From NCBI GenBank assembly GCA_002450905.1, contig DKAT01000070.1, forward strand, positions 70,097 to 134,096: 64,000 nucleotides of DNA. The letters are read 5' to 3'. The translations under genes and the position numbers were made by a program. The number at the start of each line of letters is the position of its first letter. Within the stretch, counting starts at the first letter, position 1. This document shows positions 1-64,000 of this stretch, one piece after another. The notes under the pieces were generated by a model. It saw nothing but the letters and a program-made list of their open reading frames with translations, was not told the DNA's origin and searched no databases. The DNA comes from Spirochaetia bacterium UBA6919 (GTDB taxonomy: Bacteria > Spirochaetota > UBA6919).

Positions 1-171
1 TTCTAGTTTTAGATGATTATAGACATCTTGATATAAATTGTAAGGATTAAAGACTATGATGAGTTATTTTTTTTGTTAGCTCTACAAGTATTAATCTATT
101 ATTTTTAAATGAATTATAATACTATCTTGGAAATAGAATAAATCTTCTGGCATTGCTAAGTATTAATTTTT

Positions 172-1449
172 TCAGATAGTTTTGGGTTCTATGACATCAC
201 TTCCATTGAAATAGGGCTGCAATACCTTTGGTATTTTGACACTTCCGTCTTTCTGCTGATAGTGTTCCAACAATGGAATAAGAATTCGTGGGGATGCGAT
301 ACACGTATTATTGAGTGTATGCACAAAATTCGAGTGATCATTTTTCCCTTTATAACGGATATTGAGTCGGCGGGATTGAAAATCAAACATTGTAGAACAG
401 GAGTGGGTTTCACCATAAGAATTTCTTGAAGGCATCCATGTTTCAATATCATGTTTCATCACCTGTCCCATGCCAAGATCCCCTGAGCAAACTTTAACAA
501 TTCGATAGGGTAACTCAAGATCACGGAGGATTTCTTCTGCATTATTTAATAATTCGTAGTGTATTTTATTGGATTCCTCGGGATCATTTTTACAAAACAC
601 AACCTGTTCAACCTTCTGAAACTGATGGATACGATATAATCCATACGTATCTTTACCATAAGTACCAGCTTCTCTTCTAAAACAATTGGATAAGCCTACG
701 AGTTTCTTAGGGAGCTCTGATTCATTGAGTGTTTCATCTTTATAATAAGAACATAGAGGAACTTCTGAGGTTCCAACAAGGAATAATTCATCCCGATCTA
801 TGGAGTATGCCTGTTCTTCTCCTCCTGGAAAATATCCAGTGCCCTGCATAGCTTCATTTTTCACCATTACAGGAACGATGAGGGGTGAGAATCCTTTTTT
901 TACAAGGGATTGAATTGCATATTGCAAAATAGCCCATTCTAATAAAGCGCCTTCGTTTTTTAAGTAGTAGAATTTATTTCCTGATATTTTAACAGCACGG
1001 GGTATATCGATGATATCAAGGGATTTTCCAAGCTCTACATGATCTTTTGGTGTGAAATCAAACTCACGAGGGGTACCCCATTTTCTCAATTCAACATTAT
1101 CAGCATCACTCTGTCCAATAGGGACTTCATCGAGGTAGATATTGGGTATTTGCAACATCCTTGCTTTAAAAATATTTAATACTTCTTCCAGTTGTGGTTC
1201 TAATGTGGCAAGCTGATCTCGGAGCTCTTTCCCACGGTCAATCATCTTTTGCTTCTCATCTCCCTGAAGTTTGGGAATATCTTTAGAGATTTTATTTCTC
1301 TCATTTCTTAAGAGGTCAACCTGTTTGACAAGCTCTTTTCTCTGATCATTGATCTGTAAAAGCTTTTGAATATCAACCGGGAATTTCTTATTTCTTGCAC
1401 ATTCTTCGACACGTTGTGAATTTTCTTTTATAAACTCTATATCTAACAT
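172..1449 (-). CDS. serS: seryl-tRNA synthetase
   Basis: 425-aa ORF with an N-terminal coiled-coil arm and class II aaRS core motifs (FRREAG, GLYRIHQFQKVEQ, SGDLG). RBS-like AAGGTA upstream of the ATG. Confidence 0.93.
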   Translation of the reverse strand: MLDIEFIKENSQRVEECARNKKFPVDIQKLLQINDQRKELVKQVDLLRNERNKISKDIPKLQGDEKQKMIDRGKELRDQLATLEPQLEEVLNIFKARMLQIPNIYLDEVPIGQSDADNVELRKWGTPREFDFTPKDHVELGKSLDIIDIPRAVKISGNKFYYLKNEGALLEWAILQYAIQSLVKKGFSPLIVPVMVKNEAMQGTGYFPGGEEQAYSIDRDELFLVGTSEVPLCSYYKDETLNESELPKKLVGLSNCFRREAGTYGKDTYGLYRIHQFQKVEQVVFCKNDPEESNKIHYELLNNAEEILRDLELPYRIVKVCSGDLGMGQVMKHDIETWMPSRNSYGETHSCSTMFDFQSRRLNIRYKGKNDHSNFVHTLNNTCIASPRILIPLLEHYQQKDGSVKIPKVLQPYFNGSDVIEPKTI

Positions 1450-1460
1450 GAAATACCTTA

Positions 1461-2519
1461 TTAATTTTTGAAATAGACTGGCTGGTAACTCTTTTTATAG
1501 TTATTATATTTAAAATAAACCGGCTTATATTTATACACCGATGATTTGTAGTTCGAATATATATTCGCTGTTCTTTTGTAAACTCTTGTAGTTAAATACT
1601 TTTGAAGTATAATTTCATTCATTGAGCTTCCATAAATATCTTTGAACTGGATAGTATATTGGATAATTTTTTCAATACCACCACTTGAATAGGACTGGTA
1701 AATTTGATAATTAAATACCTTATTCCATCTTTCATCCTCGAGATTATAGAGATACACATATTCCCTGTGAACTGCGTTATTTGTGTGAGTCAGGGGGAGG
1801 GTGTGGATAATGATCTTAACCTGGGGAATACCATTATTCATAAAATACCCAATATCAAAGGCATTGAGATATTCTGCAGTTCCAATGAATGGATTTGTAA
1901 TCCTGGTAGCCACAGTTGAGCTATCTCCCCATAATATCAAATATAAATCATTATTACCATGATAGTAATTATAACTTGCCTCGTTTTTAATATCCTTTTT
2001 ATCAATTTTATAAGGTTTTGCACAGATTGCGACGAGTTTAAAATATCCATTGTTATCGAAATCGGCGAGCTGGGTAAATTTGATGATCATCTGTCCTGAG
2101 AGATAATTTTTTAGCTGACTTATTTTTGTATCGAGTTCAATTTTTTTTAAGCTGTTAATCCGTTTTGTAATTTTATTAATATAAATGATTTCTTTTTTAG
2201 TCAGATCACTATAGGAAAAATAATTACTTGGATTGTACCATGATCTTTTTTTCATTTCTCTTTGAAGGAAAATACTTTTAAATAAGTAACCTCTGGCAGC
2301 GTAGATTTCAGCACGCAAGATTATGAGTTCTCTCAAGTTGAGATAATCCAGTTGATAATCAGGTAATATTTTATAATTCTTTTTATCGAGTGCGTTGATA
2401 TTTATTGATATAATAATGGTTAATATTATAATGATAATTGGATAAATACGATTAAATGTCAATTTGTTCCCCAGAAAAAAATATTTTATTAATTTTAATG
2501 ACATCGGATGAATTTTCAA
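1461..2519 (-). CDS. membrane-anchored YARHG-domain protein (hypothetical)
   Basis: 352-aa ORF with an N-terminal hydrophobic segment (IYPIIIIILTIIISI), a YARHG-like motif (LRAEIYAARGYLFK) and a Tyr/Lys-rich repetitive C-terminus (YKYKPVYFKY...). No functional assignment possible. Confidence 0.5.
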   Translation of the reverse strand: MKIHPMSLKLIKYFFLGNKLTFNRIYPIIIIILTIIISININALDKKNYKILPDYQLDYLNLRELIILRAEIYAARGYLFKSIFLQREMKKRSWYNPSNYFSYSDLTKKEIIYINKITKRINSLKKIELDTKISQLKNYLSGQMIIKFTQLADFDNNGYFKLVAICAKPYKIDKKDIKNEASYNYYHGNNDLYLILWGDSSTVATRITNPFIGTAEYLNAFDIGYFMNNGIPQVKIIIHTLPLTHTNNAVHREYVYLYNLEDERWNKVFNYQIYQSYSSGGIEKIIQYTIQFKDIYGSSMNEIILQKYLTTRVYKRTANIYSNYKSSVYKYKPVYFKYNNYKKSYQPVYFKN

Positions 2520-2871
2520 AGTAAATTCGAATAGGATTTTTGTCTATTTAAATTATTTTTATTAATTTATTATTTAACAGGTTGTATAGCTGAAATTAAT
2601 AATTCCATAGGTTTATAGAAAATACAATATAATTTAAAAAAAAGTCTTGACAAAATCAAGGTATTTATTGAAATTTTAGCTCCATAAATAACTACAATCC
2701 GTTTTCATATAGACTCAGTTCATTTCATCTTCGATAACTTATAAATATATCAATGAAATAATCTTGAGGCAACGTGTAATATTTTTAAAATATAGTGGTA
2801 TACGTATTTTCAGATATTACTGGATTTCAAGTATTTATGTTTTAATAAAATGACAGTACAAGGAATATTTA

Positions 2872-4095
2872 ATGGCTGATGAAGGCAAGAATAGCAAGCC
2901 AGAAGCTCAAATTGATGAGGTGAAATCCAAGGCTAAGAAAGAAATGAAGAAAGATGATACTCCAAAACCTCTTAAGGTAAAGAAACAAGACCCCCAAACA
3001 TGGGATGATCCTTCCCTCATAGTATCGACATCACCTCACGTCCATAATAAGGAATCTGTAGGGAAAGTGATGTGGACTGTATTTATAGTACTTCTTCCGG
3101 CCACAATCTGGGGTATCCTGCACTTTACATTTGGACTCCGTTTTAATTTTGAAACTTATGAATTTTCATTTAAACAGGAACTTATTAAGGATGGGTGGCT
3201 TCTTACCTTAATCCAGAGTAGTTCCTTTCTTCAAATCATAGCTTCTATTCTATCTTGTATGCTTGCTGAAGTTATTATGAATAAGCTGAGAAAGCAAAGG
3301 ATCTCAGCATTGGATGGTAGTGCTGCTGTGACAGGATTATTACTGGGGATGTTATTACCTCCCAATGCCCCGTTATTTATTTCGATTATCAGTTCTTTTT
3401 TTGCAATTATCATAGTGAAACAGTTGTTTGGAGGACTGGGAAGTAATTTTCTCAATCCTGCTGCGGCTGGTCGTGTATTTGCGATGTCTGCCTGGCCTGC
3501 AATTCTCTATACCCAAGAATATTATCTTACAAAAACATCGGTGGATACTCAGGCATCAGCTACTGCTCTTGAAATGATGAAAAATTATATCGCAGGATCA
3601 AGTCCAGGAAAGATAGTTCAGAATCCAAATCAGTTTTATCCCCTTTCAGACCTGTTTATTGGTAATATTGGAGGATCTATCGGGGAGATTTCAGCCATAT
3701 TATTATTGCTTGGTGGGTTTTATCTCTATATTAAGAAGTATATTACCTGGGAGATCCCTATTACATTCCTAGGGACTGTATTTTTAATAACCTATCTCAT
3801 CGGGGGAAAAATTAATTTTGATCTTCACTTCGCCCTGTATCACCTACTATCAGGAGGATTAATCCTTGGAGCTCTTTATATGGCTACTGACATGGTTACT
3901 TGTCCCTTAACCTCCCTTGGTCAAATTATATTTGGAGTTAGTTGTGGTCTATTAACTGTTCTTATACGATTATACGGTGGTTATCCAGAAGGGGTTGTGT
4001 TTTCTATAGTAATTATGAATTTGTTTGTACCACTGATTGATCGTGTCACTATGCCAAGAGTGTTTGGTCATAAGGAGAGAGCAAGGGCTAATTAA
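2872..4095 (+). CDS. rnfD: Rnf/Nqr electron-transport complex subunit D (RnfD/NqrB family) with a Lys/Glu-rich N-terminal extension
   Basis: 407 aa, polytopic membrane protein with the RnfD signatures GGLGSNFLNPAAAGRVF and the FMN-attachment region ATDMVTCPLTS. About 60 extra N-terminal residues are low-complexity and K/E-rich. Confidence 0.85.
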   Translation: MADEGKNSKPEAQIDEVKSKAKKEMKKDDTPKPLKVKKQDPQTWDDPSLIVSTSPHVHNKESVGKVMWTVFIVLLPATIWGILHFTFGLRFNFETYEFSFKQELIKDGWLLTLIQSSSFLQIIASILSCMLAEVIMNKLRKQRISALDGSAAVTGLLLGMLLPPNAPLFISIISSFFAIIIVKQLFGGLGSNFLNPAAAGRVFAMSAWPAILYTQEYYLTKTSVDTQASATALEMMKNYIAGSSPGKIVQNPNQFYPLSDLFIGNIGGSIGEISAILLLLGGFYLYIKKYITWEIPITFLGTVFLITYLIGGKINFDLHFALYHLLSGGLILGALYMATDMVTCPLTSLGQIIFGVSCGLLTVLIRLYGGYPEGVVFSIVIMNLFVPLIDRVTMPRVFGHKERARAN

Positions 4096-4139
4096 CCCAA
4101 ATCATTTATTTTGAGTTTGTCTCGTAGGAGTGTACATAT

Positions 4140-4820
4140 ATGAACGACTTTTTTAAAGGATTTACCCAGGAAAATCCAGTCTATTCACTATTCTTAGGCC
4201 TGTGCCCTGCATTGGCTGTGACTAATATATCCATCAATGGTCTGGCTATGGGTGCAGCAACGACTTTTGTGCTTGTTGGATCCAATGTAGTGGTTTCTTT
4301 GGTACGAAATGTCATACCCGCTAAGATCCGAATTCCCAGTTACATCCTGATTATAGCGTCGTTTGTAACGGTAGTCAAACTTCTGATGAATGCTTATTTT
4401 ATTGATTTGTATGAAACTATGGGGGTATTTATATCGCTCATCGTGGTGAATTGTATAATCCTTGGACGAGCTGAGGGATTTGCAGGGAAGAATGGCGTAG
4501 TCAGATCATTTTTAGACGGGCTTGGTATGGGTCTTGGATTTACTGTAGCGATTACTGTACTCTCTGTTGTCCGGGAAATCCTTGGAGAGGGTAAAATGAC
4601 CTTTGCCCTTAATTTCGGTGGGGATATCATTGGTTCTGTGATCCAGTTCAGTGATTTTCTGAAGTCGATTGGACTGGAACAAAATGGAAATTATGCAAAT
4701 CTACTGGTCTTCATATTACCAGCAGGGGGTTTTTTCGCTATTGGACTCATCATTGGGGGATTCAATCGCCTTAAAAATGCCCTTCCAAAACCAGTTGAAG
4801 ACGAGGAGGAAGCATTATGA
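4140..4820 (+). CDS. rnfE: Rnf complex subunit E
   Basis: 226 aa. LGLCPALAVT motif and NCIILGRAEGFA motif are typical of RnfE/NqrD. Its stop overlaps the rnfA start by 4 nt. Confidence 0.85.
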   Translation: MNDFFKGFTQENPVYSLFLGLCPALAVTNISINGLAMGAATTFVLVGSNVVVSLVRNVIPAKIRIPSYILIIASFVTVVKLLMNAYFIDLYETMGVFISLIVVNCIILGRAEGFAGKNGVVRSFLDGLGMGLGFTVAITVLSVVREILGEGKMTFALNFGGDIIGSVIQFSDFLKSIGLEQNGNYANLLVFILPAGGFFAIGLIIGGFNRLKNALPKPVEDEEEAL

Positions 4821-5422
4821 GTGAATATATCGCCTTAGCTATTGCTGCAATTACTGTAAATAATTATATTTTATCCAAGTTTCTCGGATTATGTCCTTTT
4901 GTGGGAGTGTCAAAGAAACTTCACTCAGCCATTGGAATGGGGTTTGCGGTTACTTTCGTCATGACGTTAACGGTATTATCTACATTCCTAATCTATGAAT
5001 ATGTTTTAACACCTTTAAATATAAAATACTTAGATACAATCACATTTATTCTGGTCATAGCCAGTCTTGTCCAGTTTGTTGAAATGGTCATGGAAAAATA
5101 TAGCCCAACATTATATAAAGCCCTTGGAGTCTATCTTCCACTCATAACAACCAACTGTGCCATCTTAGGAGTAGCTCAATTCAACGTACAATATATGGAA
5201 AATCCCACTCTCCACTTTGATTTCTTAAAATGTATTACCAATGGATTCTTTTCAGGATTAGGATTCACCCTTGCAATTATTCTTATGGCTGGTATAAGAG
5301 AACGACTCGAGTTTGCCAATATCCCCGAAGTATTCAAGGGAGCGCCAGCAACGTTCATATCAGCAGGACTTATGGCACTGGCATTCCAGGGGTTTGCAAA
5401 TCTGATTAAGTTCGGTGGGTGA
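4817..5422 (+). CDS. rnfA: Rnf complex subunit A
   Basis: 201 aa. NNYILSKFLGLCPFVGVSKK and PLITTNCAILGVA motifs are typical of RnfA/NqrE. Translationally coupled to rnfE. Confidence 0.85.
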   Translation: MSEYIALAIAAITVNNYILSKFLGLCPFVGVSKKLHSAIGMGFAVTFVMTLTVLSTFLIYEYVLTPLNIKYLDTITFILVIASLVQFVEMVMEKYSPTLYKALGVYLPLITTNCAILGVAQFNVQYMENPTLHFDFLKCITNGFFSGLGFTLAIILMAGIRERLEFANIPEVFKGAPATFISAGLMALAFQGFANLIKFGG

Positions 5423-5582
5423 TCAAACGATATATAGCACAGAATATTATAATATTTCCATCATAGATTTCATGAAAGGCACTTGATGATACAATAACTT
5501 ATGATTATCATTGATAAATTACTTGTAAAAATAATTAGCCCTGTCAAATGGGTTACTAATATTCCTTATAAGGAGGGATACC

Positions 5583-6518
5583 ATGTTAATAATTTGGTCA
5601 ATCGTTGCAGTGGGTAGTTTAGCCCTGTTCTTCGGGTTAGGACTCGCTGTTGCACATAGAAAACTTGCTGTAGAAAAAAATCCTAAGATACAAGAAGTAG
5701 AAGAGATTCTTCCACAAGCCAATTGCGGAGCGTGTGGATTCCCGGGGTGTGCTGGATACGCTGTTGGATTGGTTGAAGAGAACTCATCCATTGATCTGTG
5801 CCCGCCTGGGGGGAAGAAATTGATAAAAAAATTAGCTGAGATGCTGGATAAAGATGTGATTGAAGGTGAGAGAATGATCGCTCGTATTCTCTGTAGCGGG
5901 GATCTCCAAACAGCTAAGCAAAAATACCACTATAACGGGATCACCGATTGTAACCAAGCGGTAGCGTTGTTTGGCGGCTCCAAAGTCTGCTCCTATGGAT
6001 GTATTGGTCTTGGTAGTTGTGTAAGAGCCTGTGCTTTCGATGCCATTGACATCACTAAAGATCTGAATGTCATTATCAACGAGCCCAAATGTACTGGGTG
6101 TACCCTCTGTGTCCCTGTCTGCCCTAAAGATATCATCCACATGGTACCAGCGAAGACAAGGATATACAACTCCTGCAGTTCTCTTGATAAATCTGGTCCT
6201 GTCAAAAAGTATTGTAACGTGGGATGTACTGCTTGTAAACTCTGTGAAAAGGCTTGTGAACACGATGCCATCAAAGTAGTGAATAATCTAGCCGTCTTCA
6301 CCTATGATAATTGCACTGAGTGTAATGAATGTACTGTGGTTTGCCCACCCGATTCCATCAAATCATGGATTCCTCTTGAAGAGCAGTCTGAGCGAGCCAA
6401 AGTAGGTCTAGCTGAACTAGCTAAACAACAACAGGAAAAAGCTCTTAAAAAGCCTGGTGAGAAAGAATCAAAGTCAGATAAAGAAGAGGAAAAGGAAGAA
6501 GAGCCAGTCACGGCTTAA
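5583..6518 (+). CDS. rnfB: Rnf complex subunit B, extended polyferredoxin form
   Basis: 311 aa. N-terminal TM helix, CGACGFPGCAGYA cluster motif, then several CxxCxxCxxxCP 4Fe-4S ferredoxin motifs and a Lys/Glu-rich C-terminal tail. RBS AAGGAGGGA upstream. Confidence 0.8.
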   Translation: MLIIWSIVAVGSLALFFGLGLAVAHRKLAVEKNPKIQEVEEILPQANCGACGFPGCAGYAVGLVEENSSIDLCPPGGKKLIKKLAEMLDKDVIEGERMIARILCSGDLQTAKQKYHYNGITDCNQAVALFGGSKVCSYGCIGLGSCVRACAFDAIDITKDLNVIINEPKCTGCTLCVPVCPKDIIHMVPAKTRIYNSCSSLDKSGPVKKYCNVGCTACKLCEKACEHDAIKVVNNLAVFTYDNCTECNECTVVCPPDSIKSWIPLEEQSERAKVGLAELAKQQQEKALKKPGEKESKSDKEEEKEEEPVTA

Positions 6519-6609
6519 CAAATAATTTTGCGTACTTGACCAAGCCAATGATCTCAAACGGATTGCTGGTTTATTTTTAAAATAGATCTATAAATGCTCT
6601 GTCATCTGG

Positions 6610-8031
6610 TTAAATAATTCTAAAGCCATCGATGAGGGAGCATCTCCGTTCCCGGGTAAAATTAATCGATGTTGTAAGCCCCTCACCCGTCGGACTCGCT
6701 ATTGTAAAAGAGGTATACCCCGGACCTCCAAATCCCAAGCCATTATAATTAGGCCCATTCTTCACAAAAATAGACGCATTCACGAGTCTCGCCATCTTGG
6801 ATAATTTCGATACATTCTGAGAATACATCACCGCAGTATGTCGGTTATTCTGCTCAACTTCCAAAGCAAACTGGATCGCCTCATCCACACAAGATACCCG
6901 CACCAGAGGGATAATCGGCATGAGTTGTTCAGTCCACACAAGGGGATGATCGGCAGGTACATCCATAAATGCAATACGCACATTCTCATCCACATCGATA
7001 TTGGCATGCCGTAAAATATATTGCGCAGATTTCCCCACAAACTCTTTTTTCATGTGACCACCACACCCCGGCTTGCCCTGATCAGCCATAATAAGATCGG
7101 TAACCCGCTTAATCTGCTGTCCTTTGAGTTCAAAAGCTCCATACTTCTTCATTGCCTGTTTAAGAGATTGAGCTACAGAATCCACGACGATGATTTCTTT
7201 CTCACAGGTACAAATGATATTGTGATCGAATCCAGCCCCATCGACAATGCCCTTCCCGGCCTGATCTATAATCGCCGTTTCATCCACCACCACAGGAGGA
7301 TTGCCAGGACCCGCCGCTATCACCTTCTTTCCACTATTCATGGCCACTTTCACGACAGCAGGACCCCCTGTCACAACGAGGAGACGAATATCCTTATGCT
7401 TCATCAACTCCTGAGCTGATTCTATAGTAGGGTTTGCAATGGTTGTTACAAGATTTTCAGGTCCCCCAGCTGATATGATCGCTTCATTAATGAGTCTTAC
7501 CGTTTCAGAAGAGGTTTTTGTAGCTGTGGGATGGGGATTAAACACAACGCTGTTCCCACCGGAGATCATCCCGATAGAATTACAGATAATAGTTTCAGAA
7601 GGGTTAGTGACGGGAGTAATCGATCCAATAACCCCATAAGGAGCTCGTTCCATAATCATCAGTCCATCGTCATCACTATAACTCAATGAACGGAGTATCT
7701 CTGGACCCGGAGTTCTTTCAACAGCCAGGGTATTTTTCTTAATCTTATCCCGAACATTCCCCAATCCCGACTCCTCAACAGCGAGAGAAGCCAAATAATC
7801 AATGTGATTCCTTAAATGAGCACGGATGCTATTAATAATCTGCTCTCGTTTCCTGAGTCCTAAATCCATAAGAGATTCATAAGCCTGATATGCCTTAGCG
7901 ATAGCCGTGTTACAATCATTAAAACTCCCCAATCCCTGAGAATTAGGATAAGACTTTGGTGTCCCCCCACTTTGCAACTGGCTTATAACCTGTTCCACAA
8001 TACTATTGATCTGTGCTTCTGAAAAGTTCAT
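6610..8031 (-). CDS. aldehyde dehydrogenase family protein (CoA-acylating EutE/PduP-like)
   Basis: 473 aa. Rossmann-type G-rich segments, a catalytic-Cys region (ICTCEKEIIVVDS) and a size typical of acetaldehyde/propionaldehyde dehydrogenases. RBS GAGGGAGA upstream. Confidence 0.7.
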   Translation of the reverse strand: MNFSEAQINSIVEQVISQLQSGGTPKSYPNSQGLGSFNDCNTAIAKAYQAYESLMDLGLRKREQIINSIRAHLRNHIDYLASLAVEESGLGNVRDKIKKNTLAVERTPGPEILRSLSYSDDDGLMIMERAPYGVIGSITPVTNPSETIICNSIGMISGGNSVVFNPHPTATKTSSETVRLINEAIISAGGPENLVTTIANPTIESAQELMKHKDIRLLVVTGGPAVVKVAMNSGKKVIAAGPGNPPVVVDETAIIDQAGKGIVDGAGFDHNIICTCEKEIIVVDSVAQSLKQAMKKYGAFELKGQQIKRVTDLIMADQGKPGCGGHMKKEFVGKSAQYILRHANIDVDENVRIAFMDVPADHPLVWTEQLMPIIPLVRVSCVDEAIQFALEVEQNNRHTAVMYSQNVSKLSKMARLVNASIFVKNGPNYNGLGFGGPGYTSFTIASPTGEGLTTSINFTRERRCSLIDGFRII

Positions 8032-8185
8032 GTTTCTCCCTCGAATCGTGAAGGATGAATATTAATAAGGATTCCCCGTTTTGTCAATGTAAACCGTTCG
8101 AATATCTTGAAATTGTAAATATTTTTATCGTAAAATTCAACGATAGTTTAAAGATTATACCATCCAATTACAAAAAATAATCGCA

Positions 8186-8213
8186 ATCGGAACTAAGAAT
8201 TTTGATTCCGATC
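8186..8213. repeat. palindromic motif ATCGGAAC-N13-GATTCCGATC (copy 1 of 4)
   Basis: 7-bp inverted arms atcggaa/ttccgat with a 13-nt spacer. Near-identical copies at 51402-51429, 58508-58535 and 60012-60039, all intergenic. Confidence 0.6.
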
Positions 8214-8350
8214 TTGTTTATTTATTTCGTCAGGGTCTCAAGATTTTTAATTTACCCTGTCGACTTTGTATGAACAATAGTTACTATCCTTGTGAGGCAC
8301 TAATATCCATGACCAGTCAAGACACTGAGTAACGAGAAGACTTACTAGCA

Positions 8351-8440
8351 TGTCATGGTGAGGCTCTCGAACCATGTGATAAACAAGACCCTTCGAGAAC
8401 CTCAGGGTGACGGAGGTTGAGTCTCAGGATGACAGGGATT
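8351..8440. repeat. nested-palindrome repeat element, copy A
   Basis: gtcatggtgaggctctcgaaccatg...cccttcgagaacctcagggtgac, i.e. roughly 20-nt inverted arms around a short loop, followed by a ctcaggatgacag submodule. Same family as the copies at 16242, 18349, 18884, 19618 and 20005. Confidence 0.6.
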
Positions 8441-8496
8441 ATAGCTTAAAGTAACAGGGGTTGTGGCTCAGAGTGTTTTATTTAAGGAGGCTACCA

Positions 8497-9162
8497 ATGG
8501 CGATTATTTTAGAAGGGGTGGATCACAGTCCGGTAATGTGGGGTAAGATAGGCAAACACCTTGTCCAGAGGACTAAACTCGGTAAGATGTTCATTAAAAT
8601 TAAGGTGACACCAGCAAATCCGAAAACTCCAATCCAACAGGAGAAGAGGAGTGCTTTGACTGTGGGGGTTCTAAGATGGAAGAACTTTGAGAAACTCTTT
8701 AATAAGGATTATTGGGATCTTATGGCTGTGGATCATCGGTTTAGAGATGGATATAGGGCATTCTTATCCTCGTTTCTCGTAACCTATAGGATGAAGTTAT
8801 CAGAATTAGGAGATCACACCCAAGCTCTGGAATATGTTTCGAATACATCAAATCCCATTACGTATCAGGAGTCCCCGAAGAAAATTAGGATGGAAGAGAG
8901 AGATCGACGACTCATCAAGGCGATTTATACTTATCGGAAAACGAAAAGTTTTATGAGACAACTGGGACGAAGTTTAAAATATCTGGATACTCATCAGTGG
9001 TTGAATGTCATGCGATATGGGATTCTTCCGGATTCGGGGAAAGTGATTGATGATGTGTGGTACGACATGGGGATTATCCCGCCCTATGAACCGATTCCCA
9101 AGGGAAATTTTGGGACAGGGAAATTCGGGAGAGGGGTTTTTGGGGGAAAGAGGGTAATCTAA
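8497..9162 (+). CDS. hypothetical protein with Gly-rich C-terminus
   Basis: ORF with a strong AAGGAGG RBS 7 nt before the ATG at 8497. The ORF track's 8461 start lies inside the repeat. No recognisable domain. C-terminal GNFGTGKFGRGVFGGK. Confidence 0.5.
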   Translation: MAIILEGVDHSPVMWGKIGKHLVQRTKLGKMFIKIKVTPANPKTPIQQEKRSALTVGVLRWKNFEKLFNKDYWDLMAVDHRFRDGYRAFLSSFLVTYRMKLSELGDHTQALEYVSNTSNPITYQESPKKIRMEERDRRLIKAIYTYRKTKSFMRQLGRSLKYLDTHQWLNVMRYGILPDSGKVIDDVWYDMGIIPPYEPIPKGNFGTGKFGRGVFGGKRVI

Positions 9163-9691
9163 TATTCAATTTTACATTTTGGTAATGCATTTTTTAATTC
9201 TTCTACCTGTTCTTTAGATACTTTTGTACCCAATAGTTCAAGTACTTTTAAATTCCTGAGATCTTTTAAGGGTCTTAGGTTGTATACAGGTGTCCATGCT
9301 AGGGTAAGATATATTAGGTTTCTGAAGTCTTTTAAGGGTGTCAGGTCAGATATTTGTATACCATCACAAGACCAAGTCGCTGTAAGTTCCTGAGGTCTTT
9401 AATTGGAGTGAGATCTGATATATTTGAATAATTCAGATATAATTTTTTTAGTGAAGTGAGAGTTGATAAAGGTTGAAAATCTATGATTGAATTTTTATTT
9501 TTCAATATACCAATGAGAACGAGTTCCTTGATCGTTTTGAGTTGGTCTATGGTATAGTGTTTGCCTTGTTCTTTTAGCCATTTTTGGGTGTCTTCTAAGG
9601 TGTATTGCTTGGAATGAGAGATGTTTATGGTGATCAGAACTACAATGCAGGCTGTTACGAAATAGGTTATTATTTTAAAAGAGTTTTTCAT
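9159..9691 (-). pseudogene. leucine-rich-repeat lipoprotein-like gene, frameshifted
   Basis: N-terminal signal peptide and LRR units (LYLNYSNISDLTPIKDLRNLQRL). The reading frame breaks near 9360 but LRR units continue in the -1 frame (DLTPLKDFRNLIYLTL...LGTKVSKEQVEELKKALPKCKIEY) to a stop at 9159. Confidence 0.55.
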
Positions 9692-9737
9692 ATCTTTGTC
9701 CTCTATTTGATTGGAATATAATATAGAATTATCTTGA

Positions 9738-9807
9738 ATGTCAAGGAAAATATTTTTGTCATAGGTGGTGATTTCGGGTTGGAGGGTCGAGAATCTTTAT
9801 AGGGGTT
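9738..9807 (-). promoter_or_regulatory. ~70-bp conserved cassette-upstream module R1, ending in a TTGACA -35
   Basis: One of 4 near-identical direct repeats (consensus gtcaagaaaaatatttttatcctgagtggtgatttcggg..gacgagaatctttatgggg). In the gene (minus) orientation it ends in TTGACA, followed 17 nt later by TTATAT and an AGAGGA RBS for the LRR gene. Confidence 0.5.
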
Positions 9808-9823
9808 TTGTGATTTCGATGAA

Positions 9824-10039
9824 TTATTTTAACTGATTGAACTCTTCTGAAGTAATACCCATTTGTTTGATGATCTCATAGTATAATGGGGGTTCTATGT
9901 TTGTGGAAGGATGAATAGGAATTGTTGTTGCTCTGCCATCCTTGTGAATCCATCTTTGATGAGATCCCTTCTGGCGTGATATGGAGAATCCCAGTTTCTC
10001 TGCAACCCTTTGAAATGTTTTGGCATTGTCACCTGGCAT
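9824..10039 (-). CDS. hicA: HicA-family mRNA interferase toxin
   Basis: 71 aa. The segment LGFSISRQKGSHQRWIHKDGRATTIPIHP matches the YcfA/HicA fold. Overlaps the upstream hicB by 11 nt. Confidence 0.75.
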   Translation of the reverse strand: MPGDNAKTFQRVAEKLGFSISRQKGSHQRWIHKDGRATTIPIHPSTNIEPPLYYEIIKQMGITSEEFNQLK

Positions 10040-10241
10040 GGATCGATAGTTCTACATCCTCAGGAAGTTCCAGATGTTTTTCAGCATATTCTTCTGCTAT
10101 CATAGAAAACACACATTCCAATTCCTTTAAAACTTCGTCTCTTGTGGGCATAATGGCATGGCATCCTGGAATTGCGGGTATATAAGCTCCCCATGAATTA
10201 TCTTTCTGTTGATATAATACAATTTTATAATTACCGATCAT
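10029..10241 (-). CDS. hicB: HicB-family antitoxin (UPF0150)
   Basis: 70 aa. YxxxxxxxxDGxWxAxxPxxPGC pattern (YQQKDNSWGAYIPAIPGCHA) typical of the HicB N-domain. Sits upstream of hicA. Confidence 0.75.
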   Translation of the reverse strand: MIGNYKIVLYQQKDNSWGAYIPAIPGCHAIMPTRDEVLKELECVFSMIAEEYAEKHLELPEDVELSIHAR

Positions 10242-10271
10242 GGTTTAATGTTAACTAAAATTATTTGCTGT

Positions 10272-10340
10272 GTCAAGAAAAATATTTTTATCCTGAGTGG
10301 TGATTTCGGGTTGGGTTGACGAGAATCTTTATGGGGTTGG
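10272..10340 (-). promoter_or_regulatory. cassette-upstream module R2
   Basis: Repeat copy 2. In minus orientation it ends in TTGACA, then 17 nt, then TAACAT only 6 nt before the hicB ATG, which would give a leaderless or near-leaderless transcript. Confidence 0.5.
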
Positions 10341-10351
10341 TAAATTATTTA

Positions 10352-10555
10352 TTATCGATTTTCTGTGTTGATGGCAATTAAGATTTGTTTTACAACTTTT
10401 GGATGGAGAATTTTTCCACTGTGAAAGGGAATGATAATCTTCTTATCGTCTCTTTCATAGATTCGATGGCTTCCTCTGGTTCTTAGTAATTGAAATCCTG
10501 CTGTTAGTAGAAGAGATTCACCTTCCTTTGCGGTGAGACGAGATTGTTTAGACAA
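10352..10555 (-). CDS. hicA: HicA-family toxin (second copy)
   Basis: 67 aa, RTRGSHRIYERDDKKIIIPFHSGKILHPK. Confidence 0.7.
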   Translation of the reverse strand: MSKQSRLTAKEGESLLLTAGFQLLRTRGSHRIYERDDKKIIIPFHSGKILHPKVVKQILIAINTENR

Positions 10556-10558
10556 TTT

Positions 10559-10774
10559 TTAAACCTCAAGACTTGTTGTGAGAATCTCCTTACTGCATAC
10601 CAGTCTTTTTTCTTCATCTGTCAGGGTTTCCATATAGAGAGTGACTGCTTCTTTGATATTTGCCATAACCTCTTCTATCGTATCACCCTGGGTTTGACAT
10701 CCTTCTAATTCTGGGGAATAGGCGTAGTAGCCAAATTCATCTTTTTCAATAACAATCGATACTTTATAGGACAT
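10559..10774 (-). CDS. hicB: HicB-family antitoxin (second copy)
   Basis: 71 aa, FGYYAYSPELEGCQTQGDTIEEVMANIKEA (UPF0150 pattern). Lies 3 nt upstream of hicA. Confidence 0.7.
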   Translation of the reverse strand: MSYKVSIVIEKDEFGYYAYSPELEGCQTQGDTIEEVMANIKEAVTLYMETLTDEEKRLVCSKEILTTSLEV

Positions 10775-10833
10775 TTATATTATTCCTTGTAATACTTATT
10801 TATCCTCAATATTACATAATTTTCTGTAGATTT

Positions 10834-10895
10834 TCAAGAAAAATATTTTTATCCTGAGTGATGATTTCGGATACGGGTGACGAAAATCTTAGCAG
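10834..10895 (-). promoter_or_regulatory. cassette-upstream module R3
   Basis: Repeat copy 3. In minus orientation: TTGAAA, 17-nt spacer, TAATAT, 34-nt leader with an AAGGA RBS 9 nt before the hicB-2 ATG. Confidence 0.55.
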
Positions 10896-10925
10896 GAAGT
10901 ATTGTTATTAAAAGGATTTTATATA

Positions 10926-12653
10926 TTATTGAGTTAGAAAGCCTTTCAGAAAGCTGGTTAAACCATTTCGTATGCCTCTGACGTTGTATCCCCCTTCCTG
11001 TACAACAAGGATAGGTCTTTTTAATGTGTTCAGCTGTGAAGCAATCTCTTCATATATCCCAGGGCTTAATAGGAAAAGTCCTGTGGGATCACCCTTTAAA
11101 ATATCGAATCCAAGGGAAAGCACTATGACATCTGGATTGTAATTCTTAATAATAGAAATAACCTTTCCAAAGGTCTTTAGATATTTCATTTCATCTGTTT
11201 TTGGAGCTAGAGGGAAATTATAATTATGATGTAAGCCTTCTGCTTCACCTGTCTCAGATTCATAACCACTGAAATAAGGATAGGAATAATCAGGGTGCCC
11301 ATGAATGGATATGGTGAGGACATCACTCCTGTGATAGAAGATATCTTGAGTTCCATTTCCGTGATGGTAGTCTATATCAATTATCACAACACGACCTTCT
11401 AAGCTGAGATAATGGGCTGCAATGGCAGCATTATTAAAATAACAGAAACCCCCATAAAATCTCCTTCCAGCGTGATGACCTGGCGGACGACATACGGCAT
11501 AGGTTAATTTTTTTCCAGATAATATTTCATCAGCACAGGTTAGGACAGCGTTTACTGCAGAACGAGCCGCTTTGTATGCATTGGGATAAAGTGGAGTCCC
11601 TGAATCTAGACAATAATACCCTGCCTGAACAGGTAATAATTTGGGATGATTATCAGGTCTACGGATAGGAAAGGTGTCTGGATAGATGGGTCGTTTTTCT
11701 TTTAGTGTAGTACAAACTGTTCTAAGATAATGTACAAATCTTTTTTCATGGACTGCTAAAATCCATTTCTCTTCATATTCTCTGGGACTTACGATAGATA
11801 TACCTCCTACTGAATCAATTACTTCCCGTATAGTATCTACCCGAACCGGCTTTTCAAAATATCCTCTTTCCTTGATATGATGAATTTCATGTTTAGCAGT
11901 GAAAACACACACCATGCTTGAAATCGATTGTGACTTTGATAATTTTATTTGTTTACTTGAAATGGACTTCACATATCGAAAGGGGTGGAATGGGATGGGG
12001 TCTTCCTGAAATGATTCAATGACGTGCTGGGTATACTCAGGAGTAACTGATTTTGCAAACCGTGTTTTGAATATAAGTTGAATGGTATTCTTAGCATCAT
12101 CTGCACTAAGGGTATTGGATATTCCCAAACCATCGTATAGGAGATAGGCAGTGGATGGAGGGTTACCTGTTGGTGTGGAATAGGCTGGATTATTGATGAT
12201 ACGCACCCCATGTTGTTCATAGAACTGGATTCGTAGTTTAGCTAATTTTAATTCCTCTGGATTAGGTGTTAGTTCTGGTGTATCGGGTTGTACTTCCAGA
12301 TATATACCCTTAACAGACAGGCTCTTGCAGTACTCACTGATCGATTCATAAAGGGCTGATCCAACACCACGACCCTTTAAACCCTCTCGTGTAGCAATAA
12401 AATCAAGAAAACATACATTCTCTTGAGGATAGTAGATAAGAAGAGCAAATCCATCCACTCTACTCATGGCTCCTTCAGCAACAAAAAGAATAGAGCAATA
12501 TTGGTTTGTTATTGGATCAATAATGAGTGATGGAATTTTATCAGAATATCCTTCCAGATATGGAAAATTATATTTAAAAATCTCTTGTATTTGTTTCATT
12601 CTATCTTTTGAGAGAAGAGTTCCAGTATCCCTCAGGATTCGTATTCTAATCAT
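10926..12653 (-). CDS. GNAT acetyltransferase / histone-deacetylase-family (arginase-fold) fusion protein
   Basis: 575 aa. The N-terminal part has a GNAT acetyl-CoA-binding motif (REGLKGRGVGSALYE). The C-terminal part has HDAC-class signatures (HHAGRRFYGGFCYFNN, IIDIDYHHGNGTQDIFY, ISIHG). GGAG RBS 6 nt upstream of the ATG. Confidence 0.75.
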   Translation of the reverse strand: MIRIRILRDTGTLLSKDRMKQIQEIFKYNFPYLEGYSDKIPSLIIDPITNQYCSILFVAEGAMSRVDGFALLIYYPQENVCFLDFIATREGLKGRGVGSALYESISEYCKSLSVKGIYLEVQPDTPELTPNPEELKLAKLRIQFYEQHGVRIINNPAYSTPTGNPPSTAYLLYDGLGISNTLSADDAKNTIQLIFKTRFAKSVTPEYTQHVIESFQEDPIPFHPFRYVKSISSKQIKLSKSQSISSMVCVFTAKHEIHHIKERGYFEKPVRVDTIREVIDSVGGISIVSPREYEEKWILAVHEKRFVHYLRTVCTTLKEKRPIYPDTFPIRRPDNHPKLLPVQAGYYCLDSGTPLYPNAYKAARSAVNAVLTCADEILSGKKLTYAVCRPPGHHAGRRFYGGFCYFNNAAIAAHYLSLEGRVVIIDIDYHHGNGTQDIFYHRSDVLTISIHGHPDYSYPYFSGYESETGEAEGLHHNYNFPLAPKTDEMKYLKTFGKVISIIKNYNPDVIVLSLGFDILKGDPTGLFLLSPGIYEEIASQLNTLKRPILVVQEGGYNVRGIRNGLTSFLKGFLTQ

Positions 12654-12697
12654 ATAGGCTCCATTTTGTTGGAAAATAAAACATTATTATATTGAAT

Positions 12698-12767
12698 GTC
12701 AAGAAAAATATTTTTATCCGGGGTGGTGATTTCGGATCGGGGTTTCGAGAATCTTGAGGGGGTTTGG
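12698..12767 (-). promoter_or_regulatory. cassette-upstream module R4
   Basis: Repeat copy 4. Its 3' end abuts the stop of orf75. Its 5' end carries TTGACA with a weak TTATTT/TATTTT -10, about 40 nt before the GNAT-HDAC ATG. Confidence 0.45.
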
Positions 12768-12775
12768 GAAATGTT

Positions 12776-13003
12776 TTAATCTGTATTAAAATAATTTAGT
12801 TGTTCCTGAGATATTTCTTTCCACGCTGACCTTGGAACTCCATATTCAGTTTCTGCTTGTTCCAATGTGATTTCCAAGGTATCTTGCAAGTGGTCAGCAA
12901 TACTTATTCCACTCTTTTCAGGATATACAAATAAATAATATCCGACACCTTCTTCTTGTTTAAGGATAAGTGTTAATTTAACTTCTGCAATAAGTGGCTT
13001 CAT
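12776..13003 (-). CDS. hypothetical small protein
   Basis: 75-aa acidic ORF between typA and the repeat array. No recognisable domain. Confidence 0.4.
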   Translation of the reverse strand: MKPLIAEVKLTLILKQEEGVGYYLFVYPEKSGISIADHLQDTLEITLEQAETEYGVPRSAWKEISQEQLNYFNTD

Positions 13004-13081
13004 ACAATCTCAGAGGTTCAATAATCTCATTGGCGTTTTCTGATATCATTTTTAAAGAAAAGTTATTATTTATCTCTTTAT

Positions 13082-14902
13082 CTATTCTTTCTTTGACTGG
13101 CGTTTACGATCCGTTTCCTTGAGAAATTTTTTACGTAACCGGATATTTTGTGGGGTGATTTCCACATATTCATCGTCCTGGATATACTCTAATGCCTTTT
13201 CAAGAGTCATTTTAAGGGGTGGTACAAGACGTATTGCCTCATCAGATCCTGATGCACGGACGTTTGTTAATTTCTTTTCCTTTATAGGATTTACCGTTAA
13301 GTCTGAACCCTTGTTGTGTTCCCCGATGATCATTCCCTCATATACTTCAGTAGCCGGATCAATGAAGAGTGGTCCACGCTCCTGGAGATTCCATAGAGAA
13401 TAGGCAGTGGCTACACCACCCTCTGCGGATATAAGGGATCCTACACTTCTCTTATCTATTTTGCCTTTGTAAGGAGCATAGTGATCAAATGAGTGATACA
13501 TAGTGCCTTCACCACGTGTTAATATGATGAATGTTGATCTGAATCCAAGAATACCCCGTGTTGGGATTAAAAATTCCATTATGGTATTCCCTTTATCAGA
13601 GGACATACTCTTTAATTCTGCTTTACGAGGGGATAAGGCTTCAATAACTTTACCTGATATTTCATCTGGAACCGTAATAACAACCTGTTCAACGGGTTCA
13701 TGATTTTTTCCATCGATTTCCTGTAAAATGACTTTTGGCTGTGAGACTTGCAATTCAAATCCTTCACGTCGCATATTTTCTATCAGAATAGCTAAGTGCA
13801 TTTCTCCTCGTCCGTATACCTTGAATACATCAGCATTTTCAACTGTTTCCACGTTAAGACCTACGTTGGTTTCAAGCTCACGAAAGAGTCTTTGCCGGAT
13901 ATGTCGACTGGTAACAAAATTTCCCTCACGACCAGCAAAGGGGGAATTATTTACCATAAAATCCATAGCAAGGGCGGGTGGATCTACTTTTATTGCTGGA
14001 AGAACTTCAGCAGATTCATTTGTAGATATCGTTTCTCCCACATAGACATAAGGTAGTCCTGCTATAGCTACAATATCACCTGCAATGACTTCATCAACCT
14101 CTCGTCGTTCCATACCATGAAATGTAAAGACATTTGTAATTTTACCAGTTCGTTTATGACCTTCTAGATCAAATATAAAAACATTTTCCCCAGATTTCAC
14201 CTTTCCTTCATATATTCTACCGATAGCTATGCGTCCTTTAAAGTTATCATAGGTTAATGTAGCGGGTTGCATTCTGAAATCCTTTTCTGTATCAGAGATT
14301 GATATGGGGACATGCTCGATAATAAAGTCCAGTAGGGGAATAATATCCTTTTTCTCGTCGTTCAGATCTTTATATGCAATTCCTTCTCTCGCAATGGCAT
14401 AGATATACGGGAAATCTAATTGCTCATCTGTGGCACCCAGTTTATCCATCAGCTCAAAGATTTGGTCTACAACAACCGCTGGTTTTGCCTGTGGACGATC
14501 CATTTTATTTAATACAACAAGAATTGGCAAGCCCAAAGCAATGGATTTTGATAACACAAACTTCGTCTGGGGCATGGGACCTTCATAAGCATCGACAACG
14601 AGGATGACTGCATCAACCATTCTTAAAATACGCTCTACTTCCGATCCAAAATCAGCGTGACCTGGGGTATCGACAATATTAATTTTTGTGTTATTATAGG
14701 TGATGGCGGCATTTTTAGCGTAAATTGTAATACCACGCTCTTTTTCCTGATCATCACTGTCCATCATACGGACTTCTAATTCCTTGTGTTCTGAAAAAAC
14801 TTTACCAGCCTTCAAAAGGGCATCAACGAGGGTGGTTTTCCCGTGGTCAACGTGGGCTATGATAGCTATATTTCGGATTTCCTGTTTCATATCAACTCTC
14901 AA
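13082..14902 (-). CDS. typA: translational GTPase TypA/BipA
   Basis: 606 aa. G-domain motifs AHVDHGKTT, DTPGH, NKMD. Domain order matches the EF-G-like TypA. The true start may be the second Met (MKQEIRNIAII) at about 14890. Confidence 0.9.
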   Translation of the reverse strand: MRVDMKQEIRNIAIIAHVDHGKTTLVDALLKAGKVFSEHKELEVRMMDSDDQEKERGITIYAKNAAITYNNTKINIVDTPGHADFGSEVERILRMVDAVILVVDAYEGPMPQTKFVLSKSIALGLPILVVLNKMDRPQAKPAVVVDQIFELMDKLGATDEQLDFPYIYAIAREGIAYKDLNDEKKDIIPLLDFIIEHVPISISDTEKDFRMQPATLTYDNFKGRIAIGRIYEGKVKSGENVFIFDLEGHKRTGKITNVFTFHGMERREVDEVIAGDIVAIAGLPYVYVGETISTNESAEVLPAIKVDPPALAMDFMVNNSPFAGREGNFVTSRHIRQRLFRELETNVGLNVETVENADVFKVYGRGEMHLAILIENMRREGFELQVSQPKVILQEIDGKNHEPVEQVVITVPDEISGKVIEALSPRKAELKSMSSDKGNTIMEFLIPTRGILGFRSTFIILTRGEGTMYHSFDHYAPYKGKIDKRSVGSLISAEGGVATAYSLWNLQERGPLFIDPATEVYEGMIIGEHNKGSDLTVNPIKEKKLTNVRASGSDEAIRLVPPLKMTLEKALEYIQDDEYVEITPQNIRLRKKFLKETDRKRQSKKE

Positions 14903-15080
14903 GTGAATATATATTTATTTGATTATATCTTTTATAAATATTCAAATATCAATTCATAATTATTTTATATTAAATGGGAGGGAAATATAATGTTTTTTTT
15001 TAGATAGGGGAAAATAATTTTAATAAATCGATTTTATGGGAATATTTATACGTCATTGAATGTATTGGCGGAACTATTTT

Positions 15081-15539
15081 TTAAGCACTTTTATCTGGAT
15101 TTTCTGGTACCATATAAGGATTCCAGGCGATCTCCCAGGGATGTCCATCCAGATCTGAGAAATATCCAGAATAACCACCCCAATCAGTATCCATAGGCTG
15201 TCTTGTAATTATCCCACCTGAATTTTCTGCCTGCTTGAGAAGATTATCCACTTCAATTTTACTTGAGACAACCTGAGCCAGGGTTATTCCGCTATATCCT
15301 ACGTTATCTATTAAATTAGCATCGATACTCAGAAGATTTCTTGGATATAATGCCAGATTGGAACCTATATTCAATTGGAACAGTGCAAAATCTCCTCCAC
15401 TGAGATCAGATAGTGACAATCCAAGGACATCAGAATAAAACCGGATAGCCTTCTTAAGATCACTTACACCCAGAGTAACAATATTAATCACCCTGAAATC
15501 CTTTATCAATATAGAATGATTGGGAAAAATCCTTTTCAT
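15081..15539 (-). CDS. VOC-family (glyoxalase/bleomycin-resistance fold) protein
   Basis: 152 aa. VINIVTLGVSDLKKAIRFYSDVLGL matches a glyoxalase-like beta-alpha-beta-beta-beta module. The start codon is uncertain; the ORF overlaps the upstream ORF by about 55 nt. Confidence 0.6.
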   Translation of the reverse strand: MKRIFPNHSILIKDFRVINIVTLGVSDLKKAIRFYSDVLGLSLSDLSGGDFALFQLNIGSNLALYPRNLLSIDANLIDNVGYSGITLAQVVSSKIEVDNLLKQAENSGGIITRQPMDTDWGGYSGYFSDLDGHPWEIAWNPYMVPENPDKSA

Positions 15540-16113
15540 CTCGGAGGGAGAATACCACGTATTTATGGGCTATAAATTTGGCAAAGGTATAGACCACAAG
15601 ATCATAGTGAACAAGGGAGGAGTAGGGGGGAGATGAGCTCAATCTATCATTTATCTTTAAATATATTCTGCTGATATGATGGATTTTTTTGGGGGAAAGG
15701 AGCATACCATTGGAATATATTTTTAATCTGTTTTGGGAGCGTTCAGGCTTATTTATATATAAAACTGGGATATAGACATTGTTATCGGATCCATATTTCT
15801 TTTGACGGATAAAAAAATCTCTCATCATTAATATGGATTCATTAAAATTATTCAATTGCACTTTCTTATTATCTTTCATATAATAAGACAGGATATCTTT
15901 CTTCCATTGGATGAAACCATAATAATTTCTAAAGATGGATACAAAAAAACCCGGATCCTTTAAATAATTGGTATTTTGGGCAGAATTATTTTGACTTATA
16001 TTAAAATTACTTAGAATGATAAATATACTGAAAATGACGAAATATTTTTTCATCTCCCCCCCAGAGATACTTATCTTTCTCGTCATGTCAGAAAAAAAAA
16101 TTAGAAAAAACAA
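15484..16113 (-). CDS. hypothetical secreted protein
   Basis: 209-aa ORF. The likely real start is the internal MKKYFVIFSIFIILSNF at about 16053, which is signal-peptide-like. No domain recognised. Confidence 0.4.
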   Translation of the reverse strand: MFFLIFFSDMTRKISISGGEMKKYFVIFSIFIILSNFNISQNNSAQNTNYLKDPGFFVSIFRNYYGFIQWKKDILSYYMKDNKKVQLNNFNESILMMRDFFIRQKKYGSDNNVYIPVLYINKPERSQNRLKIYSNGMLLSPKKIHHISRIYLKINDRLSSSPPYSSLVHYDLVVYTFAKFIAHKYVVFSLRDEKDFSQSFYIDKGFQGD

Positions 16114-16242
16114 TGATTTATGGTAATATTATTCTAATTTCTTGTTATGAAAGAATATTTTATATAATTTATTTAATGGAATGACTAAGTTTTTTAAATT
16201 GATCTATACTGATAATTTTTGAAATCTGAAATCCTTTGAAAC

Positions 16243-17408
16243 ATGGTTCGAGAGCCTCACCATGACAGTTTTGATATTAATGCAACGATTAACGGGGAGG
16301 TGGTTGAAATTAGTGTTGAGGATACTGGGATTGGTATTGCTGGAGATAAATTGGATGTTATATTTCAATCATTTCGCCAGGAAGATTCTGGAATAGTCAG
16401 GACTTTTGGAGGAACGGGTCTTGGATTAACTATTAGTAAAACCCTTATAGAACTTCATGGAGGTACAATCGCTGTTCATTCCACTAAAGGACTGGGTTCT
16501 CAATTTAATTTTACCACACCCAAAGCGGATATTGCCCATGAATCGGTCATCATTGACCAGCCCATAGCTATGATAACAAATAATCTATCCTTAGAAAGTT
16601 CTCTGGAAGGATCAAATATCCAATCTATTCAAGGGAAACGGGGAAGGATTCTTGCTGTGGATGATGATCCTGTAATTCTCCATGTTCTGGTAAATTATCT
16701 TACTTAGAGAAATATTCCGTACAAACGGCGAATAATGGGCAGATTGCACTGGATATGATTAAAAATCAGTCCTTTGACATGGTGTTCCTAGATATTATGA
16801 TGCCAATAATGAGTGGGTATGAGGTTTATAAACGCATACGAGAAAAATATTCTCCTGTGGAATTGCCAATTATATTACTAACTGCACGAAATCAGATATC
16901 AGATCTTATAAAGGGACTTGAGATAGGTGCTAATGATTATTTAACAAAGCCCTTTAGTCGGGGTGAGTTTATCGCACGAATGAAAACTCATTTGAGTATT
17001 TCCTATTATTATAAACAAATCATAGAATTAAACAGGGAATTAAACCAAAATATCAAGGTGAGAAGAAGTGTTACCACAAAAATTCATTCAGGTAAGGTGC
17101 AGGGGATACTGGATATTTATCTGGAATAATTAAATAATATTGTAAAACACTCATCAGCAAAGAATGTTGATATACGGGTTACTTATGAGAATGATATTTT
17201 CTCCTTATCAGTAAAGGATGATGGAATTGGTTTTAATACTGAATCTTTTGTCAAAAAGAATAATTCTTATGGTATGAATATTATTCGTGAATTAGTACAG
17301 TAAATGGATAGTGAATATCATTATAATTCCTCTATTAATCAAGGAACTGAATTTACTATCTCCGTGAAAGATTGTCCATTACCCCCTTCTAATCTTCATT
17401 TTATTTAA
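16243..17408 (+). pseudogene. decayed paralog of the C-terminal half of the 7TMR-DISM hybrid histidine kinase
   Basis: Three successive frames encode an HATPase_c fragment, a receiver fragment and a second HATPase fragment. These align with residues about 560-1027 of the kinase at 39387-42470, for example EVVEISVEDTGIGIAGDKLDVIFQSFRQEDSG versus EMVEISVKDTGIGISEEKLDLIFESFQQGDSG. There are two frameshifts, an internal deletion and an in-frame stop. The 5' end coincides with a repeat arm at 16242-16268. Confidence 0.75.
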
Positions 17409-17533
17409 ATTAGCTTCTATTCATTGTTTCATAAATTATTAAAAAAAAATTAGAAATTTTCACTCCATGTAAACTTTCTTGACAGACAATTTTTTTTATT
17501 GTTGTAAATTTCTGATGCTAACAGTATAAATCT

Positions 17534-18199
17534 ATGAATAAATTAGTGCCCATAAAATTATCTATTATCGATGACAGCGATAGTTACAGGAATTATTTAA
17601 AATCACTTATCCAGGATGATTCCCGTATTCACTTATATGGTGAATATAATTCGCCTATTGCATTTATAGCTCAGTTAAATAGCCCGTTTCAACCCGATGT
17701 TTGTCTTGTGGATCTTGTTATGCCGGAGATGTCGGGGTTGGATTGTGCTCAGATCATTAAAACAAAGTGCCCTAAAATTCATGTTATCATTGTCACCAGT
17801 TTTCCTACAAAGGAATCCATTGAAATTGCCAAGATGTTAGGGGCTGGATATATTCAAAAGGGCACTATAGGAGAGAATTTTATGAAACATATCATCACCA
17901 ATACTCAAATCAAAGATGTGTTCTTTCTTTCTGTCAGTAAAGAATATGAAGAAAAGCACAAATATTTTATTGACTTCATTCATAAAGTGGGAGCCATTCA
18001 AAAAAACGTATCTCTCCTTTCTGAAACACAAAGAAAAGTCCTTCAAATGCGTAAGGAAAATAAATCTGTTGAAGAAATTGCTGAAATATTAAATACTTCT
18101 ACAAATACTGTAAAAACTCATATATTTCGTGCTATGACAAAACTGGATATACCTAATATTCTCGATTATATCCAATTAGATGATAATAATAATCCATAA
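17534..18199 (+). CDS. two-component response regulator (REC + LuxR/sigma-70 region-4-type HTH)
   Basis: 221 aa. Receiver aspartate pocket (IIDDSD...VDLVMPEMSG...IVTS). C-terminal HTH LSETQRKVLQMRKENKSVEEIAEILNTSTNTVKTHIFRAMTKL. Confidence 0.75.
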   Translation: MNKLVPIKLSIIDDSDSYRNYLKSLIQDDSRIHLYGEYNSPIAFIAQLNSPFQPDVCLVDLVMPEMSGLDCAQIIKTKCPKIHVIIVTSFPTKESIEIAKMLGAGYIQKGTIGENFMKHIITNTQIKDVFFLSVSKEYEEKHKYFIDFIHKVGAIQKNVSLLSETQRKVLQMRKENKSVEEIAEILNTSTNTVKTHIFRAMTKLDIPNILDYIQLDDNNNP

Positions 18200-18348
18200 A
18201 TATCTGACTGGGAAGGGAACACAACGAATTATCATTGATAATCTCCTTTAATTTATTAACATGCAGTTAACTTTCATCCTGCCCTCTTCATGATGGAGAG
18301 GGAGTTTCAGGGTGATAGAAGTGGGTAAGTCTTAGAGTGACACAGGAT

Positions 18349-18422
18349 TGTCATGGTGAGGTTCTCGAACCATGTTTGTACAACGCTTGTGTGTGTCCCC
18401 CTTCGAGAGCCTCAAGGTGACA
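18349..18422. repeat. nested-palindrome repeat element, copy C
   Basis: attgtcatggtgaggttctcgaaccatg...cccttcgagagcctcaaggtgacaat. The outer 7-bp inverted repeat is also complementary. Confidence 0.6.
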
Positions 18423-18569
18423 ATGGAGTAGCTCTGGGTGTGACGGAGGGAGAAATCAAGCCCTTCGACAGGGAAGGTATTCAATGCCGTGAAGAAAGAT
18501 ATTCAAATAAATGTTCTCCAAATAACGAATATTGATTATAATTATCATAACGTTATTGAATAAAGGGGT

Positions 18570-18710
18570 TTTCTTATGAAAGATTTAAGATTTAAACAGG
18601 AGTTGATGGATGAATTTAATGATTTATCAGAACAACAAATAAAAGAAGTTTTGGACTATGTTTACTTTGTCAAAGCAAGATTGACACTAGATCCTTCTCA
18701 GATGTATTTC
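18570..18710 (+). CDS. small antitoxin-like ORF (possible TA remnant)
   Basis: 46 aa, MKDLRFKQELMDEFNDLSEQQIKEVLDYVYFVKARL. It resembles the small antitoxins that pair with PIN or RelE toxins. An in-frame stop is followed by 33 more codons, and no toxin gene follows. It is below the ORF-track size cutoff. Confidence 0.3.
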
Positions 18711-18883
18711 TAGACATCCCAGTGGCAGAAGATGGAACAGGACGTCAATCAGGATAAATTATCGAATCAGATTACAGGAGATGAGATATTATGAGGGTTG
18801 TTGCCAATCACGATGATGTGTTAAAAAATCCGTGATGGGTAGAATTGTCGTCCTTCCCCTGCTCCTGGACAGCCGTGTGCTTG

Positions 18884-18975
18884 TCGCCCTTCGAGAATCT
18901 CAGGGTGAGGAGGGGGAAAATCCTGAATCAAGTTCAGGATGACAGAGAGGGCTGAAGACTCGCCCTACGGAGGAT
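18884..18975. repeat. repeat element copy D (right arm plus ctcaggatgacag / ggctgaag..gcc.tacgga submodules)
   Basis: cccttcgagaatctcagggtgagg...ttcaggatgacagagagggctgaagactcgccctacgga. Shares submodules with copies A and F. Confidence 0.5.
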
Positions 18976-19098
18976 TATGGTTTGGAGGGAAACCCGGATG
19001 GGGTTTAAGGTTGGTTTATTTGAAATAGTTTGTAAATTGTTCATGAATATGTTTAATTATATGTATATCCGTTAAGAATTATCCAACAGGAGGACGAA

Positions 19099-19299
19099 AT
19101 GTCTCAGATCCATGAAATCCAGAAGGCTGTAGAATCTCTATCCGATCAGGATTACAAGGAATTCAGGCAATGGTTTTATGATAAAGAAAATAATCGGTGG
19201 GAAGAGCAAATTAAAAGAGACTCTGAATCAGGGGTTCTCGATTTTTTAATAAAAGAAGTCCGGGAGGAAAAGAAACTGGGGAATCTGAAGGACTTATGA
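19099..19299 (+). CDS. putative antitoxin of a RelE/ParE-type TA pair
   Basis: 66-aa acidic ORF whose stop overlaps the toxin start by 4 nt (ATGA). AGGAGG RBS upstream. Confidence 0.55.
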   Translation: MSQIHEIQKAVESLSDQDYKEFRQWFYDKENNRWEEQIKRDSESGVLDFLIKEVREEKKLGNLKDL

Positions 19300-19559
19300 G
19301 GCACTTCACATCCCGACGATTCTGGAAATGCTTTAATAATCTTCCTGAACATGTTCAGGAATTGTCAAACAGGAAGTTCAATTTATTGAAGAAGAATCCA
19401 AAACATCCTTCCTTACATTTCAAGAAAATAGGATCACTGTGGTCCGTCAGGGTGGATGATCATTACAGGGCATTAGCGGTTGAAGATGAGGAGGATATGA
19501 TCTGGGTTTGGATAGGACATCATGATGAATACGAAAGATTACTGGCTGCTAGTCGGTGA
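19296..19559 (+). CDS. RelE/ParE-superfamily toxin
   Basis: 87 aa. HFKKIGSLWSVRVDDHYRALAVEDEEDMIWVWIGHHDEY is the typical RelE/StbE-family C-terminal pattern. Translationally coupled to the upstream small ORF. Confidence 0.7.
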   Translation: MRHFTSRRFWKCFNNLPEHVQELSNRKFNLLKKNPKHPSLHFKKIGSLWSVRVDDHYRALAVEDEEDMIWVWIGHHDEYERLLAASR

Positions 19560-19617
19560 TTATGGAATCATCCTTTGAGTGGATCAGGTAGGGGTTTGTT
19601 ATGGAGAGGTTACAAAC

Positions 19618-19685
19618 TGTCATGGTGAGGCTCTCGAATCCATGACTGGGTGTTGTCGCCCTTCGAGAGCCTCAGGGTGACGGGG
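19618..19685. repeat. nested-palindrome repeat element, copy E
   Basis: tgtcatggtgaggctctcgaatccatg...cccttcgagagcctcagggtgacgg, immediately upstream of the GIY-YIG gene. Confidence 0.6.
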
Positions 19686-19706
19686 GCGGGCATAAAGGAT
19701 TTTAGG

Positions 19707-19976
19707 ATGAAAACATATTCTGTTTATATTCTCCGGTGCAACGATGAAAGCTATTATACCGGGGTGACGAATGATATTGAATTGCGATTAGAAGAACATC
19801 ATCATGGAGTTGATAATAAATGTTATACCTATCCCCGACATCCTGTTCAGTTGGTGTTTTATGAGGAGTTTGGCGATATCAATGATGCGATTGGTCGGGA
19901 GAAGCAGATTAAGAAGTGGTCGAGGGCGAAGAAAGAGGCTTTGTTTAGGGGTATTATGATGGGTTGGTTCGGTTGA
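19707..19976 (+). CDS. GIY-YIG domain protein (UPF0213/YhbQ-like)
   Basis: 89 aa from the ATG at 19707 (AAAGGA RBS). YSVYILRC...YYTGVTNDIELRLEEHH...REKQIKKWSRAKK. The 5' part of the longer ORF-track frame is just repeat sequence. Confidence 0.75.
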   Translation: MKTYSVYILRCNDESYYTGVTNDIELRLEEHHHGVDNKCYTYPRHPVQLVFYEEFGDINDAIGREKQIKKWSRAKKEALFRGIMMGWFG

Positions 19977-20004
19977 GTCAGAGGTATAGTCCACAAGACG
20001 GTAG

Positions 20005-20095
20005 TCATCCTTCGAGAGCCTCAGGATGACAAGGGGAATTCAGAGTGGCAGTGAGGTGGCAAGGCTGAAGGCTTGCCATACGGAACAATATGATA
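20005..20095. repeat. repeat element copy F (collapsed hairpin form)
   Basis: gtcatccttcgagagcctcaggatgac (7-bp stem around the ttcgagagcctca core), then ggctgaaggcttgccatacgga, a submodule shared with copy D. Confidence 0.5.
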
Positions 20096-20211
20096 TGCAA
20101 ATTTTAATATTGGGTTGTGATTTTCTTATAAGTTTCTCCTGTCTTGGGTGATTTTAAAGAAAGTTTGGTGCTGTTGTTAATAATGTTTTTTTAAAATAAA
20201 TTGTTTGGAGG

Positions 20212-20789
20212 GTGCTTGATGCCTTTGTATTTTTAATTTGGAATGATAAATATCAACGGCGTTCAGGGTTTGCTCCTTTAGCTCAATGTGCTAATGATGT
20301 TTTATTATTGAGCAGGATATTTGAAAAATACTCCAAGGTGGATAAGAAGAATATTTTTGAGAATTATAATCTCACCTATGATGAATTTATTAGTCGTTTT
20401 AAGAAGTTTGTTGAGGTGGTGAAGAAAAAAAGAATTATTCTGTGATTATTACTTACAGCGGTCATGGAGATGAGGGGGGATCTCTGGTGTTTGTGGATGG
20501 GAAGCAGTATGTAGAGTATCTTGCATTTCTTGCAGAGTTGCACCCCAATCAGAGGAAACATGCTCATGAGAGGCTTAATCAACAGCCGAAGATCCTTCCA
20601 GTTCAAGAGAGAGTTGGTTTTAATGACCGGAATAATAATTTTATTCTGATTCAAAAATATATCCGGGCTAATAATATTGAGTTGAGCGCATTTGGTGGGA
20701 TCATGATGCCTGTTGGGGCTTTTTCAAGAATGTTCAGTATTTTAATATGTCTTCGATTCCCGATAATACGAAACGAGATCTCACATTGA
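20212..20789 (+). pseudogene. caspase-family (peptidase C14) gene remnant, frameshifted
   Basis: Two consecutive frames encode the caspase N-terminal half (IWNDKYQRRSGFAPLAQCANDVLLL...KKKRIIL / IITYSGHGDEGGSLVFVDGK). The frame changes at an A7 run near 20440. The catalytic Cys box is absent. Confidence 0.55.
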
Positions 20790-20833
20790 ATATAATTATT
20801 CCGTCGTTAGGACTTAAGTATAATCTATTTTAG

Positions 20834-21100
20834 ATGAAGTTTTTTTCGATGTCCTTGGGAGTCGATGCGGGTTATGCTTTCACATTTCAGAAGGTTGGGT
20901 CGTTTGGTCCTTTGAAGGAAGAGTCGAGTACGGCTTATAATTTTTATTATGGTGGTCATTTGGATTTAAAATTCGAAGTGTTTAATCAGTTTTTTATTGT
21001 AGTACCTTCGCGTTTTTTTTCAATATTATATATTGGTGAAAAACTTTATGGATTGACGTTTAAACCTGGGATTACAGTATTATTTTTAAGCGGACTGTGA
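20834..21100 (+). CDS. hypothetical fragment (possible beta-barrel C-terminal remnant)
   Basis: 88-aa ORF with alternating hydrophobic/aromatic pattern (YGLTFKPGITVLF). May be the 3' remnant of the decayed upstream gene. Confidence 0.25.
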   Translation: MKFFSMSLGVDAGYAFTFQKVGSFGPLKEESSTAYNFYYGGHLDLKFEVFNQFFIVVPSRFFSILYIGEKLYGLTFKPGITVLFLSGL

Positions 21101-21202
21101 TTTTTGTATTAGCAAGATCGATTTGATTTTTTATACTAAAGAACTCATTCTTCCAGAGATATGGATTTAATCCTGGCTGAATGAGTTTTATAATTAGATT
21201 AT

Positions 21203-24200
21203 TTATTTTGCCAACTGCTTAAAGAATTCAATGGATTTTTTATCACCCCAATTTCTTGCACCAACTGTCTTTCCTATTATCACTCCTTCTTTATTGATAA
21301 TCAGGGTAGTGGGAATTGCTGAAACACCAAACATACTTCCCAATGAGTTTCTTTGATCCAAGAATATGGGGAATGTGAAGTTTTTTGATTTTAGAAAATT
21401 CTCAACAACCGATTTTTTTTCACCGAGGGAAACAGCAAGCATTACGAAGTTATCATTTTTCATAGCTTTATGGAGTTTTTCCATTGAAGGCATTTCCTGA
21501 ACGCAGGGGGGACACCATGTTGCCCAGAAATTAAGAAATATGATTTTTCCTTTGTAATTTTTTATGGGAATATTTTTTCCATCTAGATTTGATATAACAA
21601 TATTTCCAATGGTTTGATTCATTGGGGTGATTTTGAGGGCTTTATAACTTCCCATTAATTTTGGATCGATATTTGCTAGTTCAAGACTTGATTTAGCTCC
21701 AGCTTTTTTGAGGATTTCTTTGATTTCATCAGATTTTGCAAGGTCAATAGCTGTAGATCCATTTGATAATTTAAGATTTACCTTCCCACCCTTATCAATA
21801 AGTAATTTTAATATTTCTGGGTGATTATAATGGGTTGCCATGTGAACAGGAGTCATTTGGTACCACCACTTGTTCGATACAGGGATATTTGGGTCAGCAC
21901 CAACTCCCAGAAAGATTTTAACCAGATTCAGATCCCCTTTTTGAATTGCGATGTGAAGTGGGGCAAATCCTTTTTTATTTGTAACATTAATATCAACACC
22001 ATCGGCAATTAGTTTTTTCATCAGGTCTGTATTCCCTTCATCTAATGCCTGGAAGAAACGAATAACAGGATTTTCTTTGCCGCCTGATTTTATTAGAAGT
22101 TGTTTAATTTCTTCATTTTGTGTGAGATTTAAGGGAGTGTTATCTTGTTCATCCTTCGCATTAATGGATGCCCCTTTATTGATGAGTAATTTGATAACCG
22201 GGATATTTTCATAGATGACAGCGACGTGGAGTGGTGTATACCCCCGTTTTGTGCTTTGATTCACGACAGCGCCATTTGCCAGGAGGAAAGTAACTACTTT
22301 GATATCTCCTACTTTAATTGCGATATGGAGTATGGAGACTTCCTGATCATACCAAGTTTTAGAAGGAGATTTAAATGTATAATTTTTAAGGACAGCATTG
22401 GTGTCGGATTTTTTTTGGATGAGGAGTTTAATCATTTCGCCATTTTTATTTTCAACAGCGTGGATTAAAGCTATATCACCCTGAGATCCTTTATTATTTG
22501 GGTCAGCGTCTTGTGAGAGAAGATCTTTTACATTTCCGATATTATTTTCGAGGGCTGCTTTTCTGAGTTCGAAATTAATATTGAATTTAGCCCCTGATTC
22601 TTTTAAAAGTTTTATGATATTTTTGTCTGTAGCAATATCTAATGGAGTTCTGCCTTCTTCATCCTGCTGATTTAAATTAGCATTATTTTTTAAAAGGAGT
22701 TGGGTGATTTTATAATTCTTTGAATAGACAGCGAGATGGAGAGGTGAAACATTTTTAAATAAGTATTTTTTCATGTAGGGGGTGATGTATAAATTTGTGG
22801 TTTGATTGAGATTTACATTTTTTTCGATGAGTTTTTTAACAACAGAAACTGCGTTATTTTGAATGGCTGTGAATAGAGGGGTTAATTTGGAATAACCATA
22901 GATTTCATTGACATTTGCGCCTTTATCAATTAAAAGATTTGCGGTTTTGAAGGATTTTCTTTTGATGGCTGTAATTAGCATAGGTTCATGATTTTTAGAG
23001 GGTTTATAATTTGGATCGGCGCCGTTGTTGAGGTATTCAGAGATTTTTTTGAAATTGTTTGTCGAGATCAGTTTGTATAATTCATAATTAATATTGATTT
23101 TAGCACCGGACTTCAGGAGTAATTCCTTTATGAGTAGATTCTTTGCCAGATCGATAGGTGTAGCTCCCTGGAGGTTAGTGGCATTGACGTTTATGCCTTT
23201 TTTTAAGAGGAGTTGGATGAGATCAGTATATCCATTTTGTGCAGCCCAGTGTAATAAAGTATTTCCGTATAACTTAACCTCGTGGGAAACTCCCTGATTG
23301 ATAAAGAAGATTACCATATTAGGTTTATTTCTTAACCAGGCGTAATGGATGGGATACCAGTCATTATTCATTTTGACATCAAGTCTTGCACCATTTTTGA
23401 GGAGGAATTTTGCCATTTCGACATTACCGTTATATGCTGAGACATGAAGGGGAGAGACACCATAATCAGATTGGACATCTACCTTTGCACCATGCTTGAT
23501 AAGGAGTTTTACGATTTGTTTATTATCGGTTCCAATGGCGAAGTAGATTGGTGTGAATCCAGCACTATTTCTCTTATTAACATCAGCACCTTTTGAAATG
23601 AGAAATTGTGTAATAGCAAAGCTTTTAATGGAAGCAGAAGCGTGAAGAGTGCTCCAATTTGTCGTTGATCCAAAGAATGAATGCAGATCTGTTGTTGCAT
23701 CAGCTTTGGCGCCTTTTTTAATGAGTTCCTGGACTTGTTTAAGATCATTGCTGTTAATTGCCTTGAATAATTCTTTGTTTAGATTAAGTTTAGCACCTGC
23801 ATTAACAAGAAGCTGCTGTATTTCTTTTGTTTTGGCATAGTCAACAGGTGTATTTTTATATTTATCCGAAACATTGAGATCTGCTTTGGCATTAATGAGG
23901 AGCTGAACAACCTTTGCCTGATTATTATAGACAGCGATGTGAAGTGCAGTTGTTCCATAGGAAGTCTTGGCATTGACGTTTGATCCTTTGTCAAGGAGGA
24001 ATTTTACAAGTACGACGTTTGAATTATAATTGATAGAGGAGTGGAGGGGAATCATACCATATTTATTTGTTTTGTTAAGATTTGCACCTTTCTCAAGGAG
24101 TACTTTTACAAGATCGAGTTCCCCTGTTGCTGAGGCGGTGTGGAGGGGAGTATCTCCTGAATAATTTTGGACATGGATATTTACACCTTTGTTTATGAGG

Positions 24201-27200
24201 AAGATAGCGAGGTCTTTATTTCTTTTCTGAATTGCGAGTTGAAGGAGATTTGTTTTGTATCTATCAATAATATTGATATTTGCACCATTATCAATAAGAT
24301 ATTCTGCTATGTCTCTATGATTTGATTCAACAGAATAGAATAGGGATGATTTTCCGTTTCCATCCACAACATCAATTTGGGCGTTTTTTGAAATAAGTAA
24401 TTGAACCAGATCAATATTTCCTTGTTTTGCAGCAAGATGGAGTGGAGTTTGATCTTTTGTGTAGTAAGTGCCAGATAATTTGGAATTTATTTTTGCACCG
24501 TGATCAATTAATTCTTTTGCAATTTCTAAATATCCCTTTTGGGAAGCGATGTGGAGTGGGGTCCAGTCATCTGTTATTCTGGCATTGACATCAGCTTTTT
24601 TTTGTAAGAGGAATTTAACGATATTTTTTTGACCATTATATACTGCGAAGTGAAGGGGCTGTATATTGTTATACATTTTGTAGTAGGTGAGCTTCATGTT
24701 ATTTTGTGCTGTGGTATTTACATTTAGTCCTTGATTTAATAACTTAATAACAAGTTTAGAGTTACCATCGTGGATGGCGTCGAAGAGTTCGATTACCGGA
24801 TTTGGCTTTGCACCTGCTTTTTTTAGTATAGCAATGATATAACTATTTTTAGTTAAGGATATGGGGGAGCGATCTGCTTTATTTTTAATGTTAGTATCAG
24901 CTTTATATTTAATTAACAGTTTGATGACAGGTAAATTTGAGTTTTGAACAGCATGATGGAGGGGTGTATTTTTATAATAATCTTGACTATTAATATTTAT
25001 ACCGCTATTTATAAGTAATTTTGCTATAGCAACACCTTGTGGGGACGAGAATTTTTTTTGAGAGATGGCATGCAGAGCTGATTGATCATAAGAATTTGTT
25101 GAATTGATGTCTATTCCCTTTGAAACAGCGAATTGAGCAATTCTTAGATTTTCTTTTTCAGCAGCTATGTGGAGAATATTTTTTTTGGAATATGGGATAG
25201 CTGAATTGATATCGACACCGTTTTCAATTAATATTTTAGCAATATTTAAATTTGAAAAGTACAAAGCATTTTCTATAGGAGATCTCCCATAAAAAGGTTT
25301 TTTATTTACATCTATACCTTTTTTAATAGCTTCAATGACAATCCATTTGGTGCCAGCCTGAGTAGCTGCGTGGAGGAGGTTTTCACCTCGTTTTGTTTCC
25401 ACAAGGATATTAGCACCTTTTTGATATAATAAACGGGAGATAGAAGAAAATCCGTTGTATGTTGCAAAATAGAGAGCTGTATATCCATAGTTATCTTGAT
25501 GATTAATATTTGCACCCTTATTGATCAGGTAGAGAGCAATTGACTTAGACTTATTAACGAGAGCTTCAATCAACGCGGAACGATTATTTGATGTGATGGT
25601 TTTATTAATATCTGCACCATGAGATAGGAGTAATTCAACTGTTTTTGTACTTGTACTTTTGACTGCTCTGATAAGGGGTGTGTATCCATATCCATCAACG
25701 ACATCTACTTTAACCCCTTTATCTAAAAATAATTTAACAATTTTAGTATATCCGTAGAATGCGGCAATATGGATGGGTTGCCATTTTGCGTAATCTCCTT
25801 CAGTATGGATATTCGCACCATTATTTACAAGATATTGCACTAGTTGATAATTTCCGGAATAGACAGCATCGTGCAGAGGAGTTTTATTGTAAGTTGTTTT
25901 GGAATTTATATCAAAACCCATGCTCAGTAATTTTTTAACCAGATCAAGATTTCCTGAATTTGCGGCATCGTGAAGGAGATTTCGGTTTCCGTAATAAGTG
26001 GTTTTGGTTTCTACCTTATATTGCATGAGAATGTTAATAATTTTTGTCAAATTGTATTGTACAGCAACTTTAATGGGGCTTGTCTTGTATCTATCGACGA
26101 TATTAGGATTCGCACCATGAGATAGGAGGAATTGAACCATTTCAGGTTTGTTGTGCTTAACTGCAAGGATGAGTGGAGATTCACCATTTTGAGTCAGGCT
26201 GTTCACATCAAAATCATTTTTAAGCAGATATTGTGCGATTTTAATGCTTCCACTTTCAGCTGAGAAATGCAGAGCGTTAAAACCCTGATTATTGGTGTCT
26301 TTGAGTGGAACACCTTTTTTTAATAATAATTTAAGGAGGTCAAAATTACCACTCTTAGCGGAAATATGAATCAAATTGTTATTGAAAAGGTATTTAAAAT
26401 CAATTTTGCCACCCTTCTCGATAAGGTATTTTGTGATTTCATAATTTCCATTTTGTACAGCGAGGCTGAGTGGGGTTTCACCGGGTTGAAAGTTTTTACC
26501 AAGGACTCTATAATAACTTGTGGATTTTAAGTTAATATCAAGGCCTTTTTGAACAAATTGCTTTACCAGTTTGAGATTATTGGTAATAACAGCCGTGTGG
26601 AGAGGTGACCATTGGAAACGGGTTGGATCTATCTTAGCACCCCGACTTAACAAATAATTGACTATATGAATATGATTATGCTGAACAGCGAAATCCAGAG
26701 GGCTTGCGGTATTATTATCAATACCATTTATATTAAAACCCTTTTTTAAGAGGTACTTTACAAACCATAGTGATCCTCCTGAACAGGCTGAGTGGAGAAG
26801 AGAATAGGATCTTTGATTGTTTGCATCTATGACAGCACCCATTTTGATAAGATATTTTATAGAATTGAGTTTATTGAAATCAGCCGCTGCCTGGAGGGGT
26901 GTGTATCCGTTGTTATCCTGCACATTGATATTGGCACCAATTTTAATCAGATAGGAAATAAGCCAGTGCAAATTGCCTCCTGCAGCTGAGTGCATCAGGG
27001 TAAGCCCTCTTGCATCTTTTGCCCAGATATTGGCATTTTTACGGATAAGTAATCGGACGATATCACTATGTCCCTGTTCAGCAGCAATTAAAAGAGGGGT
27101 GGAGTGAATGGGATATTCGTATTTAGTAGAAATTGCGAAATAATATTTTGATTTGGCGTCGACATTTGCACCGGATTCAATAAGATAATTTGCTATATCG

Positions 27201-27403
27201 TATCCACCATAATAAGATACCCAGTGAAGTGGAGTCCATCCTTTTTTATCAAATGAATTTACGTCATAATCATTTTCAACAAGAATACTTTTAACCTGAG
27301 TGAGAGACTTATTTTTAATAGCTTGTATAAGATTATCCTCTGGTTTAGCCCAGGTGATGGCAGTGATCAATAACAACAGGATTACAGGTAGGATGCGTTT
27401 CAT
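21203..27403 (-). CDS. giant secreted ankyrin-repeat protein with C-terminal TlpA-like thioredoxin domain
   Basis: 2066 aa. Cleavable signal peptide MKRILPVILLLLITAITWA. Then more than 50 tandem about-33-aa ankyrin units (TPLHxAxxxGHxxxVxxLLxxGA). The final about 150 aa are a thiol:disulfide oxidoreductase domain with WATWCPPC (FLNFWATWCPPCVQEMP). AAGGAG RBS. Confidence 0.88.
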   Translation of the reverse strand: MKRILPVILLLLITAITWAKPEDNLIQAIKNKSLTQVKSILVENDYDVNSFDKKGWTPLHWVSYYGGYDIANYLIESGANVDAKSKYYFAISTKYEYPIHSTPLLIAAEQGHSDIVRLLIRKNANIWAKDARGLTLMHSAAGGNLHWLISYLIKIGANINVQDNNGYTPLQAAADFNKLNSIKYLIKMGAVIDANNQRSYSLLHSACSGGSLWFVKYLLKKGFNINGIDNNTASPLDFAVQHNHIHIVNYLLSRGAKIDPTRFQWSPLHTAVITNNLKLVKQFVQKGLDINLKSTSYYRVLGKNFQPGETPLSLAVQNGNYEITKYLIEKGGKIDFKYLFNNNLIHISAKSGNFDLLKLLLKKGVPLKDTNNQGFNALHFSAESGSIKIAQYLLKNDFDVNSLTQNGESPLILAVKHNKPEMVQFLLSHGANPNIVDRYKTSPIKVAVQYNLTKIINILMQYKVETKTTYYGNRNLLHDAANSGNLDLVKKLLSMGFDINSKTTYNKTPLHDAVYSGNYQLVQYLVNNGANIHTEGDYAKWQPIHIAAFYGYTKIVKLFLDKGVKVDVVDGYGYTPLIRAVKSTSTKTVELLLSHGADINKTITSNNRSALIEALVNKSKSIALYLINKGANINHQDNYGYTALYFATYNGFSSISRLLYQKGANILVETKRGENLLHAATQAGTKWIVIEAIKKGIDVNKKPFYGRSPIENALYFSNLNIAKILIENGVDINSAIPYSKKNILHIAAEKENLRIAQFAVSKGIDINSTNSYDQSALHAISQKKFSSPQGVAIAKLLINSGININSQDYYKNTPLHHAVQNSNLPVIKLLIKYKADTNIKNKADRSPISLTKNSYIIAILKKAGAKPNPVIELFDAIHDGNSKLVIKLLNQGLNVNTTAQNNMKLTYYKMYNNIQPLHFAVYNGQKNIVKFLLQKKADVNARITDDWTPLHIASQKGYLEIAKELIDHGAKINSKLSGTYYTKDQTPLHLAAKQGNIDLVQLLISKNAQIDVVDGNGKSSLFYSVESNHRDIAEYLIDNGANINIIDRYKTNLLQLAIQKRNKDLAIFLINKGVNIHVQNYSGDTPLHTASATGELDLVKVLLEKGANLNKTNKYGMIPLHSSINYNSNVVLVKFLLDKGSNVNAKTSYGTTALHIAVYNNQAKVVQLLINAKADLNVSDKYKNTPVDYAKTKEIQQLLVNAGAKLNLNKELFKAINSNDLKQVQELIKKGAKADATTDLHSFFGSTTNWSTLHASASIKSFAITQFLISKGADVNKRNSAGFTPIYFAIGTDNKQIVKLLIKHGAKVDVQSDYGVSPLHVSAYNGNVEMAKFLLKNGARLDVKMNNDWYPIHYAWLRNKPNMVIFFINQGVSHEVKLYGNTLLHWAAQNGYTDLIQLLLKKGINVNATNLQGATPIDLAKNLLIKELLLKSGAKININYELYKLISTNNFKKISEYLNNGADPNYKPSKNHEPMLITAIKRKSFKTANLLIDKGANVNEIYGYSKLTPLFTAIQNNAVSVVKKLIEKNVNLNQTTNLYITPYMKKYLFKNVSPLHLAVYSKNYKITQLLLKNNANLNQQDEEGRTPLDIATDKNIIKLLKESGAKFNINFELRKAALENNIGNVKDLLSQDADPNNKGSQGDIALIHAVENKNGEMIKLLIQKKSDTNAVLKNYTFKSPSKTWYDQEVSILHIAIKVGDIKVVTFLLANGAVVNQSTKRGYTPLHVAVIYENIPVIKLLINKGASINAKDEQDNTPLNLTQNEEIKQLLIKSGGKENPVIRFFQALDEGNTDLMKKLIADGVDINVTNKKGFAPLHIAIQKGDLNLVKIFLGVGADPNIPVSNKWWYQMTPVHMATHYNHPEILKLLIDKGGKVNLKLSNGSTAIDLAKSDEIKEILKKAGAKSSLELANIDPKLMGSYKALKITPMNQTIGNIVISNLDGKNIPIKNYKGKIIFLNFWATWCPPCVQEMPSMEKLHKAMKNDNFVMLAVSLGEKKSVVENFLKSKNFTFPIFLDQRNSLGSMFGVSAIPTTLIINKEGVIIGKTVGARNWGDKKSIEFFKQLAK

Positions 27404-27647
27404 AGATACTCCTTAATAATACGTTTCATTTTTTTCATTTAAATAATATAACAGATAATTATGATTTGTCATTAAAAAATTATCAATTCATGATATTAAT
27501 ATATAAATTATAATATTTAATTGATTTAATATAACTATAGATCTTGTTATGTCCATGTTTCCTGTATAATTTAGTTAATCTTTTCTGTTGAAATAATTTA
27601 TATCGGATGTACACTGAAAATCTTCTGATTTTGAAATATCCAACGAA

Positions 27648-27671
27648 TGGTTCGACTCCGCTCACCAACCG
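27648..27671. repeat. 24-nt conserved element cggttggtgagcgNagNcgaacca (reverse orientation), copy 1 of 2
   Basis: Its reverse complement matches 55681-55706 at 22 of 24 positions. Both copies lie in 3' intergenic regions of convergent genes. It forms an imperfect inverted repeat (ggttgg / ccgaacc). Confidence 0.45.
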
Positions 27672-27760
27672 AATTAGAAGTTATTGGTATATATGGAAAT
27701 TGGTATTAAATATTTTGTGAATTGTCGTTGAATAGTCTATTCTTTGTTCAAATGAGGAAT

Positions 27761-30700
27761 TTACTGAGGAATCAATACCTCGTCCTCGTCTTCATCAATA
27801 TTTTTAGACTTAAATCGGGATTGAATTTCATCAAACAGGTCATAAACCACGGGAACTACTATGAGAGTCAGAAACAGAGAGCTCATTAATCCACCAATAG
27901 TAGCAACAGCCATAGGAGCACGGCTTTCAGCCCCTTCACCTGTTGCGAGTGCTATAGGAAGCATACCAAATACCATTGCCATGGTAGTCATTAGGATAGG
28001 TCTAAGTCTCACAGGTCCTGCCTTTAAAATAGCTTCTTTACGCTCCATTCCCTGGTTTCTAAGGGTATTGGTATAGTCTACAAGCAGGATAGCATTCTTC
28101 TTCACTAAACCCATTAATAGAATAAGTCCAATATAACTGTAAATATTCAGGGTCATGTTGGCAAGATATAGAGCACCAAAGGCACCAATAAATGAAAATG
28201 GCATGGAGAGTAGAATAGTAAAGGGATGAATAAAACTTTCAAACTGGGATGCCAGTATCATATAGGCTAGGATGATTCCAAGGATTAATGCGAAATAGAG
28301 GTATTGGAAGGATTCAGACATCAGCTCAGCACTTCCCTTGTATCGACCCGAGTAACCGAAAGATAGGACATTTGATAGGATCTTATCCAATTCTTGTTTA
28401 GCTTGTCCAAGGGTCTTTCCTTCAAGATTGGCAAATAGAGTGATGGCTCTCTGTCGATCTACGCGATTTATGACATTGGGACCACCTGTTTCTTTAATGT
28501 CTATAATGTTTTGTAGTTTAATCAATCTGTTATCATTGGATCTTACGTAAATTTGTTCAATATCTTTTGGATCACTCCGATCTTTATGGAACAGCCTTAC
28601 GCGTACATCATACCGCCTTCCCTTCCTCTCATCCTTGTATTTCGTAATATCAACTTCTCCACCTATAAGGAAATTAATAGCTTCACCAATAGTTGCGGCG
28701 TTTATAGATAGATCAGCAGCTTTATCACGATTTATAAATACTCTTAGTTCTGGTTTACCCGATTTTAGTGAGGTATCAATATCTACAAATCCCTTTATCT
28801 TTCTGACTTCAGCTGATATTTTTTTTGTAAGATGCTCTAATACTTTCAGATCTATGCCTCTTATACTTAGTTGTATCGGCACCTGGCGTTCTTGTCCTTC
28901 ACCGGCAAAAGAGGTAACATCTTCAGCACTTGCTTTCAATCCTACAATATTATTTAGTTTCTTTCTTACAATAGATTTTAATTCATCCTGATATCTTTTA
29001 CGCTGAATCTTTGGGGTGAGTGTGACAAACATAGTCGCTTTGTTAATTTCACCCTGATTTGTCCCCAAACTATAGAATACAGATTTGACTTCCGGTAATG
29101 ATTTAAGATAATTCTCTACTTTATTAAACATTTTATCGGACTGATCGATGGAATAGTCAATAGGGGCCTCCAAACGAATTATAAAAGATCCCTGATCTTC
29201 AGGTGGAATGAGTTCTTTTCCGATAAAATTGGTGAGATAGAGGCTTAGTATGAATATAATAATGGTGCATGTGATAACAATTATTCTATGACGCAATGCC
29301 AAGTCAAGGGTCTTTCGGTACATATTTTCTAGTAAGAAATATGGTTTTTCAATGAGATCAGATATTTTACCAATCAATGTTTTATGGTAACTAGGGTCGC
29401 TATGATGTGTTCTTTTAAGGAATTTTGATGATAACATCGGTGTAAGTGTGAATGAAACAAATAATGAGAACATTACAGAGAAAACTACAGTGAGGGCAAA
29501 CTGTAGGAAAAATCGTCCGATCATCCCTTTCATAAAAGCCACAGGGAGGAATATAGCTACAACAGCCATTGTGGTTGCCATAACCGCTAAACCGATTTCG
29601 GATGTAGCTTTTGAAGAAGCTTCTTTTGGGGATAGACCTGTTTCAATATGCCTGTGGATATTCTCAATCACAATGATAGCATCGTCAATCAATATTCCAA
29701 TTGAGAGGGAGAGAGCTAGCATGGTCATATCGTTGAATGTGAAATTAAAGAAATATATCATATAGAATGTTGCTATAACAGATGTAGGGATGGCAAGGGC
29801 ACTAATAAGAGTAATACGAAAACTTTTTAAAAATAATAGAACAGCTAATGCAGCAAAGATTCCACCGTATATTAGATGTGTTTTTACTTCATTGATAGAA
29901 CGCTGTATAAATGTAGATTGGTCAAAACTAATGTCAATAGCCATTCCTGGTGGTAATGTTGTTTTTATGTTTTCCAGTTCTTTCTTTACTAATTTTATTA
30001 CAGCAACAGTATTTGTACCAGACTGCTTTTGAACACCAAGTGCCACAGTAGTTTTCCCATTGAAACGAGCGATGGACCTCTTCTCTTCCATAGAATCTTC
30101 TGCTCTACCGACATCTTGGATACGAATTGGCGTACCCTTGTCATATCCTATGATGAGTTCATTGAATTGTTGTGGGGATCGAAATTCTCCCTTGATTTTG
30201 ATACCGTATTCCTTTGTCTTACTTTCAATTCGTCCACCAGGTAATTCAATATTTTCTTTAGATAAGGCATTTGATATATCCTGAGCTGTAATTTGGTGGG
30301 CTGATAATTTATCAATACTAAGCCATATTCTAACTTGTCTGAGTCGAAGACCTGATAATTGAATAGCACCTACACCATTTATTCTTTGAATCTTGTTTTT
30401 AAGGACTTCATCAGCATAAGTTGATAGATCACGCACGGATTTTCGACCAGTTAGATTTAACCAGAGTATAGGGGTTGCGTCTGGATCGACCTTTTGGATA
30501 ATTGGCTCAAGGATATCTTTGGGTAGTAAGGAACGAATGGAAGAAACTTTTTCCCGGACATCTTGTACAGAAAGATCAATATTTCTCTCTAAGATAAATT
30601 CTATTGTGATAACAGATGTTTCTTCTGTACTACTTGAAGATATACTCTTGACACCGTTTATAGTATTTACAGCTTCTTCAATCTTGTCTGTAACATCAAT

Positions 30701-30880
30701 ATCCATGATCTCCGGGCTTGCACCTTTGAGTGTCGTTGTAATGGTGACCATTGGATAATCTACTTTCGGGTACAGATCAAGACCAATATCTGGGTAACTG
30801 ACAACACCAAGTATGACAAGGGATGCTATCATCATCGTTGCAAAGACAGGCCTTTTAATAGAAGTATCAGCTAACCACAT
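27761..30880 (-). CDS. RND efflux transporter permease (HAE1/AcrB family), pump 2
   Basis: 1039 aa, 12-TM architecture with two large periplasmic loops, and RND motifs throughout. About 60% identical to the upstream paralog. Confidence 0.9.
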   Translation of the reverse strand: MWLADTSIKRPVFATMMIASLVILGVVSYPDIGLDLYPKVDYPMVTITTTLKGASPEIMDIDVTDKIEEAVNTINGVKSISSSSTEETSVITIEFILERNIDLSVQDVREKVSSIRSLLPKDILEPIIQKVDPDATPILWLNLTGRKSVRDLSTYADEVLKNKIQRINGVGAIQLSGLRLRQVRIWLSIDKLSAHQITAQDISNALSKENIELPGGRIESKTKEYGIKIKGEFRSPQQFNELIIGYDKGTPIRIQDVGRAEDSMEEKRSIARFNGKTTVALGVQKQSGTNTVAVIKLVKKELENIKTTLPPGMAIDISFDQSTFIQRSINEVKTHLIYGGIFAALAVLLFLKSFRITLISALAIPTSVIATFYMIYFFNFTFNDMTMLALSLSIGILIDDAIIVIENIHRHIETGLSPKEASSKATSEIGLAVMATTMAVVAIFLPVAFMKGMIGRFFLQFALTVVFSVMFSLFVSFTLTPMLSSKFLKRTHHSDPSYHKTLIGKISDLIEKPYFLLENMYRKTLDLALRHRIIVITCTIIIFILSLYLTNFIGKELIPPEDQGSFIIRLEAPIDYSIDQSDKMFNKVENYLKSLPEVKSVFYSLGTNQGEINKATMFVTLTPKIQRKRYQDELKSIVRKKLNNIVGLKASAEDVTSFAGEGQERQVPIQLSIRGIDLKVLEHLTKKISAEVRKIKGFVDIDTSLKSGKPELRVFINRDKAADLSINAATIGEAINFLIGGEVDITKYKDERKGRRYDVRVRLFHKDRSDPKDIEQIYVRSNDNRLIKLQNIIDIKETGGPNVINRVDRQRAITLFANLEGKTLGQAKQELDKILSNVLSFGYSGRYKGSAELMSESFQYLYFALILGIILAYMILASQFESFIHPFTILLSMPFSFIGAFGALYLANMTLNIYSYIGLILLMGLVKKNAILLVDYTNTLRNQGMERKEAILKAGPVRLRPILMTTMAMVFGMLPIALATGEGAESRAPMAVATIGGLMSSLFLTLIVVPVVYDLFDEIQSRFKSKNIDEDEDEVLIPQ

Positions 30881-30948
30881 TGGTTTAATTCCTTGGACTT
30901 AAAGTAGAATTTGTGATTTTAGGATGACATTTTGAAATGGATTTCATT

Positions 30949-33900
30949 TTAATTGTCCTTTACAGATTGCTTTCTTAAGGATTTTACCCATTGAATCCCT
31001 GAATCGAATAGATCATAAACAACAGGAATAACAATTAGAGTTAGGAATAGAGAGCTGATCAGACCACCTATAGTTGTAACAGCCATAGGAGCACGGGTTT
31101 CAGCCCCTTCGCCAATACCAATAGCTATTGGAAGCATTCCAAAGATCATTGCTATAGTAGTCATTAAAATTGGTTTGAGTCGAACAGGACCTGCATGAAT
31201 TATAGCCTCTCTTCTTTCCATTCCCTGGGATCTTAGGGTATTTGTATAATCAACCAATAGAATAGCATTCTTTTTAACAAGACCCATTAATAGGATTAGC
31301 CCTATAAAACTAAATATATTGAGTGTCATTCCTGCAATTAAAAGAGCTGTAAAGGCTCCTATAAATGAAAATGGCATAGATAATAGTATAGTAAAGGGAT
31401 GAATAAAACTACCAAACTGGGATGCCAGTATCATATAAGCCATCACTATACCTAATACAATTGCAAACATGAGATATTGGAAGGATTCAGCCATTCGCTC
31501 TGATCTTCCCCTGAATTTACCAGTGTATTCCCTTGTAAGAACTTTACCCATAATTGATTTTACCTGTTCCATAGCCTCTCCAAGGGGCTTATTATCCAGA
31601 TTTGCATATAACATAATTGCTCTTTGGCGATCCGCACGGCTAATCAGATTAGGACCTCCCGTTTCTTTAATATCAACAATGCTGGATAGCTCTATGAGAC
31701 GACCATCATTTGAGCGTACATAGATATTTTTAATATCCAGTGGATTCATTCTATCTTTTTGATAAAGGCGCATACGAACATCATATCTTCTTCCCCGTTT
31801 CTCATCCTTATATTTTGTAACATCTACTTCTCCACCAATAAGGAGATTAATGGCTTCAGTAACTGTGGATATATTAACGCCAAGATCAGCTGCTTTATCA
31901 CGATTTACATAAACTCTCAATTCAGGCTTACCCTGCTGAATAGAAGTATCAATATCAACAAAACCAGGTATCTTCGATATTCGTTTAACGATATTATTTG
32001 TATGTTTTTGTAAAACTGTCAAATCAGGTCCTTTGATGTTTACCTGGACAGGAACTTGTCTTAAACCACCACCCAACATAGAAACATCTTCTGCAGTAGC
32101 TTTCAATCCAGTAATTGGAATTAACTTTAGTCTGATTTCCTTTTTTAACTGCTCTTGATTTTTTTTCCTTTGTGATTTTGGTATAAATGTGATATACATA
32201 GTTCCTTTATTAATGTCACCCTGGTCAAGCCCAAGTCCATAAAATGCAGTTTTAATCTCAGGAAAAGATTTCAGGTATTTTTCAACTCTTTTGAACATCT
32301 TATCTGATTCTTCTATTGAATAGTCGATAGGAGCCTCTAATCTGAGGATAATAGTACCTTGGTCCTCAGGTGGAATGAATTCTTTACCAATAAATTTTGT
32401 CATATACATACTGAAAGCGAAAATTCCAATAGCCAGCAACACTACAATTGCTCTATGTCTTAGAGCATATATCAATATATGTTTGTATACCTTTTCCATA
32501 ATTAAATAAGGCTTATCAAGCCAGTCAGATATTTGCTTCAGTCGCCATTTAATAGTTCCTGGGGTGTAATTATGTCTTATTTTAAGGAATTTTGCAGCTA
32601 GCATTGGTGTTAGTGTAAATGAAATTAAGAGTGAAACAGATACCGCGAAAACGACTGTTAGGGCAAATTGCATAAAGAATCTTCCAATCATCCCTTTCAT
32701 GAAACCGACTGGTAAAAATATTGCTACAACAGCAAGAGTTGTTGCCATAACAGCTAGACCTATTTCTGAAGTGGCAATCAGTGCCGCTTTTTTGGGAGGA
32801 ATACCCATTTCCATGTGTCGATGGATGTTTTCAATAACGATAATAGCATCATCGATGAGAATACCTATTGAGAGAGTGAGTGCAAGCATACTCATATTGT
32901 TAAATGTGAATTTAAAGATATAAATTATGAAAAATGTGGCAATTATAGAAGTTGGGATGGCTAGGGCACTAATTAATGTAATTCGGATATTTTTTAAGAA
33001 TAAAAATACAGCTAGTGCAGCAAAGAATCCTCCGTATACAAGGTGATGTTTTACCTCATTGATAGAACGTTTTATAAATACAGATTGATCAAAACTAATA
33101 CTAATTGACATTCCAGGAGGTAAGACTTTTTGTATATTTGTTAATTCTGATTTTATCCGATCTACAATCTCGACAGTGTTTGATCCAGACTGTTTTTGAA
33201 TACCAAGTGCAATGGCTGGTTCCCCATTGAAACGGGCAATAGACCTCATTTCTTCCTTAGAATCCTCTGCACGTCCAACATCCTTCAGTTTGACAGGAGT
33301 TCCATTAAAATAACCCAGGATAAGTTCATTAAATTCCTGAGGTGAATTGAATTCCCCTTTTACCTTAATGGAATATTCTTTTGTTTGAGTTTCTATACGA
33401 CCACCTGGCAATTCTACATTTTCCCGTTTGAGAGCACGAGCAACATCCTGAGCAGTGATTTTATATGCTGTGAGCTTAGTAGTGTTTAATGAGACTCTAA
33501 TCTGTCTTCGTCTTATACCGGCCATTTGAATAGCCCCTACTCCCTGTATCTTTTGTATTTGGCTACTCAGAATTTCATCGGCATAAGTTGAAAGATCACG
33601 AACAGATTTCCGACCAGTTAGATTTAACCAAAGTACTGGAACAGCATCTGGATCAACCTTCATAATAACTGGTTCCAGGATATCGGATGGTAACTGGGAT
33701 CGAATTATTGATATTTTCTCACGAACGTCCTGTACAGCTTGATCAATGTTACGTTCTAAAAAGAATTCTATGATGACAGCAGATTTTCCTTCTATACTAT
33801 TTGATGAAATGCTATTCACACCGTTTATTGTGCTAACAGCTTCTTCTATTTTATCTGTGATATCAACATCCATGATTTCTGGACTTGCTCCTTTAAGAAC

Positions 33901-34047
33901 AGTCGTTACAGTGACGACCGGAACATCTACCTTTGGGAATAAATCTACGCCTATACTTGGATAGCTTACAATTCCAAGTGTGACAAGGGATGCAATCATC
34001 ATTGTAGCAAATACTGGACGTTTGATTGAGATTTCAGCAAGTAACAT
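30949..34047 (-). CDS. RND efflux transporter permease, pump 1
   Basis: 1032 aa paralog of the downstream pump. AAGGGA RBS. Lies 4 nt after the fusion-protein gene. Confidence 0.9.
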   Translation of the reverse strand: MLLAEISIKRPVFATMMIASLVTLGIVSYPSIGVDLFPKVDVPVVTVTTVLKGASPEIMDVDITDKIEEAVSTINGVNSISSNSIEGKSAVIIEFFLERNIDQAVQDVREKISIIRSQLPSDILEPVIMKVDPDAVPVLWLNLTGRKSVRDLSTYADEILSSQIQKIQGVGAIQMAGIRRRQIRVSLNTTKLTAYKITAQDVARALKRENVELPGGRIETQTKEYSIKVKGEFNSPQEFNELILGYFNGTPVKLKDVGRAEDSKEEMRSIARFNGEPAIALGIQKQSGSNTVEIVDRIKSELTNIQKVLPPGMSISISFDQSVFIKRSINEVKHHLVYGGFFAALAVFLFLKNIRITLISALAIPTSIIATFFIIYIFKFTFNNMSMLALTLSIGILIDDAIIVIENIHRHMEMGIPPKKAALIATSEIGLAVMATTLAVVAIFLPVGFMKGMIGRFFMQFALTVVFAVSVSLLISFTLTPMLAAKFLKIRHNYTPGTIKWRLKQISDWLDKPYLIMEKVYKHILIYALRHRAIVVLLAIGIFAFSMYMTKFIGKEFIPPEDQGTIILRLEAPIDYSIEESDKMFKRVEKYLKSFPEIKTAFYGLGLDQGDINKGTMYITFIPKSQRKKNQEQLKKEIRLKLIPITGLKATAEDVSMLGGGLRQVPVQVNIKGPDLTVLQKHTNNIVKRISKIPGFVDIDTSIQQGKPELRVYVNRDKAADLGVNISTVTEAINLLIGGEVDVTKYKDEKRGRRYDVRMRLYQKDRMNPLDIKNIYVRSNDGRLIELSSIVDIKETGGPNLISRADRQRAIMLYANLDNKPLGEAMEQVKSIMGKVLTREYTGKFRGRSERMAESFQYLMFAIVLGIVMAYMILASQFGSFIHPFTILLSMPFSFIGAFTALLIAGMTLNIFSFIGLILLMGLVKKNAILLVDYTNTLRSQGMERREAIIHAGPVRLKPILMTTIAMIFGMLPIAIGIGEGAETRAPMAVTTIGGLISSLFLTLIVIPVVYDLFDSGIQWVKSLRKQSVKDN

Positions 34048-34051
34048 CTTG

Positions 34052-35164
34052 TTAATCCCTTGGTTTAATTAAATCATTTTGAGGATCGATTTTCACTACT
34101 ACGCCATCAGACAAGTTTTGTTGACCAACAATGACGATTTTCTCATTTTCTTTCAGACCTTCTGTAATTTCAATTACCTCATCATATTTATTACCCACTT
34201 TAACAAATCTTTCCTTTGCAGTTTTTCCTTGTATAGTAAACAATTTCACAAGATTATCTTCATAAGTCAGAGAAGTGATAGGAACAACAATAATATTTCT
34301 TGGATCACCAAGGTATAAAATAACTTTAGCAAAGAAACCAGGTTTTAAAATTCCGTATGGATTGCGTGTAAGGGCTTCAACTTGAACAGTACGTGTTTTT
34401 TCATCAAGATTTGGATAAATTACAGAGACTTGTGCGTGAAAATCTTTTTTAGGATAGGCACTTACCTTAAAAACGACATTCTGTCCAATACTGATAAGAC
34501 TAATATCTTTTTCTGATATATTGAAATTAAGTTTCAGAGGGTTATTATCCAATATAGTAAATAGCTCAGTACCGTTTCGAACATAATTTCCAGCTGATAC
34601 TTTCTTAGATTTTACGACTCCATTTAGAGGAGAAAAGATTTTAGTTTTAGAAAGTTTTTCCCGAGCGATTTCAAGGGCAACACGTGCTTTTTCTACTTCG
34701 TATTTTGATGTTATATACTGAGTTTTCACCTGATCATATTTTTGACGTGTAGTTGCATTGGAGTATAACAGGGTTTTTTCACGCGAGTATTCAATTTTAT
34801 CATTTTCCAGTTTAGCTTTGGCTTGCTGTAATATAACTTCAGCCTGATCAACAGATAGTTTATAATCTACAGGATTTATTTCCCCCAATAGAGTCTCCTT
34901 TGATACCAGTGTCCCTTCGTCTGCATTGACAGATTTTAATATTCCATCTATTTCTGCACTGACAGTTACAGTGTCATTAGGATTTAAAGTACCAGTAGCC
35001 TCAATATATGGTTTTAGTAGCTTTTTTTTAGCTAGCTGCACCTGCACACGAACTGATCTATCAATGATTTTTTTATTCATTTCCTTTTTTTTACAGTTCA
35101 GAATTGAAAAAATAACTATCAGTGAAATGAAACATAGCTTAGTATTTATTTTATATATACCCAT
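34052..35164 (-). CDS. RND periplasmic adaptor (membrane fusion protein, HlyD family)
   Basis: 370 aa. N-terminal anchor, coiled-coil hairpin region, beta-barrel/MP domain motifs. Confidence 0.85.
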   Translation of the reverse strand: MGIYKINTKLCFISLIVIFSILNCKKKEMNKKIIDRSVRVQVQLAKKKLLKPYIEATGTLNPNDTVTVSAEIDGILKSVNADEGTLVSKETLLGEINPVDYKLSVDQAEVILQQAKAKLENDKIEYSREKTLLYSNATTRQKYDQVKTQYITSKYEVEKARVALEIAREKLSKTKIFSPLNGVVKSKKVSAGNYVRNGTELFTILDNNPLKLNFNISEKDISLISIGQNVVFKVSAYPKKDFHAQVSVIYPNLDEKTRTVQVEALTRNPYGILKPGFFAKVILYLGDPRNIIVVPITSLTYEDNLVKLFTIQGKTAKERFVKVGNKYDEVIEITEGLKENEKIVIVGQQNLSDGVVVKIDPQNDLIKPRD

Positions 35165-35205
35165 AGACTTATTTAACCCTTATTATAAAGATATTTTTAT
35201 ATATT

Positions 35206-36579
35206 TTATTTTAAATACTCTCCCATTGAGTGAATTAAATTCAGTAAAGCTATATAGTAATTATATAACTCTTGATAGAAGGATAATTGAGTTTGAAAGT
35301 ATTGTAGTTCTATATCTCTATAGTTTAGATAGTCAAGAACTCCTGTTTGGTATTGTTTTGTAGAGATTTTAAAATTTTCTTTTGCCATATTAAAAATAGA
35401 TTGCTGTCGTTTTGCATCCCTCTGGGCTTCTTTAAGAGATAAATAATTTTGAGTAATCTCTTGTTTAATCTGATTTTTCATTGCTTGTAACTGGTAAAAA
35501 GTACTCTGAGCTTCATGATGAAAACCCTTTGCCTGACTTCGTGCCTTTGATTTTGGGAAAAGAAAATCTGTTAGTGAAAAACTCATCTGTATTCCAATTG
35601 AAAATGTAGTTGACATCTTATAATCCCCAAGTCCATAACCTTTTTGTGTTAATACAGTATTTTGAGTATAGTCTGACTGCACATTGCTAAATACACTAAC
35701 AACGGGTTTCCAGCCTGTATCAGATATATTTTGATTTAATTGGTTATTTTTCATTTGTATAACAAATTTTTTTACTTCTGGGCGATACCATTGTCCTATA
35801 TTAATAGCTTCTTCAAGGGTCTTTTGAAATTTAATATTTATTCTACCCAGATATTTTGAAAACTGTCCCTTGAAACTATGAGGGATTTCCTTATAATTTT
35901 TCACCGTATTAATTCCCATCAATGTGTATAAGTGATTTATTGAATTTATATAATTTGTAATAGATTTGTCTAATTGAATTTTATCATTTTGATATTGAAT
36001 ATTCACTCTGAGGAATTCACTTTTTAAGATTTTACCTGCTCTAAGATTCTTTTTCTGGTAATTTACAACATTTTTTGAAACCTGATAATTTTCATTACGG
36101 ACTTTCAACGCTTTCCAATTAAATAATACTGTGTAATAAGCAGTTTTAACATTCTTAACCAGATCATTTCGTGCCTGGAAGTAGTCTATTTCGGCTAATT
36201 GATAATTGTTTTCTGATATAGAAAGCTGGTCTGATAATTTACCAAAATTATATATGATTTTATTGATGCTTAAAGAAGTACTGAACTTATTCGGAGCAAC
36301 AGGAAGCCCTGGTTCAGGGGAAATATCCGTGTATGTATATTTCAAACCAAGATCAATACTGGGATAATAAAAATTTGCCTTGTATTCATATACATTCTGC
36401 CTACGAGCTTTCATTTTAAATATCGTACTTACCAAATTGGGATTTTTATTTAGGGCTATCAATACAGATTCTTCTAGTGTTAGAATGGGTTTTTTCTTAG
36501 TAATATTATTAAATATCTTTTTAGAATAGATAATCGAGTTAATACCAAGAATTATTATTAATATCAATAAGTATTTCAT
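35206..36579 (-). CDS. outer-membrane efflux factor (TolC family)
   Basis: 457 aa. Signal peptide, then two repeats of coiled-coil/beta-strand segments typical of OEP family proteins. Confidence 0.8.
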   Translation of the reverse strand: MKYLLILIIILGINSIIYSKKIFNNITKKKPILTLEESVLIALNKNPNLVSTIFKMKARRQNVYEYKANFYYPSIDLGLKYTYTDISPEPGLPVAPNKFSTSLSINKIIYNFGKLSDQLSISENNYQLAEIDYFQARNDLVKNVKTAYYTVLFNWKALKVRNENYQVSKNVVNYQKKNLRAGKILKSEFLRVNIQYQNDKIQLDKSITNYINSINHLYTLMGINTVKNYKEIPHSFKGQFSKYLGRINIKFQKTLEEAINIGQWYRPEVKKFVIQMKNNQLNQNISDTGWKPVVSVFSNVQSDYTQNTVLTQKGYGLGDYKMSTTFSIGIQMSFSLTDFLFPKSKARSQAKGFHHEAQSTFYQLQAMKNQIKQEITQNYLSLKEAQRDAKRQQSIFNMAKENFKISTKQYQTGVLDYLNYRDIELQYFQTQLSFYQELYNYYIALLNLIHSMGEYLK

Positions 36580-36626
36580 ATATTTTTATACCACGAATCA
36601 TTCTTCAATAATAGATATAATAAATT

Positions 36627-37115
36627 TCAATGATTTAAACCCTGTACTTTATTGATTATTTTCTGCATTAATGAAAGGAAAACATCTTGTTCATCCTCAT
36701 CGAGTGGCCGGAGCATATTTATACAAAAGTGCTTATCCCATTCCAGCTTAATTTTATATATATTGGCACCATTTTCAGTTAATTCCACACGAACAACACG
36801 CCGATCTTCTTCGGATCTAAACCGTCGTACTAAATTCTTATTAATTAGCTTATCAATGATCCCAGTCATTGTGCTCAAAGCTAATTTCATATAGTCGGCA
36901 ATCTCTTTCATCATACTGACAGAGGATTCTTGTTTTCCAAGATAACAGATTACCTGGATTTCCTGATAATTTATATCAAGATCCACTTCCGTCATACTGT
37001 TGAACTGGATTGTTCTGAGATTATAGACAAGTTGCTCAATATAACTCCTTAGTTTTTCAGCCTTCTCATCAAATGTCAACATGTGGTTACCATAACAATT
37101 TATTTCGGAATTCAA
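36627..37115 (-). CDS. MarR-family transcriptional regulator
   Basis: 162 aa winged HTH (QVICYLGKQESSVSMMKEIADYMKLALSTMTGIIDKLINKNLVRR). The ORF-track start at 37115 is TTG. ATG at 37081 is a plausible alternative start. Confidence 0.75.
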   Translation of the reverse strand: MNSEINCYGNHMLTFDEKAEKLRSYIEQLVYNLRTIQFNSMTEVDLDINYQEIQVICYLGKQESSVSMMKEIADYMKLALSTMTGIIDKLINKNLVRRFRSEEDRRVVRVELTENGANIYKIKLEWDKHFCINMLRPLDEDEQDVFLSLMQKIINKVQGLNH

Positions 37116-37315
37116 ACTATTCTGAATATAAAATAAATTTATTCTGTTGTCAATGAAATTGATAACTATTTATAAACTTTTTTATTTCAAATTACTATTG
37201 GATTTATAAAAGAAATATTAATTTTTTACAGCCTTTTTACATAGGAAACTATTTTATGTATTTTACAATGATGGGTTCTTGAATTTCTTTTTTATTATTA
37301 ATTTAATAGGTAAAT

Positions 37316-38653
37316 CTATTTTTTTATAAAGAATTTAAATATGTATTTCTTCATTTTTTCAGACCTTGCAAAATTTTTTATGGTCCTACCTGATTTACTC
37401 TTCTGATGGATATTGGCACCATATTTTACTAAAATATTCGCTATTCGAAATCGATTAAAATAGACAGCGTAGTGAATTGGGGTATGTCCTCTGAAATCAG
37501 CTCTATTGACATCTGCAGAGGATTTGATGAGGTATTTCGTGATTTTAATAAATCCTTTTTTAATAGCCAGATGGAGAGGGGTCATTTTTTTAGCAGTTAT
37601 GGCATTGACATCCGCTTTGTTTTTTAATAAGATTTTAACTACTTTATAATTAGCATCGAGGACTGCCAGATGGAGAGGGGTATATAAATCCTTTTTTGTA
37701 GTGCTTTTAAGATCTGCACCGTGTTGGATGAGGAGTTTTACAATAGTAGAATGACCTCTCTTCGATGCCCAGTGGAGGGGAGTCCACAAATCATTATCTG
37801 TCGCGTTCACCTCTGATCCATGTTTAATTAAATTTGCTGCAGTTTTATATAAACCCCTTTCAGATGCCCAGTGGAGGGGAGTCCAGCCTAGGCTATCCTT
37901 TGCGTTAATATTCGATTTATTTTCTATTAAGAGATTGACAATTTTATTATAACGACGTGCAACAGCTTCGTGGAGAGGGGTCCAGGCTTCTATATCGGTG
38001 TGATTGACGTTTGATCCAATTTTTATGAGGAATTTTACCGTATTAAAACGCTTATTACTTACGGCATAGTGGAGGGGCGTTTTTTTGTAGTGATCTTCTG
38101 TGTCTAAGGGGTATTTTATTTTGTGAAGATATTTTATGATACTTAAGAATCCCATTTTAGCGGAGAAATGGCTTATCAATTTTCCTTCGTTTGTTTTCAG
38201 GAGAGGATTTGCACCCTGTTGTATGAGGAGTTTAATTATGGGGAGATTTTTTTGTAAAACAGCTTCATGAAGGGGTGAATAACCGTTTGATGATTGGACA
38301 TTGAGATTTATTTTGTACTGAATGAGGAGTTTTGTGATTTTATCATTTTTTTTTCTTATGGAATAATGGATAGGGGTTTCCTTATGATATGATTTTGCGT
38401 TGGGATCGACATTTTTACTGAGTAGTAGAATAGCGATGTCGTCATGACCCATTAAAATAGCCCAGTGGAGTGGAGTTCTTCCGTTATCATCCCGTTGTTC
38501 CAGGTCGATTTTTGTTTTCAGAAGGTTATTTACTTCTTTAATATCTCCATTTTTTACTGTATTGATCAGGGTATTTGACCAGAGATGAGTTGAGAATACC
38601 GTTATACTAAGGATAATGAGAATTTTTAATATATTATTTCTTTTGTAGATCAC
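37316..38653 (-). CDS. ankyrin-repeat protein with signal peptide
   Basis: 445 aa, about 11 ankyrin units. Its start overlaps the stop of the upstream methyltransferase gene (ATGA). Confidence 0.8.
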   Translation of the reverse strand: MIYKRNNILKILIILSITVFSTHLWSNTLINTVKNGDIKEVNNLLKTKIDLEQRDDNGRTPLHWAILMGHDDIAILLLSKNVDPNAKSYHKETPIHYSIRKKNDKITKLLIQYKINLNVQSSNGYSPLHEAVLQKNLPIIKLLIQQGANPLLKTNEGKLISHFSAKMGFLSIIKYLHKIKYPLDTEDHYKKTPLHYAVSNKRFNTVKFLIKIGSNVNHTDIEAWTPLHEAVARRYNKIVNLLIENKSNINAKDSLGWTPLHWASERGLYKTAANLIKHGSEVNATDNDLWTPLHWASKRGHSTIVKLLIQHGADLKSTTKKDLYTPLHLAVLDANYKVVKILLKNKADVNAITAKKMTPLHLAIKKGFIKITKYLIKSSADVNRADFRGHTPIHYAVYFNRFRIANILVKYGANIHQKSKSGRTIKNFARSEKMKKYIFKFFIKK

Positions 38654-39276
38654 TGATTTTTTTCCAGGATAAAGATTTTGAATAGTCCACCCCAGAAAGC
38701 TGGGATTTCTTTAATTATCGTAAGATGGGTGTGCTGAATTAAGTGATGAAAGTCGATATTAATATTCGTTGCAAGAAGATTTGTTAAGACATTAAGGGAT
38801 TTACGGATGAGAGAGGGATTTTTATTTTTATGAAGGAATTTATCAAATACAATAAGACGTCCCCCGGGAGATAAAACACGTTCTGCTTCCTGGAGTGCCT
38901 TAATAGGATCTTCACATACAGCAAGGATGAGTGGCATGATGATTCGGTGGTATGTATTATTATTAAAATCCAGTTTCTGTGCATTCATACGGTGGATTGT
39001 TATATTATTATGATTTTTTGCTTTCCTAACAAGGATTTTTATCATTGTCTTGCTGTAATCAATGATTGTTATAGGGATATTCTGGTCGATGAGATGGATT
39101 TCTTGTCCTGTCCCACCACCGATGATAAGAATATTATTAATTTCTGTTTCTGGTGGAGATATCTGAATGGCTTCCTGAATATAGTTTATCCGAGCAGTTT
39201 TTAGAAATGCTGTGGTGATAAAATCATAGATTGGGGCGTAAAAATCCCATAGCTGAGATCCAATTTTATGTCTCAT
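38650..39276 (-). CDS. class I SAM-dependent methyltransferase
   Basis: 208 aa. Motif I (ILIIGGGTGQE), a post-I acidic residue, and motif II/III spacing typical of small-molecule/UbiE-like methyltransferases. Confidence 0.7.
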   Translation of the reverse strand: MRHKIGSQLWDFYAPIYDFITTAFLKTARINYIQEAIQISPPETEINNILIIGGGTGQEIHLIDQNIPITIIDYSKTMIKILVRKAKNHNNITIHRMNAQKLDFNNNTYHRIIMPLILAVCEDPIKALQEAERVLSPGGRLIVFDKFLHKNKNPSLIRKSLNVLTNLLATNINIDFHHLIQHTHLTIIKEIPAFWGGLFKIFILEKNQ

Positions 39277-39386
39277 GAGAATAGTCGGATGTTTATAATA
39301 TTTTTTGTATTGTATAGTAAATTTAATAAGAAAATTATTATATTAGTAGAATAATTAGAAATAAAATAAGTTTTTATGGAATTTCA

Positions 39387-42300
39387 ATGCTCAGCACAAT
39401 AAATTCTTATTGTAGGGTTATTTTAATATCTGTATTTTTTGTTATTATAATGAGTAGTCCATTGTTCTCATCGGATGGGGTGATAATCCGGGATGGACAG
39501 GAGAGGATAGAGTTATTCAAGAAATATGATTACTTAGTGGATAAGAAAAATAGTCTTGGGATAAAAGATATTCTCTCTCCAGATTATGCTAAGCGATTTT
39601 CGAAACCGAATAAACCCTTTCCCCACTATGGATATACCCAGGATACTTATTGGGTACATGCAAGGATTCAGAACGTATCAGGCAGGGAAAGGTGGTATCT
39701 TGAGATCCAATCGCCATCTATAGACACAGCGAAAATATATTTAGTACATAATGGTGTTGTATTAAAGGAAATGAAGGCAGGGTGGAAAGTTAATTTAAGA
39801 GAATGGTCCTATCCTTATCGCTTTCCATTATTTCCTATTAATTTCAAAAATAAGCAAACCACAGACATTTATCTGAGAGTCAGTACAAGAAATAATATGC
39901 GATTTCCTATGGTTTTATGGAAACCACGTGTATTTCAACACGCCGTGAATAAGGAATCTGTGCTTATTGGAACGCTATTAGGATTAGTGATTTTTGCAAT
40001 GCTTTATAATACATTTACTTATTTTAGACTTAAAGATAAGAACTATTTATATTTCTTGATGATCGTATTTTTCTATGGCTTATTTGTAATAGAATTTTAT
40101 GGACTTCGTTTTCTATATTTAACATCGATTCATATTAGTTACTATAATATATTAATTTCTATTTATTTAGGAATGATAGCTCTTTTTTTTAATATATTTA
40201 CACGATCGTTTTTAGATACAAAATCCATTTCACCAGTTTTGGATAAGATCTTATTATTTTTATTTATACCCCTTACTATTCAACTTGTATTATCCTTTTC
40301 AGGTCAAGCAGCATTTGCGAATACACTATTTTTTATATATTTTTTTTTACTAGGATTTATTTTAACCCCCCTTGCTATTTTATTGAATAAAAAGAAAGTA
40401 TTTATATCAAAATTCTATCTCATATCATGGCTCTCTTTACCCATTGGGATAGGATTATTGTTTTTGAGAAATATGGGTCTAATCCCGTTTTCGATCCTTT
40501 CGTTAAATTCTCCTCATATTGGAGCAATAATACAGGTATCATTACTGTCCATTGCCCTTTCTGATAAGATAAAAGCGGTAGAAAAAGAACGAGATCTTGC
40601 TCAGAGACAGGCGATAGAGAATCTTCACAAAGCAGATCATCTGAAGGATGAGTTCCTTGCCAATACCAGCCATGAATTGAAGAGTCCTTTAAATGGGATT
40701 ATCGGCTTGTCTGAATCGATGATCGATGGGGTAGCTGGAGTATTGAACGATCATCAGAAGTCCATCCTCAATATGGTGATCCGAAGCGGGAAGCGATTAT
40801 CCAATTTAGTGAATGATATTTTGGATTATTCCTTGCTGAAACATAAGAATATTGTCCTCCAAAAGAAACACATCCCGTTAAAACCCCTTGTCGACATGGT
40901 GATCCAGATTTCTGAACCCCTGTTGTATAATAAATCGGTTCGTCTTGTGAATCTTGTTTCAGATAGGGAATTGTATATCTATGCGGATGAGAATCGTCTT
41001 CAACAGATCCTTCATAATCTGATCAACAATGCCATTAAGTATACAGAAGAAGGAATTATTGAGATATCTGCTAATATTTCGGGAGAAATGGTTGAGATCA
41101 GCGTTAAGGATACGGGGATTGGTATTTCAGAAGAGAAACTGGATCTTATATTTGAATCATTTCAACAAGGTGATTCTGGAATAGCAAGGTTATATGGTGG
41201 AACCGGTCTTGGATTGACTATTAGTAAGACTCTTGTAGAGCTTCATGGAGGTTCAATTAGTGTTCAATCCAGTAAAGGACAGGGTAGTCATTTTTATTTT
41301 ACTGTTCCTCAAGGAGAAATAACAGATGAGCCCATGATATCCGATGAATCTGTAGCGGTAATATCTCATCAACCATCGACAGAAAGTCCTTTGGAAACAT
41401 CAATTATTCAGTCCAGTGATGGAAGACGTGGGAATATTCTTGCTGTTGACGATGATCCGGTGAATCTCCAGGTGTTGGTGAATTATCTATCTATGGAAAA
41501 ATATACCGTAGTAACCGCAATGAATGGACAGGATGCCTTGAATCTTGTTAATAATCAATCCTTTGATATTGTACTACTCGATATCATGATGCCCAGGATG
41601 AGTGGTTATGAGGTTTGTACCCATATAAGACAATTTTATTCTGCTATAGAACTACCAATTATATTATTAACTGCTAAGAATCAACTAACTGATCTTGTAA
41701 TGGGACTTGAATGTGGAGCTAATGATTATCTGACAAAGCCGTTTACCCGTGGTGAATTGATAGCCCGCATGAAAAATCATTTGAACATATCCTATTATTA
41801 TAATCAGTTAAAGGAATTAAACAATCGATTAAACCATAGTGTTCAGGAGAGGATTAGAATTACTGCCCGTATTCACAATTCTCTGAAAAATAAACTGGAA
41901 GCAGCAAGAGGACATCTACACAATCAAATACGAAAGCCTGAAAAGTATAATAATCTTCAGCTAATAGAAAATCTTTTAACACACTGTACCCGGGAGAGTG
42001 GTAACATCTTGTTTGTATTAAATAACAGTGAATGTACAGTGGAAAAGCTTTTAGACGAGATCAAATTACACACAGAGCTGATGTTCAAGATTTATAATAT
42101 ATCCTTCAGTGTAACACCTGATAAACTCTATATAAAAGACGTTTTAGATATGGAAAAAGTCCATGGAATCCTGGATATCTACCTGGAAATATTAAATAAC
42201 ATCATAAAACACTCTTCAGCAAACCATGTTGATATACAAGCGAGTTATGAGAATGATATATTATCCATATCTGTAAAGGATAATGGTATCGGATTTGATT

Positions 42301-42470
42301 ATCATAACGCAAGAAGAAAGCATATTTCCTATGGTTTAAATATCATTGACGATCTGGCTCTGCAAATAGGAGGGAAATACCGGTATAATTCCGCTATCAA
42401 TCAAGGAACAGAGTTTTATCTTACTGTAAAAGAATGCCATAAAGCCCCTTCTAAGATTCTATTTATTTAA
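39387..42470 (+). CDS. 7TMR-DISM hybrid sensor histidine kinase (HisKA/HATPase + REC + second HisKA_3-like/HATPase module)
   Basis: 1027 aa. Signal, 7TMR-DISM extracellular region, 7 TM helices, H-box NTSHELKSPLNGIIG, HATPase (DTGIGI...GGTGLGL), receiver domain (LAVDDDP...DIMMP...TAKNQ), coiled coil, then a second ATPase domain with DNGIGF...G-box. Confidence 0.85.
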   Translation: MLSTINSYCRVILISVFFVIIMSSPLFSSDGVIIRDGQERIELFKKYDYLVDKKNSLGIKDILSPDYAKRFSKPNKPFPHYGYTQDTYWVHARIQNVSGRERWYLEIQSPSIDTAKIYLVHNGVVLKEMKAGWKVNLREWSYPYRFPLFPINFKNKQTTDIYLRVSTRNNMRFPMVLWKPRVFQHAVNKESVLIGTLLGLVIFAMLYNTFTYFRLKDKNYLYFLMIVFFYGLFVIEFYGLRFLYLTSIHISYYNILISIYLGMIALFFNIFTRSFLDTKSISPVLDKILLFLFIPLTIQLVLSFSGQAAFANTLFFIYFFLLGFILTPLAILLNKKKVFISKFYLISWLSLPIGIGLLFLRNMGLIPFSILSLNSPHIGAIIQVSLLSIALSDKIKAVEKERDLAQRQAIENLHKADHLKDEFLANTSHELKSPLNGIIGLSESMIDGVAGVLNDHQKSILNMVIRSGKRLSNLVNDILDYSLLKHKNIVLQKKHIPLKPLVDMVIQISEPLLYNKSVRLVNLVSDRELYIYADENRLQQILHNLINNAIKYTEEGIIEISANISGEMVEISVKDTGIGISEEKLDLIFESFQQGDSGIARLYGGTGLGLTISKTLVELHGGSISVQSSKGQGSHFYFTVPQGEITDEPMISDESVAVISHQPSTESPLETSIIQSSDGRRGNILAVDDDPVNLQVLVNYLSMEKYTVVTAMNGQDALNLVNNQSFDIVLLDIMMPRMSGYEVCTHIRQFYSAIELPIILLTAKNQLTDLVMGLECGANDYLTKPFTRGELIARMKNHLNISYYYNQLKELNNRLNHSVQERIRITARIHNSLKNKLEAARGHLHNQIRKPEKYNNLQLIENLLTHCTRESGNILFVLNNSECTVEKLLDEIKLHTELMFKIYNISFSVTPDKLYIKDVLDMEKVHGILDIYLEILNNIIKHSSANHVDIQASYENDILSISVKDNGIGFDYHNARRKHISYGLNIIDDLALQIGGKYRYNSAINQGTEFYLTVKECHKAPSKILFI

Positions 42471-42869
42471 TCTATTCTATAGCAATAAATCAAAGATATT
42501 AACCAATGAATCATAGACATATTGCAAAAAATGCATAATCCCATGGAAAGATTCAGTTGTGATGATAAAAATGCATTAAGATATATTTCATTACCAAAAT
42601 TAAAATAATAAAATTATGAAACAATCTCTCAAAAATATTTATGTAAAAAATGCACTCCTTATTCTGACACCAAAATCTGATATAAATTAATTCTTTAAAT
42701 AATAATATACTAACACCCATAAAATAATTTAGTAACATGGCACAAAAATTGAATATATTTTAACAGATAAATAAGAAATATTAAATATTTGTTTATCATC
42801 CAAGGAAAAGAGTTATTAGGTGATTATTAGATTAATTGGTTAATTGCATGTTAATCAAAGAGTTTGACT

Positions 42870-42907
42870 AAAGGTGGTCATTGGGATCACCTTTATTTTT
42901 TTTCCCC
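42870..42907 (+). terminator. intrinsic terminator-like hairpin (orphan)
   Basis: aaaggtg-gtcattgggat-caccttt, a 7-bp perfect stem with an 11-nt loop, followed by aTTTTTTTT. It lies 400 bp after the kinase stop in an AT-rich gene-free gap. Confidence 0.5.
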
Positions 42908-43172
42908 TCCCAAAATTCATCAGTATATTAAATCATATAAACCGTTACAACATTCTTAATTATATAAATACCCCTTTAATATTTCTTTTCATTAGAAAAA
43001 ATTGTCATTTTCTGGAATATTTATTATTATTACTTCCTTATAAGAATGCTATATTATTTATAAGTTAATTATAATAATTGACTTAATTAACGTTACGATG
43101 TTTTATAACCATAACACGGATAACCATTAATAAATTATATTATATTTCTTATTTAAATCAATAAATCAGGAG

Positions 43173-43457
43173 TTGTTCATGGACAATAATTTTATTTTTC
43201 AATTACTACCCATCGTTGGTATCTTTGCAATATTCTATTTCCTAATGATTCGTCCTCAACAAAAGAGACAAAAGGAATTACAACGCCAAATTGAAACTCT
43301 CACAAAAGGTGACAGATTTCTAACCGCTGGTGGAATCTATGCTACCGTAATAGGAATCAAAGATAATGTCGTCACAGCTAAAATAGCCGATGAAGTCAAA
43401 GTAGAAATCGCTAAAACAGCAATCTCCGCCGTCGTCTCAAAAGGGGAAGTGAGCTAA
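43173..43457 (+). CDS. yajC: preprotein translocase subunit YajC
   Basis: 94 aa, single TM, LMIRPQQKRQKE motif. AGGAG RBS. Confidence 0.85.
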   Translation: MFMDNNFIFQLLPIVGIFAIFYFLMIRPQQKRQKELQRQIETLTKGDRFLTAGGIYATVIGIKDNVVTAKIADEVKVEIAKTAISAVVSKGEVS

Positions 43458-43569
43458 TTTATTTCTATATATAATAATTTATGATTTTTAACCTGAATCC
43501 TATAAATACGTTATTCGGTTACAAATTATTTTTATTCCTTAAATTTAATTAAATGGAGATATATTTCCT

Positions 43570-45585
43570 ATGCAATCCAAAACCAGTCGTACTCTTGTCT
43601 TCATCGCTGTTCTGTTAATTTGTGGATATGTCTTGTATCCTAGTGTTGAATGGTACTATCTCACAGATAAAGCAACCCGGGAAAAATTCGATCTTACAAA
43701 TCCAGAACTCGCTCAAAAAGATCAGGAATTAACAGATATTTACGTTCAACTCCGACAAATGATTCCTAATAAAAAACAACGCCTCAAGGATAAAGACGAA
43801 AAGGAATATATTTTTAACATCAATCCATCTCAGGAAAAGCGATACAAAGAAAAATATTTACTAACTACCGATGACACAATTATACACCGTATTTTTGGTG
43901 ATCAAACAAAGGAGATGAAACCTAAATTCCTCACCCTGGTTAAAAAAGCAAATCAAATTAAAGAAGATATCCGATTGGCTGAGTCTTTTAAAAAGAAAAG
44001 AAATAGTATTGTAAAGATGGGTCTTGACCTCGATGGAGGTACTCACCTCACTTTCGCTGTAGATAAGGAAGATCTCATCCGTCGGCTACGAAAAAACTAT
44101 GCCTCATCAGGGATCAAAGATACCAATACTATCGAAGAGATTATTTCAGACGGAAAAATCCCTGATAAAAATAAAATAACTGTTGATGAGAAACTACTCA
44201 AAGAATACTATAAAGATCAATCCTCCAGTGAGCCAATTAATAATCTCAAGCAAAGACGCATTGATGACTATATCAAAGATATAGAAGATAAGCTGACAAA
44301 ATCCAGTGATGATGCCAGTAAGCTAATCCGCACCCGTATCGATAAATTCGGTGTATCAGAACCAACAATTTCTAAGGGCTTGGGTGATACTATCTTTGTA
44401 GAACTCCCCAGATTAAATAAAAAAGACGTTGAAACCACAATCAAAACTATTACTGAAGCAGGTCATCTTAATTTCCACCTTGTCCATGAAGAATGGATGG
44501 ATCGTATCCCCTCAAAATACCTCGTAGGTTCAGGTCGTGGTAGTGGCTATGTTAATAAAACATATGTCAAATATGATCCTTCAAAAAACGCACCCCCTGT
44601 TCTCCGTGAACAAGCTATAGAAGATTTTAAAGAAGCTGGAATTCAACTCTCAGAAGACATCAAAGGTGCAAATTTATACCCCTACGTTGAAACTGATCGC
44701 CGTGGATTTCCTCAAATCCTAGGATATGAAATCCTTTATAATAAAATATCAATTGAAGGGGAACGCCTCACCAGTGCTCATTCAGGATTCGATAATAAAA
44801 CAAATCAGCCCCTCGTCTATTTTAATCTGGATAACGACGGTGGGGTTAAAATGGCTAAAATATCTGGTGATAATCTCCACAAAAGAATGGCTATTGTGCT
44901 GGATGGCAATGTGAGAAGCGATCCACGATTTCAAAGTGTTATCCATTCCTCAGGACAAATCACCCTCGGCAGATCTTCAGAAGACGAAGTCAAGAAATTA
45001 GTAGTTATCCTGCAAGCAGGAGCTCTCCCAGCTAAGTTGTTATTCAGAAATGCCATCACAATCGGCCCTAAACTGGGAAAGGAGAATATCCAGAAAGGTA
45101 TTTTTTCAGTAATTGTTGGTCTGGCTGTCATCACAATTTTCATGCTCATATATTATAAATTATCAGGAATCATTGCTGTAATGGGTCTGGTATTTAATGT
45201 CTATGTACTTGTTGCTATCTTATCAGCATTTGGTTTCACCCTAACACTACCAGGTATTGCTGGTATAGCCCTAACAATTGGTATGGCAGTGGATGCAAAT
45301 GTCATCATATTCGAAAGAATGCGGGAAGAAATTAGGGAAGGTAAGTCCCATCACGCTGTAGTGGATATTGGATATAAAAAAGCATTTAGTGCCATCTTTG
45401 ATTCAAATATCACGACGATCATCGCCGCATTTGTCCTTGCTCAAATTGGTACAGGCGTTATTAAGGGATTTGGATTCACGTTGATGTGGGGAATTATAAG
45501 CAGTATGTTCACAGCTCTCTTTGTGACGCATCTTATTTTCGACTTTCTAAAAGATACTTTCAAACTAAAGAAAGTCTATGTATAA
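43570..45585 (+). CDS. secD: protein translocase subunit SecD
   Basis: 671 aa. Large periplasmic P1 domain, then 5 C-terminal TM helices with conserved GLDLxGG and FVLAQIGTG-like motifs. Confidence 0.9.
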   Translation: MQSKTSRTLVFIAVLLICGYVLYPSVEWYYLTDKATREKFDLTNPELAQKDQELTDIYVQLRQMIPNKKQRLKDKDEKEYIFNINPSQEKRYKEKYLLTTDDTIIHRIFGDQTKEMKPKFLTLVKKANQIKEDIRLAESFKKKRNSIVKMGLDLDGGTHLTFAVDKEDLIRRLRKNYASSGIKDTNTIEEIISDGKIPDKNKITVDEKLLKEYYKDQSSSEPINNLKQRRIDDYIKDIEDKLTKSSDDASKLIRTRIDKFGVSEPTISKGLGDTIFVELPRLNKKDVETTIKTITEAGHLNFHLVHEEWMDRIPSKYLVGSGRGSGYVNKTYVKYDPSKNAPPVLREQAIEDFKEAGIQLSEDIKGANLYPYVETDRRGFPQILGYEILYNKISIEGERLTSAHSGFDNKTNQPLVYFNLDNDGGVKMAKISGDNLHKRMAIVLDGNVRSDPRFQSVIHSSGQITLGRSSEDEVKKLVVILQAGALPAKLLFRNAITIGPKLGKENIQKGIFSVIVGLAVITIFMLIYYKLSGIIAVMGLVFNVYVLVAILSAFGFTLTLPGIAGIALTIGMAVDANVIIFERMREEIREGKSHHAVVDIGYKKAFSAIFDSNITTIIAAFVLAQIGTGVIKGFGFTLMWGIISSMFTALFVTHLIFDFLKDTFKLKKVYV

Positions 45586-45613
45586 TTAAATTATTTCGGT
45601 AAAAGGTTTTATT

Positions 45614-47050
45614 GTGAAGATTTTTGATTACATGCGGTATAGTAGATACTTTATCACCGTTTCAGTTATAATAATTCTATCAGGTTTCGTAGTTTTCTTT
45701 GTAAAAGATGGATTCCGCTATGGTATCGACTTCCAGGGTGGTAGCCAGATTCAGGTGGATATCGGTGTCCCCTCTGATATTTCTGAACTACAAAAAATCG
45801 TTGGAGAAAATGTCGAAATCACGGCTATTGGGAATGAAAAAAAGGAATTCATCTTAAAATCCGTTGTAGAAAAAGATATTAATGAAAAAATTATTAAATC
45901 GGTATTTGACGAAAAGGTGTTCAATCCCTTGAAATCAAAATACCCTCAAATGAAAGTGATCGGTAATATTCGCTATGAACTCAGTGGAATCAAGTTTCGT
46001 GTTGACCTCGGTGAAAAAATCGTTATCCAGAAGCTTGAAAAAAAATATGGTGCTTCTATCACCCAGCCAATCAAGAATAAAAATGAATATATCTTTAATG
46101 TCAACTTGAGCCAGCTCCTCGCCAGAAAAAATATAATTGATCCCCTCTCATCCCGTTATTTTAATAAAGAAGTCAATTATCGTATTGATCTGGGTGAAGA
46201 CACAAATATTACAGAAGCCACGAAATCTGTTGCAAACATCAAAGGAATTAAGGTCGATGCCGAAAGCCCTAGAGAATATAACTTCCTCATCGATGTTGGT
46301 GGTAAAAAAGGATCTGTAAATGTTAAGTCCGCTGTAGACCAAAAAAAATCATATATCGAAATTCAAGTCTTTACAGAAATTAAAAAGAAATTTACAAAAG
46401 CATCCATTAAAAGTCATACTGTCGAAGATGGATTTATCATTAGTGAAACAACTTATGATCCCACTCAGGGTGCTGCTATTAAAAAACAGGCATGGTATGT
46501 TACTGCTCTTGTTCTAATTATTATATTAATTTATGTTGCATTGAGATTCCAACTCAAATATGCTGTGGGTGCTATTCTGGCATTAATTCACGATGCCTTT
46601 GCAGTCCTTGCTTTCGTATTATTTTTCGATCGGGAAATGGATATCCCCACCCTGGTTTCTATTCTCACCCTCATGGGTTACTCTTTAAATGATACCATTA
46701 TTATTTTTGACCGTATCCGTGAAAACCGTGAACTGACGAACACCGAAGATATCAGACCCCTTGTCAATAAGAGTATCAGCCAGTCTTTCAGCAGAACAAT
46801 TATTACGTCGACATTAACGTTATTCGCCGTAGGTTGTATATTATTTTTGGGAGGACAAGCCCTTGAAAACCTCTCCTTTGCATTATTTATTGGAATTATT
46901 GTCGGTACTTACAGTTCGATTTATATAGCAAGTCCTCTTGTAATTGTATGGGAACATCTTGTTGAACGCCGGTTAGAAAAAAATGCAGGTGAAAAAAGAC
47001 CTTCTGCCCGCAAAAAGAAAGATGACACAAAAGATAAGGTTGTTGTATAA
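45614..47050 (+). CDS. secF: protein translocase subunit SecF (enlarged periplasmic domain)
   Basis: 478 aa, GTG start. TM1, then an about-260-aa periplasmic region, then 5 TM helices with SecF motifs (GYSLNDTIIIFDRIREN). Confidence 0.88.
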   Translation: MKIFDYMRYSRYFITVSVIIILSGFVVFFVKDGFRYGIDFQGGSQIQVDIGVPSDISELQKIVGENVEITAIGNEKKEFILKSVVEKDINEKIIKSVFDEKVFNPLKSKYPQMKVIGNIRYELSGIKFRVDLGEKIVIQKLEKKYGASITQPIKNKNEYIFNVNLSQLLARKNIIDPLSSRYFNKEVNYRIDLGEDTNITEATKSVANIKGIKVDAESPREYNFLIDVGGKKGSVNVKSAVDQKKSYIEIQVFTEIKKKFTKASIKSHTVEDGFIISETTYDPTQGAAIKKQAWYVTALVLIIILIYVALRFQLKYAVGAILALIHDAFAVLAFVLFFDREMDIPTLVSILTLMGYSLNDTIIIFDRIRENRELTNTEDIRPLVNKSISQSFSRTIITSTLTLFAVGCILFLGGQALENLSFALFIGIIVGTYSSIYIASPLVIVWEHLVERRLEKNAGEKRPSARKKKDDTKDKVVV

Positions 47051-47284
47051 TTTATTTTACTGAAAATAGATTTTAATCCCGACAACTCTTATAATTTATT
47101 TCTATGCTGATAATCCTTTATAATTGAAGTCCGCATATTCAAATTTTAAAAGATTATTGGTATACCTAAATAATTATCTATATACAAATATTACCTTCCA
47201 GTAAGCGTTTCAAAATAATTCAAAAAATATCTCCCCCAAAATCCAAAATAAATTATATTTCAGTATATTGAAATCCATAATCGA

Positions 47285-47992
47285 TTGTCGACAAAGAGAA
47301 TTATTATGAAAAGACCCCTCATCATTTTTTTAACAATATTTATTGCCATTCTGTCCTGTTCAGATAACCACAATAAATCAAATAAACAAGTCGCTTCAAA
47401 TGACCTCAATAAATCGGATAAAAATACTAATAAAGTACCCAATGATTACGTCAAAACAGATAAAATTCTTAATCCAATAAAAATACCCAAATATGCGAAA
47501 TACCATCGTCCCAAGAAACTTTATAGTAATATACCCAAAACAGCTTTCCAAGCCCTTGAGCAATCTAAAACATTTCATTTCCTGACCTTAATACCTGGAG
47601 GTCCAATTAGAACAACGAATAACAATATATTTTTACATAGTCATAAAATCCTTGGCTGGGCAGTGATCAAGGATAAATCCATCCGCATGGCAATCCTCAA
47701 TAATCTTTACCGAAACATTGAGAGCCATGATGACAAGGTTGCAGATTGTTTTATACCCCGTCATGGCATTCGTGTCGATGTGGGAGGTATAACTTGGGAC
47801 TGGGTAATCTGTTTTGAATGCCAGAAAATCCGTATCTATACATCCAATTGCAATGAATATTATATATATGTCAAAAACAATGGACAATTCTTTAATCAAA
47901 TCGCCCGTATGTATGGTTTAAAGAACTCTTCAAAACGACGAAAGCCAAAACACCAATATCGCAAAGAAGATTTTGAAGGACGTTTTAAGTGA
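47285..47992 (+). CDS. hypothetical lipoprotein
   Basis: Likely starts at MKRPLIIFLTIFIAILSC (about 47306) with a lipobox Cys. Its stop overlaps the GTG start of the downstream ankyrin gene. Confidence 0.5.
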   Translation: MSTKRIIMKRPLIIFLTIFIAILSCSDNHNKSNKQVASNDLNKSDKNTNKVPNDYVKTDKILNPIKIPKYAKYHRPKKLYSNIPKTAFQALEQSKTFHFLTLIPGGPIRTTNNNIFLHSHKILGWAVIKDKSIRMAILNNLYRNIESHDDKVADCFIPRHGIRVDVGGITWDWVICFECQKIRIYTSNCNEYYIYVKNNGQFFNQIARMYGLKNSSKRRKPKHQYRKEDFEGRFK

Positions 47993-49272
47993 AAGGACCC
48001 ATATTTATAATTTTAATCCTATTTCTCCTCAACACCTGTTCAAGTCCTGAAGACAAATTATTCCGGGCAGTCAGGGAGAACAATCTCAATCAGGTCAAAC
48101 AACTTCTTAATATAAGTCTTAACATCAACACAAGAGATTCCAAGGGCAGAACTCCTCTCCACATAGCCTTTCAAAATGGAAATATCCCTATAGTCCGTAT
48201 CTTACTCAAACAGAAGGCTGATATCAATGCCCAGGATCGTGATGGAAGAACACCCCTTCATCTCCTGTTTTTAAATAATACTAAGACCTTACGAAAGAAA
48301 TATAACTATGATTTTCGAGATGAAATCATCAAACTCCTCACCCAATATAAACCACAATACAATACCAGAGACCAATTAGGCAGAACAATCTTTCATTATA
48401 TCGCTCTCAATAGACATATAAAGTTTTTTTACAGACCCATTCGAAGTCATATTAAAGTCAATTTGAAGGATAATCAGGGTAAAACAGCTTATGATCTGGC
48501 TTCCAATGACATGAAATCACATATAGAATCGGCAGGAGCCCTAAAAGGAGAAGATTGGTCAGTCTATTACTATCCTCTCCTCGAATCAGCAAGAGATGGA
48601 GATCTGAATAAACTGAAATCCCTTCTTGAGAAAGGTGCCAATATCAATGCAAAGGATGATGTTCATGAATCAAATAAGCTCGAAGGGTATACCCCTCTAT
48701 TATATGCCGCATCAAACGGGCATTTACACATAATTTTATACTTAATATCTAAAGGAGTCAAAGTAAATTACCATACACTGGGTGGATACACTGCACTGTA
48801 TTATGCTGCAGAGAACGGTCATTATAAAGTTGTTCAATATCTCTTATCGAAAGGGGCGACAGCGAATATTCATAGTGCCTGTGATGCCCTTATGCCATTG
48901 GATCGTGCGGTACAAAACGGCTATGCCGATATTGCAAAACTCCTTGTACAACATGGTGGTACAGTATCCCAATATAATATGTATGCAGAATGCCCTCTGG
49001 CAGTAGCTTCCCTTATCGGAGACTATAAAATGGCATTGTCATCCATCCAAAATAGACATAACATTGATAGAAATAATGTTAATGGGAACACACCCCTTCA
49101 CTCTGCGGTTAAAATGGGACACGTTTCCATCATAAAGCTCCTATTAATTCATGGTGCATCTCCCTATATAAAAAACAATAAGAACCAAACCCCCTTAGAT
49201 CTTGCCACAGACAAAAAAATCCGTGAACTCCTTTTAAAACACGGTGCCAAATCCGGTAAAAAAATCAAATAA
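47989..49272 (+). CDS. ankyrin-repeat lipoprotein (copy 1 of a local paralog family)
   Basis: 427 aa. Lipobox LLNTCSS, about 10 ankyrin units. C-terminus TPLDLATDKKIRELLLKHGAKSGKKIK is shared with the copies at 49883-51295 and about 59368-59905. Confidence 0.8.
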   Translation: MKGPIFIILILFLLNTCSSPEDKLFRAVRENNLNQVKQLLNISLNINTRDSKGRTPLHIAFQNGNIPIVRILLKQKADINAQDRDGRTPLHLLFLNNTKTLRKKYNYDFRDEIIKLLTQYKPQYNTRDQLGRTIFHYIALNRHIKFFYRPIRSHIKVNLKDNQGKTAYDLASNDMKSHIESAGALKGEDWSVYYYPLLESARDGDLNKLKSLLEKGANINAKDDVHESNKLEGYTPLLYAASNGHLHIILYLISKGVKVNYHTLGGYTALYYAAENGHYKVVQYLLSKGATANIHSACDALMPLDRAVQNGYADIAKLLVQHGGTVSQYNMYAECPLAVASLIGDYKMALSSIQNRHNIDRNNVNGNTPLHSAVKMGHVSIIKLLLIHGASPYIKNNKNQTPLDLATDKKIRELLLKHGAKSGKKIK

Positions 49273-49397
49273 CCCGTATACAAACGTTCCCTTCCAATCA
49301 GCCATTCCAAATTATCCAAATTTTTCTTCCCCTTAATTAAAAATAATATATATTTCATATCAATATTGTTCTATGGATAATTCGATAATCGTTTAAA

Positions 49398-49661
49398 ATG
49401 AGTAAACAAAATAAAATACTCAATAAAATCGTAAGTGGAACAAGCGATTCCAATATCTCATTCAGGGATACCTGTTACCTCCTCACCAAACTGGGATTCA
49501 AAGACAGGATCAACGGCGATCACCATATCTACTTCAGAGAGGATATTGGAGAGATCATTAATCTACAGCCCAAAGATGGGATGACAAAGAATTATCAGGT
49601 CAAACAGGTACGAAATCTAATTTTAAAATACAAATTAGGAGAAATCCATGACAAAATATGA
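49398..49661 (+). CDS. HicA-like toxin (divergent)
   Basis: 87 aa. LLTKLGFKDRINGDHHIYFRE...NLQPKD resembles the YcfA/HicA fold, with GDHH in place of GSH. Overlaps the downstream hicB by 14 nt. Confidence 0.55.
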   Translation: MSKQNKILNKIVSGTSDSNISFRDTCYLLTKLGFKDRINGDHHIYFREDIGEIINLQPKDGMTKNYQVKQVRNLILKYKLGEIHDKI

Positions 49662-49857
49662 AATCATTTTATACTGGAGTGAGGAGGATGGATCATATAT
49701 CGCAGAAGTTCCCGAATTAGCAGGATGTTCAGCCGATGGATCCACCTATCAGGAAGCCCTTGAGAACGTAGAAATCGTCATCGCAGAATGGATTGAAACC
49801 GCCCAATCGCTGAATCGTCCCATCCCAAAACCAAAGGGGCGACTTCTCTTTGCATAA
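49648..49857 (+). CDS. hicB: HicB-family antitoxin (UPF0150)
   Basis: 69 aa, DGSYIAEVPELAGCSADGSTYQEALENV. Confidence 0.7.
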   Translation: MTKYEIILYWSEEDGSYIAEVPELAGCSADGSTYQEALENVEIVIAEWIETAQSLNRPIPKPKGRLLFA

Positions 49858-49882
49858 CACAATATCGACAACGAGGTTCCCA

Positions 49883-51295
49883 ATGAATAGACCCATCCTA
49901 ATAATTTTAATCCTATTTCTCCTCAATGCCTGTTCAAGTCCTGAAGACAAATTATTCCAGGCAGTCCGGGAAAACAATCTCAATCAGGTCAAACAACTTC
50001 TTAATACAAGTCTGAACATCAACACCAAAGATTCCAAAAGTAGAACTCCCCTCCACTATGCTACCCAACAAGTTCAGGTCGATATAACGAAACTCCTGTT
50101 CCAGCAAGGTGCAAATCCAAATATACAGGACAATGACAAACGTACTCCTCTCCATCTCCTCTTCTTCCAGAAAGCAAGTGAACTCAAGAAATCAAAATCC
50201 GAATCAGTACAAAAAGATCTCATCAAGCTGTTCATCAAACACAAAGCCCATTTCAATTAAAAGATAATTTAGGCAGAGCCCTTGCCCACTACGTTGCCTT
50301 GAACAATCATAATTTGGAATTACTAATAGCCAATAGAGATAATTATCTTGAGAAGGTATTAATCCGGGTGAATCTTAAGGACAATCAAAATAAATCACCC
50401 TTGGATCTGGCTACTGATAAGAAAACTATTGAAATATTCCAACGGTTAGGTGCCAGATCAGGCAAAGATTGGTCAAAGTATAGTTCCCTTATTAGAGGCT
50501 TCAGAGAAAGGGGATCTGGAGAAAGTGAAATATTCTCTCTCCAAAGGTGCAAATATCGAAGCAAGGTTAGATTCACGATCTCTTTCTATAAAAGGGGGGT
50601 GGGAAGCAACGCCTCTTATACTCGCTTCCAAACAAGGACATGAGCATATAGTAAAATATCTGCTTGAGAAAGGGGCTAATGTCAATAATAGTACAAGAAT
50701 TGGTTTAACACCCATCTACATAGCGAGTGAGAAGGGTCATTTCAATGTTGTAAAGCTGTTAATAGAATATGGCTCTGAAATAAATCGAGAACTCGCGTGT
50801 GGATTTGATACCCCCGCCACTTTAGCTCTAAAGAATAAACATTTTAAATTGATGGAATTCCTTATGTTGTATGGAGGTTATGTAACAATTGATGAATATG
50901 AATACATTTTACATACAGATGATCTTAAGAAATTGTCCCAAAAAGAGAAATTAGAATTACATCAAAAAATATTACGACATACCCAGAAACTAAGTCTTTC
51001 CAGTCACCTGATTAAAGCTGTGAAAGAAGGAAATCTCAATAAGGTGAAATCTCTTGTCCAGCAGGGAGCGATTATTCACGTAACTAGGGTTAAGCAGGAA
51101 TCAACAATTGATGGCTTGCTATTCATTGCAGTTGAAAAATCTAACTATAATCTGGTTAAATATCTGATTGACAATGGCATTCGTTTAAATACCAAAACAT
51201 ATCAAAATAAAACCCCCTTAGACCTTGCCACAGACCCCAAAATCCGTGAACTCCTCATAAAACACGGTGCCAAATCAGGTAAAAAAATCAAATAA
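49883..51295 (+). pseudogene. ankyrin-repeat lipoprotein paralog (copy 2), interrupted by two frameshifts
   Basis: The 5' 150 nt are near-identical to copy 1 (same signal peptide/lipobox). The reading frame shifts -1 near 50258, in an A-run within HFN/TKDNLGR, and +1 near 50490 (DWSKY/VPLLEASEKGD). The C-terminus matches copy 1. Confidence 0.6.
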
Positions 51296-51401
51296 TCCCT
51301 GAGACGATCCTATCCTTATCCGACTATACAATCCACATGAGCCTTCATTTGCATATCTCTTGATATAACTTTCTCATACAAAGCCACCCAAAGCCATCAC
51401 C

Positions 51402-51429
51402 ATCGGAACCAAAATTTCTGATTCCGATC
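51402..51429. repeat. palindromic motif ATCGGAAC-N13-GATTCCGATC (copy 2)
   Basis: catcggaaccaaaatttctgattccgatcc. See copy 1. Confidence 0.6.
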
Positions 51430-51625
51430 CTCATCGTTGGTGTTGACTGTGTGTATATATTTTAAATTTTCAATATTGATAAGTTTTCTTGTCTATTTTT
51501 ATAGTTGGAATTATATTTGATCTACACGGATTTACATCTGTTCAAAGGATTGAAATGAGACAGGGATATTAAATATCATCAGACTCTGTTGTAAATTATT
51601 TAAATCATTTTTTGGAGAAAAAATT

Positions 51626-52231
51626 ATGTATCAAAGAAAAATATTATCTTCTATTCAATTACTGGTATCAATTTTAATTTTAATGAGTATATCAAAAGTC
51701 TTATCTGCCCACAATGTTGTGAATTCAGCAACTGGTGGATTTTTACACCCCCTTACTGGATTGGATCACATGATTGCTATGATCAGTGTTGGTATTCTCA
51801 GTACTCAAATTGGTGGTTTAGCTGTCTGGTATGTCCCTGGGACATTTGTATTATCCATGAGTGCTGGGGGTTTTCTTGGAATACAAGGAGTTAATATCCC
51901 CCTTGTCGAATATGGGATAATTTTTTCAATAGTTGCACTGGGAACAATGATTTTTCTAACAAATAAATCACCACTTATCTTTACAATGGCATTTGTTTCC
52001 CTGTTTGGAATGCTTCATGGGCATGCTCACGGGACTGAAATCCCTAATCTATCTGAGCCTCTTGGATTCTTCCTTGGATTTATCATTGCAACTGTAGGTT
52101 TACATATTGCCGGAGTTATTTTAGGTTTAATCTATCGACGTTCTGAAGCTCAGTTAAAGATATTCCGCTGGACTGGTGCTGTGATTGTTTTCTCTGGCAT
52201 CGCATTTATTTTGTGGAATGTGATAAAATAA
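51626..52231 (+). CDS. HupE/UreJ-family membrane protein (Ni/Co transporter-like)
   Basis: 201 aa. Signal peptide, 6 TM helices, N-terminal HPxxGxDH motif (LHPLTGLDHMIAM). Confidence 0.75.
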   Translation: MYQRKILSSIQLLVSILILMSISKVLSAHNVVNSATGGFLHPLTGLDHMIAMISVGILSTQIGGLAVWYVPGTFVLSMSAGGFLGIQGVNIPLVEYGIIFSIVALGTMIFLTNKSPLIFTMAFVSLFGMLHGHAHGTEIPNLSEPLGFFLGFIIATVGLHIAGVILGLIYRRSEAQLKIFRWTGAVIVFSGIAFILWNVIK

Positions 52232-52267
52232 TTCATAATCGACTAATAATAAATTTAGGATTGACTA

Positions 52268-53245
52268 TTGAAAGCTGTAGTCTATGAGGAATATGGTTCA
52301 CCCGATGTCCTACAATTAAAAGAAATTGATAAACCTGTACCTAAGGATAATGAAGTCCTGATTAAAGTTCATTCTGTATCTCTAAACTCGCTGGACTGGA
52401 GGATACTTCGAGCTAATCCATTCCTTGTACGTTTCATGGGATTTGGATTATTGAAACCTAGTGTTAATATACTTGGAGCGGATATATCAGGTACAATTGA
52501 ATCTATAGGAAAGAATATCAAACAATTTCAGGTGGGGGATGAAGTCCTTGGAGACAAAGTACCGGGAAAATTGGGTGGCCTGGCAGAGTATACCTGTGCA
52601 ACTGAAGATGTTATTATTAAGAAGCCCAGACAACTTTCCTTTGATGATTGTGCTTGTCTTCCAATTGCTCGAGTAACTGTACTTCAAGGACTTCGGGATT
52701 ATGGTAAGATTCAGTCTGGACAACGGGTATTGATCCATGGTGCTTCCGGTGGAGTGGGGACTTTTGCGGTTCAGATAGCTAAATATTTTGGTGCAGATGT
52801 TACAGGTCAATGCAGTACAGGAAATATTGATATGGTACAATCTTTGGGAGCAGACCAAGTCATAGATTATAAGAAAGAAGATTTCGTTAAGCTGGGTCAA
52901 AAATATGATCTCATCTTCGCAGCCAACGGAGGACGTTCTATATTTGAATATAAACAAGCAATGAATCCTCATGGTATCTATGTCATGGTTGGGGGATCGG
53001 GTAAACAAATGTTTCAGGCTATGGCACTAGGGCCTATATTATCAATATTTAGTAATCAAAGATTCAGACATGTAATAGCTAAGACAAATTTAAAAGACAT
53101 GTCATTTTTAATAGATATTCTTGAATCAGGTCATTTGAAACCACTTATTGATCGTAAGTATTCACTCGATGAAACAGCTGATGCCTTTCGGTACATAGAA
53201 ACAGGTCACGCCAGTGGGAAAGTAATTATCCATGTTAACCAGTAA
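52268..53245 (+). CDS. MDR-superfamily NAD(P)H-dependent oxidoreductase (quinone oxidoreductase-like)
   Basis: 325 aa, TTG start with an AGGA RBS. MKAVVYEEYGSPDVLQL N-terminus and the GASGGVGTFAVQIAK nucleotide-binding motif. Confidence 0.8.
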   Translation: MKAVVYEEYGSPDVLQLKEIDKPVPKDNEVLIKVHSVSLNSLDWRILRANPFLVRFMGFGLLKPSVNILGADISGTIESIGKNIKQFQVGDEVLGDKVPGKLGGLAEYTCATEDVIIKKPRQLSFDDCACLPIARVTVLQGLRDYGKIQSGQRVLIHGASGGVGTFAVQIAKYFGADVTGQCSTGNIDMVQSLGADQVIDYKKEDFVKLGQKYDLIFAANGGRSIFEYKQAMNPHGIYVMVGGSGKQMFQAMALGPILSIFSNQRFRHVIAKTNLKDMSFLIDILESGHLKPLIDRKYSLDETADAFRYIETGHASGKVIIHVNQ

Positions 53246-53443
53246 ATAATTTCTTATTCCAGAATACTTAATAAATAATTTTCAATATCAATATTTTTTA
53301 ATATATTTATAGGAAGAAGGGTATTACGAAATGCCTTTGTGGTATTTATTATTATTTATTAATATTATTGTAATAACAGTATGTGATAACCACCATGATT
53401 TAAAATTAATTTCTGATAAATAGTATATTATAGTGAGGGTTGT

Positions 53444-55633
53444 TTGGAAATCACTGAAGCCATTATTAAAAGTCATAATCTCACATTAGATGAATACGAA
53501 AAGATTAAAAAAATCCTTGGACGAGAGCCGAATATCACTGAACTAGGGATGTATTCCGTATTATGGTCTGAGCATTGTTCTTATAAAAGTTCTAAGCCCT
53601 TATTGAAATTATTATTGAGTAGTGGTGAGCATATTATCCAAGGCCCAGGCGAGAATGCAGGGGTCATTGATATCGGAGATGGTCTTGCCATCGTCATGAA
53701 AGTGGAGTCTCATAATCATCCCAGTGCTATTGAGCCATATCAGGGTGCTGCAACGGGTGTTGGCGGAATAATCAGAGATATCATTACCATGGGTGCTCGT
53801 CCTATTGCTCTGCTGAACTCCTTACGATTCGGTGAATATAATAACAACAAGACAAAACACCTTTTCTCCGGTGTTGTATCAGGAATAGCAGGCTATGGCA
53901 ATTGTGTGGGTATCCCAACAGTTGCTGGAGAAGTGTATTTTGAGGAATGTTATCAGGCAAATCCCCTTGTGAATGCTATGTGTGTTGGTCTACTGGATAC
54001 AAAACACCTTGTGAAAGCTATTGCTACTGGGGAGGGGAATCCGGTTATCTATGCTGGTTCAACAACAGGACGAGATGGATTGGGTGGAGCTGCTTTTGCA
54101 TCAAAAGAACTGAGTGATAAGAGTGAAGAAGATAGACCAGCTGTTCAGGTTGGAGATCCATTCCTTGAAAAACTATTAATCGAAGCTTGTTTAGAGATAT
54201 CTCAAAAGGAATATCTTGTAGGTATGCAGGATATGGGAGCTGCAGGTCTTACAAGTTCTTCTTCCGAGATGGCTGGCAAGGGGAATAGTGGTATGGTCAT
54301 AGATCTATCCAAGGTTCCTCAGAGGGATAAGAATCTTACCCCCTATGAAATGATGCTCTCAGAATCCCAGGAAAGAATGCTCCTTGTTGTAAAGAAGGGT
54401 CATGAAGACGATGCTATGAAGATATTCCATAAATGGGGACTTCACGCAGTTGTTATAGGAGAGGTCAATTCAGATGGATATCTCACTGTTATGTATGATG
54501 GTAAACAAGCCGCTAAAGTCCCTGCTAAATCTCTATCCGACGATGCTCCAGTATACAATAGACCAGACAGCAAACCAACATATATAGATGAACGAAAGAA
54601 TGCCATTAATAACAAGCGTTTCAAGGAGGAGGATTATAATCAAGCCTTATTGAAAGTCCTATCCTCACCATCAATTATGAGTAAACGACCTATCTATGAA
54701 CAATATGACCACATGATCGGTACAAGTACTGTTATCATCCCAGGAAAGGGAGATTCAGCCGTTATACGCATTAACAACTCCCAGAAAGCCATTGCCGTCA
54801 CCATTGATGGGAACAGTCGATATTGTTATCTTGATCCACATACAGGAGGACAGATTACAGTTGCAGAAGCCGCACGGAATATAGTCTGTGTTGGAGCCAA
54901 ACCTCTGGCAATTACCGACGGGATTAATTTCGCTAATCCTGAGAACAAAGAGATCTTCTATCAATTGAAACAAGCTATTTTAGGGATCAATGAAACCTGT
55001 GAAGCACTCAACACTCCTGTAGTAAGCGGTAATGTAAGTCTCTATAATGAAACCAATGGTATCCCCATCTATCCTACCCCTATCATCGGTATGGTGGGAC
55101 TCATTGAGGACGTGAATAATGTAATGACTATGGATTTCAAACATGCAGAAGATGTGATTATCTTATTAGGAGATACATTAGAAGAGATCGGTGGGAGTGA
55201 ATACCTCAAAGTCCTTTATAATATTGTTGGAGGAGAGTGCCCATCTATTAATTTATCCTTAGAAAAACAGATTCAGGATATATGCTTATCCATGATTCAA
55301 AAGGGAATTATATCCTCAGCTCACGATATATCCGAAGGCGGATTGGCAATAGCTTTGAGTGAATGTTGTATAGCAGGAGACAAAGGAGCTAAGATATTTA
55401 TCGGAGATACTGGACTTACCCCCTCAGCCCAATTATTTGGTGAATCCCAATCAAGAATTATTATAACTGTATCCGCGGAAAATCTTTATGATGCTATAAC
55501 CTATCTTGAATACACCGATATTCCCTACCAACAAATCGGTCTTGTTACAGATGAGAAGGTGCTTAAAATAGATAAGCTCATTGATATTCCTGTCCAGAAG
55601 CTAAGAGAACACTGGGACAACCTTAAAATATAA
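53444..55633 (+). CDS. purL: phosphoribosylformylglycinamidine synthase subunit PurL
   Basis: 729 aa, TTG start with a GAGGG RBS. AIRS-like tandem domains. N-terminus LTLDEYEKIKKILGREPNITELGMYSVLWSEHCSYKSS is diagnostic of small PurL. Confidence 0.92.
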   Translation: MEITEAIIKSHNLTLDEYEKIKKILGREPNITELGMYSVLWSEHCSYKSSKPLLKLLLSSGEHIIQGPGENAGVIDIGDGLAIVMKVESHNHPSAIEPYQGAATGVGGIIRDIITMGARPIALLNSLRFGEYNNNKTKHLFSGVVSGIAGYGNCVGIPTVAGEVYFEECYQANPLVNAMCVGLLDTKHLVKAIATGEGNPVIYAGSTTGRDGLGGAAFASKELSDKSEEDRPAVQVGDPFLEKLLIEACLEISQKEYLVGMQDMGAAGLTSSSSEMAGKGNSGMVIDLSKVPQRDKNLTPYEMMLSESQERMLLVVKKGHEDDAMKIFHKWGLHAVVIGEVNSDGYLTVMYDGKQAAKVPAKSLSDDAPVYNRPDSKPTYIDERKNAINNKRFKEEDYNQALLKVLSSPSIMSKRPIYEQYDHMIGTSTVIIPGKGDSAVIRINNSQKAIAVTIDGNSRYCYLDPHTGGQITVAEAARNIVCVGAKPLAITDGINFANPENKEIFYQLKQAILGINETCEALNTPVVSGNVSLYNETNGIPIYPTPIIGMVGLIEDVNNVMTMDFKHAEDVIILLGDTLEEIGGSEYLKVLYNIVGGECPSINLSLEKQIQDICLSMIQKGIISSAHDISEGGLAIALSECCIAGDKGAKIFIGDTGLTPSAQLFGESQSRIIITVSAENLYDAITYLEYTDIPYQQIGLVTDEKVLKIDKLIDIPVQKLREHWDNLKI

Positions 55634-55680
55634 GTTAGAAGAATCATTTGACAGGTTTAATACAATTTAACCGGTTGGTG

Positions 55681-55706
55681 AGCGTAGCCGAACCAACATT
55701 TATTAA
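55681..55706. repeat. 24-nt conserved element, copy 2
   Basis: ccggttggtgagcgtagccgaaccaa. See 27648-27671. Confidence 0.45.
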
Positions 55707-55760
55707 TTTCATATATGAATTACAATCAGTATACTGAACGATAGCAGAAGTGCCAAACCA

Positions 55761-55997
55761 TTACTTCTTCTGGATATACACTAAAAAATCATCATCATAG
55801 GGCTGTACATCAACGATCTGATGACCTGTGATCCTGGACCACGCATTAAAATCACTACAAGTCCCTGCTCCCTTCACAAACATCCTCAGAACTTCCCCCT
55901 GAGACAACTTATCCAGAGCCAGTTTCGTCTTCGCCATCAATACCCCGCAACGAAATCCCCTCCCATCCAATTCCTTATGAAACAATACGTCATTCAT
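55761..55997 (-). CDS. TusA-like sulfur-carrier protein (variant active-site motif)
   Basis: 78 aa. LDGRGFRCGVLMAKTKLALDKLSQGEVL aligns with the TusA LDxxGLxCPxPV...GE motif. The Cys is retained but the CPxP prolines are replaced. Confidence 0.65.
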   Translation of the reverse strand: MNDVLFHKELDGRGFRCGVLMAKTKLALDKLSQGEVLRMFVKGAGTCSDFNAWSRITGHQIVDVQPYDDDFLVYIQKK

Positions 55998-56355
55998 ATG
56001 TACCCCCTACAAATATCTTTAATATTACTAAAATTATAGCGCCATGTCAAATCCATATTATTATAGTGATTACCACGATACAATGAACACCCAGTCCGCT
56101 AAATATACTATATTATGTAAAAAACGACGATTACTATTATTGACAAAGTATTATTTGTATAGTATATTTATCGACACCAATAAGGAATTTATTCTGAAAC
56201 AAGTTATTAATCACTAAAGGAGGAATATTCTTTTAAATTATATTCTCATCATATTTTAATCAGATAATGTGTGGAACATACCCAGAGCTATGCTGAAGGG
56301 GCAAACCATCAATTATCAATCTTAAAACACAATTTATACCTCAAAGGGGGGCTAC

Positions 56356-58284
56356 ATGCTAAAAAATCTTAGTCTTACAATGAAAATGGCAATGGGTTTC
56401 GGGATAATCCTGATCCTCATGGCTATCTTAGCGGGAGTATCCTACAACGCCATGAACAAGGTCGAAGACCGCGAAAGTAAATTAAACAACGTCAATCAAT
56501 TGGTACAAAGAATCCTTGAAATGCGGCGTGAGGAGAAAAATTATATCCTCCGTGGAAACAAACAATACCTCGACAACCACCAAAAATTATATGCTGAAAT
56601 GATCTCCACTTCAAAGAAACTCAAAGAAGATTTCAAAGATCAATACAACAAAGATGAGATGGACAAAATAATTAAATTCACCAATGAATATAAAACCGCT
56701 GTGGTTACCTATATCAAACTACAAAATGAAAAAAACAACCTTGAGAACAGCATGTTAAAAGACATTGCAAACCTCGAGAAGGAAGCGACAGAGGTTCGGG
56801 AAGATCAGAAAAAATTATATAGAGAACTCGTTCAATCAGGAGCAAATGCAGGATTATTAAATGACAGAGTGATGAAAGCCGATTCCGCAAACCGAATAAT
56901 TAAGATTATGCTGGATATGAAGGTCGAACGCAGAAATTATGTTATCACCAAGGATGAGAAAAGTGCTAAATCCGTTCAAAATCTCTCAAATAATATTAAA
57001 AACGAAGCGGAAAACCTTCTCAAAACCCTTAAACGGGAACAAAATATCAAACAGATCAACGATGTCACAAATGCTTTGGATACCTACCTTAAAAACTTCA
57101 ATAAATATGTGGATCTCACCAAAACCCAGATCAAAGCAGAAAACACCATGCTCAAAGATGCAAAAGAAGTTAGGGAGCAATGCTACAGAACTCAAGCGGA
57201 TCAGAAAAAGAAATTAGAAGCCGTGATAACATCAACGAACCTCATCATCATTTCCGGAGCTCTCATTGCGATAATATTAGGTATTGCTATGAGTTATTTC
57301 ATCACCCGATCCATCACAAAACCCTTAAATACAGCCATCAATTCCCTAACCGAATCCTCAGAACAAGTTGCCTCAGGATCCCAGCAGGTCAGTGTTGCCA
57401 GTCAGAAGTTAGCCGAAGGAGCCTCGGAATCCGCCGCATCCCTCGAAGAAACTTCCGCTTCCCTGGAAGAAATCGCCGCCATGAGTCAGAGCAATTCCAC
57501 CAGTTCTGAAAAAGCGGATGAAATCGCTCAAAACACCACACAAATCGTCAATAGAGCCAATGAGTCCATGGTTACCCTCAAAATAGCTATTGAAGATATC
57601 AACAAAACAAGCGAACAGACCGTAAAAATCATTAAGGTCATCGATGATATTGCTTTCCAAACCAACTTACTATCCCTCAATGCCGCCGTCGAAGCTGCCA
57701 GAGCAGGGGAAGCGGGGATGGGATTTGCCGTCGTCGCGGATGAAGTCCGAAATCTTGCCCAGAGAACTTCAGAAGCCGCTAAAAGTACGGCTGAACTCAT
57801 CGAAAATTCCATTAAAAACATCAAAGAGGGTTTCACTCTCACACAGAACACGGAAAAGGAATTCATCCAGGTGGTGGAATCTATGGTCAAATTAAAAGAA
57901 CTCATTGGAGAGGTCACCAGTTCCTCTCAGGAGCAATCCAAAGCCATTGAACAGGTCAGTATAACAGTCGCTACCATGAATCAGGTCACTCAAAATAACG
58001 CCAGCAGTTCAGAAGAATCCGCATCCGCCAGTGAAGAACTCGGTGCACAGGCACAATCCATGATCACCATCGTCGATTCCTTAAATCAGATCATTGGTCG
58101 AAATGGTAACGGTTTGTTAAATAAGATCTCTGGAAACGGACACAACGGGAATGGACATCACAAAATACAGATCCATCCCATAGAACACACGAGTATGAAG
58201 CCTCTGGAATACCACCCCATTGGAAAGAAGGATTATCCCACAAAAGAATTTCCAATGGATCATGATTTTAAAGACTTTAAATAA
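56356..58284 (+). CDS. methyl-accepting chemotaxis protein
   Basis: 642 aa. N-terminal TM, helical sensor region, second TM, HAMP, highly conserved MCP signalling hairpin ([40 protein letters not shown]). C-terminal NGNGH-repeat tail. AAGGGGGG RBS. Confidence 0.88.
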
Positions 58285-58507
58285 AGATTTTATCCCAAAT
58301 ACCCTTCTCAGTAACACGGAATCTATCCCTGGGATTGAGTTGGGTATTGCACACCTCCCCATGCATTGACATTTGAATCCTCATCCAACAGATCCTACGT
58401 TCATTTCATAAAATTATATGAGCTCAAATCAATATTTCGTTAAAGCGATAAGACTATAAAACCGATTTTACTACTTAATTCGAACAAAGGCACTTAAACG
58501 AAACACA

Positions 58508-58535
58508 ATCGGAACCAAAATTTCTGATTCCGATC
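58508..58535. repeat. palindromic motif ATCGGAAC-N13-GATTCCGATC (copy 3)
   Basis: aatcggaaccaaaatttctgattccgatc. Confidence 0.6.
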
Positions 58536-58665
58536 ATGATAGCTTGGGGTAATTGTCTTCTTAAAGTGTTTTGAGTTGATGTGAAAACTAAACGTCAGGT
58601 TATATCCTCTTTGTAAATCAAAAATAATTAACTAATTTTTTAATTCTATTGTTATATTTAATAAT

Positions 58666-59238
58666 ATGAAAAATACCATCTCCCCAAAAAAATCCAAATA
58701 CCATCTGAAACCCGCCAATGTCACCCAATATGACCATCTCGACGACGACGGATTCCGCTACGAACTCATCGAAGGAGTTTTAACTATGGCAGCCTCACCA
58801 AGACCTTTACATCAAGATATTATTTTTCAAATTGCAAAGATCATAGCTAATTATCTCGATAAAAAACTCTTGGGTAAAATATATCTTTCTCCACTCGATG
58901 TCCAGTTCAACGATAAAAACATCTACCAACCCGACCTCCTCTTCGTATCCAATGAGAGACTCCATATCATATCCGAGAAACGTATTATAGGAGCGCCCGA
59001 TCTCATCATCGAAATATTATCCGAATCCTCCTACGAGCTCGACACGAAAATAAAATACAGGGTCTATGAGGAATCCGGGGTACAAGAATACTGGATAATT
59101 GATCCTAACAAGAAATCCATGACCTTCTACCATCGCATCGATAAGTCCTTCAAAAAAATCCCCTATGATAAGGAATATTCAAGCTCTGTATTAAAAGATT
59201 TCTCTATCCACCCCCAAAACTTCTTCCAAATGATTTAA
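58666..59238 (+). CDS. Uma2-family (DUF820) PD-(D/E)xK endonuclease-like protein
   Basis: 190 aa. ELIEGVL...PDLLFVS...PDLIIEILSESS...EYWIID is the characteristic Uma2 pattern. Confidence 0.75.
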   Translation: MKNTISPKKSKYHLKPANVTQYDHLDDDGFRYELIEGVLTMAASPRPLHQDIIFQIAKIIANYLDKKLLGKIYLSPLDVQFNDKNIYQPDLLFVSNERLHIISEKRIIGAPDLIIEILSESSYELDTKIKYRVYEESGVQEYWIIDPNKKSMTFYHRIDKSFKKIPYDKEYSSSVLKDFSIHPQNFFQMI

Positions 59239-59367
59239 GTCGTATACAAATGTCCCCTTCCAATCAGTTATTCCTAAATAATCAAAATAAATATTCCTCC
59301 AATCCCAAAATAAATTATATTCAATATATTGAATTCTATATCCCCTTGTCGACAATCGAGAAGTACT

Positions 59368-59905
59368 ATGAATAGAACACTGTACAAGGGTCAATGAGGA
59401 ATTATCCAGTGCTTACCATAACCCAACAACTTTAGCCCTTTCAAATAAACATTATGATGTGATGGAACTCCTAATGAATAATGGTGGTATCATACAAACC
59501 AATGAAATTAATTTTGCTACGGGGAAAACATATTTACAGGAAGCTCTGAGAATAAATAATAATCATCTGAAAAACTCCTTATTCGTCATACCAAACGCTT
59601 AGAGCTTTCAAAGGATTTAGTCAAGTCTGTGAAAGCGGGTCATTTAAATCAGGTTAAATATCTTATCCAACAGGGATCAATTGTACATATCGAAACACAC
59701 GATGAGGGCTTAAAAAAATGGTACTCTCCTCCATATTGCTGTTCAGAAAGGATATTACGATATAACAAGGCTCCTTATCGATAAAGTCATTCGAATCAAC
59801 ATGACCAATACGTACAGTGAAACAGCTTTAGATTATGCTAAAGACCCGAAAACACATAAACTCCTCATAAAACGCGGTGCCAAACCCGGTAAAAAAATCC
59901 GATAG
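59368..59905 (+). pseudogene. ankyrin-repeat paralog remnant (copy 3)
   Basis: Multiple frames encode ankyrin fragments (PATLALSNKHYDVMELLMNNGG..., KTHKLLIKRGAKPGKKIR*) homologous to the 3' half of copies 1 and 2. The 5' half is missing. It is preceded by the same upstream sequence (caaaataaattatattcaatatattgaa...gtcgacaa) seen at 47235-47300. Confidence 0.45.
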
Positions 59906-60011
59906 AAATCACTATTATCGTATCCTTACTTGACTCTTTAAGGCATCTCGAGACCCATTTCTTCAACTGCTGATATAATAAATCAATGGACAGTTTCTGT
60001 AAAAGAAAACC

Positions 60012-60039
60012 ATCGGAACTGAAAATTTTGATTCCGATC
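60012..60039. repeat. palindromic motif ATCGGAAC-N13-GATTCCGATC (copy 4)
   Basis: catcggaactgaaaattttgattccgatcc. Confidence 0.6.
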
Positions 60040-60106
60040 CCCCTTAGGTATAGCATCAACATAATAGTTGATTTAATAATTGAGATAGATTTTCCTGGAT
60101 ATTTGA

Positions 60107-60397
60107 TTACTGGGATTTAAGTTCATAGACCCGAATGCTGGATGTATATGGATTCTCTTGAGCTATTTTAACCGCTTCGTCCATATTTTCAGCTTCAACA
60201 ATGGTATAACCTGTAATCGAATCCAAACCGAGGGGTAATTTTTTGACTCCCTCTTTCGATATCTCACGACCATCCATAAAATGTCCACCCATGTCAATAA
60301 TCGTATCACTATAGGATTCAAACCACTTTCCCCATGCTGTCATAATTTCTGGTGTGGGTTTAGTGAATCCATAGTGTAATAAAATATATTGTTTCAT
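60107..60397 (-). CDS. YciI-like small protein (hypothetical)
   Basis: 96 aa. MKQYILLHYG...ENMDEAVKIAQENPY is consistent with the YCII-related dimeric alpha+beta fold. Weak assignment. Confidence 0.45.
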   Translation of the reverse strand: MKQYILLHYGFTKPTPEIMTAWGKWFESYSDTIIDMGGHFMDGREISKEGVKKLPLGLDSITGYTIVEAENMDEAVKIAQENPYTSSIRVYELKSQ

Positions 60398-60624
60398 TAG
60401 CTGTACCTTTATTTTTGATATAATATAATTTTTAATTATCGGTGATTAGACGTAACGGTAAAGAAAATTCTTCAGCCCATAATGTTGTGTAGTTGCATTC
60501 CGCTAGGGCAAATCGCAAAATATACACAAAGAATTTTAGGGATTAGATTGAATACTAAAAAATGGATTTGTATTTTCGGGGAATTATATATATTATTTGA
60601 TGATAATATCTGTTACAGGAGCAA

Positions 60625-62949
60625 TTGATTTTGGATAGAGATTCTATTCAGGAGTTGATCGAAGAAGGCAGGGAGTTGTATCAGGGCAAACACTATGCCA
60701 AAGCATTCTTTCCACTGGAGAAAGCTTATCATCTCACATCAGAAATAGATCATGAAGTAAAAGACCTCCTTATTGATTCAGCATACAGGGGAATATGGGC
60801 TGCCTATGCCGGACAGCAGTATGAACTCATGGAATATCTCAGCACCTTTACATTGAACTTTATTGAGAGTAATATTAATCAGTATAATACGATAGAATGG
60901 CAGATCCGTATTGCGAAGACATATAATGGTCTAGCCCTATCCCATTACGAATTAGGAAAGCGGAATATTGAATATAATCTTAAGTCGGATGAGGCTTACA
61001 ATCGTGTTATCTTGAGCGGTGAATTAGAAAAAAAAGATCTGAAAGAGGTAGTCAAGTCGAAAATTAAAAATGACTTCGGTCTTATTATCAATCTGGGCTT
61101 TGATGGGGATTTTGAAAGAGCCATTACGATTGCTCAGAAAGATATTAATCTATCAAGAGCTCATCATTTGTTATTAGAAGAAGGATTATCTCAGAAAATA
61201 ATGGGAAACCTTTTATTCTACAAAGAAGATTATGAGAAGAGCTTTGAATATCTTTTAGAATCAATGAAGACATTTCAATCAAAACAGACAAAAGACTTTA
61301 ATCACCGTGTGGGAGAGGTTTATTTATTGCTTTGTGAGAATCACTATAAATTAAAACAATATCAGGAGGGGAAAAAATATTTAGATTTCTATAAAATTCT
61401 TTATGAGAAGGATAATCAATTATCTTATTTATTCTATAGTTTATCAGGAGAATATTTTGAGAGTATCGGTAGTTTTGATATTGCCTGGACATATTATTAT
61501 AAATCAGCTACCATGTTAAATATATCAAAATGGGGAGTTCAGTTTGAAACCAATATGGATTCCTTTCTCAAACACAAGGATAAGGAGTTGATATATCTCA
61601 AGGCTATTTCAGGATTATTTTTAAAGAAAGAGGATCAACAGGCTATTGATTTACTGGAGAATTACAGATCGAAATTATTCGTTGAGAATGTATTATCAGG
61701 GAGAAAGGAGAGTTTAGGGGATATTCCAGCCGATTTAAAGAAAGAGAGGGAAAGTATTGTGGTGGAATTGATCAATGCTTATTCCAGAGATAGTATTATT
61801 ATCAAAGATGAATTGATAGTTCAATTGGAAAAGAAGCTTTATTTAATAGATGAGAAGATTGCATTAACCAAAGGATCATACAGAGCATTTTCAGAATATA
61901 CCGCCTTATCTATCAAGGAAATTCAGGAATATATCCCTATGGATTCCCTTGTCATAGGATATTTTTATTATGGGGATAACTCATTTATCTATCTCGTCAG
62001 CAAGGGTATTTTTAAAGTTGTTACGGTAAATATTTCATCCACACAGTTGGAAGAACTTTTCGAGGGCTATTTAAACCAAATCAAAGGGGAATTTAACAAC
62101 CCAAATTGGGAAACCATTGATGAATTCTATCGATCTCAGTGTCTTGACTATATTATCAATCCAATTATAAACGATATTAACGCATATCAACAAATTACTC
62201 TCATTCCATACAAGATTCTCCACACCTTCCCCCTTCATATTCTTTTTCTATCACTGAAAGAAGATATCACTATTTCTTATCTTCCTAATCTACAGTCCAT
62301 CCGATTACTCAAGCCCCACCCAATAGAGTTTAATGAGAGCCTTATTTTAGGGGATCCCAGGGGTGATTTACGCGGTGCACAGGAGGAAGTGAAGGGTATA
62401 CAATCTCTATTTAACCATCCATCTGTTTATACTGATCGTGAGGTGCAAAAAAATACCGTACTAAACATGATTTCACAGTATACAGTAATCCATTACAGTG
62501 GTCATATCCGATACAATTATCAACGACCATTATATTCTTATTTGGAATGCAGTTCATATTTTGACGAAAACAACCGAAAACAATTTGAAATGTCTTTTCA
62601 ACAAGATCAATCTGTGATATATTTAAAAGAGATTTATCAACTTAATCTGGAAAATATCCATTTCTTGTCCTTAAGTGGCTGTTCTTCAGGGCGATCCACT
62701 CATTATCGGGGGGAGGAGATGGTGGGAATGCTGAGAGGATTTTTTTTTAGTGGAGTGCAAAGCATTTTAGCTACCTTGTGGGATGTAGAAGATTTGTCCA
62801 GTAGAGATTTTCTTGTGTTGTTTTATCAAAAAACCCTTGAACACAGTGGGAATAAGAAGAAAGGTTTTTTAGAAGCCTACCACACAATGAAGAATAAGTA
62901 TAAGCATCCCTTTTTTTACGGAGGATTTATATTATATGAAAGTATATAA
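60625..62949 (+). CDS. TPR-repeat / CHAT-domain (caspase-like) protease
   Basis: 774 aa, TTG start. N-terminal half with TPR-like helical repeats. C-terminal CHAT domain with the His box VIHYSGHIRYN, the Cys box HFLSLSGCSSGRS and ATLWDVED. Confidence 0.8.
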   Translation: MILDRDSIQELIEEGRELYQGKHYAKAFFPLEKAYHLTSEIDHEVKDLLIDSAYRGIWAAYAGQQYELMEYLSTFTLNFIESNINQYNTIEWQIRIAKTYNGLALSHYELGKRNIEYNLKSDEAYNRVILSGELEKKDLKEVVKSKIKNDFGLIINLGFDGDFERAITIAQKDINLSRAHHLLLEEGLSQKIMGNLLFYKEDYEKSFEYLLESMKTFQSKQTKDFNHRVGEVYLLLCENHYKLKQYQEGKKYLDFYKILYEKDNQLSYLFYSLSGEYFESIGSFDIAWTYYYKSATMLNISKWGVQFETNMDSFLKHKDKELIYLKAISGLFLKKEDQQAIDLLENYRSKLFVENVLSGRKESLGDIPADLKKERESIVVELINAYSRDSIIIKDELIVQLEKKLYLIDEKIALTKGSYRAFSEYTALSIKEIQEYIPMDSLVIGYFYYGDNSFIYLVSKGIFKVVTVNISSTQLEELFEGYLNQIKGEFNNPNWETIDEFYRSQCLDYIINPIINDINAYQQITLIPYKILHTFPLHILFLSLKEDITISYLPNLQSIRLLKPHPIEFNESLILGDPRGDLRGAQEEVKGIQSLFNHPSVYTDREVQKNTVLNMISQYTVIHYSGHIRYNYQRPLYSYLECSSYFDENNRKQFEMSFQQDQSVIYLKEIYQLNLENIHFLSLSGCSSGRSTHYRGEEMVGMLRGFFFSGVQSILATLWDVEDLSSRDFLVLFYQKTLEHSGNKKKGFLEAYHTMKNKYKHPFFYGGFILYESI

Positions 62950-63481
62950 GATTATTTTATTATTTGGATTGCTTTTAATGGCATGTTCCAAGGAGTCCGT
63001 TAAATCGGATATATTTGTCAATGAGAAGTACTCAATACAAAGCGCTAAATCCTTTTCTATTGGTAAATTCGAAATACGTACCAATGTCCCTTACGTCACG
63101 TTAAACTATCGGGAACAGGTGGAATATCATCTCCAAAAGCAGAAATATAAAGTATATCCAGGAGAAAGAGTAGATAAGTATTATAAAGAAAAGAAAATAA
63201 AATTCCCACGTCTTTTAAAAGAGGAGGAAATTCAGGGGCTTCATGGCGAATTACCCTTTGACTATTTTATTCAGGGGATTATCTACGAGGAAAACCGCAG
63301 TATCTTGGACGAAGGGAATCATATCATTGTCCATTTATACTTCCATGATAAGAAAGGGGAGAAGGCATCAACGATTCGCTATATCTACTCAGGGGATAAA
63401 TCTCTTATATCAGGTGAACTTATTGATGAATCAATACTTAAAATGCTTAGTCTCATGAGTAGCCAGAGTTCCAGGAAATAA
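62936..63481 (+). CDS. hypothetical lipoprotein, co-transcribed with the CHAT gene
   Basis: 181 aa, lipobox LLMACSKE. Its start overlaps the CHAT gene stop by 14 nt. No recognisable domain. Confidence 0.5.
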   Translation: MKVYKIILLFGLLLMACSKESVKSDIFVNEKYSIQSAKSFSIGKFEIRTNVPYVTLNYREQVEYHLQKQKYKVYPGERVDKYYKEKKIKFPRLLKEEEIQGLHGELPFDYFIQGIIYEENRSILDEGNHIIVHLYFHDKKGEKASTIRYIYSGDKSLISGELIDESILKMLSLMSSQSSRK

Positions 63482-63506
63482 TCAAAGGCATTTTATATAC
63501 TATAAT

Positions 63507-64000
63507 TTATCTTGATTTATACATCCAATCAATACATTTTAATAATTCATTCCTCATACGTTCTTTTGGAGCATGATAGGAGCATCCGTGACCCGGTAAA
63601 ATCGACTCAAAGGGGTAATTCAATAGGGACTCCATAGATTTGATTTGTTCAGACCAGGAATACCAGCAGTAGTTTCTAAATCCATAGAGGTGATCCAATC
63701 GGATGGAATAGGATAAATGATCTCCCGTGAATAGAAAGTTATTCATATACAATAGCACCGTATGACCCTTTGTATGACCTGGAACAGGAATAATCACAGT
63801 ATCCTGATTAAGATGATAAGGGGTGTTTCCATCGATTTGAATCTCAATATTCTTTGTGGAATGGCAGATATCAGATGAATGCAGGATTCGTTTGCAGTTG
63901 AATCTTTGTTGATACTTATCGTGATCGGCGACATCGTCTCTGTGTGTGAGATATAAATACTTTATACCCCCTAATTTCCTGAACTGATCTGCTAAATCAG
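63507..64000 (-). CDS. MBL-fold metallo-hydrolase (partial; N-terminus beyond window end)
   Basis: The reading frame is open from the window edge to the stop at 63507. Contains YLYLTHRDDVADHDKY (THxHxDH-type), PVPGHTKGHT, TGDHL, PGHG. The ORF track shows only the part after an internal GTG. Confidence 0.65.
   Translation of the reverse strand, partial: DLADQFRKLGGIKYLYLTHRDDVADHDKYQQRFNCKRILHSSDICHSTKNIEIQIDGNTPYHLNQDTVIIPVPGHTKGHTVLLYMNNFLFTGDHLSYSIRLDHLYGFRNYCWYSWSEQIKSMESLLNYPFESILPGHGCSYHAPKERMRNELLKCIDWMYKSR

Follow-up and report, generated by a model that had tools for sequence, protein, structure and literature searches.

A giant spirochaetal ankyrin-repeat protein with a C-terminal TlpA-like thioredoxin domain

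Bacterial envelopes contain many TlpA-like reductases, most of them without an identified client; binding domains built into such an enzyme would offer a direct route to its clients. What, then, is encoded by a gene in which a TlpA-like domain follows about 1900 residues of ankyrin repeats? The gene in question occupies positions 21203 to 27403 on the minus strand of a 64-kb stretch of DNA from a little-known Spirochaetota lineage (the window). It was delimited by reading of the open reading frame, Pfam matches and composition, and consists of an ATG start, 2066 codons and a stop, with 0 internal stops. The mature product would have a mass of ~228 kDa and a pI of 9.6, making it strongly basic.

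The gene and its assembly

An open frame of 6.2 kb in DNA of 35% G+C excludes a chance origin, and the GC3 of the gene (0.31, versus 0.26-0.34 in neighbouring genes) marks it as native. A strong Shine-Dalgarno sequence, AAGGAG, can be read directly at 27409-27414 (minus strand), with the ATG 6 nt downstream. Beyond it, an AT-rich region (27416-27555, minus strand), lying within a 357-bp gap after an RND efflux operon, contains several σ70-like hexamer pairs, such as TGGACA-16-TATATT and ATGACA-16-TATATT with TG. Judged by these consensus matches only, the region may be the gene's own promoter.

Long repeat proteins are a known risk in short-read metagenome bins, and the earlier note had named two ways in which this one might mislead: the thioredoxin segment could have been joined to the array by a missed stop or frameshift, or the length of the array could be an artefact of assembly. 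A collapsed, expanded or chimeric array is, however, difficult to reconcile with the DNA. Even the best pairs of repeats match at just 60-80% of positions over 40-65 nt, there are no near-identical copies, and TRF finds no tandem array in the DNA beyond one 16-nt microrepeat. At the protein level the ankyrin modules are just 25-37% identical to one another. Because the repeats are so diverged at the DNA level, the array is unlikely to have collapsed or expanded, and an assembly artefact is unlikely. An independent Logan assembly made with a second assembler agrees at 100% identity, with 0 mismatches over 9765 bp; the same reads may underlie both assemblies, but the frame is continuous in each, as expected of one gene rather than two. 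The junction of ankyrin C-cap, linker and thioredoxin domain is also kept in seven smaller homologues from other organisms, which argues against an accidental fusion, and a genuine gene would be expected to have the Shine-Dalgarno site, signal peptide and native codon composition seen here. The artefact explanation is largely refuted, and we give it hardly any credence.

Signal peptide, ankyrin domains and thioredoxin domain

In the N-terminus, MKRILPVILLLLITAITWA followed by KPEDN, a basic n-region is combined with a hydrophobic core of 15 residues, and the T-W-A site fits the -3/-1 rule, in agreement with the signal peptide proposed in the earlier note. By this rule-based reading, residues 1-19 (27347-27403, minus strand) form a Sec-type signal peptide with predicted cleavage at TWA/KP. 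Since the signal region contains no Cys, the protein is not a lipoprotein. Cysteine is rare throughout; there are only 3 in the 2066 residues, and 2 of them make up the CPPC active site described below.

The Pfam models Ank, Ank_2, Ank_3, Ank_4 and Ank_5 match the protein from about residue 30 to 1900 with E values of 1e-188 to 1e-284. A custom repeat HMM yields 51 matches, and manual segmentation that includes cap units gives 56 ankyrin units, bearing out the claim of more than 50. The units have the defining features of ankyrin repeats: they are arranged in tandem, are ~33 residues long, carry the TPLH-type motif and form helix-turn-helix pairs throughout the AF2 models. Segmentation and structural models do not, however, support the description of the array as an almost uninterrupted run; it is divided into six discrete capped domains of 25, 10, 7, 5, 5 and 4 units, and adjacent domains are connected by junctions of six residues. 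All are encoded on the minus strand. Segmentation defines M1 (residues 21-868, 24800-27343), which consists of an N-cap, 23 internal units and a 30-residue C-cap, and M2 (residues 869-1207, 23783-24799), whose 10 units include the caps. For M3 (7 units, residues 1208-1437, 23093-23782), M4 (5 units, residues 1438-1608, 22580-23092) and M5 (5 units, residues 1609-1778, 22070-22579), segmentation is joined by AF2 models, in which M5 carries a β-hairpin insertion at about residues 1670-1690. M6 (4 units, residues 1779-1906, 21686-22069) is also defined by homologue alignment and is the counterpart of the single ankyrin domain in the smaller fusions. That the modules are so dissimilar to each other indicates that they are old and individually maintained.

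The junctions between domains appear to be ordered in the models, with pLDDT values of 83-95 at M3/M4, M4/M5 and M5/M6 and a pTM of 0.68 over 699 residues, the arrangement of the domains being read from AlphaFold confidence values only. In Foldseek comparisons the best local matches to the ankyrin part are engineered, rigid DARPin-DARPin fusions, on which pairs of modules superpose with a TMt of ~0.8 and an rmsd of 3.1-3.5 Å. AnkB and NOMPC are also among the matches, but the ankyrin part superposes badly on the continuous AnkB superhelix as a whole (rmsd 27 Å, TMq 0.42). The 33-residue helix-turn-helix unit and the TPLH motif are common to all of these proteins. Ankyrin-B/R, with 24 repeats, and NOMPC, with 29, are nevertheless eukaryotic and cytoplasmic, and the DARPin fusions are synthetic, whereas the spirochaetal protein is bacterial, predicted to be exported and split into capped domains. 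If the models are correct, it shows in nature what protein engineers have built as DARPin-DARPin fusions, namely capped ankyrin domains rigidly linked in series.

A linker of residues 1907-1934 (21602-21685, minus strand; pLDDT 68-84 in AF2, delimited also by homologue alignment) leads to the thioredoxin-fold domain, residues 1935-2066 (21206-21601, minus strand), which Pfam, NCBIfam and structure comparison place in the TlpA/ResA-like family. Over residues 1935-2057, Redoxin (PF08534) scores 85.4 bits (E 4e-24, cut-off 26.6) and AhpC-TSA (PF00578) 84.3 bits (E 9e-24, cut-off 26); Thioredoxin_8 scores 65 bits against a cut-off of 27. Thus, both domain types sought by the earlier note, Ank and AhpC-TSA/Redoxin, are found above the Pfam cut-offs. 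In NCBIfam, ResA, TlpA and StoA score best, all below their cut-offs (120.3 versus 170, 90.2 versus 230 and 84.1 versus 210 bits, respectively; the ResA and TlpA models are NF002854 and NF047696), indicating that the domain is a family member without being orthologous to any characterised enzyme.

Motif and fold agree with these scores. The sequence WATWCPPCVQ was verified at 21497-21526, and the active site, C1964-P-P-C1967, lies at 21503-21514 on the minus strand, as judged from the sequence and its alignment. It is followed by V-Q-E1970, in which E1970 is the equivalent of ResA Glu80. The stretch W-C1964-P-P-C1967-V-Q-E1970 aligns with WCEPCKKE of ResA and WCPPCREE of 3kcm, and AIP2031TT, the cis-Pro loop, with PLPTT of ResA. 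Among solved structures the closest by sequence is 3kcm (E 2e-32), an uncharacterised Geobacter metallireducens protein that also contains WATWCPPC; ResA (1e-27) and TlpA (6e-18) follow. AF2 models the domain with pLDDT 95-98, and the model matches 3kcm with a TMt of 0.90-0.92 and an rmsd of 1.4-1.5 Å (Foldseek). It shows the two additions that characterise the TlpA family, an extra N-terminal β-hairpin (strands preceding β1, at residues 328-331 and 336-338 of the modelled fragment) and a central helical insert (389-399). The proposed C-terminal TlpA-like thioredoxin with a WCPPC motif is therefore borne out by Pfam scores, motif and fold model.

The domain thus shares with ResA and StoA of B. 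subtilis, TlpA of Bradyrhizobium and CcmG/DsbE the thioredoxin fold with its hairpin and insert, a WCxxC at the start of helix 1, a Glu three residues past the second Cys, the cis-Pro loop and an N-terminal hydrophobic export signal, here predicted. These enzymes, however, are single-domain, membrane-anchored proteins of 140-220 residues, whereas here the domain comes after ~1900 ankyrin residues and the signal is apparently cleavable. A peroxiredoxin (AhpC/TSA sensu stricto) was considered and rejected; there is no PxxxTxxC, LNFWATWC carrying Leu and Ala at -7 and -3, respectively, and the cysteines form a CxxC of the thioredoxin type. The domain matches models of thiol peroxidase and GPx with E values of only 1e-3 to 1e-5.

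Smaller fusions and neighbouring ankyrin genes

The earlier note held that this architecture had not been described. A literature search found no paper on ankyrin and redoxin fusions, but the proteins themselves are present in public databases, in two phyla, labelled 'redoxin domain-containing protein' or 'ankyrin repeat protein/peroxiredoxin'. They are small (403-473 residues) and consist of a signal peptide, one ankyrin domain, a linker and a TlpA domain. P0001-P0003, of 403 residues, come from Spirochaetes MAGs, and P0004, P0005, P0023 and P0052, of 468-473 residues, from Bacteroidota-type contigs with T9SS and Gld markers. All seven have a predicted signal peptide, as the giant does, and the same C-cap/linker/thioredoxin junction. 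In giant and small fusions alike, a capped ankyrin domain with the short C-cap TPLD[IL]A...LL..G is followed by ~25-35 linker residues, and the TlpA-like domain contains WATWCxPC..EMPS. The two kinds differ in the CxxC dipeptide (PP in the giant, LP or GP in the small fusions) and in the number of ankyrin domains, which is one, of ~6-8 units, in the small fusions and six, of 56 units, in the giant.

The small fusions are 30-37% identical to the last 287 residues of the giant, across 95-97% of this stretch. Its thioredoxin domain is 47-49% identical to those of the small Spirochaetota fusions and ~50% identical to stand-alone TlpA proteins; since the former value is no higher than the latter, a common origin of the fusions is not proven. 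The homologue search of the databases found no second giant version. The giant is an extreme form of a rare, uncharacterised enzyme type and not a new kind of system, and with an ordinary catalytic domain and smaller fusions already in the databases, it overturns no concept. The small, one-domain proteins probably embody the basic unit, a single binding domain coupled to one reductase, of which the giant would be a multivalent elaboration.

Within the window, the five other ankyrin genes or remnants reported previously were all located, at 37316-38653 (minus strand) and, on the plus strand, at 47989-49272, 49814-50640 (frameshifted), 50450-51295 and 59372-59902 (fragmented). Their products have signal peptides or lipobox-like sequences together with the N-cap and C-cap motifs of the giant. 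This combination of predicted export and shared caps points to a lineage-specific exported ankyrin family, and together with the giant these paralogues document its expansion in this lineage, an expansion that had been proposed in the earlier note. NCBIfam models of Legionella Dot/Icm Ank effectors (AnkY, AnkH and others) were rejected as matches because the similarity is confined to the repeats and falls below the cut-offs. AnkY reaches 595 bits (cut-off 600), a total built up from 19 repeat stretches that all align within profile positions 457-540, and the other models are far below their cut-offs.

Possible function

The gene probably encodes an extracytoplasmic TlpA-like thiol-disulfide oxidoreductase, most likely a reductase, in which the usual membrane anchor has given way to a signal peptide that can be cleaved off and a string of ankyrin domains. 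The best reading is that the ankyrin domains would recruit clients or anchor the reductase in the envelope, with location, redox direction and clients all inferred. The unfolded chain would be exported by Sec and cut by signal peptidase I after TWA. In the periplasm it is predicted to fold into the six capped domains, set head to tail through their apparently ordered junctions in the manner of a natural DARPin-DARPin fusion, with the thioredoxin domain tethered by the semi-flexible linker of ~28 residues. Family knowledge suggests that a CcdA/DsbD/ScsB-type electron shuttle in the membrane, with its gene elsewhere, would keep Cys1964 and Cys1967 reduced; neither a CcdA/DsbD gene nor one for cytochrome-c maturation is found in the 64-kb window, which, unlike the setting of TlpA-like relatives, offers no cytochrome-maturation or Sco/Cox context. 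Ankyrin grooves would bind one or several clients or an envelope structure, and the tethered CPPC would then reduce client disulfides or keep client cysteines reduced. Such a fusion would show specificity bolted onto a generic reductase. The roles floated in the earlier note, redox-active effector or envelope scaffold, are speculative.

Could the protein instead be a secreted or surface-exposed 'eukaryotic-like protein' effector, whose ankyrins bind host or prey proteins while the thioredoxin reduces disulfides on the target cell surface? Counting that of the strongly basic giant, the 64 kb contain at least six ankyrin genes or remnants for exported proteins, and the frameshifted paralogues point to birth-and-death evolution, as is typical of host-associated bacteria. 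Two of the paralogues have lipobox-like sequences, and spirochaetal lipoproteins of this kind can be surface-exposed. A Sec signal alone, however, stops at the periplasm in a diderm, and the window contains no dedicated secretion system or host-association marker. The nearest thioredoxin domains belong to ordinary periplasmic TlpA proteins of free-living anaerobes, and the Legionella effector matches are repeat-only, so that we consider this role rather unlikely. Improbable, in our view, is a chaperone-like 'chaperedoxin', isomerase or oxidase, with ankyrins acting as holdases for unfolded envelope proteins while the CPPC protects or reshuffles their cysteines. Its appeal lies in the coupling of a thioredoxin-fold module to a protein-binding repeat or partner domain that directs redox chemistry at clients, as in CnoX/YbbN, where a TPR domain is the scaffold, and the N-terminal domain of Neisseria PilB; CnoX, however, is cytoplasmic, has TPR rather than ankyrin repeats, carries its thioredoxin at the N-terminus and is related in sequence only at the level of the fold, making the likeness an analogy. 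Two further ankyrin proteins are in line with this reading. Pseudomonas AnkB is required for full KatB catalase activity. The periplasmic ankyrin protein Tli is reported to act on another protein (bioRxiv 10.1101/2023.03.28.534661). The redox direction is not fixed by sequence, but all close relatives in sequence and structure are TlpA/ResA/StoA-type reductases, and the ResA-like Glu at +3 is retained. Moreover, the usual ligands of folded ankyrin grooves are specific folded proteins or peptides rather than unfolded chains in general.

Very improbable is a mainly structural role as a spacer, spring or tether like the arrays of NOMPC and ankyrin-B, with the thioredoxin as a covalent or redox-switchable attachment point. 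The 25 units of M1 are comparable to spring-like arrays of 24-29 repeats, the junctions are predicted to be ordered, and both eukaryotic proteins appear among the structural matches; the poor global fit to AnkB speaks against it, as do the small homologues, which keep the same fusion with 6-8 repeats, too few for a spacer. A bolder version of the client-targeted reductase is offered more tentatively: ankyrin-TlpA fusions could form a distinct cross-phylum class of extracytoplasmic reductases directed to clients, with the giant as a natural 'multi-DARPin' redox hub, in which six different, rigidly concatenated binding domains would keep a polymeric structure, or several clients from the envelope or a host, near one tethered CPPC. 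In that case its ankyrin array would rank among the largest known from bacterial polypeptides.

The gene neighbourhoods of the small fusions contain no informative neighbour common across subfamilies; the sole recurrent one is a gene for a 212-residue OMP β-barrel, found in one Bacteroidota subgroup.

Authenticity of the giant gene

The giant ankyrin-thioredoxin protein is encoded by a single open frame of 2066 codons, which begins with ATG and occupies 21203..27403 of the minus strand. A Shine-Dalgarno sequence, AAGGAG, can be read 6 nt 5' of the start codon (27409-27414, minus strand), within an AT-rich gap of 357 bp located 3' of an efflux cluster on the same strand. The N-terminus of the product, MKRILPVILLLLITAITWA/KPEDN, has n-, h-, and c-regions as in a Sec signal peptide and is free of Cys. 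Pfam ankyrin families extend over approximately residues 30-1900 (E values of 1e-188 to 1e-284), and Redoxin, AhpC-TSA, and Thioredoxin_8 match residues 1935-2057, well over the Pfam gathering scores. All the elements described in the earlier note (the long coding sequence, the ankyrin array and thioredoxin domain, and the signal-peptide-like N-terminus) are therefore present. The mature protein has a computed mass of ~228 kDa and a pI of 9.6. There are three Cys residues: C207 and the active-site pair, C1964 and C1967.

That note also raised the possibility of an artefact, arising from a stop missed ahead of the thioredoxin part or from a collapsed or expanded repeat array. Several lines of evidence argue against this idea. 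The window comes from a 145,627-bp NCBI contig; a second, independent assembly (Logan, run SRR5324714) encodes the same 2066-residue product, with 0 mismatches to the window across 9765 bp (window 20639-30403). Tandem Repeats Finder detects a 16-nt microrepeat in the gene and nothing else, while direct repeats fall into families of 40-65 nt with a mere 60-80% identity. The six ankyrin domains of the protein, M1-M6, share 25-37% pairwise identity and are no closer to each other than to ankyrin domains of other organisms. The GC3 of the gene (0.31) matches that of its neighbours (0.26-0.34), indicating that the gene is native. Finally, independent homologues conserve the way in which the last ankyrin unit is joined to the thioredoxin domain. 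Thus, an artefact is largely excluded, and the giant is a real, unusual gene. Recent tandem amplification of the array was rejected as well. The Logan contig ends at window 20639.

A probable chain of capped ankyrin domains

A repeat HMM built from the giant itself gives 51 matches, and the count rises to 56 units once degenerate cap units are added. These units had been described as an almost uninterrupted run, a picture that does not hold, since the array is not uniform. A 28-residue N-cap (consensus ELFxAIxxxNxxxVxxLLxxGADxN), which lacks the TPLH hairpin, and a shortened 30-residue C-cap (TPLDLAKxxEIKxLLxxAGAKxN) both recur, and together delimit six domains: M1 (residues 21-868, 25 units), M2 (869-1207, 10 units), M3 (1208-1437, 7 units), M4 (1438-1608, 5 units), M5 (1609-1778, 5 units), and M6 (1779-1906, 4 units). 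A linker of 28 residues (1907-1934) connects M6 to the C-terminal thioredoxin domain (1935-2066).

AlphaFold2 models were obtained for M3-M6 (699 aa, pLDDT 90.2, pTM 0.68) and for M5-M6-linker-thioredoxin (458 aa, pLDDT 89.4, pTM 0.65). The three module junctions have pLDDT values of 83-95, and in the models the last C-cap helix and the first N-cap helix lie only six residues apart. Low pLDDT is limited to insertion loops, the free N-terminal cap in the M5-M6-linker-thioredoxin model, and part of the linker (68-84). In a comparison with the PDB, module pairs locally match engineered rigid DARPin-DARPin fusions best (TMt ~0.8, rmsd 3.1-3.5 Å). An alignment with the 24-repeat superhelix of ankyrin-B covers 756 columns, yet has an rmsd of 27 Å and a TMq of 0.42. 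Judged from these confidence values and fold matches, the capped domains would follow one another as a chain, with predicted junctions that are ordered and probably kinked, and would not form one continuous solenoid.

The two other intact ankyrin proteins of the window share the N-cap and C-cap motifs of the giant and likewise have export signals. The 445-aa ankyrin protein (37316-38653, minus strand) has an N-terminal signal peptide. The two-module 427-aa ankyrin protein (47989-49272, plus strand) has a lipobox-like start, LLNTC, and is followed by a tandem paralogue (49814-51295, plus strand) that is split over three frames (49814-50257, 50182-50640, and 50450-51295) and hence carries two frameshifts, reflecting either a pseudogene or sequencing error. 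In this pair, the lipobox-like LLNTC or LLNAC precedes SSPEDKLF(R/Q)AVRENNLNQVKQLL, and the C-terminal end is TPLDLATDKKIRELLLKHGAKSGKKIK; the modules of the giant are bounded by these cap motifs too. An ankyrin gene remnant in three frames (59372-59902, plus strand) is similar to the 50450-51295 product in the C-terminal half of the latter and has the same C-cap (...KLLIKRGAKPGKKIR). The shared export signals and cap motifs point to membership of the giant in a family of modular, exported ankyrin proteins that is specific to this lineage and shows gene birth and decay. The remnant is flanked by genes for a Uma2-family endonuclease (58666-59238, plus strand) and a 774-aa CHAT-domain (caspase-like) protein (60625-62949, plus strand).

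The TlpA-like domain and its small fusion relatives

Among NCBIfam models, ResA (120 bits), TlpA (90 bits), and StoA (84 bits) score best with the thioredoxin domain, all under their orthologue cut-offs. By sequence, its best matches among solved structures are 3kcm, an uncharacterised thioredoxin-family protein of Geobacter in which the WATWCPPC motif is identical (E 2e-32); 1st9 and related entries of B. subtilis ResA (E 1e-27); 3erw, StoA (E 4e-21); and 1jfu, TlpA (E 6e-18). In the alignment, W-C-P-P-C is followed at +3 by Glu, at the position of ResA Glu80, and the cis-proline loop (AIPTT) is present. The modelled domain superimposes on 3kcm with an rmsd of 1.4-1.5 Å. Identity as a peroxiredoxin was rejected, as the PxxxTxxC motif is absent. 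Given the intact motif set, the 3kcm fold match, and the missing peroxiredoxin motif, the domain is an ordinary and apparently competent TlpA-like family member without a characterised orthologue.

The last 287 residues of the giant, used as a query, retrieved seven clusters of small proteins of 403-473 aa (95-97% query cover, 29-37% identity), all with ankyrin and redoxin Pfam domains. In these small fusions, a signal peptide is followed by a single capped ankyrin domain of ~6-8 units ending in a short C-cap as in the giant, a linker of ~25-35 residues, and a thioredoxin domain with WATWCxPC..EMPS. P0001-P0003 form one group, found in Spirochaetes MAGs. Another (P0004, P0005, P0023, P0052, and the partial P0248) is assigned to Bacteroidota because its contigs carry T9SS and gliding markers; one record of this group is annotated as 'ankyrin repeat protein/peroxiredoxin'. 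The earlier statement that the architecture is undescribed thus stands for the literature, in which our search found no paper on an ankyrin-TlpA fusion, and fails for public databases, where the seven clusters already reside.

In its thioredoxin domain, the giant shares 47-49% identity with P0001-P0003, a level equalled by the best stand-alone TlpA proteins, and 31-38% with the fusions of the Bacteroidota group; these figures are compatible with either one or several fusion events. At 90% clustering, the giant is a singleton. A phmmer search of 1.84 billion representatives with residues 1877-2066 revealed no second giant among the best 150 matches, which comprise the giant itself, multi-TlpA tandem proteins, stand-alone TlpA proteins, and P0003. 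No orthologue was found in JGI metagenome contigs using M5-M6-linker (two chance ankyrin matches only). Among the matches listed from a search of 185,579 species genomes (GTDB) with the last 287 residues, limited by the pattern NFWATWCP, there was no giant orthologue; those listed (L002-L081) are stand-alone TlpA genes only and are not a measure of fusion frequency. A junction profile search, which did not recover the already known small fusions, added one new partial fusion, P0248, below top matches to tandem double-TlpA proteins. The giant is best classed as an extreme variant of a TlpA-like reductase-ankyrin fusion that is itself present, yet uncharacterised, in databases.

Multi-TlpA proteins are frequent among the best matches listed from the 1.84-billion-protein representative set, and among P0362-P0504 are proteins in which 2-5 TlpA-like domains stand in tandem, some of them 1000-2900 aa in length. 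No conserved gene neighbours of the small fusions were found across subfamilies. In the loci of P0052 and P0023, a subgroup within the Bacteroidota fusions, a divergently transcribed 212-aa gene lies immediately upstream of the fusion (L084, 7165-7803; L087, 7153-7791). OMP_b-brl_2 is the family of the copies in L087 and L088; for the one in L084, no Pfam match is recorded.

Proposed function and genomic setting

In the TlpA, ResA, CcmG, and Etrx systems, a CcdA/DsbD-type shuttle reduces a Cys pair that acts on extracytoplasmic disulfides. By analogy, the CPPC pair of the giant would be kept reduced by such a membrane shuttle and would reduce disulfides of specific extracytoplasmic clients. 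The ankyrin part may provide client recognition or anchoring, as suggested by the general roles of ankyrin domains and by the minimal homologues, which have exactly one binding-sized ankyrin domain per reductase. The giant could then be a multivalent version of the one-domain fusion.

What is established for the giant is the domain order, the intact catalytic motif set, the signal-peptide-like N-terminus, the conservation of the fusion, and the ordered junctions in models. Alternatively, the protein might be a secreted effector aimed at host or prey, a CnoX-like chaperedoxin or isomerase, or a structural spacer. Identity as a Legionella-type Ank effector was rejected. The giant is not conceptually disruptive. 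Its interest lies in the handle that it offers on the client specificity of reductases and in its being a multi-domain ankyrin construct made by nature.

Directly upstream of the giant gene, 27761-37115 of the minus strand encodes a MarR regulator, an outer-membrane efflux protein/factor, a membrane-fusion protein, and two tandem AcrB-type RND pumps. The intervening 357 bp contain promoter-like sites and no called terminator; the giant gene may be co-transcribed with the pump cluster. No CcdA/DsbD or cytochrome-c maturation genes lie within the 64-kb window, and an Rfam scan of the window gave no matches. Other products encoded there include Rnf subunits, SecDF, two-component sensors, an MCP, the CHAT protein, and PurL, whose best match, at 73% identity, comes from a 'Spirochaetota bacterium' MAG. 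On the downstream side of the giant gene, window 18300-21100 holds small genes only: a ParE-like toxin (19296-19559) preceded by a 66-aa partner (19099-19299), a GIY-YIG nuclease-domain protein (19650-19976), and a caspase-like 'SGHGDEGG' fragment with no Pfam match (20442-20789).
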